From Squalus acanthias (lineage: Eukaryota): DNA of 64,000 bases. Both the position numbers and the translations under genes were made by a program. The notes beneath the pieces were generated by a model that saw only the letters and a program-made list of their open reading frames with translations, had not been told where the DNA came from and made no database searches. This document shows, piece after piece, positions 1 through 64,000 of the stretch (positions are counted from its first letter, which is position 1; each line of letters begins with the position of its first letter). The stretch lies in contig CM059431.1 of the NCBI GenBank assembly GCA_030390025.1, positions 153,824,001 through 153,888,000 of the forward strand. The letters run 5' to 3'.

Positions 1-1450
1 TGGTGTGGATGGGGAATGTTTGGGCCTCTGTTCAAGGAACAAGCGGAGCGCGCTCAGGTCATCCTGGTGGGGAATGGAGGTGTTAAGGAATTGTACGTAC
101 ATAGTGAAATGTAAACGGTTGGGGACAGGAAACAGGAAACTGTTAAAGTGGCAGAGGGCTTCGGAAGAGTTTCGGATGTAGGTGGGAAGAGACTGGACAA
201 GGGGAGAAAAAATAGTGTCGAGATAGGATAAGTTAAGTTCCTTGGGGCAAGAACAGGCTGAAACGATGGGTCTACCATGGCAGTCCTGTGTGTCGATCTT
301 GGGAAGGAGGTAGAAGCGGGCTGTGCGGGGTTGGGGATCAATGAGTTTGGCGGCTGTGGAGGAAAGATCTCCAGAGGAGATTAGGTCAGTGACGGTCTTG
401 GAAACGTTTGCTTGATGTTCGGTAGTGGGGTCACGGTCCAGGCAGAGGTAGGAGGAGGTGCCGGAGAGTTGGCGTTGAACCTCCGCTAGGTAGAGGTCAG
501 TTCGCAAAACAAAAACAGCACCACCCTTGTCTGCAGGTTTAATGACAATTTTGGGGATGGATCTGAGAGAATGGAGTGCTGCAAGTTCACATGGAGGTAG
601 GTTTGAGTGAGTGAGGGGTAGAAAGAAATTGAGACAACCGATGTCACGCCGACGGTTTGCAATGAAAAGAACTAGAGCGTTTAAGAGGCCAGAGGGAGAG
701 ATCCAGGCAGAAGGATAATTCTGAAAAGGGGAGAAAGGGTCAGCCGTGCGGGGGGAAGTTCCTGGCCAAAGAAGTGGGCATGGAGACGAAGGCGGCGGAA
801 AAAGTGCTCAGCATAGTGCCGAGCTCGAAATTCATTGAGAAGGGGCGTAAGGGGATGAAGCTCATGCATTTGCTAAGGACTGATCGTTCGGTGTCAGACA
901 GCGGAAGGTCAGAGTTGATAGTGTAACCACAGCAGGGGTTGAGATTGGAAGAAGTGCTGGGGTCAGACAAAAGTGAAGGGTAAGAAGGTTCCGGAGTGGT
1001 GTTGGTGTCCAAGAGTTGTTGAAGCTTGCGATCCTTGACACCTGAAAGTAAGAAAAAACGTTTTTTGCAAAAGCGCCGAATGAGGCGAAGGATGAAATGG
1101 AAGTGAGGTCCAGGATAGCTTTGAGATAGAGTGAGGCATTGCTGCTGAAGAACCTGGTCGAGAGTGTTCATTTGGCGGCGCATGGAATTCAGCGTGGATC
1201 TCAGGATAGGGCAAGAGCAGTGTTTCGAGGAACGCTGACTATCATGGAGGTATCTGTAGTCCTGTGTGGATCCAAAACACGAAGGGTGGAATTTTAGTTG
1301 GAATACACATGGAGTAAGTCGGAGGCGGAGAAAGTTGCTGAGGAAAGATATGTGGCTGTGAAAAAGGAGACAGAAAGCAATGAAGATGATCAAGATAAAA
1401 GAGACAAACGGATATCCCGCCGGAGAGTAGAGCAGAACTTCTTCAATTGG
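1..1450 (-). mobile_element. Penelope-like retroelement fragment (N-terminal region and start of RT), decayed
   Basis: Minus-strand translation gives motifs typical of Penelope ORFs (HSHISFLS, LPLSDTERSVLSK, KPADKGGAV near 510-540, TSIPHQD near 55-80), with frameshifts. Confidence 0.75.
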
Positions 1451-1479
1451 GCATTCTTAGAAGATTGATCTTCTTAAAA

Positions 1480-1770
1480 AGCTTATGCCTAGTAAAAAAA
1501 AAAAAAATTCACTCATTTATATTTTAAAAATACTTTAAAAAAATGTAAGTTTATTTTTAGCCCGGTAAAAAAATTATTTAAAAAATATTTAATTTATTGT
1601 AATTTCAACTCATTTTAAAAACGTGATTTAAAAAAAATATTTAAAGTTTTGACTGTGCTTTTGGGATGATCGCCATTCATACATTTGACAGATCTATCTG
1701 TCAAGTGTATGAAGGGAGGTTTACTTCCATTGGACCCCATGGCCCACGTGATCCCAGGGACGCTTGGAAA
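1480..1770. mobile_element. Partial copy of the AT-core MITE family
   Basis: Shares the AT-rich core and ccatggcccacgtgatccca motif with 17700-18020. Confidence 0.6.
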
Positions 1771-2334
1771 TACATGCAAAAACGAGAATGGAATCAAAGA
1801 GAATCATTTGGCATGTCAAAACCAAATGATGTCTTGAGGTTGTGGTTGAAATTGTGGAAGGATTCGCAGGATAATTAACATCGTGACAGGGTCCCATACA
1901 ACACTGCTTCCATGTCCATAACCATCTCTTATACCAGCCCATAGGGTGGTTAGGTTCTCGAGGTCTGGACGGTTTTAAGGGTTCCTTTTACTGATACGAT
2001 GAAGAGGTGTGGGGCAATGTACAGCCACTAGAGGTGAGTTTCCCGCTGGTTATTACCGCAGAATTCAGTATTGGAGCTTAGGTTTCAGCTCGGTGCGATC
2101 AGGGTTCGCACCCTGGCCCTTGTCACTCAGATGCGAGAATGTTGCTACGATGTCAAAGTCCAGAAGTGAAGAGGTTTTATTAATAGAGGTGGGCAGATCG
2201 AATTAATTCACAATTTTAAAGGAGTGCATTCTGTCCTATTTGTTTAGATATTATTTGTGATACATAATAACAAAGCTATTAACAATGTAGCTTGCAGATA
2301 AGTGGAGTTCACTGATGCTTTGCGATTTCTTGGC

Positions 2335-3049
2335 TGGGAGCTGGACAATGATTTTTGGAGGCGCTGGTTGGAGTCTGCCCACGTGCCGAGTCCTGGAATC
2401 AGGAAAAATCTACGAACTTACCTGAGTCCCGGGACGCAAACACTTCCGATCCTGGGCCTCTCCAAACTCCAAGTTCGCAGGGCTCACGTATCCCCGAGGC
2501 GCATGTAGTTCGCAGCGTCTTTGGGATCAGTGGGCCATGGGGAGCCAATCAAAGAAGGGAATCTCCCTCAAATGACTTGACAGGAAGACCTGTCAAATAT
2601 ATGAATGGAGGTCACCCCAAAAACATAGTAACATTTTAAATATTTTTTTTTTAAATCACATTTTTAAAATGACTTGAACTTACAATAAATTAAATATTTT
2701 ATACAAAAAATAATAATTTTTGAAAAGAAAATTAAGTTTTTCACGGGGCTAAAAGTAAACTAACCTTTTTTAAAGTAATTTTAAATGATAAATCAGGCCT
2801 TACTCCTGCTTTTACAAGGCGTAAGAATTGCAAGGGTTTTCTGCGAGCGGAGGGTCTCAAAAAGCGGAACTATCCGCCCGCAGTGGCCCTTCTCCAGGGC
2901 AGCCGGAGGATCTGTCAATAGCATTCTTGACAGATGGTAATGCCGGTTTTCAGCGCATGCGCTGTGCATGCCTGAAACCGGCATTTCGATGTCCCTACGG
3001 GTGGGTACACAGCGCGTAGCCACCCGTCGGGATCGGAATATCTGGGCCA
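2335..3049. mobile_element. Non-autonomous DNA transposon (Harbinger-like MITE family)
   Basis: Reverse-complement similarity to 17457-18193; ends in TIR-like ggaatatctgggcc with a subterminal hairpin tacgggtgggtac...cacccgt. Confidence 0.65.
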
Positions 3050-3399
3050 ATATATTACAAAGACATCTAATGCAAAATTAATTTAAAGCAATGTTAAAAT
3101 GGACGGCGTTTTCAAGTGAATGCTGATTTAATTACGCAAGAGAGGTATTCAAGATCACTTGATCAGAATGTGCTCACTCCTGACTGAGTGCTGGACAGCT
3201 CAGCACACAAGTAAAGTGTAAACAAACTAATGCTTGCGACATCCCGCAGGGCTGACAGAGAGAGAGACAGGTGTCACAGGTGGAACGTCTTCCGAAGTAT
3301 TCCAAACTTTCCAGTGGATGTCGACTGCAGGTCTGTGAGTTCGATGGTAAAGTGACATAGGGCTGAGTTCTCGTCGATAATATTGTGTCAAATTGGAGC

Positions 3400-3570
3400 T
3401 ACTTGCTTACACTACATGCAGTACCGAGGGACAGCAGCACAGTCCGAGCTGTCGTCTTTCGGATAAGGCGTTAAACCGAAGTCCTGCCAGCCCGCTCATG
3501 TAGATGTAAACGATCCCACGGCACTTTTTAAAAGAAGAGCATGGAAGTTCCCCGTGTCCTGGCCAGTAAT
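3400..3570 (+). mobile_element. Deu-core SINE fragment (SacSINE1/AmnSINE-like)
   Basis: gtctttcggataaggcgttaaaccgaagtcc...gatcccacggcact...gaagagc resembles the Deu domain consensus as I recall it. Confidence 0.65.
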
Positions 3571-3974
3571 CCTACAATGCCGCACTGGAGTAACAGCCTC
3601 GATATTGTATTCAATCTCAGCAGCGGCCCTAAATGTACATGTATGCACCTTTATGTATTTTTTCCGCGCCAGTCAAAACTTCAGTCTAACACGAAATGGC
3701 CATGCTCTAACTGATGCAGAACCTCGTGCAATTCCTCTGCAGAATGTTATTTAGTGTGAGCATGCATAGCGTGCATGTTCTGCTGTTATAGCGAGTGGCA
3801 GCAAACTTCAGACGTTAGATTCTGAAAAGAAAGTCATTCATTTGCTCTTTTAAGCAAGAGCCAGAAGATAGTGATTGGTAGTGAGAGGCCTGGCTCATTG
3901 ACATATCCTGTACACAAGGCATGCTTTTGCAAATTATGGCGCAGCTATCAACTGGCGATCAGCTAACGCTGCAT

Positions 3975-6900
3975 ATCCCAGGGTACTCTGACCTTCTCAA
4001 GGCCCAATGGCGTTGGGTATTCTGATATTCGACAGCTTCATATGCCAGGATACTCAGATTGTCTCATTATCCGAATAGACCAGAATACACTGCGGACTAC
4101 AGATTCAATAGCCCAGGATACTCTGACCCACTATTTGACTATAACCCAGGTTAATTTAACCCTCTGCAAAGCGCAGTAGCCTTGGTTAGTTTGACCCTCT
4201 GCATAGCCCAAAAGCTCAGAGTACTCTGACTATCTTTACAACCCTTGGTAATCTGAATCATTACACGCACAATTGCACAGTTACTCGAACCCTCAATACC
4301 TGAGGGTACTCTGACCCTCTGAAGGCCCAATAGCCCAGGATACACCGGACTTCTGTATAGCCCTTGCAAAACTGACCCTCTGCAAGCCCTAAATACGATG
4401 GTATGCTGTCCATCTAAATGCCCAGTAGCCCAGAATACTCTGAATCTCTGTATAGCCAAGGGAACTATGACCCTCTGCAAAGCACAGAGTACACTGAGAC
4501 TCTGTCGGCCATAACGGACAGGACACGTTGTCCATTCACAGGCCCAATACCCAGGGTAATCTGACACTCTATATGGCCCGTGGTAATCTGGTCATCGACC
4601 GGCCCAATAAACCTATGTATCTAACCCTCTGTATTGCCGGGTTATTCTGTCCCTCTGCATAACCCTGGGTAATCTGACACTCTGCCTGCCCAATAGCCCA
4701 TGTTCGCTGACCCTCCAAAGGGGTAATAGGACTGAATATTCTGACACTCTGTATCGCCCAGCGTCCTCTGACCCTGTACAGGCAATATATGCCAGGATAC
4801 AGTGACGCTTGATCGGCCCAATTGCCCACAGTACTCTGACCCACTACCTGCTCAATCGTCCAGGTTACACTAACACTCCACATGCTCAATATCACAGGGT
4901 ACTCTGGGCCTGTACAGACCCACTAGCCCATAATACTCTAACATGCTGAAATGCCCATGGTATTCTGACACTCTGCATAGCCCAATATCCCGGGGTACTC
5001 CGATACTCTTTATAGCCCATGCTACTCTGACACATTACACGCGCAATAACCCAACTATTCTTTCCCACTGCCGCCTCTGTAACTCAGGGTTCCTTGACCC
5101 ACTACATGCCCAAAAGACCAGGGTTCACTTTACCTCTAGGGTCAAACAGCCCAGTTGCACTGACCCTCTACAGGCCAATAGCCCTGACTAATCTAACACT
5201 CTGTGTTAGCCTGGGTACTCTGACCCTCGGCAGGTCCAATTAAGAAGGTTACATTGACCCATTATAAGCCTAATTGCCCACGGTAATCTTCCCCTCAATT
5301 TGTTCAAAATCGCCCCGTGTGCCCTGAAGCTCCACAGGCCCGATAACTCAGGGTATTATGACCCATTATGCAGCTCAGGTTATTTGACCCTCTACAGACC
5401 CACTAACCCAGCTTACTTTATCACTCTGAACAGCGCATCGTATTCTGACACGCGTACCCCAAAAGCCTGAAGTTCTCTGAACCTCTTTAATACAGGTATT
5501 CCGCCATTATACATGTTCCACAGCCCAGGATACTCTGAACCTCTGAACAGCCCATGATACTCTGAACCTCTGAACAGCCCAGGTAATCTGACATTTTAGA
5601 CGCACAATAGCTCAGCTACTCTGACCCTCTGCAGGCTCAACAACTGAGGATTTTTTGACCCATTGTAGGTCCAATCGCACAGGGTACTCTTACCTTTCAG
5701 ATGCCCAAAAGCCTAGGATACTGTGAACCTCTGAATAGCCCAGGATACTCTGGACCACTGAATAGCCCAGGATACCCTGCCTCTCCGAATAGACCAGAGG
5801 ACACTGACTCGCTGCAGGCCCAATAGACCAGGGCAATTTGTCCTTTTCGAGGCCTAATAGCCCAGGTTACACTGACCATCTGCATAGCCCAGGTTAATCT
5901 GGTCCTCCCAATATCGCAGTTCACTCTGACCAGCTGCAGAGTCTATGTTACTCTGACCTTATAAATTACCCTGGTTAATCTGACACTCTGCATGCACAAT
6001 GTACTAGTTAATCTTACCCTCTACAGGCTTCATAGCCGAGGGTAATCTGGCACTCTGTGTAGCCCAGGGTACTCTGACACTCTGTAAAGCCAAGGGTACT
6101 CTGACACTCTGTGTAGCCCAGGGTACTCTGACACGCTGTGTAGTCTAGGATGCTATTTCACTCTGTGTAGTTCAGGATACTATGACACTTTGTGCAACCT
6201 AGGGTATTCTGACGCTGTTTGTAGTCCAGTTCATTCTGACGCTCTATCGTCCGGTAATTTCACGGTGCACTTACACTTTATAGCCCAAATTGCCCAGCGC
6301 ACAGTTACCCTCTACCTGCTCATTCGCCCTGGTTGCCCTGGGACACCACATTTCCACTATCTCAGGGTACACTGATCTTCAACAGACCAATTAGCCCAGG
6401 GTACTCTCACACTCTGAACAGCCCATGGGTTTCTGGCACTACATACCTCAAGAGCCCGAGTTATTCTGAAACTCATTCAAGCCCAGTTTACTCTGACACG
6501 TTAAACGTCCAACAGCTCAACTACTCTGACCCTATGCAGGCAGAATAGACCAGGGTAATCTATACCTCTAAAAGCCCAATATCGCCGGGTACTCCTAACC
6601 TCCAGTGGCCCAATTGCTCAGGATATTCTGAACATCTGAATTGCCCTGGATACTCTGTCTCTCTGGTTATCCCAGGGGACACTCACACTCTGCAGGCCCA
6701 ATAGCCCAGGATACGCTGTACCTGCAGGCACAAAAGCACAATATACCGTAATCCTCTGCAAAACCCAGGGCATCCTGACCCACATGTTCCTCTGACACGA
6801 TAGAGACGTAATAGCCCAGGGGACACAGACCCCCCGCAGCCTCAATATCTCAGGGTACTCAGAACAGATAAAGACCGATGGACCAGGCTACTATGATCCC

Positions 6901-8445
6901 TACAGTCCCATTAGCCATGCGGACTCAGATCCAACAGAGTTCCAGTAGTCCAGGCTACACTTTCCCTCTAACGTCCCATTAGCCCGGAGAAATCTGGCAA
7001 TCTTTATATGACAGGTTAGTCTGACACTATTTAGGCACAAAATTACGGGGTACATGGACACTCCTCCGTCTCAATGTCCCAAGGTAATCTGGCCCATGAC
7101 AGCCAATACCTCTCACAACCACTACAGGTCCAATAGCTCAAGGGCAATCTCCCCATCTGCGTAGCAGAGCGTACAGTCAGCCTCTACAGGCCCAATAGTC
7201 TTAGATTATTCTGACGCTCTGCACGCGCAATAGCTCAGGCTAAACTAGCCCGCTGCATACCCAATATCCTCATTACTCTAACCTTTTTCATAGCCCAGTG
7301 TCCTCTGACCATCTGCCGGCCCAATTTCTCAGGGTTTCTGACAAGCTCCGGGCCAATTGCTAAGAGACATTGATCCTCTCTATTGCCAAAGCTGCTCTAA
7401 CCGTCTACAGGCCCAATAGCCCAGAGTATCCAATCCCCTATATAGCCGATTGTAATCTGACCATACACAGTCCCAATAACCCAGGTTACACAGAAACTCT
7501 TCAGTCCAAATCGCCCAAGAGAATCTGACATCAGGCCCAATAGCCCAGGGTAATCTGTGCCTTTATATACCCCGGTAAACTCTTGTGCTTTAAGACCCAA
7601 TAACCCTGGGTACGCTGACAGACCTAATAGTCCAGGGTACTGTACCGCTCTATCGGCGATATATCACAGCGTATGCTGACCACGTACATGCCCAATAGCC
7701 TGGCGTGTGCTGATCCTCTACAGGCCCATTTACTCAGGGAACACTGATCCTCGACATAGCCCAGAGTAATCTGACACGACATAGACCAGGAGACTCAAAA
7801 CATCTACATACACAATAGCCCGTAGCCCAAAGTACTCTAGCCCTCTACAGGCACAATAAATCAGCGTACTGTGGTCCTTTGCGCATTCCAAGTTACTTGA
7901 ATCCTCAAAATAGCCCGTATTCGCTGTCACTCTAAAGACCCTATATAGCTCATGATATTCTGACCCTCTGTTGGTCCAATAGTGCAGGTTACTCTGAACC
8001 TATGCATAGCCCAAGGTAATCTGACCATTTCCAGGCTAATTAGCCCACGGTACGCTAAACCTCTTTACAACCAAGGGTACTCTGAACATCGACAGGCCCA
8101 GTAGCTCAGGGTACTTTGAGCCTCTGCAGGCCGAGTAGCCCAGGGTACTCTCAGGTTCTGTGCATCCCCAGTTACTTTGACCTTCCGCAGGCCCAATATT
8201 GCAGAACGTCTGATTCTCCAAGTAGCCTAATTTACTTTGACCTTTTGAAGGCCGAGTAGCCCAGGGTACTCTGAACTTCTGCCTAGCCCAGGATACTCTG
8301 ACCCTCTACAGGCCCAATAGCCCATGGTCCTCTGATCCTCTGCTTAGCTCAGTATTCTCTGAAACTCCAGAAGATCAACAGCCCAGGATACTATGACCCG
8401 CTGCTTACCTTAGGATACTGTGAACCTCGACAGATCCAATAGCCG
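3975..8445. repeat. Degenerate minisatellite array, 27/34-bp units (agcccagggtactctgaccctct(g/a)caggcccaat)
   Basis: Unit visibly reiterated over ~4.5 kb; near-perfect 27-bp copies at ~6050-6200. Confidence 0.9.
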
Positions 8446-8949
8446 AAGGCTATTAATCTATTAATCTAATTAATCTATGCCTGCACAATTCAATGTTATC
8501 CTTTTGATGCACTGTACAGATTTGGAGCTGATTAGAAAATACCTTGATATTGCTTATAATGTACAACTGCTTCGCTAGGAAGGCTCGAGTGATTCTCGCC
8601 TTAAAACCGATCTATGATCAATTAAAACGGTCTATGCTGATTTTGATGTTCTCTTATGGATATTAGGCCATTATTTTTGTTTTTATGTTAATATTTGGAA
8701 AATTTACAATATTTGAGACTGCATTGGAAATATCCTCAACACATTTTCTTTCAAACTGTGCATCCACATCCAAACGAGTAAGTACAATAACCAGATATTA
8801 TTTGTCAGAAAATCTGGAGAATTGCATTCAAATGCATAGCATTTACAGCACAATAACAGGCCATTTGTCCCAACTTGTTTATGCCGGAGTTTATGATCCA
8901 TCTGAGTCTCCTCCCACCCAATTTCAACTAAACAATACAACATATAATT

Positions 8950-9450
8950 TTATTAATTTCTCCCTCATACACTTATCTAGCTCCCCTTAAATGCATTTAT
9001 GCCATTCACCTCAACTACTCCATGTTTTAGTAAGTTCCACATTCAACCACTCTCTGGATAAATAAATTTGTCCTGAATTTCCTATGGGGTGTAATAGAGA
9101 CTCTTATATTATTGAACCCTAGCTTTGGACATCCGAACATGCTTAAATGTTTTCTCCACATCTACTCTGATCAAATCCCTCCATAATTTTAAGGACCCCT
9201 TTTAGGACACCCCTCTGCTTTCCCCTTTCTTGATAAAAGAACCACAGCGCGTTCAATCTTTCGTGATAGTTATAATCTCTCAGTTCTAGCATCAACCTTG
9301 CAAATATTTTTTCCACCTTCACCAGCGATTCTCTATCCTTTAAATTAGGTTCTATATAAGTATATCATAACTTCTATCCTCGTGAATTCTAATCGTATAG
9401 AAATGAACACGAGTGATCTATTTTCACTTTTTGTGGCCTGTTCACTTGCG
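8950..9450 (-). mobile_element. CR1 LINE 3' fragment, decayed
   Basis: Similar to the better-preserved CR1 3' ends elsewhere in the window. Confidence 0.6.
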
Positions 9451-9454
9451 TTGC

Positions 9455-10070
9455 AAACAGAAAATGCTGGTTATACTCAGCAGGTCAGTAGAGAGAGAAA
9501 CAGAGTTAACGTATGGTAGGTTGCATCGTCAGAGCAGATGAGGCGGTGACAGAGAAACTGGGAGAATGGAATAGAGTAGTTACAGGAAGCTGGTGGGAAG
9601 AAGTGCAGTCCAGGTAGCTGTGGGAGTCAGTGGGCTTATAGTGAATGCTTGTCAATCGCCATTTTTCCAATGAAGCTCAACGTAAGCTCGAGGAACAGCA
9701 CCTTATCATTCGATTAGGCACCTTACAGCCTTCTGGACTCAACATCGAGTTCAACAATTTCAGACCATAACCTCTGCCCCAATTTATTTTCACATGACTG
9801 CTGTTGATGATTCTGCCATTGCCATTTATACCTTATATCGAGTCATCTTTTGTTTCTTAACTTGTACCATTACCATCTCCTTTTGCCTTGCAGCATCATC
9901 CCTTTTGTCTCTTAATCTCTCCTGCCTTCCACCCTCTCACAGACCGTCCCTTTTGTTCTTTCCTCTCCTCGCCCCACTCCCTGCCCTTAGACTTGCTTAA
10001 AAACCTTTGACATCGCTAACTTTTTCCAGTTCTGACGAAGGATCTTTGACCTGAAACATTAACTCCATCT
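9455..10070. mobile_element. Rearranged Penelope fragments with terminal hammerhead-like motif
   Basis: + strand 9670-9765 reads EAQRKLEEQHLIIRLGTLQPSGLNIEFNNFR (GIY-YIG C-terminus); minus strand ~9550-9640 reads KPTDSHSYLD; CTGACGA...GAAA core at ~10032-10056. Confidence 0.7.
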
Positions 10071-10079
10071 GATCTAGTT

Positions 10080-10770
10080 TCTCCAGATAACTGAAACCCA
10101 TCATCCCTGGTACTATTCTAATAAATCATATCTACATTCTCTCCAAGGCATTTACGCCCTTTCTAAAGTATAGCGTCATAATTGGACATAATGATCTAAC
10201 TGAGCTCCAGAAAATGATTCATAAGGTTTTAGCATCAATTACTTGCTTTTGTAATCGATACCTCTATTTACAAAGCAAAGGACCCCTTTCTTTTTTTAAC
10301 AGATTGATTCACTTTCCTGCCTCCTTCAAACATTTGTGTATGCAAACCCCGAGGTCTTTCTCTTCTGCACCCACTTTAAAATTGTACAATGTAGTTTATA
10401 CTGCCTTTGATCATTTTCCTTCCAAAATACATCACGTCGCACGTCTCTGCATTATCTTTCATCTGCCATATGTCTGCCCATTTCACCAGTCTGTGTATGT
10501 CGACATGAAGTTTGCTACTATAATTCTCAATGTTTGCGACATTTCCAAACGTTGTGCTTTCTGCAAACTTTGAAATTATGCCTCTTGTACAGGTCATTAA
10601 TTTATATCGAAAAGAGCAGTGGTCCTAATAACTACCAGTGAGAGACACAATTGCATACTTACCCCAGTCCGGGAAACAACCGTTCACGATAAAACTCTAT
10701 TAGAAAATTTCGTGTCCACGCTGTCAGTGCCCCTTTAATCCCAGGGGCTTCAAGTTTGCTATCAAATAAT
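10080..10770 (-). mobile_element. CR1 LINE RT fragment, decayed
   Basis: ORF 10376-10597 ISKFAESTTFG...KWADIWQM matches the CR1 RT FADDTK region. Confidence 0.7.
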
Positions 10771-10789
10771 TTATGACTTCAGTGTGACC

Positions 10790-11285
10790 GTACTTTTAGT
10801 GACCCTGCTCAAACATTACTGGTGGTGATTCTATCCTAACATTACTGATGATGACGCTAGTCTAACTTTACTGGTTGTGATCCCAATATAAAATTATTGA
10901 TGGTGAATCTATTCTAACATTTCTGGAGGTGAATTTAATCTAACATTACTGATGATGCTGCCTGGCTGTTAAGTATTTGCATCATTCTTTGTTTTTATTT
11001 CATGTTCCACACCTAAAATATTTTGTTTTGCATTACAGGTGATGATTCTACTCAAACGTTCTGGTGGTGACCCTAATCTAACCTTACTGTGGTTACCATA
11101 CCCTATAATTACTGGTGGCGACCCTATTCTGACGTTACTGTTGATTACTGTAGCTTAAAACCATTTACTGGTAGTGCCTCAACTCAAATTAATGGTGGTG
11201 ACTCAACATTAACCCTACTTGTGATGTTCTTAATTTAACTTTACTGATGGTGACTGTTAATGGCTACAGTGTTACTGGTCAGAAT
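10790..11285. repeat. Degenerate ~26-bp minisatellite (tactggtggtgattctatcctaacat)
   Basis: Repeated ttactggtggtga / ctaacattact motifs. Confidence 0.75.
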
Positions 11286-12199
11286 TGTAACGGAACCTGC
11301 TGGGACCGAAAACAACGGGTGTGTCAGAGGAAACTGACCTTCCGCTATATCACCCAGACAGTAGCTGACTGGTCTACTCGGGGAATTAATGGTGTGGAAA
11401 AATATTTATTGGTTTGAATTCGCTATTTTCTCAATTTCTACTTTATAATACATTTTCCGTGAACCGTTGAAAGTGTTGAAATAACATTTTTTTCAAAGAT
11501 TTCAAGCGGGCGAGTGTGTAAAACACAACAGACGGGATATGTATTATCCTTTCTATTTGAGCTTTTTCCCCAATTCTGTTCCATTCTTCAATTTTCTAAT
11601 CTTTCTCTCTTTTTCATCACCCCGTCGCTCTCAGTCTCTTTCTGTATATCTCTCTGTCTATTTCTGTATCTCAGTCTTTATACAATAGCAAAATACTGCG
11701 GATGCTGGAAAAATTCTGACGAGTGGTCCTCGAGCCGAAAAGTTCTGACAATGGGTCCTCGACGCGAATGCATTACATCTGTTTCTTTCTCCTCGATGCT
11801 GCCTAAACAGCTGAGTGTTTCCAACATTTTCTGTTTTTATTTCTCACCCATTATCACTCGCACTGTCTCTTTTTCCCTTTCATGTCTTTATCACTCTCTC
11901 TCTCTCTCTCTCGTTCTGCAATGCAAAATAGAACAGCGTTTAGTAATATAAAGCTAACTTACCTCATGGGCCCCTTTGAACAAAGAAGTTCCCGCGCCAG
12001 GATGACCGAGTATTTGAGTTGTTGGACTTTAGATCCCTTCAGCACATGTTCAACCCCCGCTCCTTTATTTAGTAATGCGTTTCATGTTTAAATTCGCATC
12101 TGCTGGTTGCAAATTTACTTACCCTGCATTAAAGTAACGTGTGTTATAAAATCAATGCGGTTAAAATACTTGCCGGGATACCACAATACATAGTTCAAG

Positions 12200-15100
12200 A
12201 TTCATTAATGTCCTTAAGGGAAGGAAATCTGCAGTCCTTACCTGCTCTGGCCTATATGTGTTTCCAGACACAAAGCAACGTGATTGACACTTAACGGCCC
12301 TCTAAAATGACCTAACAAGTCCCTCATTGTAATAAACAACTACGAAAATCAATAATAAGAATATAACCAGACGGATCACACTTCATTGGCCAAGGCACCG
12401 GATTCGCACACGAAAAAGGCTACTTAGCCTAGACGACCTTGCATGTTCCTCCTCACTAACATCTGGGGAGTTGTGGCAACATTCGGAAAGATGTCCCACA
12501 GACTGTTCAAGTAACAGCCTGACATATTCATGCTCAAAAAATCATACCTTTCATCCAACGTTCCAGAGTGCTCCATCAACGCTTCCACATCGTTACTTCT
12601 GTCCCCCAACGATCTATCCTTGGCCCCTTTCTATTTCTCATCTACATGCTGCCCCTTGACGACTTTATCCGAAAACATAGCGTCAGTTTCCACATGTAGA
12701 CTAGCGACACCCAGCTCTAACTTATCAACACTTCTCTAGACCTCTCCACGGTCTCTAAATTGTCAGACTGCTTATCCGGCATCCAGTTCTGAATGAGCAG
12801 ATTTTTTATCCAATTAAATATTGGGAAGACCAAAGCCGTTGTTTTCAGTCCCCACCACAAACTCCGTTTTCCAAGCCATTTACTTCAGCCCTCTCCCTAA
12901 CATCTATCTGAGGCTGAACCACACTTATTGCATACTCGGTGTCATATTTCCCCCTGAAATGAACTTCCAACCACATATCCACAGCATAACTAAGAATGCC
13001 TATTTCCACCTCTGCAGCATCGCCACTGAATGGATTGTATCTAACTTATCGAAAAAGAACTCCATGAGCTCCTCACACTGGTTGTTGTATGTGAAGATGG
13101 AGGAGAGAGGAGAGTTTGATTTATGATGACGGTTAGCAGTAGAGAGTAGAAGCCAGGGTTTATCTTCGCAATCCAGATTGATTCATAACAGTGAGCAGTT
13201 TTGGCAGACGTGAGCAGGACCCCATAATGCCTTATGCGTTCCAGACAGATCTTGTTCAGCTGATGAAACAGTACTCCTCCACGTTAAATACCACTTGGGA
13301 GAAGCTCTGTTGGTAGTAAGGGCACTGAACGTAGTCCGGCTTGAGGACTCCAATGTCCTTCAACAAAAGTGGCTCGGTAGCATGACTACTGACAGTGCTC
13401 TCTGTGTCCTGAAGGATATAGCTGCAAGATTTAGCCTGATGCTAATGGTGAGAGAATCAACAGTAGGGAGAAACCTACTTGACCCCCTCCTCGTCAATAT
13501 AACTGTCGCAGATGCAGCTTTCAATGAGAGTATATTTAAGAGTTACTACCGCACAATCTATGTGGAGACAAAGTCTCGTCTTCACACTGAGGACACGCTG
13601 CATCGTGTTGTGTAGCTCTACTATCCTGCTAAATGGGACAGATACAGAACAGATCTAGCAGCTCACAACTGGGTATGCAAACTCATGGCCCGGCATATCC
13701 ATCACAGTACCCTTACTAGCAATTCAGGGTACCAATCCCGGTTCAATGAGGAGTGCAGACGAGCATGCCAGGAGTTCCTAAAAATGAGTTGCCAAACTGG
13801 TGAAGCTACAAAACTACATGGGCCTTGAATTTGTTGTTGGATGCATACCTCCTGAGTATGCGTTCGAACCTTGAAATATTTCTGTACTTACCTCCTCGCT
13901 CCACAGCTGTAGAGAGCTCTCATCTCGGGCCTGCAGATATTTGCCTGCATGAAGGCCCTAGGATCCCAGAGGCAAACGCGGTTATCAAGCCACCCTTGGA
14001 TCACGTGGGCCTGGCCAACCAATCAGAAAGGGGGATTCCTATGATGTTTAGGGTAAGTCCATTTAGGGTTGTGCAGCTCTGCTACGGAATCCCCATAAGC
14101 AACTTGGAAATCCCCAAATAAATAAAAAAATCACAACACATAAACAAAAAATATATGTTCCCATGTTCAAAATTAATTACAAGACCATTTAATTGTGCAT
14201 TTAAATAAAAAAATAACTTTTTGAAAAATATATTTAATCATTTTTAAACGTGTCAAAATTTACCTAAATAAATTTTAAATGAATGTGTATGTTTTAAGCA
14301 TTTAAACAATTTAATTGAAACATTTATTTTAAATCTTATGCTGGTAAAAGAAGGCCTGACGCCTACCAGGCATAAGGGTTTCGTGGGCTTTCGGTGGGCA
14401 ATAGTTGTACAAATTGGTCAACTCTGCACCAGCGAGTATTTTGCAGTGAATGTGAGTGGACTATCAATGCGAATATTGACAGATATTGTCACGTAATTTC
14501 CGATAGGAGGCTTCCTGTGTGCGCATACCTCCTATCGGAAAAAGACTTGCGCTCTTACCTGAGGGCTCACGAGGTTCGGACACTTCCGATGCTGGGCCGC
14601 TCCACAGTCGAAATGCGCAGTGCCCACATATCCCAGGGGCGCTTGAGGTTCGTAAGCGTCCCTGGAATCACGTGTGCCAAGCGAGCCAATGAAGGATGGG
14701 AATTCCCATGACTGTTCGCATGACTGAAACCGGCATTTCCGATATTCCTACGGGTGTGTATACAGCTCGTACACACCATTCGTCATCGGAAAATACGGGC
14801 CAATATGTTCCAGGTTTTCGCGCATGTGCAGCACATGCAGAAAATCTGAAACTTGCTGGGCCTTTCAGAAGTCTTCCGACTGCTCACGCTGAGTGTACCC
14901 TGCCGAAACCACCGTCATTTCAGGCCCTACATTCTTGCTAAACAGCGGAAGCAGCAGTCCATATACACAACTAAGCAATTGCACAAACAACGGTTGGGAT
15001 AAAAGCTCTGCCATCCTGCCACGTCCAGTCGTGAATGGTGGTGGACAATTGCGGAACTAACAGCAGGAGAATGCGGAGCTCAGTACCTGAGTGCAAAAAG

Positions 15101-15390
15101 TCAGGACCGAATTCCGACCATCTACATCCTGGTGTTTTCCATTGACCAGAAACTTAACTGGACCAACCACAAAATACTGTGGCTACAAGAGCAGGTCTGA
15201 GGTTGGGTAGTCTGCGGTACTGGCTCACATTCTGATTCCCCAAATACTTTACATTAGCTACAAGGCACAAGTCGGGATGTGATGGAATAATCCCCACTTT
15301 CTTGGATGAATGTAGCTCCAACAACACTCGAGAAGGTCGACACCATCCAGTACAATGCAGCCCGCTTGATTGGCACCCCTTCCACCACCT
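12200..15390 (+). mobile_element. Nested decayed LINE fragments (CR1/L2 clade; L2-like RT piece ~12600-13030), interrupted by a MITE
   Basis: L2-like ctatttctcatctacatgctgcccctt...gtttccacatgta...gacacccagctct; endonuclease-like residues in ORF 13295-13615. Confidence 0.55.
13820..14927. mobile_element. Composite/nested MITE (Harbinger-like)
   Basis: Ends gggccttgaattt...tttcaggccc; internal piece to ~14802 ends in ggaaaatacgggcc and shares family motifs. Confidence 0.55.
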
Positions 15391-15655
15391 TAACCAGTCA
15401 GCTCTGCTCAGAGACAGGCCCCAGTTTTATCCAGTGACCCCAGGGCAGTCGATCGGCTCGTTATCAGAACTGAACAGACCTTCCTCACTTTTCCTTGCAC
15501 CAGACACCGAACAATATCAGAAACTTCACACTTACACTCAGGATCTAAACAATGATACTCTGATGCAGCTTTGTTGTGCTGATCATTGAAATCAACTTCT
15601 TTTCAAATTCATCCAAACCATCAAATATCGGAAACACACTTCTGTTATTGTTTTA
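15390..15655 (-). pseudogene. NLR (NACHT) pseudogene fragment: Walker B to sensor-1
   Basis: Reads IFDGLDEFEK/[frameshift]VDFNDQ...CLDPECKCEVSDIVRCLVQGK...CSVLITSRSTALGSLDKTGACL*AELTG. Confidence 0.85.
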
Positions 15656-15695
15656 GCCTGGTTCATGGAGATAGCCTAAAGGAAATCGAGAGATC

Positions 15696-15880
15696 TGCCT
15701 AGAAATCCGTTGCGGCCGTTGAAGCAAAGCTAGCGGTATCGGATCGGCTGCCTGTTATACGCAGCGCCTGATATTCAGTTCTATTGCAGTCAATGGAGCT
15801 GAAATCAGACACTGCGTATAACAGGCGGCCGACCCGATACCGCCCGTTTATCGCCACCGCCCGAGACAAATTTCTAGGCC
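15696..15880. mobile_element. Short MITE (~185 bp)
   Basis: TIRs gcctagaaat / atttctaggc flanking a GC-rich core. Confidence 0.65.
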
Positions 15881-17032
15881 AATTAATTTTCATGGTCAGC
15901 AGTTCAACCATGTCTTCCTTTTTAAACTTCAAGAATAGTATAAAACGGGAAAGATCACATGTCTGAACCAAGTGATTCTTGATTCATGCCCATTTTTTCT
16001 CAGAATTATCTTTGGAGAGTCTGGAAAGAAGAGAATCATTTAGAAATTGAACAATTATTTACCTGGGTGCACTTAATTGTCTTGTGAACTTGGTGTTCTT
16101 TGAGGAGGAAAGACGATAATATTTGAAGAAATATTTTGGAGAGGAAAAATGTGCAGCTGAACTCTTTGCTTACGTTGTGGACATTACTACCCTATACATC
16201 CTGTACATTAATCTTCGCTACTGTCGCATTCTTTGTTCTACTCTGGGGCCTCTCTTGAAACAGCGCAAATGAGTCGATGCACAGCTGGATGAAACTATCT
16301 CTGATCTATTTTTAAATGACATCGCTGGTCTTTTAAACAATGAGGGTATGATGTTCAAAACCAACGCGCACTTTTAGAAAAAATAGTGCGATTGTTAATG
16401 GAGGTTTGTGGTATTTTATTGAGATCATTTTAGTAGCCACGGTATCAAAACTTCGCAGATCACCAAAGGTATTATGATGGATATTCTGGTGAAAGATACC
16501 ACTACCAAGACTGTTGACCACACATTCTCTCACCTCTCCACCAAATAGTTTCTCGCAGCTCTCTCAATCCTTCTGAACCCACTCCACAAGTTATGAAACA
16601 CATTCTGGATAACGCTTACAGTAACAGTGATGGTCGTTTGGAGATATTTCTTCATTAATATCTCCTCGCCTTCTCCAGGATGATTTGGGTTCATTTCTTC
16701 ATAGTTCAGCCAAGTAGATCAAAGCTATGCTGAATGCGCCGCTGGTACAAACTTTTAAAAAACGTGCACAATCCCGAGAACAAAATAACCCTCCTGGACA
16801 CATTCTATCTCCTGTATGAATTTCAGGACAAGAACCGAATGTGAGAGTTATTTAGATCAATGAAGAAAATGGAATTATTTGGTGTTGCATTGTAATTGAT
16901 ACACTGCAGAGTACTACCGATATTCTTAGAGCCCTGTGAGATGATCGAGGAAGTGGAGCTTGTTTACATTGCCATTGAAACTGAACACATCCAGAGGATT
17001 CTACTAGTGTTACACAAATGCTAAAAGCTCTG
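15881..17032 (+). pseudogene. NLR (NACHT/HD1/winged helix/HD2 to first LRR) large-exon pseudogene
   Basis: Reads QQFNHVFLFKLQE*, FEEERR*YLKKYFG...YCRILCSTLGP, HTFSHLSTK*FLAA, DGRLEIFL, LLDTFYLLYEFQ, IQRILLVLHKC*KL, then a GT donor at 17033; many stops and frameshifts. Confidence 0.85.
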
Positions 17033-17456
17033 GTATTTTTACCAATTCTGGAAAAATCCATTATTGTTTGCTGAATTATAGCCATCCAAACGTGAGGGAG
17101 TAATATTGGACATGAGCGGGAGCACAGAACAGCTGGAATCGCATCTGTCGCACGTTATACTTTGGCCTCAATAGAACTGTATATGCGGCATCTCGTAAAG
17201 CGGGGAAAAAATGCGATTCCACCTGTTTTACGTCATCGCCCATTTCCAATTTGTCCATGATTTCTAGCTTTCCTTTAGGAATACTGCTTGAACCAATATA
17301 AAACATAAACTGAGTTGTGATTATGGAAATGACTTGGGAAGAAAACAAATTTGAAATCTGTACATTACACGTCGTATAAAGTTGTACTAGAACCCAACCA
17401 GCTTGGACAAAATGTAGACAGTGCTTAAAAGCTATCCCGTAAACTGCTAGAACATT

Positions 17457-18193
17457 GGTGCAGAAATTCCAATCCCTACGGGTGGGTACGCTCTGTGTAC
17501 TCACCCGTAGGGACATCGGAAATGCCGGTTCCAGGCATGCACTGTGCATGCGCTGTAAACCGGCATTTCCGATCTGTCAAGAAAGCTCTTGACAGATCCT
17601 CCGGCTGCCCTGGAGAAGGGCCTTTGCGTGATGAGATTTTCGTTTTTTAGAGACCCTCCGCCCGCAGAAAATAATTACAATTCTTGCGCCTGCTAAGAGA
17701 ATTACCAGGAAAAGTGTTGAAAAAAGTGAAAAAAAAATTCTCCACTGACTTATTTAAAAATACTCCAAAAAGGTAAGTTTATGTTTTAGCACCGTTAAAA
17801 ACTTTATATATTTTTTTCAAACATGTAAATTTTTGTTTAAAATAGTTAATTTATGTAATTTCAACTCATTTTAAAAATGTGATTTTTAAAAACAATGTAT
17901 TTAAAGTTTTACTATGTTTTGGGGTTGATCTCTATTCATATATTTGACAGGTCGTCCCGTCAAATGTATGAAGGGAGATTCCCTTCTCTGATTGGCTGCC
18001 CATGGCCCACGTGATCCCAGAGACCCTGCGATCCGCCTGCGCCCCTGGGATACGTGGGCCCCACAGACCGGCAGTTTAGCGAGGCCCAGCAGTGGAACTC
18101 TGCGCCTCCCGGGAGCCCTCCGGTCTTGGCGCAGATTTTTCGAGATCGCAGCACTCCGCCCGCGGGAGGCCTGCAATCGGAATTTCTGGGCCA
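17457..18193. mobile_element. MITE with ~18-bp imperfect TIRs (Harbinger-like)
   Basis: tggtgcagaaattccaat ... atcggaatttctgggcca; GC-rich arms, AT-rich core, internal hairpin 17476-17513. Confidence 0.75.
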
Positions 18194-18289
18194 ATGCCTT
18201 CCAACGAATAACCACAGACATGAGTTATTTCACAAAATCATTATTTGTCCTGAGACTGCATTTCGTGAATTCCTGCATTTAGGTCTCAT

Positions 18290-18935
18290 TGCCCCGTATC
18301 TTCCGATACACACCCGTAGGGACATCGGAAATGCCGGTTTGAGGCATGCGAAAAGCAAGCGCTGAAAACCGGTATTTCCGAGCTGTCGGACGCCTGCCCT
18401 GGAGAAGAGCCTCTGCGGTGGAGAGTTCCGCTTTCTGCAGAAATGTTACGCCTGGTAAAAGTTAAAATAAAAATGTTGACTCATTTATAATTTAAAATTA
18501 CTTTTAAAAATGTTATGTTTATTTTTAGCCCCGTAAAAATCCTTAATTTTTTTTTTTGAAAGAATTACATTTTTGTTTAAAATATTTAACTTGATGTAAT
18601 TTTTAATCATTTTAAAAACGTGATGTTTTATTTTAATTTATTTAATGTTTTAGTGTCTTTTATTCAGTGATTCCCTTTCATACTTTTGACAGTTCTTTCT
18701 TTCAAAAGTAAAAAGAGGGTTTCCCTTCTTTCATTGGCTAACCTGGCCCACTTAATCCCAGGGACGCTTGCGAACCGCATGCGCCCCTGGGATATATGGG
18801 CCCTGCGCATTTCGTCTGTGGAGAGGCCCAGCATCGGAAGTGTCCGGAACTCGTGAGCCCTCAGGTAAGTGCGTAGATTTCTTTCCCGTTTGGAGGCATC
18901 CACACTCAGGCAGCCTCCAGCGGAAATGACGGGCC
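18290..18935. mobile_element. MITE family copy
   Basis: cccgtatcttccg...cggaaatgacgggcc ends; similar to 17457-18193 and 14480-14802. Confidence 0.65.
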
Positions 18936-19110
18936 TTAAATCTGTGTGCTCTGGTTCTCGACCATTCCGAAAATGGGAACAGTTTCTCTCTATTTACTCT
19001 GTCTGGACCCCTCATGATTTTCAACACCTCTATCAAATCTCCTCTCAACCTTCTCTGCTCCAAAGAGAACAACACCAGCTTTCTACTCTATCCACGTTAT
19101 TGGATTCCAT

Positions 19111-19548
19111 CATAGAAACATAGAAACATAGAATCTAGGAGCAGGAGTAGGCCATTCGGCCCGTCGAGCCTGCTCCGCCATTCAATACGATCATGGCTGA
19201 TCATCCAAATCCAGTACCCTGTCCCTGCTTTAATCCCCACAGTACACATATCCCACCCTACCCCCGTAACCCCACGTATTTAATTCCCCCTAACATATCC
19301 CATCCTATCCCCATAACTCCACATATTTAATCCCCCCTAACACTAAGGGTCAATTTATCATAGCCAAATCAACCTAACCCACACATTTTTGGACTGTGGG
19401 AGGAAACCGGAGCACCCGGAGGAAACCCACGCAGACACGGGGAGAATGTGCAAACTCCACACAGACAGTCACCCGAGGTCAGATTCGAACCCGGGTCTCT
19501 GGCGCTGTGAGGCACCAGTGCTAACCACTATGCCACCGTGTTGCCCCC
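19111..19548 (-). mobile_element. tRNA-derived V-SINE (HE1-like) with CR1-type 3' tail
   Basis: Minus strand: A box ggtggcatagtgg, B box gggttcgaatct, V-domain tgtgtggagtttgcacattctccccgtg, (ttctatgt)n tail. Confidence 0.85.
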
Positions 19549-19809
19549 GGAACCATTCTCGGAAAAATTTGCTGCACCCTCTCTAAGGCCTTCAAATCGT
19601 TCTTAAAGTGCGGTGCCCAGAATTGGGCGCAATACTCCAGTTGAATCCAAACCAGTGTTTTATAAAGTTCATGATAACTACCTTGCTCATGTGTTCCATG
19701 CCTCTAGTTATGAAGCCCAGGATCCTGTATGCTCTTCGAACCGCATTCTCAATCGACTCTGCCATTTTCAACGAAATGTGTACACATACCCCTTTCTCTC
19801 GGAAATAGT

Positions 19810-19950
19810 CAGCAGGTCAGGCAGCATCTGTGGAGAGAGAAACAGAGTTAACGTTTGAGATCGATGACCCTTCGTCAGAACTGGCGAAGGGTCATCAACC
19901 TGAAACGTTAACTCTGTTTGTCTCTCACAGATGCTGCCTGACCTGCTGAG
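19810..19950. repeat. Penelope-derived inverted repeat with hammerhead-like cores
   Basis: cagcaggtcaggcagcatctgt...acagatgctgcctgacctgctg arms; CTG(A/G)CGA-agggtcatc-..-(G/C)AAAcgtt on both strands. Confidence 0.7.
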
Positions 19951-21329
19951 TATTTCCAGCATTTTCTGTTTTTATTGCAGATTTCCAGCATCTGCAGTTT
20001 TTTGCTTTTGTACCCCTAGATCTCTCTGTTCATGCACCTCTTTAGAATTGTAATCTTTAGTTTATGTTGCCTCTCCTCGTTCTTCCGACCAAAATATATC
20101 ACATCACACTTTACTGCGTAAAATTTCATCTGCCACGTGTCCGCCCATTACACTAGCTTGCTTATGTGTTCTTAAAGTCTATGATTATCCTCGTCACTTT
20201 TTACTATACTTCCAAGCTTTGTGTCATCTGCAGATATCGAAATTGTGCCCTGTACACACATGTCCAAGTCATTAATATATATCCAGAAAAGCAGTGGTCC
20301 TAGCACAGACCCCTGGAGAACATCACTGTATACCTCCCTCCAGTCCCAGAAACAACCGTTCACTACGACTCTCATTTCTTGTCACTTTGTCAATGTCGTA
20401 TCTAACCTGCCACTGTCCCTTTTATTACATGGACTTCAGCTTTGCTGGCAATCCTATTATCTGTCACTTTATCGAACGCTGTTTGGAAGTCCATATGCAC
20501 AACGTGAGCCGCATTGCCCTCATCAATCCTCTCTGTTACCTCATCAAAATCCTCGATCAAGTTATTAAACACGATTTGCCTCTAACAGATCCGTTCTGGC
20601 TTTCTTTAATTAATCCTCATTTGTACAAGTGGCTGTAAATTTTTTCACTGATTATCGTTTCCAAAATACTTCCCCACTACTGAGGTTAACCTGACTGGCA
20701 TGTAGTTGCTGGTATTAGTTCACACACTTTTTTCAACAAGGGTGTAACATTTGCAATACTGCAGTCCTCTGGCACCACCGCTGTATCTAAGGGGGAATGG
20801 AAGATTATGGCCTCCGTTCTTTGAGTTCATCAACGAACTCGGTCAAGTAAGCCAAACACGATTTGCCTTTAACAAATCTGCACAGACTTTCATTTATTAA
20901 CCCATACTTTTTCCAAGTGCCAATTAATTTTGTCCGGATGTCTTAACGTTTCCCCACCCCCGAAATTAGACTGATTGGCGATAATTGACCGGTTTCTCTT
21001 CCTCCTTTTTTTGAACGGATTGTGTAACATTTGTCACACAGCAGTTATCTGGCGCCTCTCCCAAATCAGAGGAGCATTGGGAGATTATGGCAATAGACTC
21101 CGCAACTTCCACCCTTTTTCCCCTCAGCAAACATCCCGACAGGGCGATTTTTCTAGTTTCATTACTGAACACCTTTTTAGTACATGCACTTTAACCCCAT
21201 CTAAGTCTGCTTCGTTTTGTCCCCCTGTCTGATAGCTCTTATTTCTGAAATATTATTTTTCGTAATGCTGTTTGTCACTCCCAGTTCTCTGTGATTTTCT
21301 CTCTCCTATCTAATAATTCATTCTTGCCC

Positions 21330-21850
21330 CATCTATCTGTCAAATTAATTTATACCCTCCCCCACAAAACTAGTTAACCTACCAGAGACGATATTGCTCC
21401 CTGCCTGTTACAGTGCTACACTCCCATATTTTACAGAGTTATTCTGCACCATACCTGTTACAATGACCGAGGAATCTGAAGCCCACCCTCCGGTACCATT
21501 TCTCCAGTCGGGCTTTACCCGTTAATATTTTACTGCTCATATACTCACTAGCACGCAGCACTGCGTGTAATCCAGAGATTACTAACTTTTAAATCCTGTG
21601 CTTTAAACTTATTCCTACCTGCTAAAAATCTGTCTGTACGTTAGCAACCCTTTTCCTACCTACGTTATTGGATGCAACATAGACTACGACTTCTGGCTGT
21701 TCCGGTTCCGTCGCAACATGTTCTGCGCCTGTTTAGTGATGTCCTTTACCCTGGCATGAGGGAGGCAACATACCATACTAGAATCACGTCGGCGTTTGCA
21801 GAAAAGCCTGTCTATCTCCATGACCATCGAATCGCCTATGCCCAATTTAC
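21330..21850 (-). mobile_element. CR1 ORF1 (SGNH esterase) fragment
   Basis: IGDSMVMEIDRLFC...MVCCLPHARVKDI is homologous to ORF1 at 59831. Confidence 0.75.
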
Positions 21851-23071
21851 TTCTGAACTTTTCTGTGCCCCCTGTGAAGTAATTTGCCCCACTGCGCCGT
21901 GGATGTGCTCTGCAGTACATGACAACATTAACTGCACTTCAAAAAATAAGTAATTGAATGTAAAGCACTTTGGGACGTCCTGAGGTCGTGAAACCGCAAT
22001 GTGAATGCAATTTCTTTCTTGCTTTAGACTGCAATTCCCCGTGCTGTTGTCCGCATTGAAAATAAGTTTGAGACTGACACATTCCCGGGGGTTTCCTGTA
22101 TTCCCTGCCGTTCCTACCCAGCAGATGGCCACACTCTTACTGTACTTCAGAAACAAGAGTGATACTGATAATGGTGCAAAACGTCAAATTACATGGTCAA
22201 GTGTGCCTTCCGTTACCCTGAAACCTCCCTTAATGTTTCACTTTCCAATGAAGAGCACCAGATTTTGTCCGCAGCAGATTTTAAAAATATATATTCTAAA
22301 GTTATAAATTGGTATATTGTTACGCATTGGATACACTCTGGCAGAACTCTTGCACTTATTTGAAAGTTGCATTGAGGTTACCTTAAACGAGCACTTTTTG
22401 TGCTGAATACAAGAGTTTGCAAGTGTGTGGTGTTGTCTCGCAGGATTCAGTCAGGGGCCACTTATGTTTCTATTACTAATTTTAATATAGATCTTGTTCA
22501 ATACTTGCAGATGGTGTAAAAATGAAGTATTTATATCTTTCCTAACGTGATATATAGTTACCATTTAGGAAATTGAAAAAATAGATGTGCTAAAACTGAC
22601 ATATGAAATCAAGGTCTGTGTCAGTTAATACATACTTCTGAAATATCAGCTGCAATTGCACACTGAATTGAGGTAGATTCGGAGCTGTGGCGGAGCTGAG
22701 TGATGAAAGGGTACACGTTCACATGATATAAAAGGCAGCACCTCAGGTTGGTAAGACCGTAGAAAAATGAACTGTAGTCTAGGTTTAATTTCAAGTGTTA
22801 TAGAATAAAGAATTTCAGATAGTAATGTATTTATATAAACACTTAGTAAGACAGCCATTGGAGTAGTGTGTGTGCACAATTAAGCTATAGTCTTCAGGAA
22901 GGATATTCAGGTCTACAGAGCGTCAAATCAGATTTACTGGTATGCTAACTGATATCATCTAAACAGATACAAATGAAGACTTGGAAAGCTCCTTTTTCTC
23001 ATTAGAACCGCACATATTAAGAGTGATGTGATAGATATTTTTAAAATTATGAACTGTTGAGAAAAAATAGA

Positions 23072-23504
23072 TAGAAACATAGACATAGAAACTAGGAGCA
23101 GGAGTAGGCCATTCGGCCCGTCGAGCCTGCTCCGCCATTCAATACGATCATGGCTGATCATCCAAATCCAGTACCCTGTCCCTGCTTTAATCCCCACAGT
23201 ACACATATCCCACCCTACCCCCGTAACCCCACGTATTTAATTCCCCCTAACATATCCCATCCTATCCCCATAACCCCACATATTTAATCCCCCCTAACAC
23301 TAAGGGTCAATTTATCATAGCCAAATCAACCTAACCCACACATTTTTGGACTGTGGGAGGAAACCGGAGCACCCGGAGAAAACCCACGCAGACACGGGGA
23401 GAATGTGCAAACTCCACACAGACAGTCACCCGAGGTCAGATTCGAACCCGGGTCTCTGGCGCTGTGAGGCACCAGTGCTAACCACTATGCCACCGTGTTG
23501 CCCG
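23072..23504 (-). mobile_element. V-SINE (HE1-like), near-identical to 19111-19548
   Basis: Direct comparison; absent from the equivalent site in unit B (~28325). Confidence 0.85.
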
Positions 23505-23899
23505 TAGCAGGCTATTTTCATTAGCTGATGTATCACGAACAAAGGAGGTAATTAAGTTAACGTTTAGATTTTCCCAGTCCCACATAGAATTGAAGCCACT
23601 CCCAAACAGTTAGAATACGGATTAAATCAAAAGGTGAAATTACATCACCACAATTGAAGAAAACAGGCCGATGAAGCAACAAATTCACTTGTTTTCCGAA
23701 ACACATTTGCTGTTTAAGTTTCAGTACTTGAAACTCGGAGCCTGATACTCATGAGTGGGAACATCCTGATCAAGGCAGAGGCGTTAACACATCAAACAGA
23801 GACTTTCTGCCGGAGAATATAATCATTGCTCTTTTGTTAATAGGAAAACGAACCATGACAGCAATTGTACACAATCATGGCAATAAGTATTAGATTAGC

Positions 23900-25390
23900 A
23901 TAAGAACATAAGACATAAGAACATAAGAAAATAGAACATAAGACGTAGAAGCAGGAGTAGGTCATTTGGCCCCTCGAGCCTAATCCGCCATTCAATAAGA
24001 TCATGACTGATCTGATCTTGGCCTCAACTCCACTTCCCTGCCTGCTCCCCACAACCCTTCACTCCCTTACCTTTCAAAAATCTGTCTCTCTCCACCTTAA
24101 ATATATTCAATGACTCAGCCTCCACAGCTCTCTGGGGAAGAGAATTCCAAAGATTCACGACCCTCTGAGAGAAGAAATTCCTCCTCATTTCCGATTTAAA
24201 AGGGTGCCCCCTTATTCTGAAATAATGTCCCCTAGTTCTAGATTCCCCCACGAGTGGAAACATCCTCTCTGCCTCTACCCGTTCAATCCCCTTCAGAATC
24301 TAATATGTTTCAATAAGATCCACTCACATTCTTCTCAACTCCAATGAGTATAGGCCCAACCTGCTCAACATTTCTTCATAAGATAATCCCTTCATCTCCG
24401 GAATCAACCTCTTAAACCTTCTCTGAACTGCCTCCAACGCAAGTACATCCTTCCTTAAATAAGGAGACCAAAAATGTACGCAGTACTCCAGGTGTGGTCT
24501 CACCAACGCCCTGTACAGTTGTAACAGGACTTCCCTACAATTGTACTCCATTACCTTTGCAATAAAGGCCAACACTCCATTTGCCTTCCTAATTAATTGC
24601 TGTGCATGCATGCTAACTTTTAATGATTCATGTAGAAGGACCTCTTCTGATCGCTCTGTTCCTCAGCATTTCGTAAACTCTCTCCATTTTAATAATAATG
24701 GGCTTTTTTATTTTTTCCTACCAAAGTGGAAAACCTCGCATTTTCACACATTAATCTCCATCTGCCAAATTTTTGCCCACTTACTTGGCCTATCTATATC
24801 CGTTTGCAGATTATTTTCGTCCTCCACACAATTTGCTCCCACCTATCTTTGTATCATCAGCAAATTTGGCTACATTATACTAGGTACCTTCATCCAACTC
24901 ATTAATATAGATTGTTACTAGTTGAGGCCCCAGCACTGATACCTGAGGCACACCGCTAGCTAAGGTTTGGCAAGCTGAAAATGACCCATTAAACCCGAAT
25001 CTCTATTTTCTGTTAGTTAGCCAATCCATGCTAATATATTACCTCAAGCTCTGATTTTGTGTAGTGGCAACTTTCTGGTAATCCAAATACACGACATCTA
25101 CTGGTTCCCCTTTATCCACCCTGCTCGTTACTTCCTCAAAGAACTCCAGCGAATTTGTCAAACCTGATTTCCCTTTCATAAACCATGCTGACTCTGCTTG
25201 ATTATATTGTCATTTTCTAAATGTCCTGCTATCCCTTCTTTAATGACGGATTCCAACATTTTCCCAATGACAGATATTAGGCTAACTGATCGAAAGTTGC
25301 CTGCTTACTGTCTCCCTCCTTTCTTAAATAGGGGCGTTACATTTGCGGATTTCCAGTCCGCTGGGACCTCTCCAGAACCAGGGCATTTTG
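23900..25390 (-). mobile_element. CR1 LINE 3' portion
   Basis: ORFs KANGVLAFI...LVRPHLEYC and FFSQRVVNLWNSLP; (ttcttatg)n tail. Confidence 0.85.
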
Positions 25391-28300
25391 GTCGGAAATG
25401 GGAGTAGCAGTAGCCCATTTGGCACTTCGTGCCTGTTTCGCCATTCAATGAGATCATGGCAGATCTCATACCTCATCGCCACTTACCTACACTATCCCCA
25501 TATCCGTTGATGCCCTTAATATAAAGGGCCTCATAGCGAGATTACCAGGACCGGGATTCGAATGTAGTTCATTTGCACAGAGATAGAATCTGGACAAAGA
25601 AGCAGCTAGATATCGAAATTTAAGATAATTCAAAACAGTTAAAGTTTCAGTTTTGTGAGATTACTGTGCCCTTCGATCTGTTGCTAATCTAAGAAACTCA
25701 AAGCGATCTTTGTTCGTTGCTATCTGTGTCAATTTATATTCCGATAATATATTAGTTTTATGGTGAACAATAACATCGTGTGGAGGACACGGAGCTGATT
25801 CCTGCAACTGAACACAATTTATCTGCGGGGTCTTCTGAACTGCAGATGGAAGAGCCGGGGGACATTTAATAATTTTTAGCACACCAAGCATTAATGACTT
25901 TGGTTAAAGGATCAGTAACTCACCAGAACAGTTCAACCTGAATGAGACCGTGTTTATTTCAGATCAAGCCCTGCACCAGAGATCAGGGTGGGGAGATATT
26001 GTACTGATCAGGGCTGATGGTCGTGCTTATAACGGTGATATGTAGCTGATCTTTACCCAGGGTGTATTCATTAACATGCAAACATCCAACGTTATCTTAT
26101 CCGGATTGTCTGGAACCAGAATCAGTAGCCGCAGCACAAGGTAAGGACCGGAATATACTGAGCACCATTATAGTGTTTTAATGCATTTGAAAAGTTGCAG
26201 TATCCATCATGGATCAAGTAAGAAAATATTGTTTTTTCAGAAATTAATTTACTGGAAGTACCGCCATTTAACAGAATAAAACTTCAAAATGTAAACTCAT
26301 ACCCTAAAATTATATTGGTGCAAATAGTATATCAATATTTTTTATCGTTTATGACACGGCTATGATCAAAAAGTTAGAAGTTGATATTCTTCAACATAAA
26401 TCACAAACAGTAACCATCACCGACATCTTAGATTCCAGCCATGGGTGGTTAACTTTCATTCAAACCGTATTGACCTCAGGATTCTAGAGCTCCTTGTGCC
26501 AAACGAATCAAATGACGACTTGTAGTCGAGGAGAGGTATGTTCACATTTCCTCTGTCATTTATCTCGTGCACCTGTAAACTTATCAGGATCGAGGAGTTC
26601 AAGCATTACCCGAAATTCGCGTCGGTGCGCAGTTGATTAATAAGTGAGTGTGGCTTGATCACGCTATTTATGAGTCGCTCCATCGCTTTGCTGATCATTG
26701 AGAGGTGACTGATAGGAGGATAATTGGTTTGAGTCAGTGTGTGCTTAATTTCGCGGATAGGATATAGCTGGTCATCCAAAATATATCCCTCAAGAGCAAA
26801 AATTCCACTTGTGCAGTCAAATAACCATGATAAAAATTTGAGTTAAGAAGCAGTATAAAACTAATGGCAGGGACTTACACAAATAGCAGAAGACTGTCAA
26901 AAATATAGAAAGCAACTAAGGGCCACGAAGAAAATATTAAAATCTGCTTGAATGGAACACGAAAAAATTTCCAAGCGATATAACTGTTAATTATTAAATC
27001 ATGTATAAATATATCAAGTTTAAGACAGTGGCTGATGGAGATGTGCACATATTAATGACAGACACAGGTGATACGGAAATAGTTAACAAGGTGATAGCTG
27101 AGTTTTTTAAAAAAGTACTTTGTATTGGTTTTCACAGCAGAGCAAGATGACAAAATACCAATGATAGAAGGGAAACTAAAAATAAATCAAGGAGAGGAAC
27201 TTACTGTATTCCAAATTTTAAAAAAGTAATGGGGGAAATAAATGAAGTTAGGATAGATACTTCTCCAGGACCTAGTACTTCCCACCACAGGGTATTAAAA
27301 TAAGCAGGGGTGGGATATATACAAACGTTATGTGAATATACAGAAGGCGTTTCGTGCCTTTCCCACCCAGCAGATGGTCACACTCTTAATGTCCTTCAGT
27401 AAAAAGAGAGTTACTGATAATATGGCAACATATCATATTATATAGTCAAGTGTGATTCCCGTTACCACGAAATCTTCCTTAATGATTCAATTTCCAAAGA
27501 AGAGCAACAGTATTTGTCCGCAGCAGAATTTAAAAAAAATATATATACTAAAGTGATAAACTGGTGCATTTTTACGCATTGGATACACTCTCGCAGACCT
27601 CTTGCACTTATTTGAAAGTTGCATTGAGGTTACCTGAAACGAGCACCTGTTGGGCTGAAAACAAGTGGTTGGAATAGAGTGGAGGTGAGTCGCAGGATTC
27701 AGTCTGGGGCCATTTATATTTATATTACTAGTTTGAATATAAATCTTGGTCAATATTTGCAGATGGTGTAATAATTAAGTATTTATATATTTCCTAACGT
27801 GATATATAGTTACTATTTAGGAAATTGAAAATATACGGGATGTGCTAAAAATGACATTTGAAATCAATGCAGTGTTAGGTGATACATATTTGTAAAATAT
27901 CAGCTGCAATCGCACGCTGAATTGAGGTAGATGCGGTGCAATGGAGGAGCTGAGTGACTTAGCGGATTCAGGTTCACGGGACATAAAAGGGAGCACCTCA
28001 GGTTGATAAGTCCGCAGAAAATGCAATGGTACTCTAGGTTTAATTTCATGTTTTATAGAATAAAGAAGTTGAGATAGTAATGTATTTAAATAAACACTTA
28101 GTAAGACCTCCATTGGAGTAGACTGTGCTCCATCAAGCTATAGTCTTCAGGAATGATATTCAGTTCTATGGAGCTTTACATGAGATTGACTGGTGTGCTA
28201 CCTGGTATCAGCTAAACAGATACAAATGAAGACTTGGAAAGCTATTTTCTTCATGAGAATCGCACATATTCGGAGTGATATGATGGATGTGTTTAAAATT

Positions 28301-29080
28301 AAGAACGGTTGAGACAAGATAGATAGAAGCAGGCTATTTTCAGCAATTGAGGTATCAGGAACAAAGTAGACAATTAATTTAACGTTCAGATTTTCCCAGT
28401 CTCACAATGAATTGAAGCCGCTCCCAAACAGTTCAAATAAAGATTAAATCCAAAATAGAAATTACAACATCACAATTGAAGATAACAGTCCGATGAAGCA
28501 GCAACTTGACTTGTTTACCGAAACACATTTGCTGATTAAGTTCCAGTAATTGAAACTCGGAGCCTGATAATCATGGGTGGGAACATCCTGTTCAAGGCCG
28601 AGGCTGTAACACATCAACTGGGGACTTTCTGCCGGAGAATATAATCATTGCTCTTTTGTTAATAAGAAATTAACCGGTGACGGCAATTGTACACATTCAT
28701 GTCAATAATGATTAGATTAGCATAAGAACATAAAACATAAGAAATAGGAGTATGAGTAGGCAATTTGGCCTTTCGCGCCTGTTCCGCCATTCAATAAGAT
28801 CATGGCTGATCTTCTACCTCATCGCCAATTTGTTGTATTATCCGCATATCCCTTGGTTCCCTTAATATGAAGGTCCTCATACAGGGATTCGAATGTAGTT
28901 CAGTTACATAGAGTTAGAATCTGGGCAAATAAACAGCTAGTGATCGAAAGATAAGATGATTACAAGCACTTAAAGTTTCAGTTTTGTGAGATTACTGTGA
29001 CCTTCCATCTGGTGTTGAATCTAAGAAACTAACAGCGATCTTTGCCCGTTGCTATCAGTATTTTATATTCAGATAATAAT

Positions 29081-29839
29081 TTGCCCAGAAATTAAACATG
29101 GATGGTTCCCGCGGGGGTAAGGATTCCCCGCGTTATCGCACTCCGCGCCTACCTTTTTGTTTGTGGCCCACATGAACTTTAGTTTCAGAGCCTCTTCTTG
29201 TTGCAACCGCGCAGTGTGTGCGTCTCCCAGAGGCGCAATTAGTTCGTGCGACCTCTGGGATCACGTGATTAAGTTAGAGCCAATGGCAAACACCATCTTT
29301 CATTCATAGCTTTGACAGCAAGAGCTGTCAAAGCATGAATACTACAAACCACCAAAAGAACAGCTAAACCTCAATAAATTAAAAAAGCCATCACATTAAT
29401 AAAATAAGTATAGTTAAATAAATTAACCACTTTAAACAAAATTGTAAATTTTTGAAAATCTTTAAAATTCATTTAAATGTTATAAAAATAAACTTACCTT
29501 TCTTTAAAGTCTCTCAAAAAGATAAACCTGTTGAAAAAAATCAAAATAACACTTAATTAACTACTTACCTTTTTAAAAGGGGGTCCTACGCCTGCTTTAT
29601 TTATGTGTAAAATCTTCACCACTTACCTGCGCGTTCAAAGCTGATAAAATAAACTAAGTGCGCTGCGTGCGCACAACCTGTAGTGCGCACGCGGTTCACT
29701 TAGGAACGGCCCCCTTTTCAGTTCATGAATTGCCGGTTTCCCGCGCATGCGCAGTGCATGCAGGAAACCGGCAATTCGGGATCAAATACGCGAGAGTACA
29801 CAGTGCGTACTCTCGCGTATTAGGTTTAATTTTCGGGCC
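29081..29839. mobile_element. MITE insertion specific to unit B
   Basis: TIRs gcccagaaattaaac / gtttaattttcgggc; empty site in unit A near 25745. Confidence 0.75.
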
Positions 29840-30800
29840 AAAGTATTTTTATGGTGATCAATAACATCGAGGTAAGGACACGGAACTGATTCCTGCAACT
29901 GAACACAATTTCTCTGTGGGGTCTTCTGAACTGCAGATGGAAGAGCCGGGGGAAATTTAATAATTGTTAGAACAACAAGAATTAATGACTTTGGTTAAAG
30001 GATCAGTAATTCACCAGAACAGTTTAACCTGAATGAGATCGTGTCTGATTCGCTTCAAGCCCTGCACCAGAGATCAGGGCGGGGAGAGATTTTACTGATC
30101 AGACTGAAGGTCGATCTTGTGACGGTGATGTGTAACTGATCTTCACCCAGTGTATAATCATTAACCTGCAGAACTCACAACGCTCACTTACCCAGACTAT
30201 CTGGAAACAGAGCCAGGAGCCGTGGACCAGGTAAGGACCCGGAAATTTCTGAGCATCTTTATTGTGCTTTAATGTATTTAAAACGTTGTAGTATCCATCA
30301 TGGATCAAGTAAGAAAATATTGTTTTTTCAGAAATTAATTTACTGGAAGTAGCGCCATTTAACAGAATAAAACTTCAAAATGTAAACTTATTCCCTGAAA
30401 TTATATTGCTGTAAATAGCATTTTTTTCTCGTTTATGATACGGCGATGAACAAAAAGTTAGGAGTTGATATTCTTCAACATAAATCACAACCAGTAACCA
30501 TCACCGTAATTTAGATTCCAGCCATGGGCGGGTAACCTTCATTGAACCCGTATTGACCTCAGGATTCAAGAGCTCCTTGTGCCAAATGAATCAAATGACG
30601 ACTGGTTGTCGAGGAGAGTTGTGGTCACTTTCCCTCTGTCATTTAACTCTTGCACCTGTAAACAAATCAGGATCGGGGAGTTCAGGCATTGCCCGAAATT
30701 CCCGTCGGTGAGCTGGTGATTAATAAGTGAGTGCGGCTTGAACACTCTTTAAATGATCATGATGCGGAAATGCCGGCTTTGGACTGTGGTGGAGAAAAAT

Positions 30801-30991
30801 GAGAAGTCGCACAACACCAGGTTATAGTCCAACAGATTTGTAAAAATTACAAGCTTTCGGAGCTATCGATCGTCCCATTTCAGGTAAAGTTACAATGTAA
30901 CTTTACCTGAAGAAGAGGCGATCGATAGCTCCGAAAGCTTGTAATTTTAAATACATCTGTTGGACTATAACCTGGTGTTGTGCGTCTTCTC
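30801..30991. repeat. ~190-bp near-perfect palindrome (Penelope-derived) with hammerhead-like core
   Basis: cgcacaacaccaggttatagtccaacagat ... atctgttggactataacctggtgttgtgcg; CTGAAGA...GAAAgctt at 30907-30940. Confidence 0.75.
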
Positions 30992-31159
30992 ACTATTTAT
31001 ATGAGTCACTCCATCGCTCTGCTGATCATTGAGAGGTGACTGATAGGAGGATAATTGGTTGGAGTCAAGTGTGTTCTTAATTTTGTGGGTAAGATATTGC
31101 TGGTCTTCCAAAATATATCCCTCAAGAGCATAAATTCCACTTATACGATTAAATACGAT

Positions 31160-32595
31160 TAAAATCACTAAGGAATTGGTATTCAGTAAAATAATGGGAC
31201 TCAAGGCGGATAAATCCCCTGAACCTGATGGCTTACATCCTAGGGTCTTGATGGAAGTGGCAGTAGGGATTGTGGATGCTTTGGTAATAATTTTACAAAA
31301 TTCCCTGGACTCAGCAAAGGTCCCGGCAGATTGGAAAACTGCTAATGTAACACCCTTATTTAAAAAGGGTAGTAGGCAGAAGGCTGGAAATTACAGGCCA
31401 GTTAGCCTAACATCTGTGGTGGGTAAAATTTTGGAGTCTATTATTAAGGAGACAGTAACGGAACATTTAGATAAACATAATTTAATAGGACAAAGTCAGC
31501 ATGGCTTTATGAAGGGGAAGTCATGCCTGACAAATTTGCTTGAGTGCTTTGAGGACATAAAGGACAGGGTGGATAAAGGGGAACCAGTGGACGTAGTGTA
31601 TTTAGACTTCCAGAAGGCATTCGACAAGGTGCCACATAAAAGATTATTGCTCAAGGTAAAACATCACTGGATTGGGGCTAATATTCTGGCATGGGTGGAG
31701 GATTGATTATCTAACAGGAAGCAGAGAGTTGGGATAAATGGTTCATTCTTGGACTGGGAACCAATAGCCAGTGGTATTCCGCAGGGGTCGGTGCTGGGTC
31801 CCCAACTCTTTACAATCTATATAACGATTTGGAGGAGGGGACCGAGTGTAACATATCAAAGTTTGCAGATGATACAAAGATGGGAGAGAAATTAGAAAGT
31901 GAGAAGGACATAAAAAACCTACAAGGGGATATAGACAGGCTGGGTGAGTGGGCGGGGATTTGGCAGATGCAATACAATATTGGAAAATGTGAGGTTATGC
32001 ACTTTGGCAGGAAAAATCAGAGAGTTATTATCTTAATGGCGAGAAACTGGAAAGTACTGCAGTACAAAGGGATCTGGGGGTCTTGGTGCAAGAAAATCAA
32101 AAAGCTAGTATGCAGGTGCAGCAGGTGATCAAGAAGGCCAACGGAATGTTGGCTTTTATTGCTAGGGGGATAGATTATAAAACCATCGAGGTTTTGCTGC
32201 AGTTATATAAGGTATTGGTGAGACCGCACCTGGAATACTGCGTACAGTTTTGGTGTCCATACTTAAGAAAATAAATACTTGCTCTCGAGGCAGTACAAAG
32301 AAGGTTCACTCGGTTAATCCCGGGGATGAGTGGTGGACAAATGAGGAGAGGTTGAGTAGATTTGAACTCTACTCATTGGAGTTCAGAGGAATGAGAGGCG
32401 ATCATATTGAAACATAAAAGATTGTGAAGGGGCTTGATTGGGTGGATGGGAACAGGATGTTCCCAAGGATGGGTGAAACTAGAACTAGGGGGCATAATCT
32501 TAGAATAAGGGGCGGCTCTTTCAAAACTGAGATGAGGAGAAACTTCTTCCACCAGAAGGTAGTAGGTCTGTGGAATTTGCTGCCCCAGGAAGAAG
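31160..32595 (+). mobile_element. CR1 LINE RT region, upstream part, interrupted by the LTR element
   Basis: NYRPVSLTS, VVYLDFQKAFDKVPH, FADDTK and LVRPHLEYC motifs. Confidence 0.9.
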
Positions 32596-34259
32596 TGTAA
32601 GGGATTCTGACCCTGCGTGTCTCGCAGCCTGTGAGATTCACGCGGCTCTGTGCAGCCTGTATGTCAGTGCGGGTCTAGGCCGTGTTGCCTGTTCTGGTCT
32701 CCAGCCAGTTCTGGGACACTAGACACACCTGTGAGTGGTTCGAATCACTCTCCCTTACGGTTCTAGACACTGGACTTTGATGCGAGAGCAGCAATAGAGA
32801 TGAAACTCATGTAGACTTGGTTTGAATGGTACGAAATGGAAAATCTTTATTGCATGATACTTAAGATTATGAAATACATGTCATAAGCACAGATTAATGA
32901 CAGTACAATCTTACAAACAGTTATATAGTCGATCTTAGGGAAACGAGGAACGAACGGCACAAAGTAAATAGGGGCACACATTACAAATATCCTTAATCCT
33001 TAAACCCTCCCCTATCAATATCTATCCTAAACTAGATTCGTAGGATCTCGAGACTCATGCTCACCACTCGTGATAACTCGGAGAAATTCCGAATAGCTGA
33101 TCGGATGTTTTTCACCGCAGCACCCACGTGTTGGTCAGGAGATCTCCTGGTCCCACTTGTTTCCTTGCTTCTGCTGCTCCGGCTAGCAGGCTGGAACGTC
33201 TGCTGTGATGAAGATCTGTATTGGTGGCTTTCACATTCCAGTTACTTTGGGCACAGTCCAGTTATCATCGATGCAATATGTTTCGTTATAAGTTCGAAGA
33301 AGTCTTCCTGGCGAGGAAAACTTGGCTAATCGACCTACAGGCGCGGTCGGGATTTACTGACCGTGGCGATGGATATGGTCTTCCTCTCTTCTCATCTCAT
33401 CTCATCTCATCTCTTCTCGGGCCTTTTGGTTCCGATACCGGTTACCAATATAGGTCTTCGTTACGCGACACGAGGTTGATCCGAACGGATCAGAAAGTTC
33501 AACAGTCTTTTCAGAAGAGGCAACAGGCAAGCAGAAGCCCAACTACGAGTACACAGGAGCAGCCACGAGGTTACGAATCGACCGGATAAGAGCACAGGAG
33601 CAGCCACGATGATAAGAGCAGCAAGAGAGAGAATGGACGGTTTGGAGCCTGCAATTATAGTGCAAAATCTTCCGTTTCCCGCCCAACTATAATGTCCATT
33701 CTTTTGTTTAAGGTCTGGCGCTCAAATGTCTTGTATGGGTGATCTCCGTTCTTAATGGGTTTCGGGGCTACTCGTAAATGTCTGAGTACCTGTTAATATT
33801 TCTCCCATTGTTAAATCGGTCGGTAATCTCCCTGGAGGGGTTTGGGGCTTCCAAGTGTCCTGTATAACTACCTGCTAACGGCTCTCTCATCGTAGAGTCG
33901 TTGGGATTTTACATATTAATGTCTTTTGGATGGGCCCTTGATTACTCGGTACAATGGCTTTCCTTTGTACCTGGGAGACCGATTTCAGTATCTATGTGTA
34001 TACTGCAAACCCATAATGTCTCGTGTATTATCTTCACTGTGCTGACTCTTAATCGATCTTGCACAAATGTTTATTGGAACGCCATCTTGTCTGCCTGTTG
34101 AAAAGTCCAGAATGTTCTGTCACGAGGTGCGGCGGCCATTTTACAGGCTGCTTGTGTCCACTTTAAACCTGCCAGCATTCTACTGAAATAAAAGCTGTTT
34201 GAACGAAACTCTGTGTTTTCTCCTTATTAATAAAATCGCGATATATTGCGAATTCTACA
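32596..34259 (-). repeat. 3' LTR (1664 bp)
   Basis: Direct repeat of 40299-41963; preceded on the minus strand by the PPT; AATAAA at ~32846-32851. Confidence 0.95.
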
Positions 34260-34260
34260 G

Positions 34261-34271
34261 TCCCTCCTGTT
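34261..34271 (-). promoter_or_regulatory. Polypurine tract
   Basis: aacaggaggga lies 1 nt before the 3' LTR TGTA on the minus strand. Confidence 0.7.
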
Positions 34272-34709
34272 GATGCGAATAACTCTGCTTATCGTATCAA
34301 AAATCATAGTGGTGAGCAATATTATCTCGATTTCTCTCCGAATCCAGCAAATTAATCCCATAATTTTAATTTAGCTAGGGTCTCTGTGTCGTCCTCATTT
34401 CCCAAGAAAATTACATTTTATATCACCGTAGGCATTATTTGCCCTTAAACTTACACCACTTGTTTTCCTTCCCGGCGTAACCAGGCCGATGCTTCTCGTA
34501 TCACCTGTATATTCATCTTTTATTCAGGGAAAGGAAAAACAGAACCCAAAACCAAACAATCATTTTTAACTGTAACACCATCACCAAAATAATCAACACC
34601 AACTCTTAAAACATGTCGAGTTTCCAACGTATTTACAATCTCTGAAAATCATGATTGAGTACAAACTTCCGCGGCGCACGTGGCGAGCGGGAGTGACGCC
34701 ATTTTCCGA

Positions 34710-37061
34710 TCACACGGTGCTTTCATCGTGCACGCGCACGTAACGTTCTCGCCACTCTCCCGTGTTTTCATGCTTGGTGAGGCGCTTGTCTCTTTTACAA
34801 TGTACGACCAATAGGTACACTACAATAAACACTTGGCATACGACTAAAATGTGGGAGGCTATTCTGATCCATGAAGGTACTTCAATATTAGTGAACAGAT
34901 TCCACCACGGTGGAACTACTATATCCAGAATGTCTGTTCCTATTTCGACAGTTTTCTGCTCTAATGTGTAAAAGTGTTTCTGTGACACCGCGACGGCTTT
35001 TAAAAGCTTGGTGAGGTGTTCAGGGAGAGGGGGAATGAGGTATCCAAAATGCGCGACGAATCGCTGCAAGTCGGTGAAATTCTCTTTTACTGTGAGATGA
35101 ACAGTGGATGGTTCAGGGATTGGGATAATTCGCTGTTGTGCTACTTGAACTTCCGCCCTGGGTTTAAAACAGAAACTGCTGTCACTCACCGGACACCGGC
35201 TACGGTTTCCATGCTGGTAGTGTTGCGCTGCAGTGGTAACACAATATGTTCCACCCCCGATGTATGCTACCTGCGGAGGCACATGATCTTGTGCCATTGC
35301 CTCCATGGTGCAATTCATGGACTTGGCGCCAGTCGTTCTGAACCCACACTGTGGTGTTAAAAAGGCATTCAAGTGCTGGGGGCACAGTATTATGTGTGCT
35401 CCCCTGCCACGACAACCAGAGAGATCTGTACCTGTCATCGTTTGCTCCCAGCGGATGACGTAGGGTGGAACCGCTGCATAGCGAATGTGGGCTACCCCCT
35501 GAATGACACCAATGTTCTCTACCCGATACACCGGGGCGGGCTTTGCTGTGTCGCCCAAAACCGGCATACGTAATACTATTCCCATAATAGTATGGTTTGA
35601 TCGTCCGCAGTCCACGGGGACTGGGTAAGCTTCTGAAGCTAGCCTGAGCTGGCATGGACTTAATGCGTTCTGAAAAGGGTGGAGCGCCCGCAGGTGTTTG
35701 TTACTTATCCAGGACGGAACCAAACCTTGTTTTAAATCCTCCAAATTACTGCGGCCCTCGCCCAGTAACCACGCCCCGTAAAGCACGCACACCTCGTTCT
35801 GCGCAGCTTGATCGGATGCATTCCGATCTTCCCTAATCAGGGCATTTACCGTCTTTGCATGTTTCTCCAACTCTGCTATAATTTCCTTTAAATGGAGGGT
35901 CATGGCTTGGTCCTCGTGTAGACCCGACCCTACCACTTTATTCTCATCTGTTAGAATGTCCTTTAATTGTGTCTTTAAACCATTAATCTGGGTCTGCAGC
36001 TCCACACTGTCTAGAGCGTAGACCACAGATGTACCCGTGTTAAAAGCGGTGAACGCATCGTTCACCAAACCCCTTCTTTGCCTCCCTGCTTGATTCAAAA
36101 CTTCCTGTGGTGCGGTGTACAAACTTGTTTTATCAATTTCCGCGAAATCGAATTCGTAAAATTGTCTGAACATCTTGGTCAACAGGACCTGGTACAACTG
36201 TTCCGTCTTTTTGGGGCACCACTCTGGTAACCGCACCTCAGTGAGATTTAAAATCACCGAGGCCACCGCGTAATGTACCCCCTGAAATAGTATCTGGTCT
36301 GTGGGGACCAGTACCAAACCATTCCCGGGTCCCTTACTAGTTTTAGGGCACCCTTCTTCCTCAGCTAGAACCACCGGAATCGTGGGCGGGGCTTTGCGTG
36401 GGCGCGTAATGAGCTCAGTGGCATTTACTGGGATCGGGGAGAATGGGGCTCCGCACCCCCTGGTGCTCGCATCCCACCTCATCCCCTGTCCGTTATGCTG
36501 CCATTGATTAATAAAAAATATGGAGATGCCTTTGGGGCAAACGTACTTTGACCCCCACATACATACATAAATTCCCTCATCCGGTTCCCACCATTTGTCC
36601 CAACAGACTTTCACTTGTCCGTCTGTCCCCGTAATTGTCCGATGGGTATTATTACCCAGTCGTTCCCACTCGACCGAAGAGTTCCTCATAGTTTTGCTCA
36701 GCTTTCGCAGCCACCACCATCGGCTCAATGGGACCTTCCCACTACAAGTCAAACAAATCCGTTTGCCGACGGTGACGCTGATCCTGGGTGCGATGATCCT
36801 TACTTTGGGGCACAGTAAAGAAGTCTCTTTGTAGGCAAACCCCGATGTGCTGGAATACTCCGTTGAGTTCGTTCCCAGCCATCCTGGCCACCTTCCCTTG
36901 TGGAAATAGGTGCTGGTCTCCTCTGCCTCCCGTCTTCCGGTCCCATCCACCGCGATGGGGGCCGTGTCCCCGGAACATCCAAACACCACGACATCCTTGG
37001 TGCGGCCTCGATAGGCCAATCCACATCCGATTGCCGCGAGCAATACTAGAATTCGTTCCAT
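34710..37061 (-). CDS. env: Envelope / class I fusion glycoprotein, ~783 aa from the signal-peptide ATG (ORF open from 37244)
   Basis: Strong-context aggATGG with signal peptide MERILVLLAAIGCGLA; Ig-like segment; furin site RQRR (36072-36083); fusion peptide and heptad repeat; Cys-rich region; TM helix IASHILVVCQVFIVVYLLVV; about ten N-glycosylation sequons. Confidence 0.9.
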   Translation of the reverse strand: MERILVLLAAIGCGLAYRGRTKDVVVFGCSGDTAPIAVDGTGRREAEETSTYFHKGRWPGWLGTNSTEYSSTSGFAYKETSLLCPKVRIIAPRISVTVGKRICLTCSGKVPLSRWWWLRKLSKTMRNSSVEWERLGNNTHRTITGTDGQVKVCWDKWWEPDEGIYVCMWGSKYVCPKGISIFFINQWQHNGQGMRWDASTRGCGAPFSPIPVNATELITRPRKAPPTIPVVLAEEEGCPKTSKGPGNGLVLVPTDQILFQGVHYAVASVILNLTEVRLPEWCPKKTEQLYQVLLTKMFRQFYEFDFAEIDKTSLYTAPQEVLNQAGRQRRGLVNDAFTAFNTGTSVVYALDSVELQTQINGLKTQLKDILTDENKVVGSGLHEDQAMTLHLKEIIAELEKHAKTVNALIREDRNASDQAAQNEVCVLYGAWLLGEGRSNLEDLKQGLVPSWISNKHLRALHPFQNALSPCQLRLASEAYPVPVDCGRSNHTIMGIVLRMPVLGDTAKPAPVYRVENIGVIQGVAHIRYAAVPPYVIRWEQTMTGTDLSGCRGRGAHIILCPQHLNAFLTPQCGFRTTGAKSMNCTMEAMAQDHVPPQVAYIGGGTYCVTTAAQHYQHGNRSRCPVSDSSFCFKPRAEVQVAQQRIIPIPEPSTVHLTVKENFTDLQRFVAHFGYLIPPLPEHLTKLLKAVAVSQKHFYTLEQKTVEIGTDILDIVVPPWWNLFTNIEVPSWIRIASHILVVCQVFIVVYLLVVHCKRDKRLTKHENTGEWRERYVRVHDESTV

Positions 37062-37244
37062 CCTTCCTTGGTTCCTGTGATCAGATAGAATGAGGTAGCC
37101 AGCCTCGCAAGAGTCTCTGGCTTTTGTGAAGGGTGAGCGGGTCCCCTGACCTCGCCTCACGTAAACTTCAACGTTCGCTGAATAAACTTCAACTAAACCT
37201 ATCTTTAAAGCTCCCATCATTTTATCGTTTTCTGTTAAAAACAC

Positions 37245-37345
37245 TACAATCTTAACCTTATTAAAACTATAAACTTAACCTTGAACTATTAACTTAAAAC
37301 TTAACCTTGAACTATAAACTTAAAACTTAGAACTATAACTTTACA
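37245..37345 (-). promoter_or_regulatory. T-rich short-repeat tract upstream of env (candidate splice-acceptor region)
   Basis: Repeated aacttaaccttgaactat units; minus-strand tttttaacag just downstream (~37232). Confidence 0.35.
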
Positions 37346-37372
37346 GTGCCGCCCGTTCTCAGGGCGGCCCCT

Positions 37373-38482
37373 TTAAATTCTGAGAAGGCTGCTGCGAGCT
37401 CTTCCCGACGGTGGGAGGGTACTGACCCTTCCCTCTGATCTGCCGCAGCCTGTTACTGCTGCGATGTGGCCGGTCTGTATCTGGGTTATCTTAACCTTAA
37501 ACTTACGCCTTGGGGCAGTCTGGGGACATGACCACATCCTCCTGGGCTGGGGTTCTCTCCTTGACCTATGGGGAGTTGCTATGGGCGGGGTTTCCGTGAC
37601 GGACGGACCGGGTTCCGAGACTTCCATCGGGATGACCTGGGGTTCCATCACAGTCGCTGGCTCCGCCTCCGCTGACTCCGCCTCCCTAACCTCGGGGCTG
37701 GCAGTTCGTGGCTCCGCCCTGCTCGGCCCAGCAGGCAGCCCTTCACTCGTGATCTCTGCCTCCCCCGAGGACGGGACGTTCAAAGCGGGCGGCCACATCT
37801 CTGGGAGCCACACCGGTACTCTCTGTGCTCCCATAGCGGCTGGCCCTGCCTCCCCTAGCTCCTCCCTCCTGTCTTCGGGACCTGCAGCTTGTGTGTCCAC
37901 CCTGTGTGGATCTCTACCTACAGCCCCCATTCCCTCCAGACCGTTCCTCAGGAACCACCCGTCGTCATCACTATTCCCATCTGCACTATCCTCATCTGAC
38001 CCGGGTACCCTGAATTCTTCCTCATCTAACCCCCAATTCCAGAAAAACGCTGCATGATCGTCCGGGATGTCCCTTCCCCTGATGCAAGCTGCTATGCCTG
38101 CCTGTGTGCCTTGTGGTCCTACCTGGGGCTGTGCTTCCCCACTGGCGGGGTTTACCCCTGTGGTTTTCCCTTGCGCACCTGGCTGGTACAGTTTGCACTG
38201 GTTTGCATCCTCATACTCCCGGCTTTTGGCTACCCTGTAGGCTGCTTTTATCTCACTAAGCTGCGCTTCTAGCCTGAGCACGTCTAACTTTCCCATTGAT
38301 CGGGCGTTCTCCTCCCGCAGGGCCTGCTCTCTAAGCTGCCCTTCCAGCCCATCTATTTTCCCTATTAAGCGGGCGTTCTCCTCCCGCAAGGCCTGCTCTT
38401 TTAACCTGGCCTCCTCACCGCAGACCCCCTCCTGTGCGTGTCTTTTAAAAGGACACAGGTAGGCAGGCTGCGTGGGCTCTAG
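37373..38482 (-). CDS. ORF2 of unknown function in the pol position; in frame with gag after TGA-CTAG
   Basis: Open from the codon after the gag stop (LEPTQPAYLCPF...) to 37373; coiled coil followed by acidic/Pro-rich sequence; no PR, RT, RH or IN motifs. Confidence 0.7.
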   Translation of the reverse strand, partial: LEPTQPAYLCPFKRHAQEGVCGEEARLKEQALREENARLIGKIDGLEGQLREQALREENARSMGKLDVLRLEAQLSEIKAAYRVAKSREYEDANQCKLYQPGAQGKTTGVNPASGEAQPQVGPQGTQAGIAACIRGRDIPDDHAAFFWNWGLDEEEFRVPGSDEDSADGNSDDDGWFLRNGLEGMGAVGRDPHRVDTQAAGPEDRREELGEAGPAAMGAQRVPVWLPEMWPPALNVPSSGEAEITSEGLPAGPSRAEPRTASPEVREAESAEAEPATVMEPQVIPMEVSEPGPSVTETPPIATPHRSRREPQPRRMWSCPQTAPRRKFKVKITQIQTGHIAAVTGCGRSEGRVSTLPPSGRARSSLLRI

Positions 38483-40294
38483 TCATTGGGTACTATTAGA
38501 CGGTCCTGCGGCACCTACGGGGCCGGTTGCGACCGCCACCTGTCCACGTGCATTCAAGACCAGCTTGCGCATGGCTCCTAACACCACTTCGAGTTCGTCA
38601 GGAGGGGTGGGTGCCTTAGCTTCCTTAGCCGGGACAGGCGCCTGGGCTCGGACCGCGGGATTTTTATCCTTGGAATCCTTCCAAGGGTTCCTGCAATGCT
38701 TGCGCCAGTGCCCTGTCTTCCCACACCCGTAACAAGCATTACCTGCCTGTGGGGCGCGATTACCCTCCTGATGCCACTCTCTTTGATACGGGGCTGCGGG
38801 TCGTACCTCATGTACTCTTCCCTTAAGGGGACGTGTTGCCATACCCCTTATATTGCGATAACCTAACGTGAGTCGATTCAAGACCGACTCTTCCGTAATG
38901 TTGGGGTCATTGGGATCAAACCATGCTTTTGCCTGCTCTCTGACGGCTGGTAAACTGTTGGCTATTATGCACCTAAGCCAATGAGTTAAAGCGGTGCCTT
39001 CCACATCTTCGCTCTCGGGCGCACCTAGGCAGCTGCGCTCATATACTGGCCACAGCCTTTCGGCAAAAACCTTCGGGGGTTCTCCCTCCATCTGCACTGT
39101 CTGTCCCACTCTAGCAAACGGACCTTCGTCGTTCGCCCCCAACACTTCCAGGACCTCATTCTTTAATTCCTCATAACTCTTGGTTCCCCTCTTGCTCTCG
39201 CCTTAGAGACACTGAAGGACCGAGCTGTCTAATGAGAACAGCAGCATTTTTGCTGTCTCCCCATCATCGCAGCCGTTAATGGCTGCGTCTTGCTCAACTT
39301 CTCTGAAATGTACGGAAGGGTCGTCTGCCTCGGTCAGCTTCCGTACGTGATTTATCATAGCTCTCAGCTGATGTGAACTGTGAGGCAACACCAGCTGTCC
39401 GAGGAGATCCCCCGGTTCTTCCCCACCGTTTCTGCTTGGGCCCCTTTTAATACCCGTTACTGGATATTACGATCCCTTTCCTACTTCTTTTTCAATGGGC
39501 TCTTTTGTTTCTTCCATTGCTTCCTCCCTAACCCAGGTTTCTGAATAGCTGGGTGGCGCGGAGGGCGCAGTGGCTACTACTTCTTCTGCTTTACTTGGTG
39601 GGGATTTTCTAAATCTCTCATTTACTAGCGGCTGGTGCGCCGACGGATTGATAAGGCACACCATGCCGTTCGCATTGTTCACGGCCTTTTTGAGGTGCTC
39701 TATCTCCCTTTGGCAGGCGCTATGATCGGCTCCCTGAAACTTATCCTCAAGGGCCAACTTATATGCCGCCCTAACCCCCGTCAAGCTCTCTTCTTGAGTT
39801 CTTATCTGGGCAGCTTGGCGGTTACATCTTTCCTTTAACCTGCTCTCATTCAATTTTGCCTCAGTGACCTGGCACTCGAGATAATCTATCCTTGTTTTAA
39901 GGTGACTGGAGACTTCCTGGCTTTCTTGGTGTAACTCATTTAAATTCTTAATGAGCACCTCCCCTCCAGAAACCTTCTCATCCATTTCTCCCTCTAAATG
40001 ACTGATTCGAGCTACTAGCGCTGTAATGGTCTGGTTTGAAATCTGAACCTGCCTTTTGTAACACATAAGCCAGACTGCTTTCTCAAGTGTCTTTCTATGT
40101 TCTTTACTATCTGTCCACCTTTCAGCTGCCTCTAGTGGGCTTTTATCCGCTAACAATTCACTTATCCATTTCTTAGTTAGATTAACCTTTCCAAACACAT
40201 AATCCGCTATCTTTTCCTGCATAACATTTCGTACAGTCATTCCAAAATCTAACACACTACCCTCTCGCTGCCAGTGTCCTGCCGCGGTCGCCAT
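38483..40294 (-). pseudogene. gag: gag (~603 codons) with two in-frame TAA stops (39467-39469, 39203-39205)
   Basis: Three listed ORFs share one frame; coiled coil, PSAPPSY, MHR-like QMEGEPPKVFAERL, CCHC knuckle CYGCGKTGHWRKHC (38693-38734). Confidence 0.9.
40276..40293 (-). promoter_or_regulatory. Primer-binding site (tRNA-Ser-like, tentative)
   Basis: TGGCGACCGCGGCAGGAC begins 5 nt after the 5' LTR; resembles TGGCGTAGTCGGCAGGAT (recalled vertebrate tRNA-Ser complement). Confidence 0.65.
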
Positions 40295-40298
40295 TTTC

Positions 40299-41963
40299 TG
40301 TAAGGGATTCTGACCCTGCGTGTCTCGCAGCCTGTGAGATTCACGCGGCTCTGTGCAGCCTGTATGTCAGTGCGGGTCTAGGCCTTGTTGCCTGTTCTGG
40401 TCTCCAGCCAGTTCTGGGAACACTAGACACACCTGTGAGTGGTTCGAATCACTCTCCCTTACGGTTCTAGACACTGGACTTAGATGCGAGAGCAGCAATA
40501 GAGATGAAACTCATGTAGACTTGGTTTGAATGGTACGAAATGGAAAATCTTTATTGCATGATACTTACCATTATGAAATACATGTCATAAGCACAGATTA
40601 ATGACAGTACAATCTTACAAACAGTTATATAGTCGATCTTAGGGAAACGAGGAACGAACGGCACAAAGTAAATAGGGGCACACATTACAAATATCCTTAA
40701 TCCTTAAACCCTCCCCTATCAATATCTATCCTAAACTAGATTCGTAGGATCTCGAGACTCATGCTCACCACTCGTGATAACTCGGAGAAATTCCGAATAG
40801 CTGATCGGATGTTTTTCACCGCAGCACCCACGTGTTGGTCAGGAGATCTCCTGGTCCCACTTGTTTACTTGCTTCTGCTGCTCCGGCTAGCAGGCTGGAA
40901 CGTCTGCTGTGATGAAGATCTGTATTGGTGGCTTTCACATTCCAGTTACTTTGGGCACAGTCCAGTTATCATCGATGCAATATGTTTCGTTATAAGTTCG
41001 AAGAAGTCTTCCTGGCGAGGAAAACTTGGCTAATCGACCTACAGGCGCGGTCGGGATTTACTGACCGTGGCGATGGATATGGTCTTCCTCTCTTCTCATC
41101 TCATCTCATCTCATCTCTTCTCGGGCCTTTTGGTTCCGATACCGGTTACCAATATAGGTCTTCGTTACGCGACACGAGGTAGATCCGAACGGATCAGAAA
41201 GTTCAACAGTCTTTTCAGAAGAGGCAACAGGCAAGCAGAAGCCCAACTACGAGTACACAGGAGCAGCCACGAGGTTACGAATCGACCGGATAAGAGCACA
41301 GGAGCAGCCACGATGATAAGAGCAGCAAGAGAGAGAATGGACGGTTTGGAGCCTGCAATTATAGTGCAAAATCTTCCGTTTCCCGCCCAACTATAATGTC
41401 CATTCTTTTGTTTAAGGTCTGGCGCTCAAATGTCTTGTATGGGTGATCTCCGTTCTTAATGGGTTTCGGGGCTACTCGTAAATGTCTGAGTACCTTTTAA
41501 TATTTCTCCCATTGTTAAATCGGTCGGTAATCTCCCTGGAGGGGTTTGGGGCTTCCAAGTGTCCTGTATAACTACCTGCTAACGGCTCTCTCATCGTAGA
41601 GTCGTTGGGATTTTACATATTAATGTCTTTTGGATGGGCCCTTGATTACTCGGTACAATGGCTTTCCTTTGTACCTGGGAGACCGATTTCAGTATCTATG
41701 TGTATACTGCAAACCCATAATGTCTCGTGTATTATCTTCACTGTGCTGACTCTTAATCGATCTTGCACAAATGTTTATTGGAACGCCATCTTGTCTGCCT
41801 GTTGAAAAGTCTAGAATGTTCTGTCACGAGGTGCGGCGGCCATTTTACAGGCTGCTTGTGTCCACTTTAAACCTGCCAGCATTCTACTGAAATAAAAGCT
41901 GTTTGAACGAAACTCTGTGTTTTCTCCTTCTTAATAAAATCGCGATATATTGCGAATTCTACA
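40299..41963 (-). repeat. 5' LTR (1665 bp)
   Basis: Direct repeat of 32596-34259 with about ten differences by eye; followed on the minus strand by PBS and gag. Confidence 0.95.
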
Positions 41964-42262
41964 GAAGCTACATCATTAATTAATTTAAAACAGAAATAGA
42001 TAGTTTCCTAGAGGTAAAGGGAATTAGGGCTTACGGTGAGCGGGCAGGAAATTGCACATGAGGCTGAGTTCGGATCGGTCAGGGCCCTGTGGGTGGCGGA
42101 GCGGGCCCAGGGGCTGAGTGGCCGGGTCCTGCACCTACTTCTTGTGTTCTTTAGATTTCAGGTTAGGATCAGATCAGCCATGATCTTATTGAATTGCGGA
42201 GCAGGCTCGAGGGGCCGATTGGCCTACTCCTGCTCCTATTTCTTATGTTCTTATGTTCTTAT
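41964..42262 (+). mobile_element. CR1 LINE 3' end, continuing 31160-32595
   Basis: Resumes gaagctacatcattaat...; ends in the gcaggctcgaggggccg stem-loop and (ttcttatg)n tail. Confidence 0.85.
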
Positions 42263-43949
42263 GTCAATTAACCATGGTAACCTTGTGTGCTAAGACGCAG
42301 CATTAAACTAAAGTCAGGGACTTACACAAATACCAGAAGACTGTGAAAATTATAGAAAGCAATTGAGGTACATAAAGAAAATATTACGAGCTGCAGGAAT
42401 GGGACACGAAAACAATTTCCAATTAATATAACGGCTAATAATAAATAAAGTATGAATATATTAAGTGTGAGACAGTGGCTGATGGAGATGTGCAAGTATC
42501 AATGACAGACACCGGTAATACAGAAATAGTTAACAGTTAACAAGGTAACAGCCGATTTATTCAAAAAAGTACTTTTTATTGTTTTTCACAGCAGAGGAAG
42601 ATGACACAATACCAGTCATAGAAGGGAAACTAAAAATAAATCAAGGAGAGGAACTTACTGTATTCCAAATATTAAAAATGGTAATGGAGGAACTAAATTG
42701 AATTAGGATAGAAGAATCTCCAGGACCTGATAGCTTCCAACATAGGGTATTAAAATAAGCAAGGCGGGGTGGGGGGGGGGGGGGAATTGTACAGGCGTTA
42801 TGTCGAATTCCAAGAAGTATTCGTTAAGGATCAACACGTTAAACTATGAACGTTATAGCAGATTTATTGAAAAAGTAAGTTGTATTGGTTTTCATAGTCG
42901 AGGAAGAGGACAAATTTCCAGTTAAAAAAGAAGGGTACCTAAAATAAGTCAATGGTTACACACAAAAGATGATCGCATAATGAGAGGGCATGGCATTTGA
43001 GGCATCTTTTTGACTTGGGTTAGAAATGGTTAACAAGGTAGGAGGCAGAGTGGGAATAAAAGGTAGGCACTGAGATTGACAGTTTGTATTAACTTGTGTA
43101 TAGAAGGTTGAGGGTGATCTTCTGGAGACGTTAAAAATATTGAAATGATTAAATAGCGTAGATAAAGATAAACTATTTCCTCTGATGGTGGAGTCAATAA
43201 GGAGGATACATAACTGAACCTTAGAAATTGGCCCTAAACCAGTGACACCACACAATTTGCAAAATACCACAAGCGGAACTTTTAACATTAATACAAAAGC
43301 AAAATACTGCGGTTTCTGGAAATCTGACATAAAAACAGAAAATGATGGAAATACTCAGCAAGTCAGGCAGCATCTGTGGTGAGAGAAATAGACTTAACGG
43401 TTCAGGTCGATGACCCTTTGTCAGAACTGCCGAACTGCTGAGTATTTCCAGGATTTTCTGTTTTTATTTTTAACATTGGGTGACTAAGCAAAAAAGAATA
43501 TTGAAGAAAATCATTATCTGACACATCATTGTATGCACCTTTTCTCGAGTCTATAACTGCATTCGGTGATGGCAACATGAGTTGTGCTGTGCAGGTAATG
43601 TTGGATTATGCGCACATTTACTGTGACTCTGGTTTATGTAGAAAAGCTTTGATGTATCCTTTGTGGTTGATGGCGAATCGGACAAGCAGCAGGATGGGGC
43701 AGAAGCAGAGAAGGTAATCAGGCACGGTGCAGATAGAAAGGAAGGGAGGGGGAATTCAGTTATACAGCAGGAAGGTGAATGGATGTGAATAAGATCGAGC
43801 ACGGAGCAGAAGAAAATGTAGGGAAAGGGGCCAATTAGGATTATAGCAGGTGGGGAAGGAATAATGGCTGCGAAGCGAGTTATGGGTAGACAAAGACTGC
43901 ATAACTGCAGGCGTTTAAAGATGCAGAGAGATATTCATCGTGTCCACGC

Positions 43950-45640
43950 CGGCCATTAAGCCCTGTCTATTCTAAGCCCATTTTCCAGCACTTGGTCCAT
44001 AGACTTGTATGCTATGGCGTTTCAAGTGCTCATCTAAATGCTTCTTGAATGTTGTGAGGGCTCCTGCCTCTACCACACTTTCAGGCAGTGAGTTCCAGAT
44101 TCCAACCACCCTCTGGGTGAAAAAGTTTTTCCTCACATACCCTCTGAACCTCCTGCCCCTTAGCTTGAAACGATGCCCCCTGGTTATGCACCACTCTACT
44201 AAGGGTAAAAGTTCCTTTCTATCTACCCTATCTATGCCCCTCATAATTTTGTACACCTCAATCAGGTCCCCCCTCAGCCTTCTCTGCTCTAAGGAAAAAC
44301 CGCAGCTTATCCTGTATATCTTCATAGCTGAAGCGATCCAGCCCATGTAACATCCCGGTGAGTCTGCTGTGCACCCTTTCCAACGCAATCACACCCCTCC
44401 TATAGTGTGGCGACCAGAACTGCACACAGATTTCCAGCTGTGACCTAACTAGCGTTTTGTACAGCTCCATCATAACCTGCCTGCTCTTATATTCTATGCC
44501 TCGGCTAATGAAGGCAGTTATCACATATTCCATTTTAACCAACTGATCTACCTGTCCTGCTGCCTTCTGGGATCTATGTACATGCACACCAATGTCCCTC
44601 TGATCCATTGTACTTCCTAGAATCCTACCATTCATTGTGTATTCCATTGGCTTGTTAGTCACCTCACAATTCTAATGTTTAAATTCCATTTGCCACTGTT
44701 CTGCCCATGTAACCATCCCGTCTATATCGTTCTGTAGCCTGATGCTTCCCTCTTCACTATTTAACACTCCACCAATTTTCGTGTCATCTGCGAACTTACT
44801 GATCATACCTGCTACATTTATATCTAAATCATTAATGTATACTCTAAACAGCAAAGGACCCAGCACCGATCCCTGCGGTGCAACACTGGACACAGACTTC
44901 CAGTCACAAAAACAGCCTTCGACCATCACCCTCTGCCTCCTGCCACTAAGCTAATTTTGGATCCAATGTGCCAAATTGCCCTGGATCCCATGGGCTCTTA
45001 CCTTCTTGACCAGTCTCCCATGTGGTATTTGTCAAATGTCTTACTGAAGTCCATGTAGACTACATCAACTGCACTACCCTCATCCACATACCTAGTCACC
45101 CACACGAAAAAATCAATCAACTTGGTCAGGCATGATCTCCCCCTGACAAAGCCATGCTGACTATCCTTGATTATTCCCTGCTTCTCAAAGTGGAGACTAA
45201 TTCAGTCCCACAGAATAATTTCCAATAATTTCCCTACCACTGATTTTAGTCTCACTGGCCTGTAATTACCTGCTTTATCCCTACTACCCTTCTTGAACAA
45301 TGAAAACGACGTTAGCTGTTCTCCAGTCCTCTGGGACCTTCCCTGTGGCCCGAGAGGTTCAGGAAATTTGTGTCAGACCCCCTGCTATCTCCTCCCTTGC
45401 CTCACACAGCAGCGCGGGATGCATCCCTTCAGGGCCTGAGGATTTATCCACTTTTAACGCTGCTAAAACCGCTAGTACCTCCTCCCTCTCATTACTAATT
45501 TGTTCAAGTATATCACAATCCCCCTGCCTGATTTCTATGCCTACATCACACTTCTCCATAGAGAACACAGATGCAAAATATGAAAATAAAACCTCACCCA
45601 CATAACCGGCTGTACACACTGTTTGCCACTTTGGTCCCTA
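43950..45640 (-). mobile_element. CR1 LINE ORF2 fragment
   Basis: PQGSVLGPLLF, FADDTK and FFTQRVVGIWNSLP motifs. Confidence 0.85.
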
Positions 45641-47259
45641 ATAGACAATCATAGACAATCCCAAAATGGTGGTGGTTGACTTTGATTGTGGACACATCGC
45701 AATTTAGCAATTGAGTAACTCAAAGTAGCTGCTGGCATCAAACGCAATCCCCTTCATGAATGGCAAGTCAGCAGATTGGAAATCGGAGCTGCTGCAGGAT
45801 TCTACGTGCGGTCGCAACAATGATTAAAAAGTGGCAGAGCTACCTCACAACATTTGCTCAATATTTTTGTAAGTATATATATATACTAATGCCACAGAAT
45901 TTTTTTCCGATAATGTCAACATATTTCTCATCAGGACCTCTATATCTCTTTCATTTCACAGACAAATCGGTGTGAAATAAGATTTAGGCAGGGACGTAAA
46001 TCGGCCTCTATCGCACCTGCCATCCCTGAAATGCAATTATTTTGAACTGAATGGAACTGTATGTCGGCTGAAGCTAGAACAGGCGGCCTATGGGATATCA
46101 TCTATTTCCGGCAAAGCCTAAGTCGAATTTCACGCAAGAATTTTCTATCCATTTAATTAATAGTTCTTTCCTGGATTTATGTTCACATGTGAATCACGAT
46201 GCATTTCTGTACATTGAATTCCATCTGCCGTCTGTCTGCTCAATTCCAACTATATTTGTATCCTTCTGTACCTTATTCCATTCATCTTTGAAATATCCCA
46301 TCTTCCTTCATAAAATAATAGATTCATACAGAACACAAGACGGCCATTCGGCCTTTGCATCTATGCATGCTCTTTGAATGAACTAAACAATTAGTCCCAC
46401 GCATCTGCTCTTTCCGCATAATCCTGCCAATTTTCCACCTTGAAATATGAATCCTTTTGAAATTTACTATTGAATCTGCTTCCACCACCCTTTGAGGCAT
46501 TTCATTCCAGATATGACAACTCACTGTGAAACAAAATTCCTCGTTTCTCCCCTGTTTTCTGCCAATTGCCTTAAATCTGTGTCCCCTTGTTACCGACCCT
46601 CCTGCTCGTGGAAATAGTTTATTCTTATATACCCCGCGAAAATCCCTTACAATTTAGCGTTGTATCATCTCCAGGTTTAGCACTTGTGCTTGTGACTCCG
46701 ATCTCTGGATTATTTATAAAGATATTAAACAACAAAGTTATCAAAACAGACCCGTGTGGGAACTCGCTTGTAACATTCTCCCAGGCTGATGACCTCTGAG
46801 ATCAATAAATGTCTCCCCATTTAAACATGTTTCAAGTGATTCCCGCTTTCTTTATTTTCAGTACCAGCTTTTCCAGAGGAACTGTCTCAAAGGCCTTACT
46901 GAAATCAAAGCGCAGCGTCCATTGCATTGCCCCTGTTAAGCTCCTTTGTCAGACTTTCAAACAAAACCAGTAAAATAGATTGGCAAGACCATCCCTTCAT
47001 GAACCTATTTGGGAGATTTTTTTACGATTGTATTTCTATTCAGCTGCTCCAAGATCTTGGGGTGAATTAGGATCTAGGCAGGTAGGCAAAACATGCGGAA
47101 TCGCATTTGCCGTCCGTTATAGGACAAACCTGATATTCAATCTATTGAAGTTAATGGAACTTCATATCAACTGATGTGTATAACATGTGACCCATGCAAT
47201 ACCAACTGCTAGACGTGATATATACCTTAGTGTAATATGCGATACATCTTTTAGTGCAA

Positions 47260-47830
47260 GGTTCATTACTGTGTCAGTGTTAAAATAAATATATCAGTTG
47301 ACAGAGTGCATTCTTTTCTAACTCCAATTGTTGATCTAAACCATTTTGTTATCTTCTTATCTTCTTTGACAGCGCTCAGGTTCATGTTATAGCTTTTTTT
47401 CATAAGTGTGACACATTTCTCAGGGAATACTTTACATCCACAAGACATGCCATATCATTTCCCGCTCGTACAGTGTCAAAGATCTGCATAAAATATATGA
47501 AGTTCCTGTAAAAATGAATGCTGTGTTCCATAAATTTCTTCGAAATCTATCGCACCTGCCAAAAAATAAACAGTTTTTATATTATACTTCGTCCTGCTCT
47601 AAAACCAGCTTGTTCTTGATTAATATCACATCTTTGTATCTTTTCATTCTGCTCTGCAGTGTCGTACTAAATACTTGTCCTGGTATATATACAAGCTGAT
47701 TCGTCTGTAATTGTTGCATTTCCTCTGATTTCCTTTTGCGAAGATTGACTATAATATCGCCTTTCCCAGTCTTCAGTTACTTCCTTTTCTTCATGAATTT
47801 TGTCAAACAGCTTTTGCGCCAATCTACATA
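47260..47830 (-). mobile_element. Decayed RTE-like LINE RT fragment
   Basis: WFRSTIGVRKECTLS resembles the GVRQGCxLSP motif. Confidence 0.5.
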
Positions 47831-48069
47831 TGTTGTTCACCCGCTTGCAACAGTACTGCAATTATATCATCGATACCGGGAGCCTTGTACTTTGCAAACT
47901 TGCAATACAAATAATTACTTCTTATAGAGATCTTAAAAAATTGTTATTCAGTTCTCTTGCAATATTATTTTCTAAATTTCCCTTTGCCATTTTGATGCAT
48001 TTTATATTTGTGGACTCCATTTATAATTGAATCCATCTTAATTATATGCCATGATCTTGAAGATCTTAC

Positions 48070-49280
48070 ATCATAAATCACAGAATCTTACAGCACTGAA
48101 AGAATCATTTCGGCTCATCGTGCCTGTTTCGGCTCTTTGAAAGAGCTATCCAATCAGTCCCACTTCCTCATTCTTTCACAATAGCATTTAAATTTACTCC
48201 CTTCAATTAATTATCCACCCCCTTTTTGAAATTCATGATCGAATCTGCTTCCAACACACTTTCAGGCAGCACATTCCAGATCATATCAACTCGCTGAGTG
48301 AACAAATGTCTTCCTCTCAATTCTTGCTCATTTTATAATTACCTTATTGTGTTGTGTGATTACCGACCCTCCTGCTACTGGAAAAAAAATTATCCCTATG
48401 CACTCTATCAACAGCCTTAATGATTTTGTACGTCTCTATTAAATCGCGTTTAACGTTCTCTGATCTGAGGAGAACAATTCCGGCTTTTCTCGTCTCTCCA
48501 CGTAACTGAAGTCCCTCATCCCTGGTACAATTCTAGCAAATCTGCGCTGCACCCTCTCCATGGCCTTGACATCATTCTTAAAGTGTGGCGCCCATAATTA
48601 GATGTTATATTCCAGCTGAGGCCAAACCACTCATTTATATAGGTTTAGCTGAACTTCTTGCTAATGTACTCCATATCTCTATTTAAAAAAACAAGGATCC
48701 TATATACTTTCTAACAGCCTTATCAACTTGTCCTGCCACATTTAAATATTTATGTAAGTAAACCGCCAGAACTCTCTGTTTCTACACTCCTTTTAAAATT
48801 GTACCATTTATTTTACAATGCATCTCTTCAATCTGCCTTCCAAAAGGCATGAATTAATACTTCTCTGCGTCAAATTTCATCTGGCAAATGTCTGCCCATT
48901 TCACCACCCTGTCTATTTGCTCTTGAATGCTAATATTATAGTCCTCACTGTTTATTATATTTTCGAATTTCGTGTCATTTGCAAGCTGTAAAATGATTCC
49001 CTGCGTACCCAATTCTAGGATATTAATATACATCAAAAAGAGCAGCGGTGCTTACACCGAACCCTTGAGGACACCACCGTATACTTCCCTGTAGTCTTAC
49101 AAACAACTATTCACAACTACTCTCTGGGTTATGTCCCTGAGCTAATTGCATATCCACGCTGCAACTGCCGAATAAAACTGATTGTCTTCAATTTTGCTAA
49201 CAAATCTATTATGTGGTACATTTTCAAACCACTTTTGAAAGTGCATATATACAACCTGAACCACATTCTCCGCATAAATC
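48070..49280 (-). mobile_element. CR1 LINE RT fragment, decayed
   Basis: LANDTKF...KWADICQMKF and VVYMHFQKWFENVPH. Confidence 0.7.
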
Positions 49281-49550
49281 CTCTCTGTTATGTCATCACA
49301 GAAATAACAATTACCTGAACGGGTATTGAACCAGAGCAGCAGAGATGAGAGCGCGGAATCGTAATCATTAGACCACGAGGAACATTCTGCCTTTAGCCTG
49401 TTGTTATTTATGTAAGTGTTGCTTACTATCTTGTAACTTTTATTTGCATTGGAACACATTGATGCTTTGCATTCCCTTCAGGAATTCAGAAATTATTGTT
49501 CCTGTCAGTTGCTGCTAAGTTAAAATGTCTAACCACACTTTATGTTCACT

Positions 49551-49706
49551 TACTAGTCGCATTTCTTGTCTTATTCACAGTCCCAGATTAACGTTTACAT
49601 CCTGGCCTGGGGGTTTATACCCTACCCCTACTAGTCGCACTTCTTGTCTTATTCACACTCCCAGATTAACGTTTACTTCCTGGCCTGGGGGTTTTTACCC
49701 TACCCC
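49551..49706 (+). repeat. Tandem duplication, 2 x ~78 bp
   Basis: tactagtcgc...ccctacccc repeated with a few substitutions. Confidence 0.85.
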
Positions 49707-50329
49707 TCGTGATAGCTACCTCTGTAATTATCTATGAATTAAGCTAAAGTGATTTTGTGTCTGCGTCCTTTCAAATTTTGTAGCATTTCTCACTTGTCCT
49801 TCAATACTGGGCATTATACATACTGTCACATAACTTCCTTTTCTCCTCATACCGTCTCATCAAAGCAATATATAAGTTCCAGATATTTACCCATTGAAAG
49901 TTGTCATTCCACCATGTGGTCACGATGCTAATGATAACCAATCTGACACCCCTGAAAGACTTTTCACGCCACTCATCTTATTTGTCAGACGTTATTTTCA
50001 CTAATAAAAGTAAAGCTGCTAAGCTTTTAACTTTACCATTCACATTAGTTAATTGTTTACTTCGTTTTTATTCCGCCATTGGAATTAGACTTATTAATCA
50101 TAATGATTTATGTTTTCAGTAGCACAGCTTAAGGTTTGCTGCAATCGCTATAGCTGCTCTATTTCACCGACCGCACATATCCCCGCATTAGTTTAAATGA
50201 TCCTCCTGTATTCTATCTACACTGTCTGATAACACATCTAAACCCCACCTTTGTTTAGGTGCTGCATCAATAGTGCAGTATCGGCTGCATCTGATATTGT
50301 TTGAAGAACTGTAAGGCTGCAGAATTATC

Positions 50330-53300
50330 CTAATTGTATCTCGATGCAGCTGGAAAATAATTGAAAAAGTGGTTGGGGGCGATCGAGTTGTCGTGGTCCA
50401 TCAGGTACCGAACGACACGGGAAAGAACATTGTGGAGGGCCTGCTGAGTGAGTACCAGGAGTTAAGCGCCAATTAAAATGAAGACCTCGTGGGTAATTAT
50501 ATTGGCATTCTGACACAAGACACGTGAAAATTTAAATAGGGACCAGAAGATTAGGAATGTTGACACTTGGCTAAAGGATTGGTGTGGGAAAGAATATTTA
50601 CATTTCAATGGGCACCGTTATCCATACGGGGAAGGGAAGGAGCTGGACTACTTGAACTGGGTTCACCTGAACTGGGTTAGGACCATGTTCTAGCTCATAG
50701 GATACTAGCGCTGTAGAAAATATATTAAAACAATAAAAGGAGTGAATGGCGCTCAGGCAGAAGTTATAGGAAATCAGACAAAATAACGGATAAAATAACA
50801 GCAGAAATGATAAAAAAAGAGTGTGATGAGTTAAAATGTGTGCAAAAACATCAGGAAATGAGAGCAGCACAGGGTCCATTGTTCAATTAAAAGTTCTGTA
50901 CACTAACTGACGTAGCAGAAGTAATAAATCAAATGAATTCGAAGCGCAAATTCGACTTAAAAGGTATGACGTTGTGGTCATAAGTAAGATCTCGTAAAAA
51001 TCACAATATGACTGGTAGAGAGAGATATTCCACGTTGTAAGGTCCAGAGAAAGGTCATGGCAATTACAAAAAGAAGAAGAGTTGAAATATTGAAAAGGGG
51101 CACTTTTACTGCCTTTTAAAGAGAGGGTATCAGCAAGGGTGAGCATACAGTAGAAAGGCTATGAGTAGAACTGAGCAATAGAAAAGGAAGCAATACATTG
51201 GTGGGATTTGTTTCCAGACCTCCACATAGCACGAATAATGTGGCAGGATACATGAACTTTGTGATTAGGGAACCTTTTACAAAAACAGCGTAGTATAATC
51301 GGAGACTTCAATTCTCATGCAGACTGGGCGAAGCAGACCAGCTCTATTCCCAGAGGTAGCGAATTTGTTGAGTGTGTTCAGAAAAAAATTCTGAAACAAT
51401 GGCCCAAACATTGCGGTGGGCGACATGGCTCCGGAGTACGACCAACGAAAAGAATGCAAGCTTACCTTGTGCGAGCCCCCACACATAGATTTGCTGTTCG
51501 GCATTGCAGAGTTGTGCGCAGCATATTACATCAGGAATGCCTATGCGTAAGGGATGAAATGCCCGCAAAATCTGTGGCACTAAGCCACGTCCACAGAAAC
51601 TTCTTTCGGTCTCTTCAATTGAAATTGCACTATCAAAACATTTTAAAACTCCTAAAAACTTTAAAAAAACGTTGGATTAAACTGCTACTTGGACTTGTTT
51701 CATATATCAGCATTGTGTTAAAATTATGGAACAAAATACCAACAATAATTTGGTATCTTTTTTCCATTTGAAGGTTAAAAAAGATAATTTGAGTTCAATG
51801 GAAAGATTCTCGTCCTTTGACCGTTTACTAAAGAGAAATACATCGTTTAGCTGTTCAACCTTCTATTGAGGTTGAAACAGTTTCTATCACTTGGAAAGTG
51901 TATGCAAATTTACTTTATTTTTATTTCATACAAAGAAACAGATTCATTTTCTTATTTGCACTAAGGAGCATTGTAGAGCGTTGTAGAGTGTTTTGCTAGC
52001 CCACAGGTTCCCCAGTTCTTGATCAAACAATTGGGAGAGCAGAAAATATTGATAATTTTCAATATTAATTTTCATATTTTACATTTTTTATGTTTCTAAA
52101 TGCTTCCACTATGGGCATAGATTTTATTATGAAGTGCTTCCAGAATTCTTAACAAAACTTTCAGACGCATCAAATGGGTTCCTTTCATAATGAAACAGGC
52201 TCCTGCTCCTGCTTTCACTAACCGTAACATTTTCGGATGTAACTGCTGGGCAGTTGGTTGTAAATTATCCGAACTCTGCGCCAGCAATTAGTACTTTCCC
52301 CGTCGATGCAGATCATGTGTCAAGTTGGAACTTGACAGATCGCAAGCTATGTATTTAGCGCATGCGAAAGTACATGTGGTAATCCAGAGTTTGCAGTCAA
52401 TTTCAAAGGAAGTATTATGGCGTATTCTCAGAGTATGCCATTATACGAACCTCAAAATTTGCCCTTTGTGTTCTTGAATCAACAAGGGAACAGGCCATCT
52501 TATATTTAGTAAAGAGTAATGCCCTTGAATTAGTCAATATTTTAACGTAAAGGGAACACCTAACTAACAGTGGCCATAATATTATAGAATTCGGTATTAG
52601 GTTTGAGAGCGAAAATGTTGAATCACGAATCAAGATTTTAAATTTAGGTAAGGCTGACTTTGGAGCGATGAGGCAGGAATTAACCACAATAGACTGGGCA
52701 GAACTGTTAACGGAAAACACTGCAAATGAGCAGTGGAAGTATTCAAAATATTATTTGTTAGAATACAACGCGTGTATGTATTCCTAAAGGGCGAGAGCAC
52801 TGCATGTACAATTGCACAAATTTGCTGAACAATTTAAGTGAGAGTTAGTTTGAAGCAAAAGGAAGGTAAAGAACAGTAGAGATGCGTGGGCTGGGAGAGA
52901 TAAAATGAACAGCAGAGGGACACAAATAAAGTGTTAAGAGGTATTGTAAGGGAATACGAGAAACAGCTTGCAAAGGCTATCAAAAACAGCAGTTTCCAAA
53001 TATATTACAGGAAAGATGGTGTCTAAGAATAATGTGCGTCCCGTAATTTCAGACGCTGTTGATATTTTACTTGCAAATCTGAAAATTGACAGACTTACAA
53101 AATAATTAATTTGTACCGGTCTTCACAGTAGATGATGAAAGTAGGGAGAAAGTACCAGAGATACATGAAAACTAAAACTAAATCAAGGGAAGGAGCTAAC
53201 TAGATTCAATATAAGTAAACATATGATGATGGAGAAACTGATGAGATTAACAATAGACAAATCACCAGAACACGATGGTTTTTACCTCAGGGAATTAAAA

Positions 53301-53790
53301 TAACTAGGTGCGGAAATTGTTGCTGCGTTAGGTGCATTTTGAGGGAGAACGTTGCAGATTTCAACTACGCTATGCCCTAAAAGGGCTAAATTATAAGGAC
53401 AGAATGCATAGACTCGGATTTCATTCCCTTGAATATAAAAGATTAAGGGTGTTTAACATGATAACAGATTTGATAGTGTAGATTGCGAGAAACTATTTAC
53501 TCCGATGTGGGAGTCCGGCAAAAGGGGGCTGTGCAGAGCTAATTTCAGAAAGCACAACTTCACACAAAGCGTAGTTGAAATCTGCAACGCTCTCCCTCAA
53601 AAAGCAGTTGAGGGCAGGTCAATTATGATTTGATTACTGACATTGATATATTTTTATTATGCAAAGGTATTAAGAGTTACAGAAACACGGTGGGTAGATG
53701 TAGTTAATATACAGATCCGCCATGATCTAATTGAATGTCAGAACAGGCTCGCAGGGGTGATTGGCCTACTTATGTTCCTATGTTTCTGTT
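50330..53790 (+). mobile_element. Highly decayed CR1 LINE with internal MITE-like insertion (~51401-52465)
   Basis: Esterase- and endonuclease-like remnants and CR1 tail; insertion bounded by ggcccaaacatt / aaatttgccc. Confidence 0.55.
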
Positions 53791-56030
53791 CTATGTCTCC
53801 CTGCACATGCAGTATTTCACAAAATACTACACTTTTATTCCTTCGCTTAAGCTTCCTTTAGAATAAACTGAATTCAACAGGAAGGATCTATTGCATTCTT
53901 CTACATGTTATTATTTCCAACATTTACCACAACAATTGGTTCCTTTCTTGCCCCCTGCAGCATTCCGTCAACCCAGTATGTCAGCTCTTCAATCCATGCA
54001 CCCGGGAGGCAACACACTATTTGTTTTCCAGATCATCTTTCTACAGAATTCTACTTGTTCACTGAAATATCGAATCCGCTAATGCCACATACTTGTCAGA
54101 TACTCTATGTCTATTCGCTTGTTCCCTCACAGGATGCTGGATTATCCCATCTTGCCATGTCATAACTAGCCCTTGAGTCTCCACATCAAGGGGGTAATTT
54201 TAATTTTGGACGATAGTGTAAGTTGGGAGATATTAAATGATATGACCGTTATCTCCTATCTATTTCCATGGGAGCGCATTTGAGGGAGAGGTCCAGGATT
54301 TAACCATTACCGGACCGTGACCTCTCATCCACTTTCTAGCAGAAACCCACTCTCCGCTTGTAGGTACCGGGGTCCCTTCTCGTAATCTGGCGCCGTTGTT
54401 GTATTCTCTAATAACTCATCGATAAAAGTGCCTCCCTAATGTTCTGATGCGTGACCAGTCGCTCGCTAAGGCTGAACACATTCAGCTACAGTACATCGAC
54501 CAGCTTGCAGTTGTTGCAGGTGCACATTTCAGAATATGCGACGGGAAGGAAAGTATCTCACAACTTCTACAACTCAAAAAAATAGTTCATCCTCGTGTAA
54601 CGTTAACTTTTAAACATGTTTGAGATCAGAAAATAACCTTAAAGAGTACAAAATTAAAAAGCCAAATTCCCATTAATTAAATTCCTTGAATTCGAATCAC
54701 CTTTTAGAAAATAATTGCTGCTCTTGTTCCTTGGTTAGTTTACTGACCACCTCCTCCCTCCTCTCCTGCAACGAATTCCATCTTCACGAAATTCCCGAAT
54801 CACCTAAAACATACACATCGTTCAACATTGATTTGATTGTATAGTCTTGCAGCAAACAGATCGTACTCGCTTACTGTCTCACAATCCTTAACTTTGTCAT
54901 GGTTTTCAACCTGATTGATCTGTCAAGCAATTTATTCGGCTGAATTCAGTTACAGTGAAATTAGTTAACAAATCCCACCCTCTAAATACAATGTTATCAC
55001 ATTCCTCAAGCAAATGTGTACTTAGAGATTATAGTGCCTGGAATATATGTATCTCCCACGGTTGAACGCTGTGCCTCGGGATCAAAGCCTGCGCAAACAA
55101 GTGAAGCTTGTTTGCCCACTGCTGAATCTCTTGTCAGCTGAAAGCACTCTGACAGAATTAACCATTTCCTTTCAATCGCATCTTGAACTCTGTGCTCTCG
55201 AATTTACAACGCATAAGTACGTTAAAGATACAAAGCTGTTACAACTGTTCAGTCAGCCCCGAGCCACTTAATATCTAAATATCACCTGAACAATGATCGA
55301 TTTACAGCAATTCTCCAGAAATGTATCTGCTGTTCTCTCCCCTCGTGTTCAACATGGTAAGCTGGCTTATACATGACGATGATTGATTACCCTTACCCAG
55401 GACTCCTGTTAACCCACTTACATCGGTTATTGCAGTAGATACTGTCACACAGTAGAAGGGAGGCAAACGGGAAAGTCTCACCACACTGCAAACACTCGCC
55501 CCCATGAAACAAGCTGCGAACGACATCACAGGACGTTGAACAGAAGTCAGGATCGGAGATGCCGAAGCAGACACCCGGCACAGCAGATTGTTTTGGCAGT
55601 TTATCTTCCTATTTTCTTGCTACTTCTTCAATCATGCGCTCCCAAACCTTGGAAACGATATAACCTGCTGTTGCATTGAGTGGCCACTTGTCCGCTAGCA
55701 CTTTCCTTCACGACTATATCCGAACACTTATCCCTCCACTTTTAATAGGTTAATTAGACGAGTCGGTTAAAAGTGCAAGACAGACTGACTATAAAATCCT
55801 GATAAAAATAGATGTTCAGTAGCTTTTACACTGCAGAGCACTCGCACTGAAAAATGCGTTCCGTGTAACTCGATGGTACGTTTGAGGGATTAGCACTTTG
55901 TAGGATTTACTGAGCTGGACTGAGTACGTTTAAAGGGAGGAAAGCAGAATCGTTAACTGGAGGCCCACAACACGGTCTAGGTCAACTTAAGTGATGCAGA
56001 CTTCGGCATTCCCGCATTTGAGCTATATAT

Positions 56031-56793
56031 TGGCCCGGCTTTTGTGGTTATATTGACGGCGAAACTGCCAGCGTTCGCTGTCATTACGCTGCGAAACTGA
56101 CAGCAACATCGGGAGTCCGCACATGCGCAGTTAAAGGCGGCAATCCAGAATTGCTGTCAGCGATCCCCTGCTCCTGCTTGGGGCCCGCTGTTAATGTATC
56201 CGCAGTTGGCAATCTTTAGAATTCAATATTTGATGTGAACTTCCACGTTTGCACTGTAATATCGCAGTGAAACAAACCCGGAAATGTTAAGCCTTTTGAA
56301 TGAGATTTAATTGTTTTTTTAACGGCATATTAAGTAAATAACTATTGCGAAACAAACTCTCGAGCCCTGAACAACTGATCTTATATTTCTGGAATATAAC
56401 TTTTTTCCATTATGATGAAAAAATTCCATTGTTGTTAACATATATTTCTTTTAATACAAATTATTTATTATATTTCACCTTCTACCTTAATCACATGTGT
56501 AACGATCTTTATTTCGCTCTCTGTAAAATGGTCAAAAATTTAAAGATAATTAGTGCTTTTTACTTCCTGTTTTGTTGTCTGTGAGAATTCTTCAATGTGA
56601 TTGACTGGTTAGCGTGCTTCATGACATAATTATTGCTGTATGCTGGAGATCTCCTGTTGGTGATTCCAGGATGAAATTAATGTTGAGGAAGGTGAAATCG
56701 TCGCCGCTGAGTTCGGCAGCTCTTTGTGGGCAGCTTTCATCAGGGTAAGCAGGGACTACCATCGCTTCGCCGCTGACCACAAAATGCTGACCA
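56031..56793. mobile_element. MITE-like element
   Basis: ggcccggcttttgtggt ... accacaaaatgctgacc imperfect TIRs around an AT-rich core. Confidence 0.55.
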
Positions 56794-58274
56794 TTCTTTC
56801 TGTGCACCAACGATTGTTGATTGGTAATTTGATCCCCATATTAAAAGTCATTTTACACGATACTTTGCAAATTCCTTTTGCCGTCTCATGTGTTTCAATA
56901 TTTTGAATCGCTTCATGACTCTTGCATTAGCCACTTTTCCCCAAAAGATGAAAGTCAATCACCCGCACAACACAAATGAACAACATAGTGTAAGCATGTA
57001 TATTGTTCCCTTAACGTAGAAAAAATGTTGGTAAGCATTTCACAGAATAGTATGAAATTAGAATGCAACGAAAAAGGATTTATTGCAGATGGTTGGCCAA
57101 GGTGATACATTTAAGAAGTGACAGATGAGGAGGATAGGGAAGGGGAGAAGGGAGGGAATACCAGAGAATGTACCTACGCAGCTGAAGACACTGCTAAGAA
57201 TGGAAGGGTGATGGGACTTAGTTTGCACAGGAGGGAGGAGTCAGGGGAACAGATCGTTTTATAGGGGAAATTCTGTTCCAGCATTTTGCAGAGATAGAGA
57301 AAGGTGAAATTATGGACGAATTTAAACACACCTATGTATAATTTAAATTTGAAGCTATGGGGGACTAGGAGTCAATGGAGGTCAACGAAGTCTATATAAT
57401 GGACGAGTGAGACATGGCGTTGATTAAGATATGGGCAGTGCAGTATTGGGTGAATTAATTCTTCAGGAGTTTAATGGTAACAGGAGCATTGTAGTAATGG
57501 TACCGGGAGATTTCAAAGGCATGAATTACGGTTTGAATGGTAGATGGGCTTAGCTTAAAGCCGGTTCAGATCTATGGTAGAGGCAGAAAACTGATTGATT
57601 GGATCCGCAATGTGTTGAATTAAAGTTGGGTACAGACCTGTGAGGCGATATCACCTTCAAGCAGCTTGGAGAAAATAGCACGCGGTTTAAGCAATTAAAC
57701 GACGAAATATATGACACAGGCGCTGAGTATTATTCCATTTCTGCCCGTTCGTTGAGTTCAAAAGATTTATATGTCAAAATAATGTTAAGGATTATTATTT
57801 ATGATTGTTATTCATAAAAATTTGTCCAGGCCGGTTACATCCAGTAATATCAGGTCTACGATTATTACATCTGAGTATCTGATTATTTTGGACAAAATAA
57901 CTGCTGTTCCGTGTGCTGAAATCTTAGCTGAGAGTCCGAATGTAGGATCCCGAAAAAAAACAAGGTTCGGGCACTTTCATCAATGCGATGAACTGAACAA
58001 TGCGAATATGACCAACGTCAGTGATCAGTGGCCGGAACCGAGCAGGAGAAATAAATTATGAAAAATTAAGGGGAAAGGTTAGACATTTGGTCCATCATTT
58101 CAAAAACCATGGGAGCAGTAAAGGAAAGAGCGACCGGCCTAATACCACTGCAAGAACTGACAGCAGCACCGTGACATCTGATGTACATGCTAAAGATTCC
58201 ATCAGAGCAATAGAACAAATAAATCCTGTCTGGAGCGAATCTCACATCAATATATCTAAAATTAGATGCCCTAC

Positions 58275-59630
58275 ATAAGAACATAAGAACATAAGAAATA
58301 GGAGCAGGAATAGGCAATTGACCCTTCGAGCCTGCTCCGCCATTCAATAAGATCATGGCTGATCTAGGCATCAACGCCACTTCCCAGCCCGCGCCCCATA
58401 ATCCTTCACTACCTTAGCTTGCAAAAATGTGTCTATCTCCACTTTAAATGTATTTAATGACCCAGCGTCCACAGCTCACCGGGGCAGAGAATTCCACAAA
58501 TTTACGATCCTCTGAGAGAAGAAGTTCCTCCTCATCTTAGTTCTTAAAGGGCGACGTTTAACACTGAGACTGTGCCTGCGAGTTCTAGATTTCCCCATGA
58601 GAGGAAACAACCTCTCTGCACCTACCCTGTCGAGTCCCCTCACTATCTTATATGCTTCGATATGATCACCTCTCATTCTTCTAAATTCCAATGAGTATAC
58701 GACCAGCCTGCTCAACCTTTCCTCAAATTTCATACCCCTCATCTCTGGAATTAACTCAGGGAATCGTCTCTGAACTGCCTCCAAATCAAGCATATCCTTC
58801 CTTAAATAAGGAGACCAAAACTGTACGCAGTACTCAAATTGTGGTCTCACCAATACCTTGTAGTTGTAGCAGGACGTCCCTGCTTTTATCCTCCAACCCC
58901 CTTGAAATAAAGGCCAACATTCCATTCGCCTTTTTGATTACTTGCTGTACCTGCATGCTAACTTTTTGTGTTTCATGCACAAGGACGCCAAGGGCCCTCT
59001 GAACTGTAGCATCTTGTAGTCTCTCTTCATTTAAAAATTGTTTGCTTTTTTATTTTAACTTCGAAAGTGGATAACCTCGCACTTTCCCACATTATACTCC
59101 ATTTGCTGAATGTTTTCCCACTCACCTAGCCTGTCTGTATCCCTATGCAGATTCTTTGAGTCCTCTGCACAAGTTGCTTTACCATACATCTTTGTATCCT
59201 GCGCAAAATTGGCTATATTACACTCGATCCCTTCATCCAAGTCATTAATGTAGATTATAAATATTTGAGGTCGCAGCACCGATCCTTGTGGCACTGCACT
59301 CGTTAGAGTTTGCCAAACAGAAAATGACCCATTTATCCCGACTCTCTGCTTTCTGTTAGTTCGCCGATTCTCTATCCATGCTAATATATTACTCCAACTC
59401 CGAGAACACTTATCTTATGCAGTAATCTTTTATGTGGCCCCTTATCGATGGCCATCTGGAAATCCAAATACACCACATCCACTGGCTCACCCTTGTCCAT
59501 CCTGCTTGTTACATCCTCAAAGAAGTCCAGCAAATTTTTTAAACATGATTTTCCTTTCATAACACCATGCTGACTCTGTTTGACTGCAGTATGTATTTCG
59601 AAATGCCCTGCTAATGCTTCCTTAATGAAG
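58275..59630 (-). mobile_element. CR1 LINE 3' portion
   Basis: ORFs 58476-58925 and 59055-59294; (ttcttatg)n tail. Confidence 0.85.
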
Positions 59631-59639
59631 AACTCACTT

Positions 59640-62600
59640 CCGCGGGCTTTCTCCAGAGACCAGTGTCGGGAGCGGAGAGAGCAGCAGCACAGTGATTAGT
59701 TAAACACACTTTTGTGGGCATTTTACAGAGGCCAGTGTCCGGAAAGGGCCCTTGAGTATATCATTTAATTGAAGTGAAATTGGTGGGATTCATTTAATTT
59801 AATTTTAATTAATTAATTAAAGGGTTAGTCATGGCAAGAGAGCTCCGCCCCGTGATATGCTCCTCCTGCTTTTTGTGGGAAATCAGGGACGCTTCCGGTG
59901 TCCCTGACGACCATGTGTGTGGGAAGTGTATCCAGCTGCAGCTACTGATAGACCGCATTGCGGCGCTGCAGCTGCGGATGGATGTATATTGGAGCATTCG
60001 CGACGCTGAGAACGTCGTGGATAGCCCTTTTAGCGAGTTGGTCACACCGCAGGTAAATGGTGTACAGGCAGGAAGTGAATGGGTTACCACCAGGCAGAGT
60101 AAGAGGTGCAGGCAGTTAGTGCAAGGGTCCCCTGTGGACATCCCCCTCTCAAACAGATATACCACTTTGGATACTGTTGGGGGGGATGACTTATCAGGGG
60201 AAGGCAGCAGCAGCCAACTTCCTGGCACCATGTGTGGCTCTGCTACACAGGCTGGGAGGAAAAAGAGTGGAAGAGCTATAGTGATAGGGGATTCAATTGT
60301 AAGGGGAATAGATAGGCGTTTCTACGGCCGCAAACGAGATTCCAAAATGGTGTGTTGCCTCGCTGGTGCAAGGGTCAAGGTCGTCTCGGAGCGGCTACAG
60401 AACATTTTGGAGAGGGAGGGTGAACAGCCAGTTGTCGTGGTGCACATAGGCAGCAACGATATAGGTGAAAAACGGGATAAGGTCCAAAAAGCAGAATATA
60501 GGGAGTTAGGAGGTAAATTAAAAAATAGGACCTCAAAGGTAGTAATCTCATGATTGCTACCAGTGCCACGTTCTAGTCAGAGTAGAAATAGGAGGATATT
60601 TCAAATGAATACGTGGCTAGAGGAATGGTGCAAGTCGGTGAGATTCAAATTCCTTGGACATTGGAACCGGTTCAAGTGGTGGTGGGACCATTACAAATGG
60701 AACGGTCTGCCCATGGGCAGGGCAGCGACCGATGTCCCCGGGGGGAGTTTGCTAGTGCTCTTGCTGGAGGGTTTAAACTATAGAGGTTTGGGAAACTGGG
60801 CACTGAGAGAGAGGAAGGGGAAACAAGCATAAAAGCAAAAGACAGGAAGGAGAAAAACAAAAGTAGAAGGCAAAGAACTCAACGGTTCAAATCAAAAATG
60901 GTCACAGTAAATAATAATTGATATTGGTCTGAATGCTTTGTGTCTAAATGCAAGGGGCATTCGGAACAAGGTGGATGAATTAGCTGCAAGAATATAAGTT
61001 AATGAATACGATTTGATTGGGATTACAGAAACATGGCTTCAGGGTGACCAAGGCTGGGAACTCAACATCCAGGTGTATTCAATATTTAGGACAGATAGGC
61101 AAAAAGTAAAGTGAGTTGTGGTAGCTTTGCTGGTTAAAGAGGGGATTAACACAATTGAAAGGAAGGATATTAGCTCTAATGATTCGGAATCTGTATGGGT
61201 AGAACTGAGGAATAACAAGGGGCAGAACACGTTACTGGGAGTGGTATATAGAGCTCCAAACAGTAATACGGAGGTTGGGGACGGCATTTAAAGGGAAATT
61301 AGAGAAGCATGCAGTAAGGGCACAGCAGTCATCATGGGTAACTTTAATTTACATGTAGATTGGGCTAACCAAATTAGTAAAAATATTGTGGAGGAGGAAT
61401 TCCTAGAATGTTTACGGGATGTTTTTTTGGAACAATATATCGAGGGCCCAACCAGAGATCAGGCCATATTAAACTGGGTATTATGTAACGAGAAAGGACT
61501 AATTAGCAATCTTGTTGAACGTTGCCTCTTGGGTCAGAGTGATCATAATATGATAGAATTCTTCATTAGGATGGAGAGTGAAGTAGTTGAATCAGAGACT
61601 TGGGCCCTGAATTTAAATAAAGGGCACTACAATGCTATGAGGCGCGAATTGGGTCGGATTGATTGGGGAATTTCACTCAAAGGGTTGACGGTGGATAGGC
61701 AATGGCAAACATTCAAAGACTGCATGAATGAACGACAGAATTTGTTCATCCCAGTGTTGCATAAGATAAAACAAAAAGGCTGACTCATCCGTGGCTAACA
61801 AGGGAAATTAGGGATAGCATAAGATCCAAGGAGAGGGCATTTAAATTGGCCAGAAAAAGCGGAAAATCTGAAGATTGTGTGCAGTTCAGGATTCAACAAA
61901 GGAGGACAAAGGGATTAATTAAGAAAGGGAAAATAGAATATGAAAGTAAGCTTGCAGGGACCATAACAACTGACTGTAAGAGCTTTTATAGATATGTGAA
62001 GAGAAAAAGATTAGTGAAATCAAGTTAGTTCCCTTGCAGTCAGAAGCGGGGTAAGTTATAATGGGGAACAAAGAAATGGCAGACCAATTAAATGCATATT
62101 TTGTTTCTGTCTTCACAAAGGAGGACACAAATAACCTCCCAGCGATGTTGGAGAACATAGGTTCTGATGAAAGGGTGTAAGTGAAAGAAATCAGCATTTG
62201 CAGGGCAATGGTGTTAGGGAAATTGATGGGATTGAAGGTCGATAAATCCCCAGGGCCTGATAATCTACATCCTAGGGTACGTAAGGAAGTGGCCGTGAAA
62301 TAGTAGATGCATTGCTGATCATCTTCCAACATTCGATGGAATCTGGAACTGTACCCATGGATTGGAGGGTAGCTAATGTTACCACACTATTCAAAAAGGG
62401 TGGCAGAGAGAAAGCGGGGAATTACAGACTGGTAAGCCTGACATCGGCAGTTGGGAAAATGCTAGAGTCCGTTATAAAGGATGTAATAGCTGAGCACTTG
62501 AAAAACAGTGACAGGATCGGACAGAGTCAACATTGATTTACAAATGGTAAATCGTGCTTTACTAATCTACTGGAAATTTTTGAGGATGTAACTGGGAAAA

Positions 62601-63822
62601 TAGATAAAGGAGAACGAGTAGATGTGGTGTATTTGGACTTACAAAAGGCTTTCGATAAGGTCCCGTTTAAGAGATTAGCGTGTAAATTTAAGGCACATGG
62701 GATTGGGGCAAGGTATTGACTTGGATAGAGAACTGGTTGTCGGACAGAAAGCAGTGAGTAGGAATTAATGGTTCTTTTTCCGAGTGGCTGGGAGTGACTC
62801 GTGGGGTACCGCAGCGATCGGTCCTTGGAACCCAGCTATTCACAATATACATTAATGATCTAGTTAAGGGAAATACATGTAATATCTCCAAGTTTGCAGA
62901 TGGCACAAAGCTGGGTGGGCGTGTGTTCTGCGAGGAGGATACCGAAAAACTCCAGGATGATTTGGACAGGTTGGGTAGGTGGGCAGAAGCGTGGCAGATG
63001 CAATATAACGTGGATAAATGTGAGGTTATCCACTTTGGCGTCAAAAACAGAAAGGCAGACGATTATCTGAATGGCAATAGTTTGGGAGAAGGGGAAGTGC
63101 AACGAGACCTGTTTGCCCTTGTGCACAGTCGCTGAAGGTAAGCATGCAGGTGCAGCAGGTGGTGAAGAAGGCAAATGGTATGTTGGCCTTCATAGAGAAA
63201 GTGTTTGAGTGTAGAGATAGGGATGTCCTGCTGCAGTTGTACAGGGCCTTGGTGAGACAACACCTTGAGTACTGTGTGCAGTTTTGGTCGCCTTATCTGA
63301 GGAAGGATGTTCTTGCCAGGGAAGGAGTTCAGCGATGATTCACAAGGCTGATAGCTGGGATGGCTGGAATGACATATGAGGAGAGATTGGGACGATTGGG
63401 TTTATACTCGCTGGAGTGTAGAAGAATGAGAGGGGATCTCATCGAAACACATACAATTCTGACAGGTCTGGACAAACTAGATGCAGGAAGAATGTTCCCG
63501 ATGGTAGGAGAGTCCAGAAACAGGGGTCATAATCTAAGGGTAAGGGGTAAGCCATTTCGGACATAAATGAGGAAAAATTTCTTCACCGAGAGAGTGGTGA
63601 ACGTGTGGAATTCTCTACCACAGAAGTTAATTGAGGCCAATTCATTAAATATATTTAAGAATGAGTTAGATATATTTCTTAAAGCTAAAGGTATCAAGGG
63701 ATATGGGGAGAAGGCAGGTACAGGGTACTGAGTTTGGATGATCAGCCATTATCTCATCGAATGGCGGAGCAGGCTCGAGGGGCCGAATGGCCTACTCCTA
63801 CTCCTATCTTCGATGTTTCTAT
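59640..63822 (+). mobile_element. Near full-length CR1 LINE (HER1-like), inactivated
   Basis: ORF1 followed by APE endonuclease (GNFN, SDHN) and RT fragments, then CR1 3' tail; multiple stops and frameshifts. Confidence 0.92.
59831..60553 (+). pseudogene. CR1 ORF1 (zinc finger/leucine zipper plus SGNH esterase), truncated by a stop
   Basis: CSSC...CGKC, LSNRY, IVIGDSIVR, VVHIGSND motifs. Confidence 0.85.
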
Positions 63823-64000
63823 GTTAGCAGCATTTTCCCAACAACAGATGTTAGGCTAACTTGTTTATAGTTTCCTTCTTTCTGCCTCCCTCTTTTCTTT
63901 AATAGGGGTGTTACATTAGCGGTTTTCCAAACGGCTTGGACCTCTCCAGAATCCAGGGAATTTTGGTATATTGCAACCAATGCATCCACTATCTCTGCAG

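Follow-up and report, generated by a model that had tools for sequence, protein, structure and literature searches.

A pol-less, snakehead-retrovirus-like endogenous retrovirus family that retains gag, env and a candidate readthrough frame in Squalus acanthias

The element at positions 32596..41963 of the window, a 64-kb stretch of contig CM059431.1 from Squalus acanthias, is one copy of many in an enzyme-less endogenous retrovirus (ERV) family that has been spreading recently in this cartilaginous fish. On sequence comparison, the family is best classified as snakehead-retrovirus (SnRV)-like and not as a lokiretrovirus. The reading that we favour, with reasonable though far from full confidence, is that the pol-less copies are helper-dependent satellites of an SnRV-like ERV, with gag, env and ORF2 kept by selection.

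The LTR-PBS-gag-ORF2-env-PPT-LTR order with a 4-bp target site duplication (TSD) reported in the first-pass annotation was borne out on the minus strand, with GAAG on both sides (Table 1). The LTRs of the window copy, with TG...CA ends, differ by 9 mismatches and 1 gap column across 1,665, and the interior of about 6.04 kb has the 18-nt PBS at one end and the purine tract, 8 nt long, at the other, each next to an LTR. Insertion took place in the 3' part of a LINE copy, presumably CR1, with LINE RT-like frames at 31134-32274. The PBS match was checked at tRNA loci, and all four scanned loci were tRNA-Arg tcg. The 5' LTR contains a candidate splice donor G/GTGAGC (40769/40768), a TATA-like site (40631) and AATAAA at 40555 and 41779. 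The splice acceptor motif is conserved in 38/40 pol-less and 10/10 pol-bearing copies, and one contig joint with GT..AG ends, from run X1 of presumed RNA origin, corresponds to env splicing.

Table 1. Features of the window copy (slash, splice cut).
Feature	Positions	Strand	Remarks
TSD	32592..32595	.	GAAG, left
3' LTR	32596..34259	-	1,664 nt
Short polypurine tract	34261..34268	-	AGGAGGGA, 1 nt off 3' LTR
env	34710..37061	-	783 aa, open
Candidate splice acceptor	37074..37076	-	CAG/G, 13 nt upstream of env ATG
ORF2, 3' part	37373..38204	-	end residues of integrase C-terminal domain, ~270-aa low-complexity Pol tail, stop
ORF2, insert	38205..38450	-	246 nt (82 codons), coiled-coil-like
ORF2, 5' part	38451..38482	-	first ~11 pol codons
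gag stop	38483..38485	-	TGA then CTAG, candidate readthrough site
gag	38483..40240	-	start uncertain; in-frame ATGs 40294, 40240, 40222
PBS	40276..40293	-	complementary to host tRNA-Arg(TCG), 5 nt off 5' LTR
5' LTR	40299..41963	-	1,665 nt
TSD	41964..41967	.	GAAG, right

The claimed absence of protease, RT, RNase H and integrase held up. The protease, YxDD, HHCC and integrase motifs were all missing from a six-frame scan of the window copy, and Pfam placed Pol families in 0/7 window ORFs and named none of them above cut-off; the domain search proposed as a check thus found no Pol domain in the interior. With the Pol of a pol-bearing relative as query, tblastn matched only the first 16 residues and the C-terminal tail in the window copy. 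ORF2, previously taken for an unknown gene, proved to consist of pol remnants in about 290 of its 369 codons, mostly Pol tail: about 11 pol start codons are followed by the 82-codon insert and the non-enzymatic tail, the 246 nt standing in frame for 3,621 nt of pol. The insert holds a 69-nt internal repeat that numbers one to three units among copies, in frame, and ORF2 has the same end in 35 of the 40 sampled pol-less copies, across 16 lengths. Indels common to several copies in the Pol tail, counted singly, are multiples of 3 in 11 of 30 cases and so for the most part are not, a point against the favoured reading; the figure is alignment-dependent, and the net frame is kept. The insert is confined to the pol-less form, with the same junction at 13/13 further places outside the exact junction list, and gave 1,545 matches vs 1,320 for the junction. 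Neither the six helper stretches searched nor the rest of the window contained its donor; a protein search gave no match (Atlas best 0.86, unnamed), and the matches listed in a genome protein search were the family itself.

The proposal of a non-autonomous lineage was supported by the genome search, which recovered both further copies and a pol-bearing partner (helper) sharing LTR, PBS, gag and env; the window element is not a single copy with a post-insertion deletion among relatives that all bear pol. A 25-mer across the junction had 928 exact matches and the pol-bearing form 593, with 0 in both reversed controls; this excess of pol-less copies is an artefact of exact matching, as it reverses when up to 3 mismatches are allowed (1,320 pol-less junction vs 2,212 pol-bearing matches). 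Across LTR, gag and env, the closest relatives show 95-98% identity. Helper Pol contains RVP (weak), RVT_1, RT_RNaseH, RNase_H, H2C2 and rve domains and a tether, in a single frame of 1,490+ codons in 5/10 sampled helpers. Among 40 systematically chosen pol-less copies, gag is open in 30 and env in 23, and gag, ORF2 and env are all open in 17 of the 32 with a full interior. The family therefore has the attributes of a non-autonomous, trans-complemented ERV, namely no Pol enzymes, retained cis signals and many independent insertions, and pol-bearing copies with a common LTR/PBS are present in the same genome as autonomous partners. Since the Pol enzymes were lost and the coat and envelope genes kept, the enzymes are most likely borrowed from complete relatives in the genome; genome patterns suggest both this borrowing in trans and the formation of particles.

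Of the 27 pol-less copies with resolved LTR ends (13 of the 40 are outside this count), 25 have their own 4-bp duplication. Median LTR divergence is 0.12% in these 27 copies and zero in 9, despite a divergence in gag that reaches 19% from copy to copy. Amplification of the pol-less copies at the DNA level after one rearrangement, by segmental or tandem duplication, gene conversion between proviruses or assembly repeats and with no RNA step, would account for copies arranged in tandem with one-LTR spacing (L127, L133 and L150, for instance, and three copies ~7.72 kb apart), which do inflate the counts. This is nevertheless very improbable given the distinct flanks and own TSD of the same 25/27 copies, LTR pairs that are near-identical within copies and differ between them, and the spread over many contigs. 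The gag described as retained is interrupted in the window copy by two in-frame stops (39467-39469 and 39203-39205); on the favoured reading, this copy would be one of the older ones, its gag having been lost later.

The gag gene, a 627-codon open frame in many other copies, encodes a coiled-coil-like N-terminal part and one CCHC knuckle; a PDB search with Gag matched nothing beyond zinc knuckles, weakly (E 0.07 or worse), and gave no evidence of capsid. The gag TGA-CTAG is in frame with ORF2, or with pol in the relatives, and the TGA is conserved in 38/40 sampled pol-less copies. UGA-CUAG is a readthrough context, and the gag stop is thus a candidate readthrough site.

The intact fusion-protein env of the first-pass annotation stands, with an open frame of 854 codons from stop to stop and the ATG at 37061. 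The product has a hydrophobic N-terminal leader (by eye), an RQRR cleavage site at 327-330, a TM segment at 728-758, 10 N-x-S/T sites and an F-type fusion body at residues ~245-652. The F-type assignment comes from Foldseek and structural alignment of the predicted fold: the modelled body matched hPIV3 F (E 3e-10) and aligned with NDV F (Z 9.9, rmsd 21.6, 330 aligned) and with foamy Env (Z 8.3, rmsd 5.4, 276 aligned). A model from the single sequence had a pLDDT of 34 and was discarded. At the sequence level, Env did not match PF00523 of Pfam or, as a single sequence, any PDB entry; as a profile it matched foamy Env alone (E 0.004). Comparison with SnRV Env by hhalign gave 89%, E 2e-6. Env is thus homologous to SnRV Env, and its predicted structure has the fold of both paramyxovirus F and the Env of foamy viruses. 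The fold predicted to be shared with paramyxo-/pneumovirus F and foamy Env (PDB 1ztm, 3maw, 8rm0/8rm1; PMC11468914, in its accessible text) goes with 10-16% identity, and the family differs in the model by an N-terminal head of ~230 residues preceding the fusion body. This head is probably Ig-like. It shows the Ig-type B-strand Cys, C-strand Trp and D-x-G-x-Y-x-C pattern (C106...D-x-G-x-Y-x-C167); 10/10 Atlas matches fall in the Ig clan, but with a recognition of 2242, under 2300; the homolog P0034 matched V-set (E 0.045); and P0012 is titled 'Ig-like domain-containing'. Its pLDDT in the model is mostly <60.

The proposed link to lokiretroviruses was not sustained. Loki RT forms the sister clade of Retroviridae, and loki integrase is related to CGIN1. 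Helper RT lies within Retroviridae apart from loki in the RT tree (99/98) and the RT+tether tree (97/94), and grouping with the two loki RTs included (L110 and L112, assigned by eye with the help of the Wang and Han supplement) was rejected for RT+tether (p-AU 0.0035). These trees were built without 8 loci lacking an RT match and without near-duplicate references. A non-autonomous lokiretrovirus resembling zebrafish BHIKHARI, with env in addition, would share the F-type Env with an R-x-x-R site, the tether and RNase H, the coiled-coil Gag and the automatic label 'NYNRIN-like' on the nearest helper Pol matches, and RT+tether blast scores to loki (257, 266 bits) are close to that for SnRV (264). 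By fold, the Env does have the F-type features seen in loki, with an RXKR-type site, fusion peptide, coiled coil and TM, yet F-type Env also occurs in foamy viruses and SnRV and is therefore not diagnostic, and the tether with second RNase H found in the helper is common to all retroviruses. The RT motifs, compared by eye, fit SnRV and not the loki rows of the supplement, and the accessible text of Wang and Han gives loki in 0/6 chondrichthyan genomes. With the RT position and the rejected grouping, this makes a loki origin the most remote of the alternatives considered.

In the best RT+tether tree, helper RT groups with SnRV (85/81), a grouping on which the RT-alone tree does not decide; helper plus foamy, in a tree without ERV-L or epsilon references, was not rejected (p-AU 0.071). 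In foamy viruses, Gag has no CCHC, Pol is separate from Gag and the primer is Lys. Membership among them was discarded, as the RT falls outside the foamy clade (100/100 without the family), CCHC is present, gag and pol are in frame and the primer is Arg. SnRV has a tRNA-Arg primer, which is a feature of its description, and the family has one likewise. As in the family, gag and pol of SnRV and SnRV-like ERVs share a frame that one stop interrupts, and SnRV has a coiled-coil-rich Gag with one CCHC and a homologous Env. Differences are a Pol identity of only 32%, TGA-CTAG in the family vs TAG, another Arg isoacceptor sequence and the 1.66-kb LTRs of the family. We identified locus L075 as SnRV by the agreement of its RT with the entry for SnRV in the Wang and Han supplement.

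Among pol-less copies, pN/pS was 0.10 (0.08-0.13) for env, 0.30 (0.25-0.36) for gag, 0.53 (0.30-0.92) for the insert and 0.88 (0.72-1.12), i.e. near neutral, for the Pol tail; pairwise comparisons are non-independent. In the selection analysis, copies with >25% gaps in a region were omitted (rows kept: gag 48/51, insert 41/41, tail 51/51, env 45/51). Pol-less and pol-bearing copies interleave on the gag and env trees, where helpers as a single clade were rejected (env p-AU 4e-5, gag p-AU 9e-38). The trees include 10 helpers of about 2,200, all from one exact-match subfamily, and with such narrow sampling 'pol-less only' clades may hide helpers. Interleaving is the pattern expected from co-packaging. 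By pN/pS, both gag and env are under purifying selection, a signal that can be inherited from helpers via recombination.

The favoured course of events would start with a single template switch that put a 246-nt in-frame coiled-coil cassette in place of 3.6 kb of pol, coding for PR, RT, tether, RNase H and IN; the junction common to pol-less copies supports a single origin. Since LTRs, Arg PBS and PPT are kept, the satellite RNA can be packaged, reverse-transcribed and integrated, presumably by the Pol of pol-bearing relatives. Gag and a spliced env mRNA would come from the satellite itself, and the TGA readthrough that yields Gag-Pol would in its case yield Gag-ORF2, a protein without enzymes. 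Co-packaging with helper RNA may cause frequent recombination and so move the cassette among gag/env backgrounds. Selection would keep gag, env and the ORF2 frame, probably through coat and envelope supplied to mixed particles and a cis gain from translation.

Alternatively, the pol-less form may be a passive hitch-hiker, a defective-interfering RNA mobilised in trans whose proteins are irrelevant: gag and env would look selected since recombination replaces them with helper sequence, and ORF2 would be open through youth or RNA stability. The interleaved trees suit this explanation, as do dN/dS values equal within and between the pol-less and helper groups (env 0.09, gag 0.26), the near-neutral Pol tail and an insert that is unconstrained in one clade (pN/pS 0.96, 0.32-5.39, vs 0.33, 0.17-0.59, in the other). 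Bovine D-types, in the accessible text of PMC10924933, carry no ORF at all yet multiply, and they recombine with competent elements. Helpers, however, cannot renew the insert, and its overall pN/pS is nonetheless below 1, with 0.92 as upper bound; the 69-nt unit varies in frame and the ORF2 frame is kept over 16 lengths; and the sample, in which env is fully covered in 34/40 copies, is not dominated by any sub-lineage with broken frames or without env. We therefore hold the hitch-hiker to be unlikely, though by no means negligible. Going beyond the helper-dependent reading, a true satellite retrovirus, a stable and partly cooperative system of two genomes, is a little more doubtful still: its pol-less partner would supply its own Gag and F-type Env and make by readthrough a new Gag-coiled-coil protein instead of Gag-Pol, which would assist it in capturing Pol from the helper or in outcompeting the helper's RNA, and the system would have persisted through many replication rounds and be present in several related fish species.

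Non-autonomous ERVs are already known, and chicken EAV-HP is reported to have a pol deletion, of which the accessible text gave no description; what is unusual here is that gag, env and a readthrough frame are kept. The following comparisons refer to the accessible text of each source. Mouse IAP I-delta-1 (PMC6466679) likewise arose by one internal deletion giving an in-frame gag-pol fusion, acts in cis through that fusion and is non-autonomous and very successful, but it has no env and depends on Gag supplied in trans, whereas the present family keeps the gag and env frames and has a foreign insert behind the readthrough stop. In bovine ERVK[2-1-LTR] D-type, recKoRV and ETn/MusD (PMC10924933), a central segment was similarly swapped for foreign sequence with the flanks kept, and these elements are trans-complemented and recombine pervasively with competent copies. 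No ORF is intact in D-types, whereas the swap here is in frame and most sampled copies retain the gag, ORF2 and env frames. Zebrafish BHIKHARI Bik-1/Bik-2 (10.1101/2024.03.25.586437) is also recently active and pol-less with a coiled-coil Gag, but is loki-related, has gag only and lacks its partner in the reference genome, unlike the family with its about 2,200 pol-bearing copies. For SnRV-like ERVs, which comprise clade Huo (Xu et al. 2018, PMC6001957) and CmiERV lineage I (Han 2015, PMC4422223), no pol-less satellite was found in the accessible literature, nor was such a form found described in the accessible parts of PMC8672886 and PMC10435555.

According to the predicted structure, the SnRV-like branch has an Env of the paramyxovirus-F/foamy fold, so this fold would not be special to loki or foamy viruses; our literature search, covering few subscription papers, found no report of it in this branch. 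Defective ERVs that succeed have usually lost env and in many cases all frames, while here gag, env and the readthrough frame are for the most part preserved in ~1,300 young enzyme-less copies, next to about 2,200 relatives that bear pol. The family thus offers a large natural data set on whether a defective partner pays its way with coat and envelope or cheats, and on the role of a cis-acting readthrough product.

The interior of the pol-less element gave 16 full-length genome matches of identical build, and 10 further matches started only mid-ORF2, preceded at the 5' side by the same LTR and gag and then a complete pol, in which RT, tether, RNase H, zinc finger and integrase domains were recognised together with a weakly matching protease. 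The multi-copy lineage and pol-containing partner proposed in the first-pass annotation are both borne out: exact junction 25-mers were found at 928 pol-less and 593 pol-bearing places, and at 1,320 and 2,212 places, respectively, with up to 3 mismatches, both counts being slightly inflated by tandem copies. Reversed 25-mer controls gave no places. Tandem proviruses with one-LTR spacing were seen for both forms, at about 7.72 kb (pol-less, G000:C1 143657921-143673386) and 11.05 kb (pol-bearing, C3 117795024-117817146), and may be true tandem arrays or assembly effects.

The window copy is inserted in a LINE copy. As had been proposed, no Pol enzyme was found in its interior by motif, Pfam family or tblastn. 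A single reading frame is common to gag, the separating stop and ORF2. The claimed retention of gag and an intact env holds for env, which is open over 783 aa, and fails for gag, which carries two extra in-frame stops. The PBS-derived pattern occurs at 424 places in the genome, and ARAGORN assigned Arg(tcg) at all four loci scanned. Elsewhere in the window (59813-60553, minus strand), a 246-codon frame with a GDSIVRG motif resembles the esterase ORF1 of CR1/L2 LINEs.

Features of the pol-less element in the window
Feature	Position	Strand	Observation
LTRs	40299-41963 and 32596-34259	minus	LTR pair: 9 mismatches and 1 gap
Target-site duplication	both sides of element		GAAG
PBS	40276-40293	minus	match to host tRNA-Arg(TCG)
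ORF2 insert	38450-38205	minus	246 foreign nt standing for 3,621 nt of pol

ORF2, initially taken as an unknown frame, is mostly a remnant of pol: after the gag TGA, about 11 pol codons precede the insert, behind which pol resumes with the last part of the integrase C-terminal domain and continues into its tail. The insert resembles a coiled coil by eye, its sole profile match being weak (Rab11-FIP3, E 0.006), and contains a 69-nt unit in one to three copies with the frame kept. No donor was found in helper stretches, the genome protein search, protein databases or places off the exact junction list. TGA-CTAG, a context prone to readthrough, is retained in 36 of 40 pol-less copies and all 10 helpers, with TGA-CTGG in two further pol-less copies. 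Since the helpers need readthrough of that stop for Pol, the satellite should produce a Gag-ORF2 protein. Just behind the insert, loci L115, L121, L126, L129, L135, L136, L138, L141, L147 and L152 show a variant beginning of the tail (LKQDRNLQPP... versus NQCKLYQPG...), which is also in frame. Of loci L142 and L144, one has no gag stop, so that gag and ORF2 form one frame, and the other fuses the front half of gag straight to ORF2 through a deletion. Two sizes of helper Pol were likewise seen, one of about 1,494 codons and one of about 1,507.

Forty pol-less copies, every second of the first 79 exact junction matches, were compared. Gag was open in 30 and env in 23; gag, ORF2 and env were all open in 17 of the 32 copies with a full interior. 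ORF2 ended at the same point in 35 of 40, across 16 lengths. LTRs measured about 1,380-1,730 nt, near-identical within each copy. Among 27 copies with resolved ends, 25 had their own 4-bp TSD, and LTR pair divergence was 0-0.53% (median 0.12%). Sampled gag genes differed from that of the window by up to 19%; with such low LTR divergence, the diversity of the family therefore built up while it was replicating, with more than one sub-lineage active lately. At 0.54%, the window copy stands at the old end of the range; the mammalian rate would make it about 1.2 My old, and the shark rate of PMC4422223, which is assumed there to be ten times slower, 12 My.

Contigs from four sequencing runs with four organism codes, one of which may belong to the source species, covered 30 of 30 element bins, and the listed contig pieces spanned the gag-side junction in three of the four. 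One contig from a probable RNA run, with a depth of 12.9 and 21 letters on its shorter side, jumped from position 40769, inside the LTR, to position 37074, which lies 13 nt upstream of the env ATG; the 3,694 nt left out are bounded by GT..AG. The donor motif was retained in 37 of 40 copies and the acceptor in 38; the candidate donor lies upstream of a TATA-like site (40631). This hints at, and does not prove, a spliced env mRNA.

The Env was modelled by alignment-based prediction (mean pLDDT 62). Residues ~245-652 matched paramyxo-/pneumovirus F (E 3e-10), also in a viral structure library, and foamy Env (Z 8.3), and the profile aligned to snakehead retrovirus (SnRV) Env (hhalign 89%, E 2e-6). 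Near Env relatives were skate and sawshark proteins, which suggests a cartilaginous fish as the host. For the head, Ig motifs and look-alikes from the Ig clan were found, with weak statistical support, and any part in receptor binding would be a guess. SnRV Env (L075:6131-9532) has an apparent Ig-like start (V-x-L-x-C...W...Y-x-C, by eye) before its F-type body. Gene models P0002, P0003, P0010 and P0038 join related Env pieces to Niban-like, zinc finger, cadherin and F-box host genes; most likely these are chimeras of annotation, though they may be insertions that became exons. Frogs and coelacanth also have related Env and Pol (P0018, P0027, P0034, P0054). The frog Pol model P0054 ends in a stretch that resembles the V-set head of P0034, which suggests that this Pol clade and Env with an Ig head travel as a pair.

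The earlier suggestion of a lokiretrovirus-type, F-like env thus stands for the predicted fold and not for the affiliation, since grouping the family with two loki references was rejected on RT plus tether (p-AU 0.0035). In an RT tree that took its references from foamy, gamma and gypsy elements and from two loki sequences, the family fell inside Retroviridae, separate from loki (99/98); adding the tether grouped it with SnRV in the best tree (85/81), and grouping with foamy viruses was not rejected (p-AU 0.071). Nearest Pol relatives were a Logan protein (89%) and frog and coelacanth proteins (40-45%). The sole viral-collection match carries the RT listed as the SnRV row in the supplement of Wang and Han (PMC7947760), whose survey detected loki in none of six chondrichthyan genomes. 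SnRV-like ERVs are known from chondrichthyans (PMC4422223), and in SnRV, as in this family, gag and pol share a frame with one stop between.

Non-autonomous ERVs with a deleted or exchanged centre are already known: IAP I-delta-1, whose fusion protein acts in cis (PMC6466679), bovine D-types, recKoRV and ETn, with swapped or deleted centres (PMC10924933), and the gag-only BHIKHARI (10.1101/2024.03.25.586437). The available portions of these descriptions contain no high-copy form keeping gag, env and a readthrough frame. The pol-less element observed here is real.

Among pol-less copies, pN/pS was 0.10 for env (0.15 for its head), 0.30 for gag, 0.53 (0.30-0.92) for the insert and 0.88 for the tail, a strong selection reading being limited by the small helper sample (10, picked at even steps, a single subfamily), by equal dN/dS within and between the pol-less and helper groups, and by one clade whose insert shows no constraint. 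In env and gag trees, helpers were interleaved with pol-less copies, and a single helper clade was rejected (p-AU 4e-5 and 9e-38, respectively). Template switching between co-packaged RNAs would give this pattern, and selected gag and env in pol-less copies can be imported through recombination.

Follow-up and report, generated by a model that had tools for sequence, protein, structure and literature searches.

The closest described kind of envelope to the one analyzed here is that of the lokiretroviruses, which in the accessible portions of its description is F-like, with a signal peptide, basic site, fusion peptide, coiled coil, and transmembrane segment; lokiretroviruses themselves are listed for none of three Orectolobiformes genomes (Wang and Han, PMC7947760). 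F has been described, in the sections available, as a minimal scaffold that accepts receptor-binding modules either N-terminally, as in spike, or between subunits, as in foamy virus Env; F itself lacks a head, and the foamy receptor-binding domain (RBD) lies ahead of the cleavage site and has a novel fold (Fernandez et al., PMC11468914). A second kind of precedent is provided by gamma-type RBDs (Friend MLV, 1AOL; FeLV-B, 1LCS; EnvP(b)1, 6W5Y), which according to the available text have IgV topology, occupy the N-terminus of SU, and are followed by a proline-rich hinge (PMC12051499, PMC9967133). The foamy Env structure raised the question of how a bare F scaffold gains an attachment function of its own. 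In paramyxoviruses attachment is carried by a separate protein, and for F-type retroviral Envs (loki, foamy, and epsilon) we know of few or no receptors.

The present study analyzes an endogenous retrovirus in a 64-kb stretch of the Squalus acanthias genome (64,000 nucleotides, hereafter the window), the Env of which very probably carries an Ig domain in front of an F-type fusogen.

The element and its envelope gene

The element occupies positions 32596-41963 on the minus strand and consists of two LTRs, gag, a further frame, and an intact env, without pol (Table 1). It is a young insertion, given that the LTR pair is 99.5% identical and a 4-bp target duplication, GAAG, is found on both flanks. 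The primer-binding site we take to be that of tRNA-Arg, and no tRNA gene was found within the 64-kb window. The N-terminal region of gag is a coiled coil, as is that of BHIKHARI Gag in the available text of its description (2024.03.25.586437). From its position the middle of gag would be capsid-like, followed by one CCHC knuckle (zf-CCHC, E 0.034) with weak nucleocapsid matches. Motifs of reverse transcriptase (RT), protease, and integrase were found in none of the coding frames of the element. A 551-nt contig from another sequencing run covers the junction between the 369-codon frame and env (36853-37430), and the pol-less junction is therefore not peculiar to the copy in the window. Among the sequencing runs listed, at least half of the env words were present in at least 20, which came from 5 organisms and 9 studies, and no RNA run was among those carrying them.

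Table 1. Positions in the window of the element's components, the segments of Env, and the anchor codons of the Ig-like domain
Feature	Position	Strand	Remarks
5' LTR (~1,664 bp)	40299..41963	-	1656/1665 aligned bases equal to 3' LTR (99.5%); TG...CA ends
Primer-binding site	40277..40294	-	starts 5 nt inside LTR edge; overlaps gag ATG
gag	38483..40294	-	two in-frame stops, near 39467 and 39203
369-codon frame downstream of gag stop	37373..38482	-	coiled-coil and Pro/Glu-rich; not pol
env ORF, 783 aa	34710..37061	-	uninterrupted; likely start Met at 37061
Env start and predicted signal peptide, residues 1-16	37014..37061	-	signal peptide read by eye; start shared with relatives
SU N-terminal segment, residues 17-84	36810..37013	-	conserved C29; 46-79% identity in relatives; pLDDT <50
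Likely Ig-like domain, residues 85-186	36504..36809	-	C106/C167, W117, DEGIYVC, extra C103/C153, C175
C103 codon	36753-36755	-	Ig-domain anchor
C106 codon	36744-36746	-	Ig-domain anchor
W117 codon	36711-36713	-	Ig-domain anchor
C153 codon	36603-36605	-	Ig-domain anchor
D161 codon	36579-36581	-	Ig-domain anchor
C167 codon	36561-36563	-	Ig-domain anchor
Post-Ig segment and proline-rich linker, residues 187-237	36351..36503	-	31-67% identity to relatives
F2-equivalent SU part, residues 238-330	36072..36350	-	ends in furin-type RQRR; pLDDT 82-93 over 241-300
RQRR furin-type site, residues 327-330	36072-36083	-	
F1-equivalent subunit, residues 331-783	34710..36071	-	fusion peptide, heptad helices, Cys-rich domains I/II
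Transmembrane helix, residues ~733-754	34800-34865	-	single TM helix in Env
3' LTR	32596..34259	-	LTR-LTR comparison

An in-frame Met is also present upstream of env, at 37220; the relatives start where the Met at 37061 lies, and their first residues resemble a signal peptide. Within SU, conservation is lowest over residues 187-237, and the linker at 205-236 contains 7 Pro (22%, vs 6% in the ectodomain). A fusion-peptide-like stretch follows RQRR, and helices occupy residues 330-444 and 680-712.

The core of this Env is almost certainly of the paramyxovirus F type (class Ib), as predicted from a full-length model built from 44 sequences, in which confidence was high for most of residues 241-650 but poor for the head. 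In Foldseek the core matched hPIV3 F at E 1.9e-11, with 232 matches at E <=0.001, and among predicted viral proteins it matched the Envs of WEHV1 (Q9WHI8, E 2.7e-12) and WDSV (A4GTG3, E 5.8e-10), as well as baculovirus F. By VIA the F protein of NDV aligned over 351 residues (245-714) with Z 12.3 and rmsd 17.9, and foamy Env followed with Z 8.3. A profile of Env searched against the PDB retrieved 8ozh, a chain of an envelope glycoprotein (E 8e-4), as well as foamy gp130 (E 0.005). The predicted model shares the domain I, II, and III core of class Ib, and the protein has the basic site followed by a fusion peptide, heptad helices, and one TM helix that mark this class; neither CX6CC nor CX7CC occurs after the cleavage site. 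Since foamy and epsilon Envs have an F-like core in common, this core is not diagnostic of a lokiretrovirus. That group is defined by an RT sister to those of canonical retroviruses together with a tether and a new RNase H, and the element, having no pol, is set beside it by Env alone; the pol sequence seen among relatives was fragmentary and came from gene models of whale-shark type (P0018, P0025).

The Ig-like head

An Ig pattern of Cys, Trp, and DxGxYxC had been proposed for the surface subunit by a sequence-only reading, at 36545-36800 (residues ~88-172). The pattern is indeed there, on the minus strand within the uninterrupted env ORF, and the proposed interval overlaps the domain, but better bounds are residues 85-186. 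When the whole Env was shuffled 20,000 times, a regular expression for the Cys/Trp/[DE]xGxYxC spacing, composed post hoc with the motif already known, was matched 6 times, and with as many shuffles of residues 17-237 it was matched once. The distance from C106 to C167, 61 residues, lies inside the 55-75 expected between the B- and F-strand Cys of V/I-set domains. The domain also contains 8 Trp, and CLTC (103-106) is the sole CXXC in the Env protein.

The loss of these residues in homologues, named beforehand as part of a refuting outcome, was not what we observed. The anchors were kept, the close env relatives named being those of skate, sawshark, catshark, and whale shark, with 47-74% identity over the Ig domain. 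Among relatives covering each site, C103 and W117 were conserved in 7/7 and C106 in 6/7, with Phe in one fragment; C153, G163, Y165, C167, and C175 were each present in 6/6, and position 161 was acidic in all six (D in five, E in one). C106 and C167 are predicted to form the B-F disulfide and C103 and C153 a B-E pair. In the antibody register, as we apply it, C103 and C153 would take facing outward positions on strands B and E, which would explain their joint conservation. Conservation of the domain was 73% vs 76% for the fusion core in P0002 and 59% vs 68% in P0055.

Residues 85-186 very probably adopt an Ig fold of V/I type. Pfam Ig_3 (PF13927) was retrieved at E 0.44 with the whole protein and 0.051 with a 100-aa piece, and, of 7 aligned members, 5 also matched it (best E 0.0017), while the others are truncated fragments; scores among the matches listed were 11.5-18.6 bits, all under the curated 30-bit cut-off, and the head is not filed under Ig_3. 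A family profile searched against the PDB gave as its two best matches the CRTAM domain, at E 0.017 and 0.031, in an alignment of ~90 residues that brings the Trp and the two Cys into register, and the match weakened to E 0.077 when a longer profile was used. A search with the single whole Env sequence gave only 2 chance matches in the PDB. In the ESM Atlas the top score was 0.91 and all ten of the best family-bearing matches shared a family or clan (Ig), with 153 of 256 features in common, where true members of a family typically share 170.

Both structural models were poor over the head. An AlphaFold model of the domain from 7 sequences had seven strands in Ig order at a mean pLDDT of 51, and the full-length model had pLDDT blocks of 35-68 over the same region. 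With the domain model (pLDDT 51) Foldseek gave a best E of 0.023 and nothing at E <=0.001, although ~46 of the 49 listed rows were, by our own reading, antibody, CD8, CD147, or NITR chains, which is to be seen against the swamping of the PDB by antibodies. In VIA, also with the pLDDT-51 model, bacterial and fungal beta-sandwiches reached Z 5.5, above V domains at Z 3-4; nothing attained Z >=8, and the matches listed included no gamma-type RBD. Four approaches that are not fully independent, namely Pfam, the PDB profile, the Atlas, and Foldseek, agree on Ig. The Ig-type domain first proposed from the motif is likely, and the F-like nature of the fusogen behind it is well supported by the model of the core.

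Three other accounts of the head were set aside. In a Siglec-type V domain a B-E disulfide replaces B-F and the F strand carries an Arg; the head has both Cys pairs and no F-strand Arg, which does not fit a Siglec-like sialic-acid binder. The head is not the Ig-fold domain II of F itself, given that the match to F covers residues 245-714 and the head 85-186. Nor is it a fusion artefact of gene models, as it lies in a single genomic ORF in the window and recurs in separate contigs (P0010, P0055).

An exchangeable N-terminal slot

A search of 1.84 billion proteins with Env gave 49 matches, and relatives with an intact N-terminus differed upstream of a shared Cys-Pro start of the core. Scans of metagenome and viral contigs with Env gave 35 and 3 pattern matches, respectively, none of them relatives. 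Ten relatives had a known N-terminus, and the slot held an Ig-like domain in five, a Cys-rich module in three (P0012, P0023, and P0031, all from sharks), and nothing in two (P0037 and P0047, coelacanth). The same head as in the window, for which presence in related Envs had been proposed as a check, is found in P0001, P0002, and fragments. Other Ig-like heads occur in P0013 from a bamboo shark (automatically named "Ig-like domain-containing", with a weak antibody VH match at E 0.054), in P0019 from the frog Pelodytes (VH match, also weak, E 0.0049), and in P0035, which scores as V-set (Pfam E 0.045; Atlas 0.93 with 184 shared features), gave no PDB Ig match at E <=5, and is without the Cys pair.

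A tree of the core was calculated from 10 rows, unrooted, with fragments and near-duplicates omitted and three rows trimmed where gene models diverge. It requires at least three changes of module. A single clade of the five Ig-bearing rows, with labels fixed before the first tree, was rejected at p-AU 3.2e-64, and a clade of P0001, P0002, and P0013, a group picked afterwards, at p 0.0002. The Cys-rich clade was nearest to that of the window, headless P0037 paired with Ig-bearing P0035 (99/99), and P0047 was a long branch. Ig-bearing Envs thus do not form one clade, and the head has accordingly been exchanged, gained, or lost repeatedly; gains and losses look alike in a minimum-change count because the tree is without a root.

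Where the head came from may be considered in the light of these patterns. The sequence-only reading called it captured from the host, for which we found no support, since a host Ig protein was absent both from the 49 protein matches (20 of them checked by name) and from 10 profile matches. That absence favors an old viral module, inherited within the Env family with losses and replacements or obtained from another virus, as opposed to a recent host gene, and to this explanation we give even weight for and against. Consistent with it, the minimum-change count is compatible with either gains or losses, and the profile of the window's head scored higher against the P0013 head than against any of 40 shuffles. 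The heads of P0019 and P0035 were, however, not detectably related to it (2/40 and 4/40 shuffles as high), and profile-profile comparison with the P0013, P0019, and P0035 heads was non-significant, at E 0.1-0.2. The P0035 head, with its missing Cys pair, resembles another type of V-set domain, suggesting at least one separate acquisition. A bolder explanation, which we regard as doubtful, is that F-type retroviruses of sharks, rays, and amphibians repeatedly plugged host cell-recognition Ig domains into the Env slot as ready-made ligands; if this were so, a change of receptor would come from replacing an entire adhesion domain of host origin and not from mutations in loops.

Function of the head and comparison with known systems

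We consider it moderately probable that the conserved, likely V/I-type Ig head on this intact F-type Env is a receptor-binding head in a variably filled slot, and, taken separately, that it binds a receptor is on balance probable. An attachment role is suggested because the F scaffold takes N-terminal modules, because gamma-type Envs set a precedent, and because no second glycoprotein gene was seen in the element. After synthesis with a signal peptide, Env would trimerize and undergo cleavage at RQRR; residues 17-205, the head, would remain on the F2-like subunit by way of the proline-rich hinge and bind a host surface protein, and once bound would aim, and perhaps trigger, F-type refolding. 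Weighing against this is conservation near that of the core, whereas retroviral RBDs have variable loops, so that a structural role also fits.

In that structural role the Ig fold would be a cap or chaperone that holds or shields the metastable pre-fusion trimer, with receptor binding placed in the F core or with no protein receptor at all. Conservation of the head is close to that of the fusion core, the head has 8 Trp and extra conserved Cys, and headless Envs exist (P0037, P0047, and 22 published Loki Envs), so that entry by the F fold does not need a head. A cap is nonetheless unlikely, in that the head is joined by a variable proline-rich linker, as in RBDs, and the content of the slot changes across lineages while the core stays, which a pure cap would presumably tolerate less.

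Viral mimics of host proteins usually stay recognizable, which bears on the possibility, also raised when the domain was first noticed, of immune mimicry. Here the head would engage a host IgSF immune receptor (nectin-, CRTAM-, or CD2-like) from the virion or the surface of the infected cell and be dispensable for entry. The best solved match is CRTAM, the head of the distant relative P0035 scores as a V-set domain, and viruses do use Ig-like immune modulators (PMC12051499, available text); but the CRTAM match is weak, no close host counterpart appeared in the protein or profile search, and the position and hinge of the head match those of receptor-binding modules. We judge this modulator distinctly unlikely, and receptor binding would seem to fit the anatomy better than mimicry does. 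Very unlikely is a convergent Cys/Trp-rich viral beta-sandwich that only resembles Ig, with CLTC as the gamma-type CXXC thiol-exchange motif, for although profile scores are sub-threshold, models are poor, CLTC is the only CXXC, and the sister Cys-rich module has a similar C-x-x-C (15 columns; 1/60 shuffles as high), all Ig anchors are present, rightly spaced, and conserved, the TM subunit has no CX6CC partner, and the partly overlapping fold searches favor Ig.

An Ig domain had been called unusual for an envelope protein. This calls for some qualification, since gamma-type RBDs already have IgV topology and Ig-fold viral heads are therefore known, but a canonical Ig domain recognizable from sequence on an F-type Env is unusual. 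In the literature searched, mostly open-access and with preprint supplements outside it, we found no account of an F-type retroviral Env that bears an Ig domain. The word "immunoglobulin" is absent from the lokiretrovirus main text as available (PMC7947760) and has no occurrences in the accessible text of PMC12440569, bioRxiv 2023.10.26.564294, PMC13709493, PMC4422223, PMC5210030, PMC10435555, PMC11673190, or PMC9040795. Zebrafish Env38 was considered as a precedent and rejected, because "Ig-like" in the available portion of that paper concerns CD4 (PMC10072453).

Compared with lokiretrovirus Env, the F2-like part of the window's Env opens with a similar GP-x-x-G motif (compared by eye). In the entries available, the motif comes almost immediately after the signal peptide in 22 of 23 lokiretrovirus Envs, one being partial, and none has an Ig head, unlike the window's Env, in which ~220 residues intervene. 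Class Ib fusogens (paramyxovirus and pneumovirus F, foamy Env, and coronavirus spike) have the same core as is predicted here, and the Ig-fold domain II of F, an internal part of that core, is distinct from the head. Epsilonretrovirus Envs (WEHV1, WDSV) are likewise fish retroviral, with an F-like core by prediction and large extra parts, but are much longer, at 1,159-1,317 aa, and share 12% identity with the window's Env. The CRTAM Ig domain (PDB 4H5S, 3RBG) is the best solved sequence match to the head, with the Cys pair, Trp, and DEGxYxC aligned, but at E 0.017 only, and there is no sign of orthology or of a donor relation.

The significance of the locus is twofold. First is that the Env family provides a natural series on one core, with no head, a Cys-rich head, or several Ig heads, and that the identity of the receptor in cartilaginous fish becomes testable with a domain that is small, can be expressed separately, and belongs to an element active in recent times. 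Secondly, the gamma-type RBDs resemble the head in topology, N-terminal position, and hinge, but are much larger, belong to class Ia Envs with CXXC/CX6CC, and lack the canonical Cys-Trp-DxGxYxC signature kept by the window's head, which is attached to an F-type fusogen without CX6CC. Two unrelated classes of retroviral fusogen have likely come to the same layout of Ig-fold head and proline hinge.

N-terminal heads of the Env relatives

The N-terminal Cys-rich module of P0012 and P0023, Env relatives from the sister clade in the core tree, has two features in common with the likely Ig-like head of the window Env, namely a short V-x-x-G...C-x-x-C segment and Y-V-C at Ig-like spacing. When module and head were compared, an equal or better score was obtained in one of 60 shuffles. 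The module may be a degenerate Ig domain or may be unrelated. Among the more distant Env relatives with Ig-like heads, P0019 (Pelodytes, residues 1–66) has a hydrophobic helix at its N-terminus followed by a basic site, REKR, and then the head, an arrangement that we take to resemble a foamy-virus leader peptide. The head of P0035 (residues ~15–128) is V-set-like, lacks the Cys pair and is presumably CD2/CEACAM-like. In the core tree, P0035 lies closest to P0037, an Env that is completely headless.

Viral matches to the core and env in host gene models

Predicted structures in BFVD that matched the F-like core strongly include the Envs of the epsilonretroviruses WEHV1 and WDSV (Q9WHI8 and A4GTG3) and, likewise, a fish filovirus glycoprotein. 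Pieces of env have also been absorbed into four host gene models (P0003, P0004, P0018 and P0025; Niban-1-like, ZFP2-like). In two of these models env is linked to segments that are RT-like or RNase H-like, which hints at pol-bearing relatives.

Primer-binding site, gag end and neighboring repeats

Features of the element and other repeats in the window
Feature	Position	Strand	Description
Primer-binding site	40277–40298	minus	starts 5 nt inside LTR edge; overlaps gag ATG; presumably tRNA-Arg-like
gag stop and downstream frame	37373–38485	minus	TGA followed by CTAG
Satellite-like array	~4200–8400		degenerate; basic spacing 27 bp
RT-like ORF fragments and dispersed repeats	31134–32128, with repeats at 19112–30756 and 58274–59635		presumed CR1-type LINE-like

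The bases at the gag stop form what we assume is a readthrough-type context. Past it, the same reading frame encodes not pol, but a coiled-coil protein similar to the N-terminal coiled coil of Gag; this sequence may be related to the 'smc' gene of lokiretroviruses.

Follow-up and report, generated by a model that had tools for sequence, protein, structure and literature searches.

A pol-less, lokiretrovirus-like element of Squalus acanthias whose pol slot probably holds a chimeric pol remnant with a gag-like insert

Endogenous retroviruses (ERVs) that lack pol and depend on helpers are already well known, and the element described here is not new in kind. The closest analogue is the mouse IAP 1-delta-1 element which, according to the accessible part of its description (PMC6466679), is likewise a non-autonomous ERV with an internal deletion and an in-frame fusion of gag with a pol remnant; it also needs its enzymes in trans, and has spread successfully. 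With the lokiretroviruses, as presented in the available text and supplement of PMC7947760, our element shares an F-like Env with a RXKR/RXRR site, a coiled coil at the N-terminus of Gag, gag stops of the form TGA-CTA-G and a motif at the end of the integrase. The zebrafish BHIKHARI elements Bik-1 and Bik-2 are described, in the available portion of the preprint (bioRxiv 10.1101/2024.03.25.586437), as young pol-less relatives of lokiretroviruses, with a Gag made of coiled coil and capsid and mobilised in trans. In the accessible text of PMC7947760, Wang and Han report none of six chondrichthyan genomes as positive for lokiretroviruses; since their screen was based on the reverse transcriptase (RT), pol-less copies would escape it. 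Troyka (PMC12440569), Odin (PMC9040795) and errantivirus elements (10.1101/2023.10.26.564294) were considered as further comparators and rejected, as the parts of these sources available to us showed no fit or added nothing. No prior description of a gag-ORF2-env element was found in the literature searched, which did not extend to Repbase, Dfam or subscription journals, so that an earlier annotation is possible.

The window (the whole stretch of S. acanthias DNA that was analysed, 64,000 nucleotides) contains on its minus strand a 9.4-kb LTR-gag-ORF2-env element, delimited at 41963-32596 by blastn, global LTR alignment and the list of open reading frames, and inserted in a LINE-type RT remnant. 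The 5' LTR (40299..41963, minus strand, ~1665 bp, TG...CA) and the 3' LTR (32596..34259, minus strand) differ at 9 of 1665 sites by both blastn and global alignment (99.5% identical, 0.54% apart), so the insertion is young. With the mammalian rate of Wang and Han, the element would be about 1.2 million years old, and older should shark rates be slower. A 4-bp target-site duplication, GAAG, flanks it (32592..32595, plus strand; other copy at 41964-41967), and a polypurine tract precedes the 3' LTR (34260..34272, minus strand). The 18-nt primer-binding site (40276..40293, minus strand), which begins with TGG, is separated from the 5' LTR by 5 nt and overlaps the first gag ATG, is one that we take to be of the tRNA-Arg(UCG) type; no tRNA gene was found within the 64-kb window for comparison. 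The 6038-bp interior is wholly accounted for by gag (40294-38483), ORF2 (38482-37373) and env (37220-34710), and inspection of the element's reading frames and of Pfam matches found no protease, RT, RNase H or integrase core in it. The LTRs, primer-binding site, polypurine tract and target-site duplication being intact while these enzymes are absent, the element fits the description of a non-autonomous, pol-deleted LTR element and would depend on the enzymes of relatives. The LTRs are long (1665 bp) and contain a (TCTCA)n microsatellite and a direct repeat, GGAGCAGCCACGA. Elsewhere in the window lie a big degenerate tandem array with units of 27, 34 and 61 nt (4200-8450) and two 99% identical repeats (19112-19425 and 23069-23382) 3957 bp apart, possibly a young element or a duplication.

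The gag gene (38483..40294, minus strand, 603 codons) encodes, judging from the frame, its homologues and a model, a long N-terminal helix or coiled coil, a capsid and one CCHC knuckle. In the present copy it is interrupted by two in-frame stops, of which the one at 39467-39469 is absent from the best 40 of 595 differences to related copies, and the one at 39203-39205 occurs in no covering contig of related copies in the four runs compared. Gag is 50% identical to Gag-like proteins of Rhinoraja, whose ends coincide with the end of gag; the other named relatives are from Scyliorhinus, Heterodontus and Rhincodon, with Xenopus more distant. In the structure model of the 50%-identical skate Gag, a helix spans residues 68-183, and the best Foldseek matches of this model are the capsids of MLV, HIV and HTLV (probability 0.9-1.0, E 0.008 or weaker). 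As modelled, Gag has the N-terminal coiled coil and retroviral capsid fold that characterise lokiretroviruses. The first gag ATG (40292-40294, minus strand) lies in the primer-binding site, which itself encodes MATAAG, the residues with which the proteins P0006, P0010 and P0015 also begin. Another related Gag, P0005, carries its own tandem duplication of ~18 residues within the same coiled coil (aa ~115-150), and the length of the Gag helix is therefore readily altered. A word-index homologue search with the Gag N-terminus among longer proteins gave none from 2640 candidates, and scans of metagenome and viral contigs with the Gag alignment confirmed 0/98 and 0/26 pattern matches, respectively.

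The env gene (34710..37220, minus strand) is intact, with 836 codons, a RQRR cleavage site, a fusion part resembling paramyxovirus F and a possible Ig-like domain ahead of it, as read from the frame and the atlas search. The first atlas match is Fusion glycoprotein F0 (0.94, 206 of 256 features). A relation of Env to the F protein of paramyxo- and pneumoviruses (PF00523), as found in lokiretroviruses, is supported by this one method together with the RQRR site and the layout; sequence searches of Pfam and PDB returned no F-type match (PDB nothing below E 1.8), and a single-sequence structure model reached a pLDDT of 33. Ahead of the F-like part, Env has an extension of ~290 aa (36450-37220, minus strand) with a weak Pfam match to Ig_3 (aa ~140-219, E 0.51). 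A candidate env splice acceptor, a T-run followed by AG read from the letters of the locus, precedes the env ATG by 11 nt and is outside ORF2 (37232..37242, minus strand). The spacer between ORF2 and env (37245-37340), ahead of this candidate acceptor, is T-rich with short AAGTTT/AAGGTT-like repeats. The possibility that the ORF2 tail was retained for the sake of the acceptor was rejected, as the candidate lies 140 nt beyond the ORF2 stop.

The junction between gag and ORF2 (38479..38485, minus strand) is a gag stop in the readthrough context TGA-CTA-G, behind which ORF2 continues in frame. Several gag stops of lokiretroviruses are alike: in the supplement of PMC7947760, the Gag of both Loki-Ofa and Loki-Sau ends at TGA-CTA-G, and all four places at which TGACTAGG occurs there are gag ends, two of these being apparent ones. 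UGA-CUAG supports readthrough in vertebrate cells, according to the accessible parts of PMC4132726 and PMC13517186. A weak stem-loop, a possible readthrough stimulator, is predicted ~10 nt after the gag stop (38419..38472, minus strand) by a 151-nt fold with a z-score of -2.2, which 4 of 200 shuffles equalled. Judging from the context of the stop, occasional readthrough of TGA-CTA-G is the likely route by which ORF2 is translated, as part of a Gag-ORF2 fusion made at a low rate. This in-frame junction, which was missed by the sequence-only reading of the locus, would join ORF2 covalently to Gag.

ORF2 itself (37373..38482, minus strand) is a stop-free frame of 369 codons between gag and env, whose first ATG is at codon 63 in a weak context; the frame stayed open in none of 2000 base shuffles. 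Our main reading, to which we assign a probability of about 80%, is that ORF2 represents a chimeric pol remnant carrying an in-frame gag-like piece, probably expressed as a Gag-ORF2 readthrough fusion, in an element without enzyme genes. Three segments make it up. The first eleven codons (38450..38482, minus strand) appear to be the old start of pol, given their place behind the gag stop and contigs of run X15 which fit from 38451 upward. Residues 12-93 (38204..38449, minus strand) are, by alignments and profile, a gag-like coiled-coil insert without proline, 41% charged and ending in AAYRVA...EDA. Within it lies a tandem duplication of 69 + 75 nt, both in frame (38258..38401, minus strand), and the repeat of EQALREENAR that had been noticed from the letters is indeed present, at residues 29 and 52, in units of 23 and 25 codons. 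Residues 94-369 (37373..38203, minus strand) are the C-terminal tail of pol, beginning at the last SH3-like strand of the integrase (NQCK.Y), as indicated by blastp against the protein P0021 and by contig breakpoints; this part is low-complexity, acidic and proline-rich, and the FFWNW/acidic/proline-rich tail described earlier is there in the sequence. The gag-like echo thus amounts to ~82 residues (~22%) and the pol tail to 276 (75%). The sequence-only reading had ORF2 replace pol and derive from a gag duplication or recombination. It does sit in the pol slot without the pol enzymes, but 276 of its 369 residues are pol's own tail (P0021, E 2e-18); similarly, residues 12-93 are gag-like, and likely came by recombination, while ORF2 as a whole is not a duplicate of gag. 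A profile of the Gag N-terminus scores -3 bits against the tail, and most of ORF2 is non-homologous to Gag. For ORF2 1-200, a word-index homologue search returned 0 of 1095 candidates and the atlas search a best value of 0.86 with no family. An identification of ORF2 with the 'smc' gene of lokiretroviruses was rejected because, in the available text of PMC7947760, smc precedes gag; in the order smc-gag-pol it is the counterpart of the N-terminal coil of Gag, not of ORF2.

The assignment of the tail to pol comes from a search of 1.84 billion representatives, in which one of 27 matches, P0021 (266 aa), had its best stretch in ORF2. From NQCK on, P0021 aligns with ORF2 94-368 through to the end (blastp E 2e-18, 29% identity), and its first 49 residues form a GPY-type SH3-like domain of the integrase C-terminus, residues 12-49 matching SH3_Tf2-1 (PF24626) at E 0.0022, below the Pfam cut-off. 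The homology of the tail to the integrase end is drawn from this one protein, and the integrase, which in lokiretroviruses is close to CGIN1, is represented by just its last residues in the element and by 49 aa in P0021. Three published Pol ends of lokiretroviruses, taken from PMC7947760, carry a similar W.H.NQ.K motif. Pol in the lineage of ORF2 and P0021 seems to bear a low-complexity tail of 220-275 aa (P0021 aa 44-266, ORF2 aa 94-369), with short conserved blocks such as RS..EPQPR..W and TGCG.

Independently of P0021, contigs from related copies mark both ends of the insert. In three of four runs (X3, X20 and X9, record 29) they cease fitting at 38204, directly in front of the NQCK codons; in run X15 they do so at 38451, eleven codons past the gag stop. 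The breakpoints were taken from the best-supported rows of contig ends, beside which 470 further loose ends exist, and long-range joints and GATC insertions exclusive to run X3 were excluded as apparent ligation-library artefacts. The left breakpoint, seen in one run, may lie at codon 11 or somewhat after it, up to ~10 codons further on. Several long related contigs are 8-15% diverged, compared with 1-3% for most, as would fit a second subfamily, probably one with pol. These diverged contigs ending at the breakpoints, together with P0021, are the hints of a helper; the data searched contained no whole pol-bearing helper.

The simplest origin would be that reverse transcription of a pol-bearing genome switched templates twice, into and out of a related gag RNA packaged with it, which would leave codons 1-11 as the old pol start, residues 12-93 as the gag-like insert and residues 94-369 as the pol tail. 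Where gag is intact, a small percentage of ribosomes would read through its stop and produce a Gag-ORF2 fusion of ~973 aa. By virtue of its Gag moiety this fusion could be incorporated into particles as a substitute for Gag-Pol, bringing no enzymes, and the element would be mobilised by the RT and integrase of its pol-bearing relatives.

The ORF2 stretch is present in 20 of 24 listed runs, from 7 studies and under 4 organism labels; no RNA run was among those listed. All 30 bins of the element were covered in each of four runs, and the deleted form makes up an amplified family in its own right. One contig of run X9 runs without a gap from the gag end over the stop into the insert (38266-39108), differing at 18 places; in another, insert and tail are joined across a 63-nt skip that keeps the frame. 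Among the best 40 of the 595 differences between copies, a selected sample from which the counts for ORF2, env and gag do not make up a dN/dS, synonymous changes account for 14 of the 18 in env codons (p 1e-6 relative to site frequency) and for 1 of 7 in gag; three differences fall in ORF2, two of them non-synonymous, one synonymous and none in the insert. On these counts, purifying selection seems to act on env in this family without pol.

By analogy with what is reported for IAP 1-delta-1, the open frame would most likely act in cis, with ribosomes kept moving through the old pol slot and the RNA kept stable or preferentially packaged. A role in cis or in translation and neutrality, taken jointly, are put ahead of a role of the second coiled coil at the protein level, roughly two to one. 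Neutrality would mean that ORF2 is debris, a single in-frame recombinant amplified by chance whose frame is open because the family is young, and we regard this as a real possibility, though well short of even odds. The LTRs are only 0.54% apart and the copies a few percent, and 4.2% of point changes in ORF2 create a stop, so that an open frame in a single copy is weak evidence of selection; with ~1 stop expected per copy, it is not rare. The predominance of non-synonymous changes among the three listed for ORF2, as opposed to env, points the same way. Neutral decay accounts less well for the retained readthrough context and for the length changes of ORF2 in the copies (the 63-nt skip, a 39-nt repeat and a gap counted at 21 letters), which are all multiples of three, whereas indels of 1-2 nt are listed in non-coding parts.

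Slightly less likely again, in our view, is selection on the fusion of Gag, coiled coil and tail as a protein, whose second coiled coil would pair with those of Gag (the element's own or a helper's) and bias assembly or packaging towards this element, or damp the helper. The insert, the 69/75-nt duplication and the ORF2 indels all keep the frame, the fusion protein of IAP 1-delta-1 acts in cis according to the available text of PMC6466679, and the two duplication units differ by 6 synonymous and 6 non-synonymous changes over 23 codons (dN/dS 0.24, p 0.025). This last signal, from 23 codons, may nevertheless predate the capture and stem from the donor gag, P0005 being duplicated in the same helix; three indels are few, and pol-bearing relatives may be the source of some contigs; moreover, of the Gag helix the insert holds just the final third. 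It is unlikely, in our estimate, that a satellite retrovirus has converted its slot for Gag-Pol readthrough into a novel structural protein composed of Gag, a second, selected coiled coil and a disordered tail. If true, this protein of the satellite would co-polymerise with helper Gag and win packaging, or dampen the helper, while the satellite provides an intact F-like envelope.

As for the insert, the claim that ORF2 holds a diverged echo of the Gag coiled coil stands above chance, for residues 12-93 only. There, a profile built from 15 N-terminal segments of Gag gives 21.1 bits, which none of 1000 shuffles of each of three kinds reached; the score is 21.0 bits without the element's own Gag and 16.8 bits without P0005, P0030 and P0031 (0/1000 in nine controls), and for comparison the heptad region of env scores 1.6-2.8 bits. 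The profile is incompletely independent, because the query of the homologue search included ORF2. The pairwise alignment with shuffled controls that had been proposed gave a local score of 70, reached by 0 of 2000 full, 1 of 2000 heptad-register and 2 of 2000 10-aa-window shuffles. By pairwise, profile and hhalign alignments, the matching part of Gag is its coiled coil at residues ~120-190 (39725..39937, minus strand). The register originally given for the parallel (LVARISHLEG) is not the best one: in the top-scoring alignments IGKIDGLEGQL stands opposite Gag KTRIDYLECQV (aa ~132-143) and not opposite LVARISHLEGEM (aa 93-104); the closing NQC, taken for an echo of HSAC in Gag, is instead the start of the integrase-tail match. 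An hhalign comparison of the insert with Gag gave E 0.00043 on the AAY(K/R)xA block, at a probability of just 33.8%. The whale-shark Gag fragment P0031 has EQALKQENSRL at the position of EQALREENARL in ORF2, and the blocks EQALxxENxRL and AAY(K/R)xA follow one another in the same order and spacing in the insert and in shark Gag fragments, e.g. P0031; this order and spacing is the most specific support for a gag origin. A complex prediction for Gag aa 85-212 with ORF2 aa 12-93, run without alignment, gave no answer (score 0.01).

We consider it very probable that the insert is of gag origin and came from a sibling gag lineage; its divergence from the element's own gag is too great for a recent copy. 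Resemblance by convergence, the insert being an unrelated coiled coil from a host mRNA or arisen de novo, is improbable. Such a source would agree with the lack of DNA similarity between ORF2 and the element's own gag (the best plus/plus blastn match being 14 nt), with the pairwise scores of 47-52 for three skate Gag proteins, which 207-336 of 1000 window shuffles reached, and with the 20.8 bits, about equal to the Gag profile, that the generic coiled-coil model Rab11-FIP3 reached as the top scorer among 24,736 in Pfam. That figure, however, is the best among 24,736, while the Gag profile was a single prior hypothesis; heptad-keeping shuffles never matched it (0/1000), and convergence would also have to place AAY(K/R)xA at the matching distance from EQALxxENxRL found in shark Gag fragments. 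A second, diverged gag-derived gene wholly replacing pol and self-expressed as an accessory or restriction-like protein would suit the Gag-like segment and the position in the pol slot, but is very improbable given that 75% of ORF2 aligns to the pol tail, that no usable ATG precedes codon 63 and that the junction breakpoints are present in related contigs.

With ORF2 read as a chimeric pol remnant, the element looks like a lokiretrovirus by its Env, Gag layout, junction signal and integrase end, the defining feature, RT, being absent here. The lokiretroviruses of PMC7947760 possess pol, and three Pol tails published there are short after NQ.K, whereas here pol is absent, the tail is ~220-275 aa long and Env has a long N-terminal extension. 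As far as the available descriptions go, mouse IAP 1-delta-1 is betaretrovirus-like, has no env and has lost part of gag, while the present element retains both genes; its remnant lies behind a readthrough stop, without the integrase core and with a foreign gag-like insert. BHIKHARI, the nearest pol-less relative, has Gag only in the accessible part of its description, to which the present element adds env as well as a pol remnant that looks translated. The reason for which remnant frames stay open in defective ERVs is a question that so far rests mostly on mouse IAP, and a young family of many copies offers a natural dN/dS test of it. What is unusual is the combination, in a cartilaginous fish, of a lokiretrovirus-like element which has retained gag, env and the readthrough signal while a gag-like piece has taken, in frame, the place of its enzymes.

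Follow-up and report, generated by a model that had tools for sequence, protein, structure and literature searches.

Does the stop codon at the end of this gag gene act as a readthrough signal, and what kind of protein lies behind it? In the window, the whole 64,000-nucleotide stretch of Squalus acanthias DNA analyzed here, the minus strand at 38488-38476 reads CAA TGA CTA GAG C, with the TGA at 38485-38483. All features described below lie on the minus strand, except for the target-site duplication, which carries no strand. Behind the TGA the gag frame stays open for 369 codons, up to a TAA at 37375-37373; the motif and the open frame had been described correctly in a sequence-only reading of this DNA, which also named UGA-CUA(G) as a known readthrough context. 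The motif indeed matches the published UGA-CUAG type. At this base composition, 369 open codons have P ~1e-6, and the remaining two minus-strand frames across this region, termed ORF2, contain 21 and 19 stops. On its own, TGACTAG is no rare 7-mer (the window has 3 copies, versus 7.2 expected from shuffles). However, CTAG directly follows just 3 of the 2357 TGA triplets in the window, and therefore its position at the end of gag is unlikely to be due to chance. A candidate 3' stem at about +8 to +70, of the stimulatory kind that is conditional for UGACUA contexts, gave a z of -2.26 (161 nt) or -1.42 (75 nt, with 22 of 114 windows equally low). It does not stand clearly above background and was therefore not accepted as a significant hairpin.

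The gag gene (38486..40294) has 603 codons. Pfam, profile searches and relatives delineate an N-terminal coiled coil, a capsid-like helical region and one CCHC zinc knuckle. The zf-CCHC match falls in the last gag segment, thus the stop is located downstream of the Gag zinc knuckle. The Gag profile search returned zinc knuckles and a capsid chain at just E 1.6, and the structure model had a mean pLDDT of 44 (<50 over the capsid region). Window Gag is 45-52% identical to the proteins P0002 and P0003. Among 32 proteins compared, all seven close relatives that reach the C-terminus (three clusters at 90% identity) end at most one residue from the TGA, and four of them share the final Q. Thus, the TGA is the native gag end, as had been proposed. 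The terminator CAA-TGA-CTAG (38479..38488) was also retained in sister copies wherever these could be compared, namely in pieces from runs X15 and X9, both close relatives, with none bridging the stop listed for X3 or X20. An X15 contig of 211 nt bridges the stop with 0 differences. An X9 contig of 843 nt bridges the chimeric form gaplessly with 18 differences, and the 16 listed ones are all outside 38476-38488.

Two further in-frame stops interrupt gag upstream. A premature TAA at codon 276 (39467..39469) lies where the relatives are open. A second TAA at codon 364 (39203..39205) is private to this copy: relatives are open here as well, and at position 39204 all covering contig depth differs from the window in four of four runs. 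Neither TAA appeared in the sequence-only reading. That reading had a Gag-ORF2 fusion being made; because of these two stops, the window copy should not make such a fusion from the gag start, and the readthrough signal is most likely silent in this copy.

The gene is part of a young LTR element of 9.4 kb, which also carries ORF2 and an env-like gene. Comparison of the LTRs placed the 5' LTR (1665 bp, ends TGTA...TACA) at 40299..41963 and the 3' LTR (1664 bp) at 32596..34259. They are 99.4% identical, with 9 mismatches and 1 gap column. The target-site duplication GAAG is found at 32592..32595 (left copy) and 41964..41967 (right copy). A primer-binding-site-like 18-mer (40276..40293), which starts with TGG and is presumably tRNA-Arg-like, lies 5 nt inside the LTR and overlaps the first gag ATG. 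A short purine-rich tract resembling a PPT (34260..34268) adjoins the 3' LTR. The env-like ORF (34710..37274) is open for 854 codons and would encode 783 aa if read from the Met at 37061, with a signal-peptide-like start, RQRR followed by a hydrophobic stretch, and a C-terminal TM-like segment. It had no Pfam, PDB or named ESM Atlas match; its best Atlas score, 0.84, was to an unnamed chordate cluster. Pfam did not detect a protease, RT or integrase core in the element, and the gag/ORF2 frame lacks D[ST]G[AS] (protease), YxDD (RT) and GPY motifs. The pol-less junction is bridged in two other runs, and many variant contigs indicate a multi-copy family. The element is thus a non-autonomous LTR retroelement, with direct LTRs ending TG...CA, a target duplication, PBS- and PPT-like sites, several copies and no RT/integrase core.

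What, then, is ORF2? The first 32 nt after the stop (38451..38482, codons 1-11), which end where contigs leave the window sequence, were likely kept from the start of the ancestral pol frame. They are followed by a 246-nt in-frame insert of 82 codons (38205..38450), which is mostly Gag-like coiled coil and carries an internal 69-nt-spaced duplication. Its assignment comes from the Gag profile and from loose contig ends at both edges. Against a profile of 11 Gag relatives the insert scored 25.9 bits, whereas none of 1000 plain shuffles and none of 1000 heptad-preserving ones scored as high. With hhalign, insert and Gag coiled coil matched at E 5e-4 and a probability of 30%, and the coiled coil of relatives matches ORF2 codons ~24-94. 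The rest, codons 94-369 plus stop (37373..38204), is low-complexity, rich in P/A/G/E, and homologous to P0022, a probable Pol C-terminal tail with the same end. ORF2 93-369 matched P0022 at E 1e-10 (pairwise 4e-18), and two separate blocks each scored above all of 500 shuffles. The N-terminus of P0022 looks like an integrase C-terminal domain. The Pol-tail label is probable and is based on this one Logan protein, whose residues 12-49 gave weak Pfam matches below cutoff to SH3_Tf2-1 (E 0.0022) and Integrase_p58_C (E 0.1). A PDB search with P0022 gave no meaningful match, and its structure prediction was poor (mean pLDDT 39).

The joints between these parts are visible in other copies. At 38451 two contigs each of X15 and X20 depart from the window sequence. 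At 38204 contigs of X3 and X20 depart and one X9 match stops, and the same joint is given independently by protein homology. Replacement of pol by an in-frame piece of 246 nt would leave departures at these two points. No DNA-level match of the insert to this copy's own gag was found, so its donor would be another or older gag. ORF2 had been taken for an unknown cargo protein. Since most of it aligns with the probable Pol tail and with the coiled coil in the Gag proteins of relatives, we rejected a foreign gene; leftover parts of the element family itself, joined in frame, likely make up the region behind the stop. Database searches with the whole ORF2 were uninformative (best ESM Atlas score 0.82) or empty (0 ORF2-like proteins at near length among 8000 candidates).

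Pol-containing relatives were sought as well. The Gag profile found no longer Gag fusions among 7848 proteins of greater length, which is weak evidence; of the 140 pattern matches among metagenome contigs and the 42 among viral contigs, none was confirmed, and a degenerate junction pattern gave 0 matches in metagenome contigs. Hence a full pol of the element's family behind the stop was not seen in the Gag-fusion and locus searches.

Taken together, we consider it probable that the TGA is the native gag end of an env-bearing LTR retroelement without pol enzymes, and that CTAG is a likely inherited gag-pol signal which now leads into a likely pol remnant and not into a captured gene. Ancestral copies would have made Gag-Pol through the few percent of ribosomes that passed UGA-CUAG. 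The 246-nt piece, mostly Gag coiled coil, likely took the place of the protease-RT-integrase core in this subfamily; what remains would be the first 11 codons of the former pol, the insert and a Pol tail of ~276 codons with its own stop. Sister copies with an open gag may still produce, by readthrough, a minor enzyme-less fusion of Gag, coiled coil and Pol tail, most likely as a tolerated relic. The element itself would be copied in trans by a pol-containing relative.

The same origin could also have been followed by selection. A pol-less, env-bearing subfamily, spread in several cartilaginous-fish genomes, would then have rebuilt its readthrough product, keeping UGA-CUAG but with a second Gag coiled coil plus the long Pol tail in place of the enzymes, because the resulting minor protein works in particles. 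We regard this as possible but doubtful. It resembles the earlier cargo idea, with the cargo home-made instead of foreign. The reading frame is kept by both joints and by the 69-nt-spaced duplication; under neutrality this has a chance of ~1 in 27, which fits better with selection than with a relic. Of the length changes listed for ORF2, most are divisible by three (39, 21, 6, 63), in contrast to those in or adjoining the ORF2-env spacer (1, 26, 6, 1, 1). The chimera recurs in runs labelled as two other organisms, B and C, and the insert recurs in organism D; X3 contains insert-region contigs with only ~85-91% identity, whose gap letters number 0 or 6. However, tail contigs may derive from pol-containing copies and the diverged insert contigs from the donor gag, and therefore they do not prove selection on ORF2. 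Moreover, the 10 ORF2 substitutions among the 40 of 558 places listed (broken codon excluded) fall 4/3/3 on codon positions 1/2/3, compared with 5/3/9 in gag (n=17). Among the indels listed, one X20 contig, which may be a short unrelated match, carries 2 extra nt at 37669, and one X3 contig lacks 614 nt around the stop; the empty search for near-length proteins also speaks against selection. If the fusion were selected, the Pol tail of ~275 residues would have its own job apart from the enzymes, and alphavirus-type UGA-CUAG would be an unrecognised gag-pol switch of the element's family and of part of the lokiretroviruses.

It is less probable still that the stop is not usefully read through, with the downstream frame either unexpressed or expressed, now or in the past, by another route (spliced RNA, an internal promoter or reinitiation). 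ORF2 has seven in-frame ATGs, the first at codon 63, and a hairpin not clearly above background would agree with this. Published cases also urge caution: the Candida Tca2 gag-UGA-pol junction alone is described as giving no readthrough in a yeast reporter, and four of 23 human UGA-CUAG genes are given with conserved extensions (Loughran et al., PMC4132726). On the other side, the context agrees with the UGA readthrough motif that has been studied best, the frame continues open directly behind the stop codon, and other LTR elements show the same stop-plus-CT arrangement where gag meets pol. Among the joints listed for X9 (possibly RNA; contigs only, thus weak evidence) none ends at the ORF2 start.

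That the TGA is a third decay mutation in a once-continuous gag-ORF2 frame, with CTAG by chance, is very improbable: this copy does have two other stops in the frame, and the 7-mer is no commoner than in shuffles, but relatives open at both TAA sites still end at the TGA, position 39204 differs in all four runs, X15 matches the window throughout the TGA region, and the C-terminal end shared by all seven relatives largely refutes it.

Among known systems, lokiretroviruses (Wang and Han 2021, PMC7947760) are likewise LTR elements of vertebrates; they carry gag, pol and env, and their Env has a basic cleavage site. In their supplement, where line breaks can hide motif matches, TGA ends all four separately headed gag genes; CTAG follows in three, one of them as CAA-TGA-CTAG, and in two counted by eye it is in frame with the annotated pol. 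In ten of the 24 entries, gag and pol are annotated as a single fused gene. Because the motif stands at the gag end here and in three of these four genes, UGA-CUAG seems to be a gag-pol switch of vertebrate env-bearing LTR elements. The available main text of that paper does not contain 'readthrough' or 'stop codon', that of a 2026 viral readthrough review (PMC13517186) neither 'lokiretrovirus' nor 'retrotransposon', and we found no paper pairing lokiretrovirus with readthrough. Lokiretroviruses are defined by RT phylogeny (sister to Retroviridae) and have a dual RNase H, whereas the window element lacks an RT. For the MLV/Ty3-like capsid fold expected of a lokiretroviral Gag, the window offers the capsid-chain match at E 1.6 and the low-pLDDT model. 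Its Env shares just general features with theirs (RQRR, hydrophobic stretch, TM), and PF00523 (paramyxo/pneumovirus F) gave no match at E up to 1 or 10 and none in PDB. By eye, the residues after the stop differ from the window's, and the host classes listed in the available text do not include cartilaginous fish. We therefore rejected filing the element as a lokiretrovirus, on the missing RT and the Env result.

Gamma- and epsilonretroviruses also place an in-frame stop downstream of the zinc knuckle, between gag and pro, and UGA is used there by SSSV and by two fish and frog endogenous retroviruses (PMC13517186). Their contexts are UAG-G, UGAAGA, UGACGA and UGAAGU as opposed to UGACUA in the window, and a protease DTG motif follows the stop, which is absent here; protease, RT and integrase, which an autonomous gag-stop-pol element carries in frame, are missing behind the window's stop. 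Alphaviruses, OPRL1, OPRK1, AQP4 and MAPK10, of type II UGA-CUA(G), have the identical stop and 3' tetranucleotide with an open frame behind (PMC13517186, PMC4132726). Readthrough is measured in these cases, at ~3.5-31% for UGA-CUAG in human genes (PMC4132726), and the candidate site in the window has no clear match to the extended alphavirus stem-loop. Zebrafish BHIKHARI (Bik-1), a gag-only relative of endogenous lokiretroviruses (bioRxiv 10.1101/2024.03.25.586437), is likewise a young fish LTR element with gag and no pol. It has a single ORF with a glycine-rich tail, in contrast to the CCHC knuckle, readthrough-linked pol remnant and env-like gene of the window.

A matching layout is published for the fission-yeast Ty3/gypsy elements Tj1, Tcry1 and Tosmo1-3, which carry GAA-TGA-CT(A/G) between gag and pol and for which the authors propose programmed readthrough (bioRxiv 10.1101/2022.12.06.519325). 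As in the window, an in-frame TGA ends gag, with AA before and CT(A/G) after it. These elements, compared here by layout, have a full pol behind the stop and no env named, in contrast to the pol remnants and env-like gene here. By analogy with the lokiretrovirus and fission-yeast layouts, an inherited signal is the simplest reading, in line with the recoding signal originally suggested, and UGA-CUAG likely represents the inherited gag-pol readthrough signal. The mechanism of gag-UGA-CU-pol readthrough is already known; here it occurs in an unusual pol-deleted subfamily. This subfamily is a natural deletion experiment, and its in-frame chimera, if selected, points to a function of the long Pol tail.

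The minus strand reads CAA TGA CTA GAG C at positions 38488-38476. The sequence-only reading had proposed TGA-CTAG at the end of gag with the same frame open behind it, and this was confirmed on the minus strand: the frame behind the TGA (38485-38483), termed ORF2, stays open for 369 codons to 37373. At the base composition of the window, 369 open codons have a chance of ~1e-6, and the remaining two minus frames across ORF2 contain 21 and 19 stops. TGACTAG was observed 3 times in the window with 7.2 expected, and CTAG directly follows only 3/2357 TGA triplets. A hairpin at ~+8 to +70 after the stop gave a z of -2.26 over 161 nt and of -1.42 over 75 nt, where 22/114 windows were equally low. 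Four 75-nt segments of the gag frame (starting at 38744, 38894, 39294 and 39669, minus strand) reached z -3.7 to -4.5 with 40 shuffles each, exceeding the segment behind the stop.

The LTRs of the element are direct repeats (32596-34259 and 40299-41963) with 9 mismatches and one gap between copies. Both have TGTA...TACA termini, and GAAG flanks the element on each side. They are long (1.66 kb), and open frames of 70-125 codons are present in both. A TGG-initiated PBS-like site lies 5 nt past the 5' LTR, and a short purine tract immediately precedes the 3' LTR. The insertion target (32000-32595) is an older repeat with a 76%-identical copy at 24132-24320; it had no Pfam match and resembles a CR1-type LINE at its 3' terminus. 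Gag has 603 codons with one CCHC knuckle. Its first ATG overlaps the PBS-like site (40294-40276, minus strand), 5 nt inside the LTR. The first gag residues are common to relatives; the earliest invariant column of a 5-sequence alignment is Met codon 25, which may thus be the true start. The env-like ORF (34710-37274, minus strand; 854 open codons, or 34710-37061 from its Met) is fully open, whereas gag carries two stops. It has an RQRR site, preceded by ~320 residues with a weak Ig-like match (E 0.47), and a transmembrane-like segment; no named family matched it.

Protease, RT and integrase motifs were sought in the gag/ORF2 frame and none was found. A near-length protein search with ORF2 gave no match. 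In a full HMMER scan, the sole ORF2 match among 27 was P0022 (E 1e-10), a 266-aa protein encoded on a 5-kb Logan contig. The alignment extends to the final residues of both, and ORF2 93-150 and 295-369 each scored above 500/500 shuffles. The first 50 residues of P0022, absent from ORF2, gave weak, sub-cutoff matches to SH3_Tf2-1 (E 0.0022) and Integrase_p58_C (E 0.1), and look by eye like the termini of pol genes published for lokiretroviruses. We infer that P0022 is an integrase end with a long tail; its predicted fold and a PDB search gave nothing informative. A second component of ORF2, residues ~24-94, matched the Gag coiled coil of relatives at 25.9 bits with a profile built without window sequence. 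This score was reached by 0/1000 plain and 0/1000 heptad-preserving shuffles, and the same profile gave 4.3 on the reversed piece and 1.5 on the Env coiled coil. With hhalign the E-value was 5e-4, but the probability only 30%. The Gag-like piece contains a duplication spaced by 69 nt and had no DNA match to the window copy's own gag. ORF2 residues 12-23 were assigned to neither source. An antisense open frame of 226 codons (37377-38057, plus strand) overlaps the putative Pol-tail portion; it had no Pfam match and probably just mirrors the GC-rich sense frame.

The chimeric form was compared with contigs from other sequencing runs. Among the loose ends listed, 2 contigs in X15 and 2 in X20 end at 38451, and 3 in X3 and 3 in X20 end at 38204, as does one X9 match. 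Other copies thus differ between these points, where they would carry pol. In the window this interval is a 246-nt insert (38205-38450, minus strand) of 82 codons, in frame, and 38204 coincides with the Gag-like/tail joint given by protein homology. An 843-nt X9 contig bridges the stop and 38451 with 18 differences and no gap, the 16 listed all lying outside the motif. A 211-nt X15 contig bridges both without difference, and an X20 contig spans the insert with 2 differences. Therefore, the chimera is not a one-off. Another X9 contig follows the ORF2 side as far as 38486 and diverges on the gag side.

The element behaves as a gag-stop-pol retroelement that has lost its enzymes. The best explanation of ORF2, which we hold to be reasonably probable, is a relic behind an inherited gag-pol readthrough signal. 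The ancestor would have made gag-pol by readthrough of the TGA, and the enzyme core would have been replaced in this lineage. Sister copies would then make a minor fusion without enzymes and be mobilised in trans. A readthrough fusion kept by selection is a less probable reading, at perhaps a quarter of our weight. Frame-keeping at both joints and the duplication would occur ~1 in 27 times if neutral, and listed length changes are 39, 21, 6 and 63 nt in ORF2 versus 1, 26, 6, 1 and 1 nt in or beside the spacer. However, one X20 contig has a 2-nt insertion in ORF2 at 37669 (perhaps a short unrelated match), one X3 contig skips 614 nt across the stop, and the tail contigs could derive from pol-containing copies. 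Substitutions on codon positions 1/2/3 at the listed places, broken codon excluded, were 4/3/3 in ORF2 (n=10) and 5/3/9 in gag (n=17), which also speaks against selection. That no real readthrough occurs at the TGA is improbable, although Tca2 shows that a junction of this kind can fail to read through by itself (PMC2194720).

The window copy has two further in-frame gag stops, TAA 39469-39467 and TAA 39205-39203 (minus strand), which the sequence-only reading lacked. With X placed at both, gag aligned at 45-52% to the proteins P0002 and P0003. Neither of these has a stop at the TAA sites, and both share the terminal Gln of the window's gag. Among 32 proteins compared, 7/7 close relatives reaching the C-terminus stop within one residue of the window TGA (P0002, P0003, P0005, P0006, P0007, P0033 and P0034; three 90% clusters), with Q as last residue in 4 and L in 3. 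The others were too fragmentary or too diverged for alignment at this end. All contig depth at 39204 differs from the window (4 runs, out of 24 listed), so TAA 39205-39203 is private to this copy; TAA 39469-39467 lies outside the 40 of 558 variant places listed. On these alignments the TGA is the native gag terminator, as had been proposed, and both TAA codons represent decay; that the TGA itself is a decay stop is very improbable given the shared end of the relatives. Named close relatives come from skate, catshark and whale shark, weaker ones from horn shark and Xenopus, which makes a cartilaginous fish the likely host. Two whale-shark gene models, P0031 and P0020, each fuse part of a Gag to the N-terminal portion of an Env related to the window's. 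They represent either artefacts of gene prediction across related elements or more in-frame Gag rearrangements in the family.

The literature listings searched showed no description of the element; the family may be catalogued in repeat databases. Without RT it cannot be filed as lokiretrovirus or gypsy, and its Env gave no match to the paramyxo/pneumovirus F family (PF00523) expected of lokiretroviruses. Among the papers searched, none paired lokiretrovirus and readthrough: 'readthrough' and 'stop codon' are absent from the main text of the lokiretrovirus paper (PMC7947760) and from the Odin paper (PMC9040795), and 'lokiretrovirus' from a viral readthrough review (PMC13517186). Human genes with UGA-CUAG show ~3.5-31% readthrough (PMC4132726), and in alphaviruses UGACUA forms the type II context (PMC13517186). 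The contexts differ in those fish and frog retroviruses that carry UGA at gag-pro (PMC13517186, section 4.1.2). In the fission yeast elements Tj1, Tcry1 and Tosmo1-3, GAA-TGA-CT(A/G) separates gag and pol (10.1101/2022.12.06.519325). Among the lokiretrovirus supplement entries listed (PMC7947760), TGA ends 4/4 separately headed gag genes, and 3 of these ends fall among 17 TGACTAG matches. Two of these three gag ends seem by eye to have a stem-loop from ~10 nt after the stop, on which the main text is silent. In two genes counted by eye the gag frame continues ~40 codons into annotated pol, and 10/24 entries annotate gag-pol as one fused gene.
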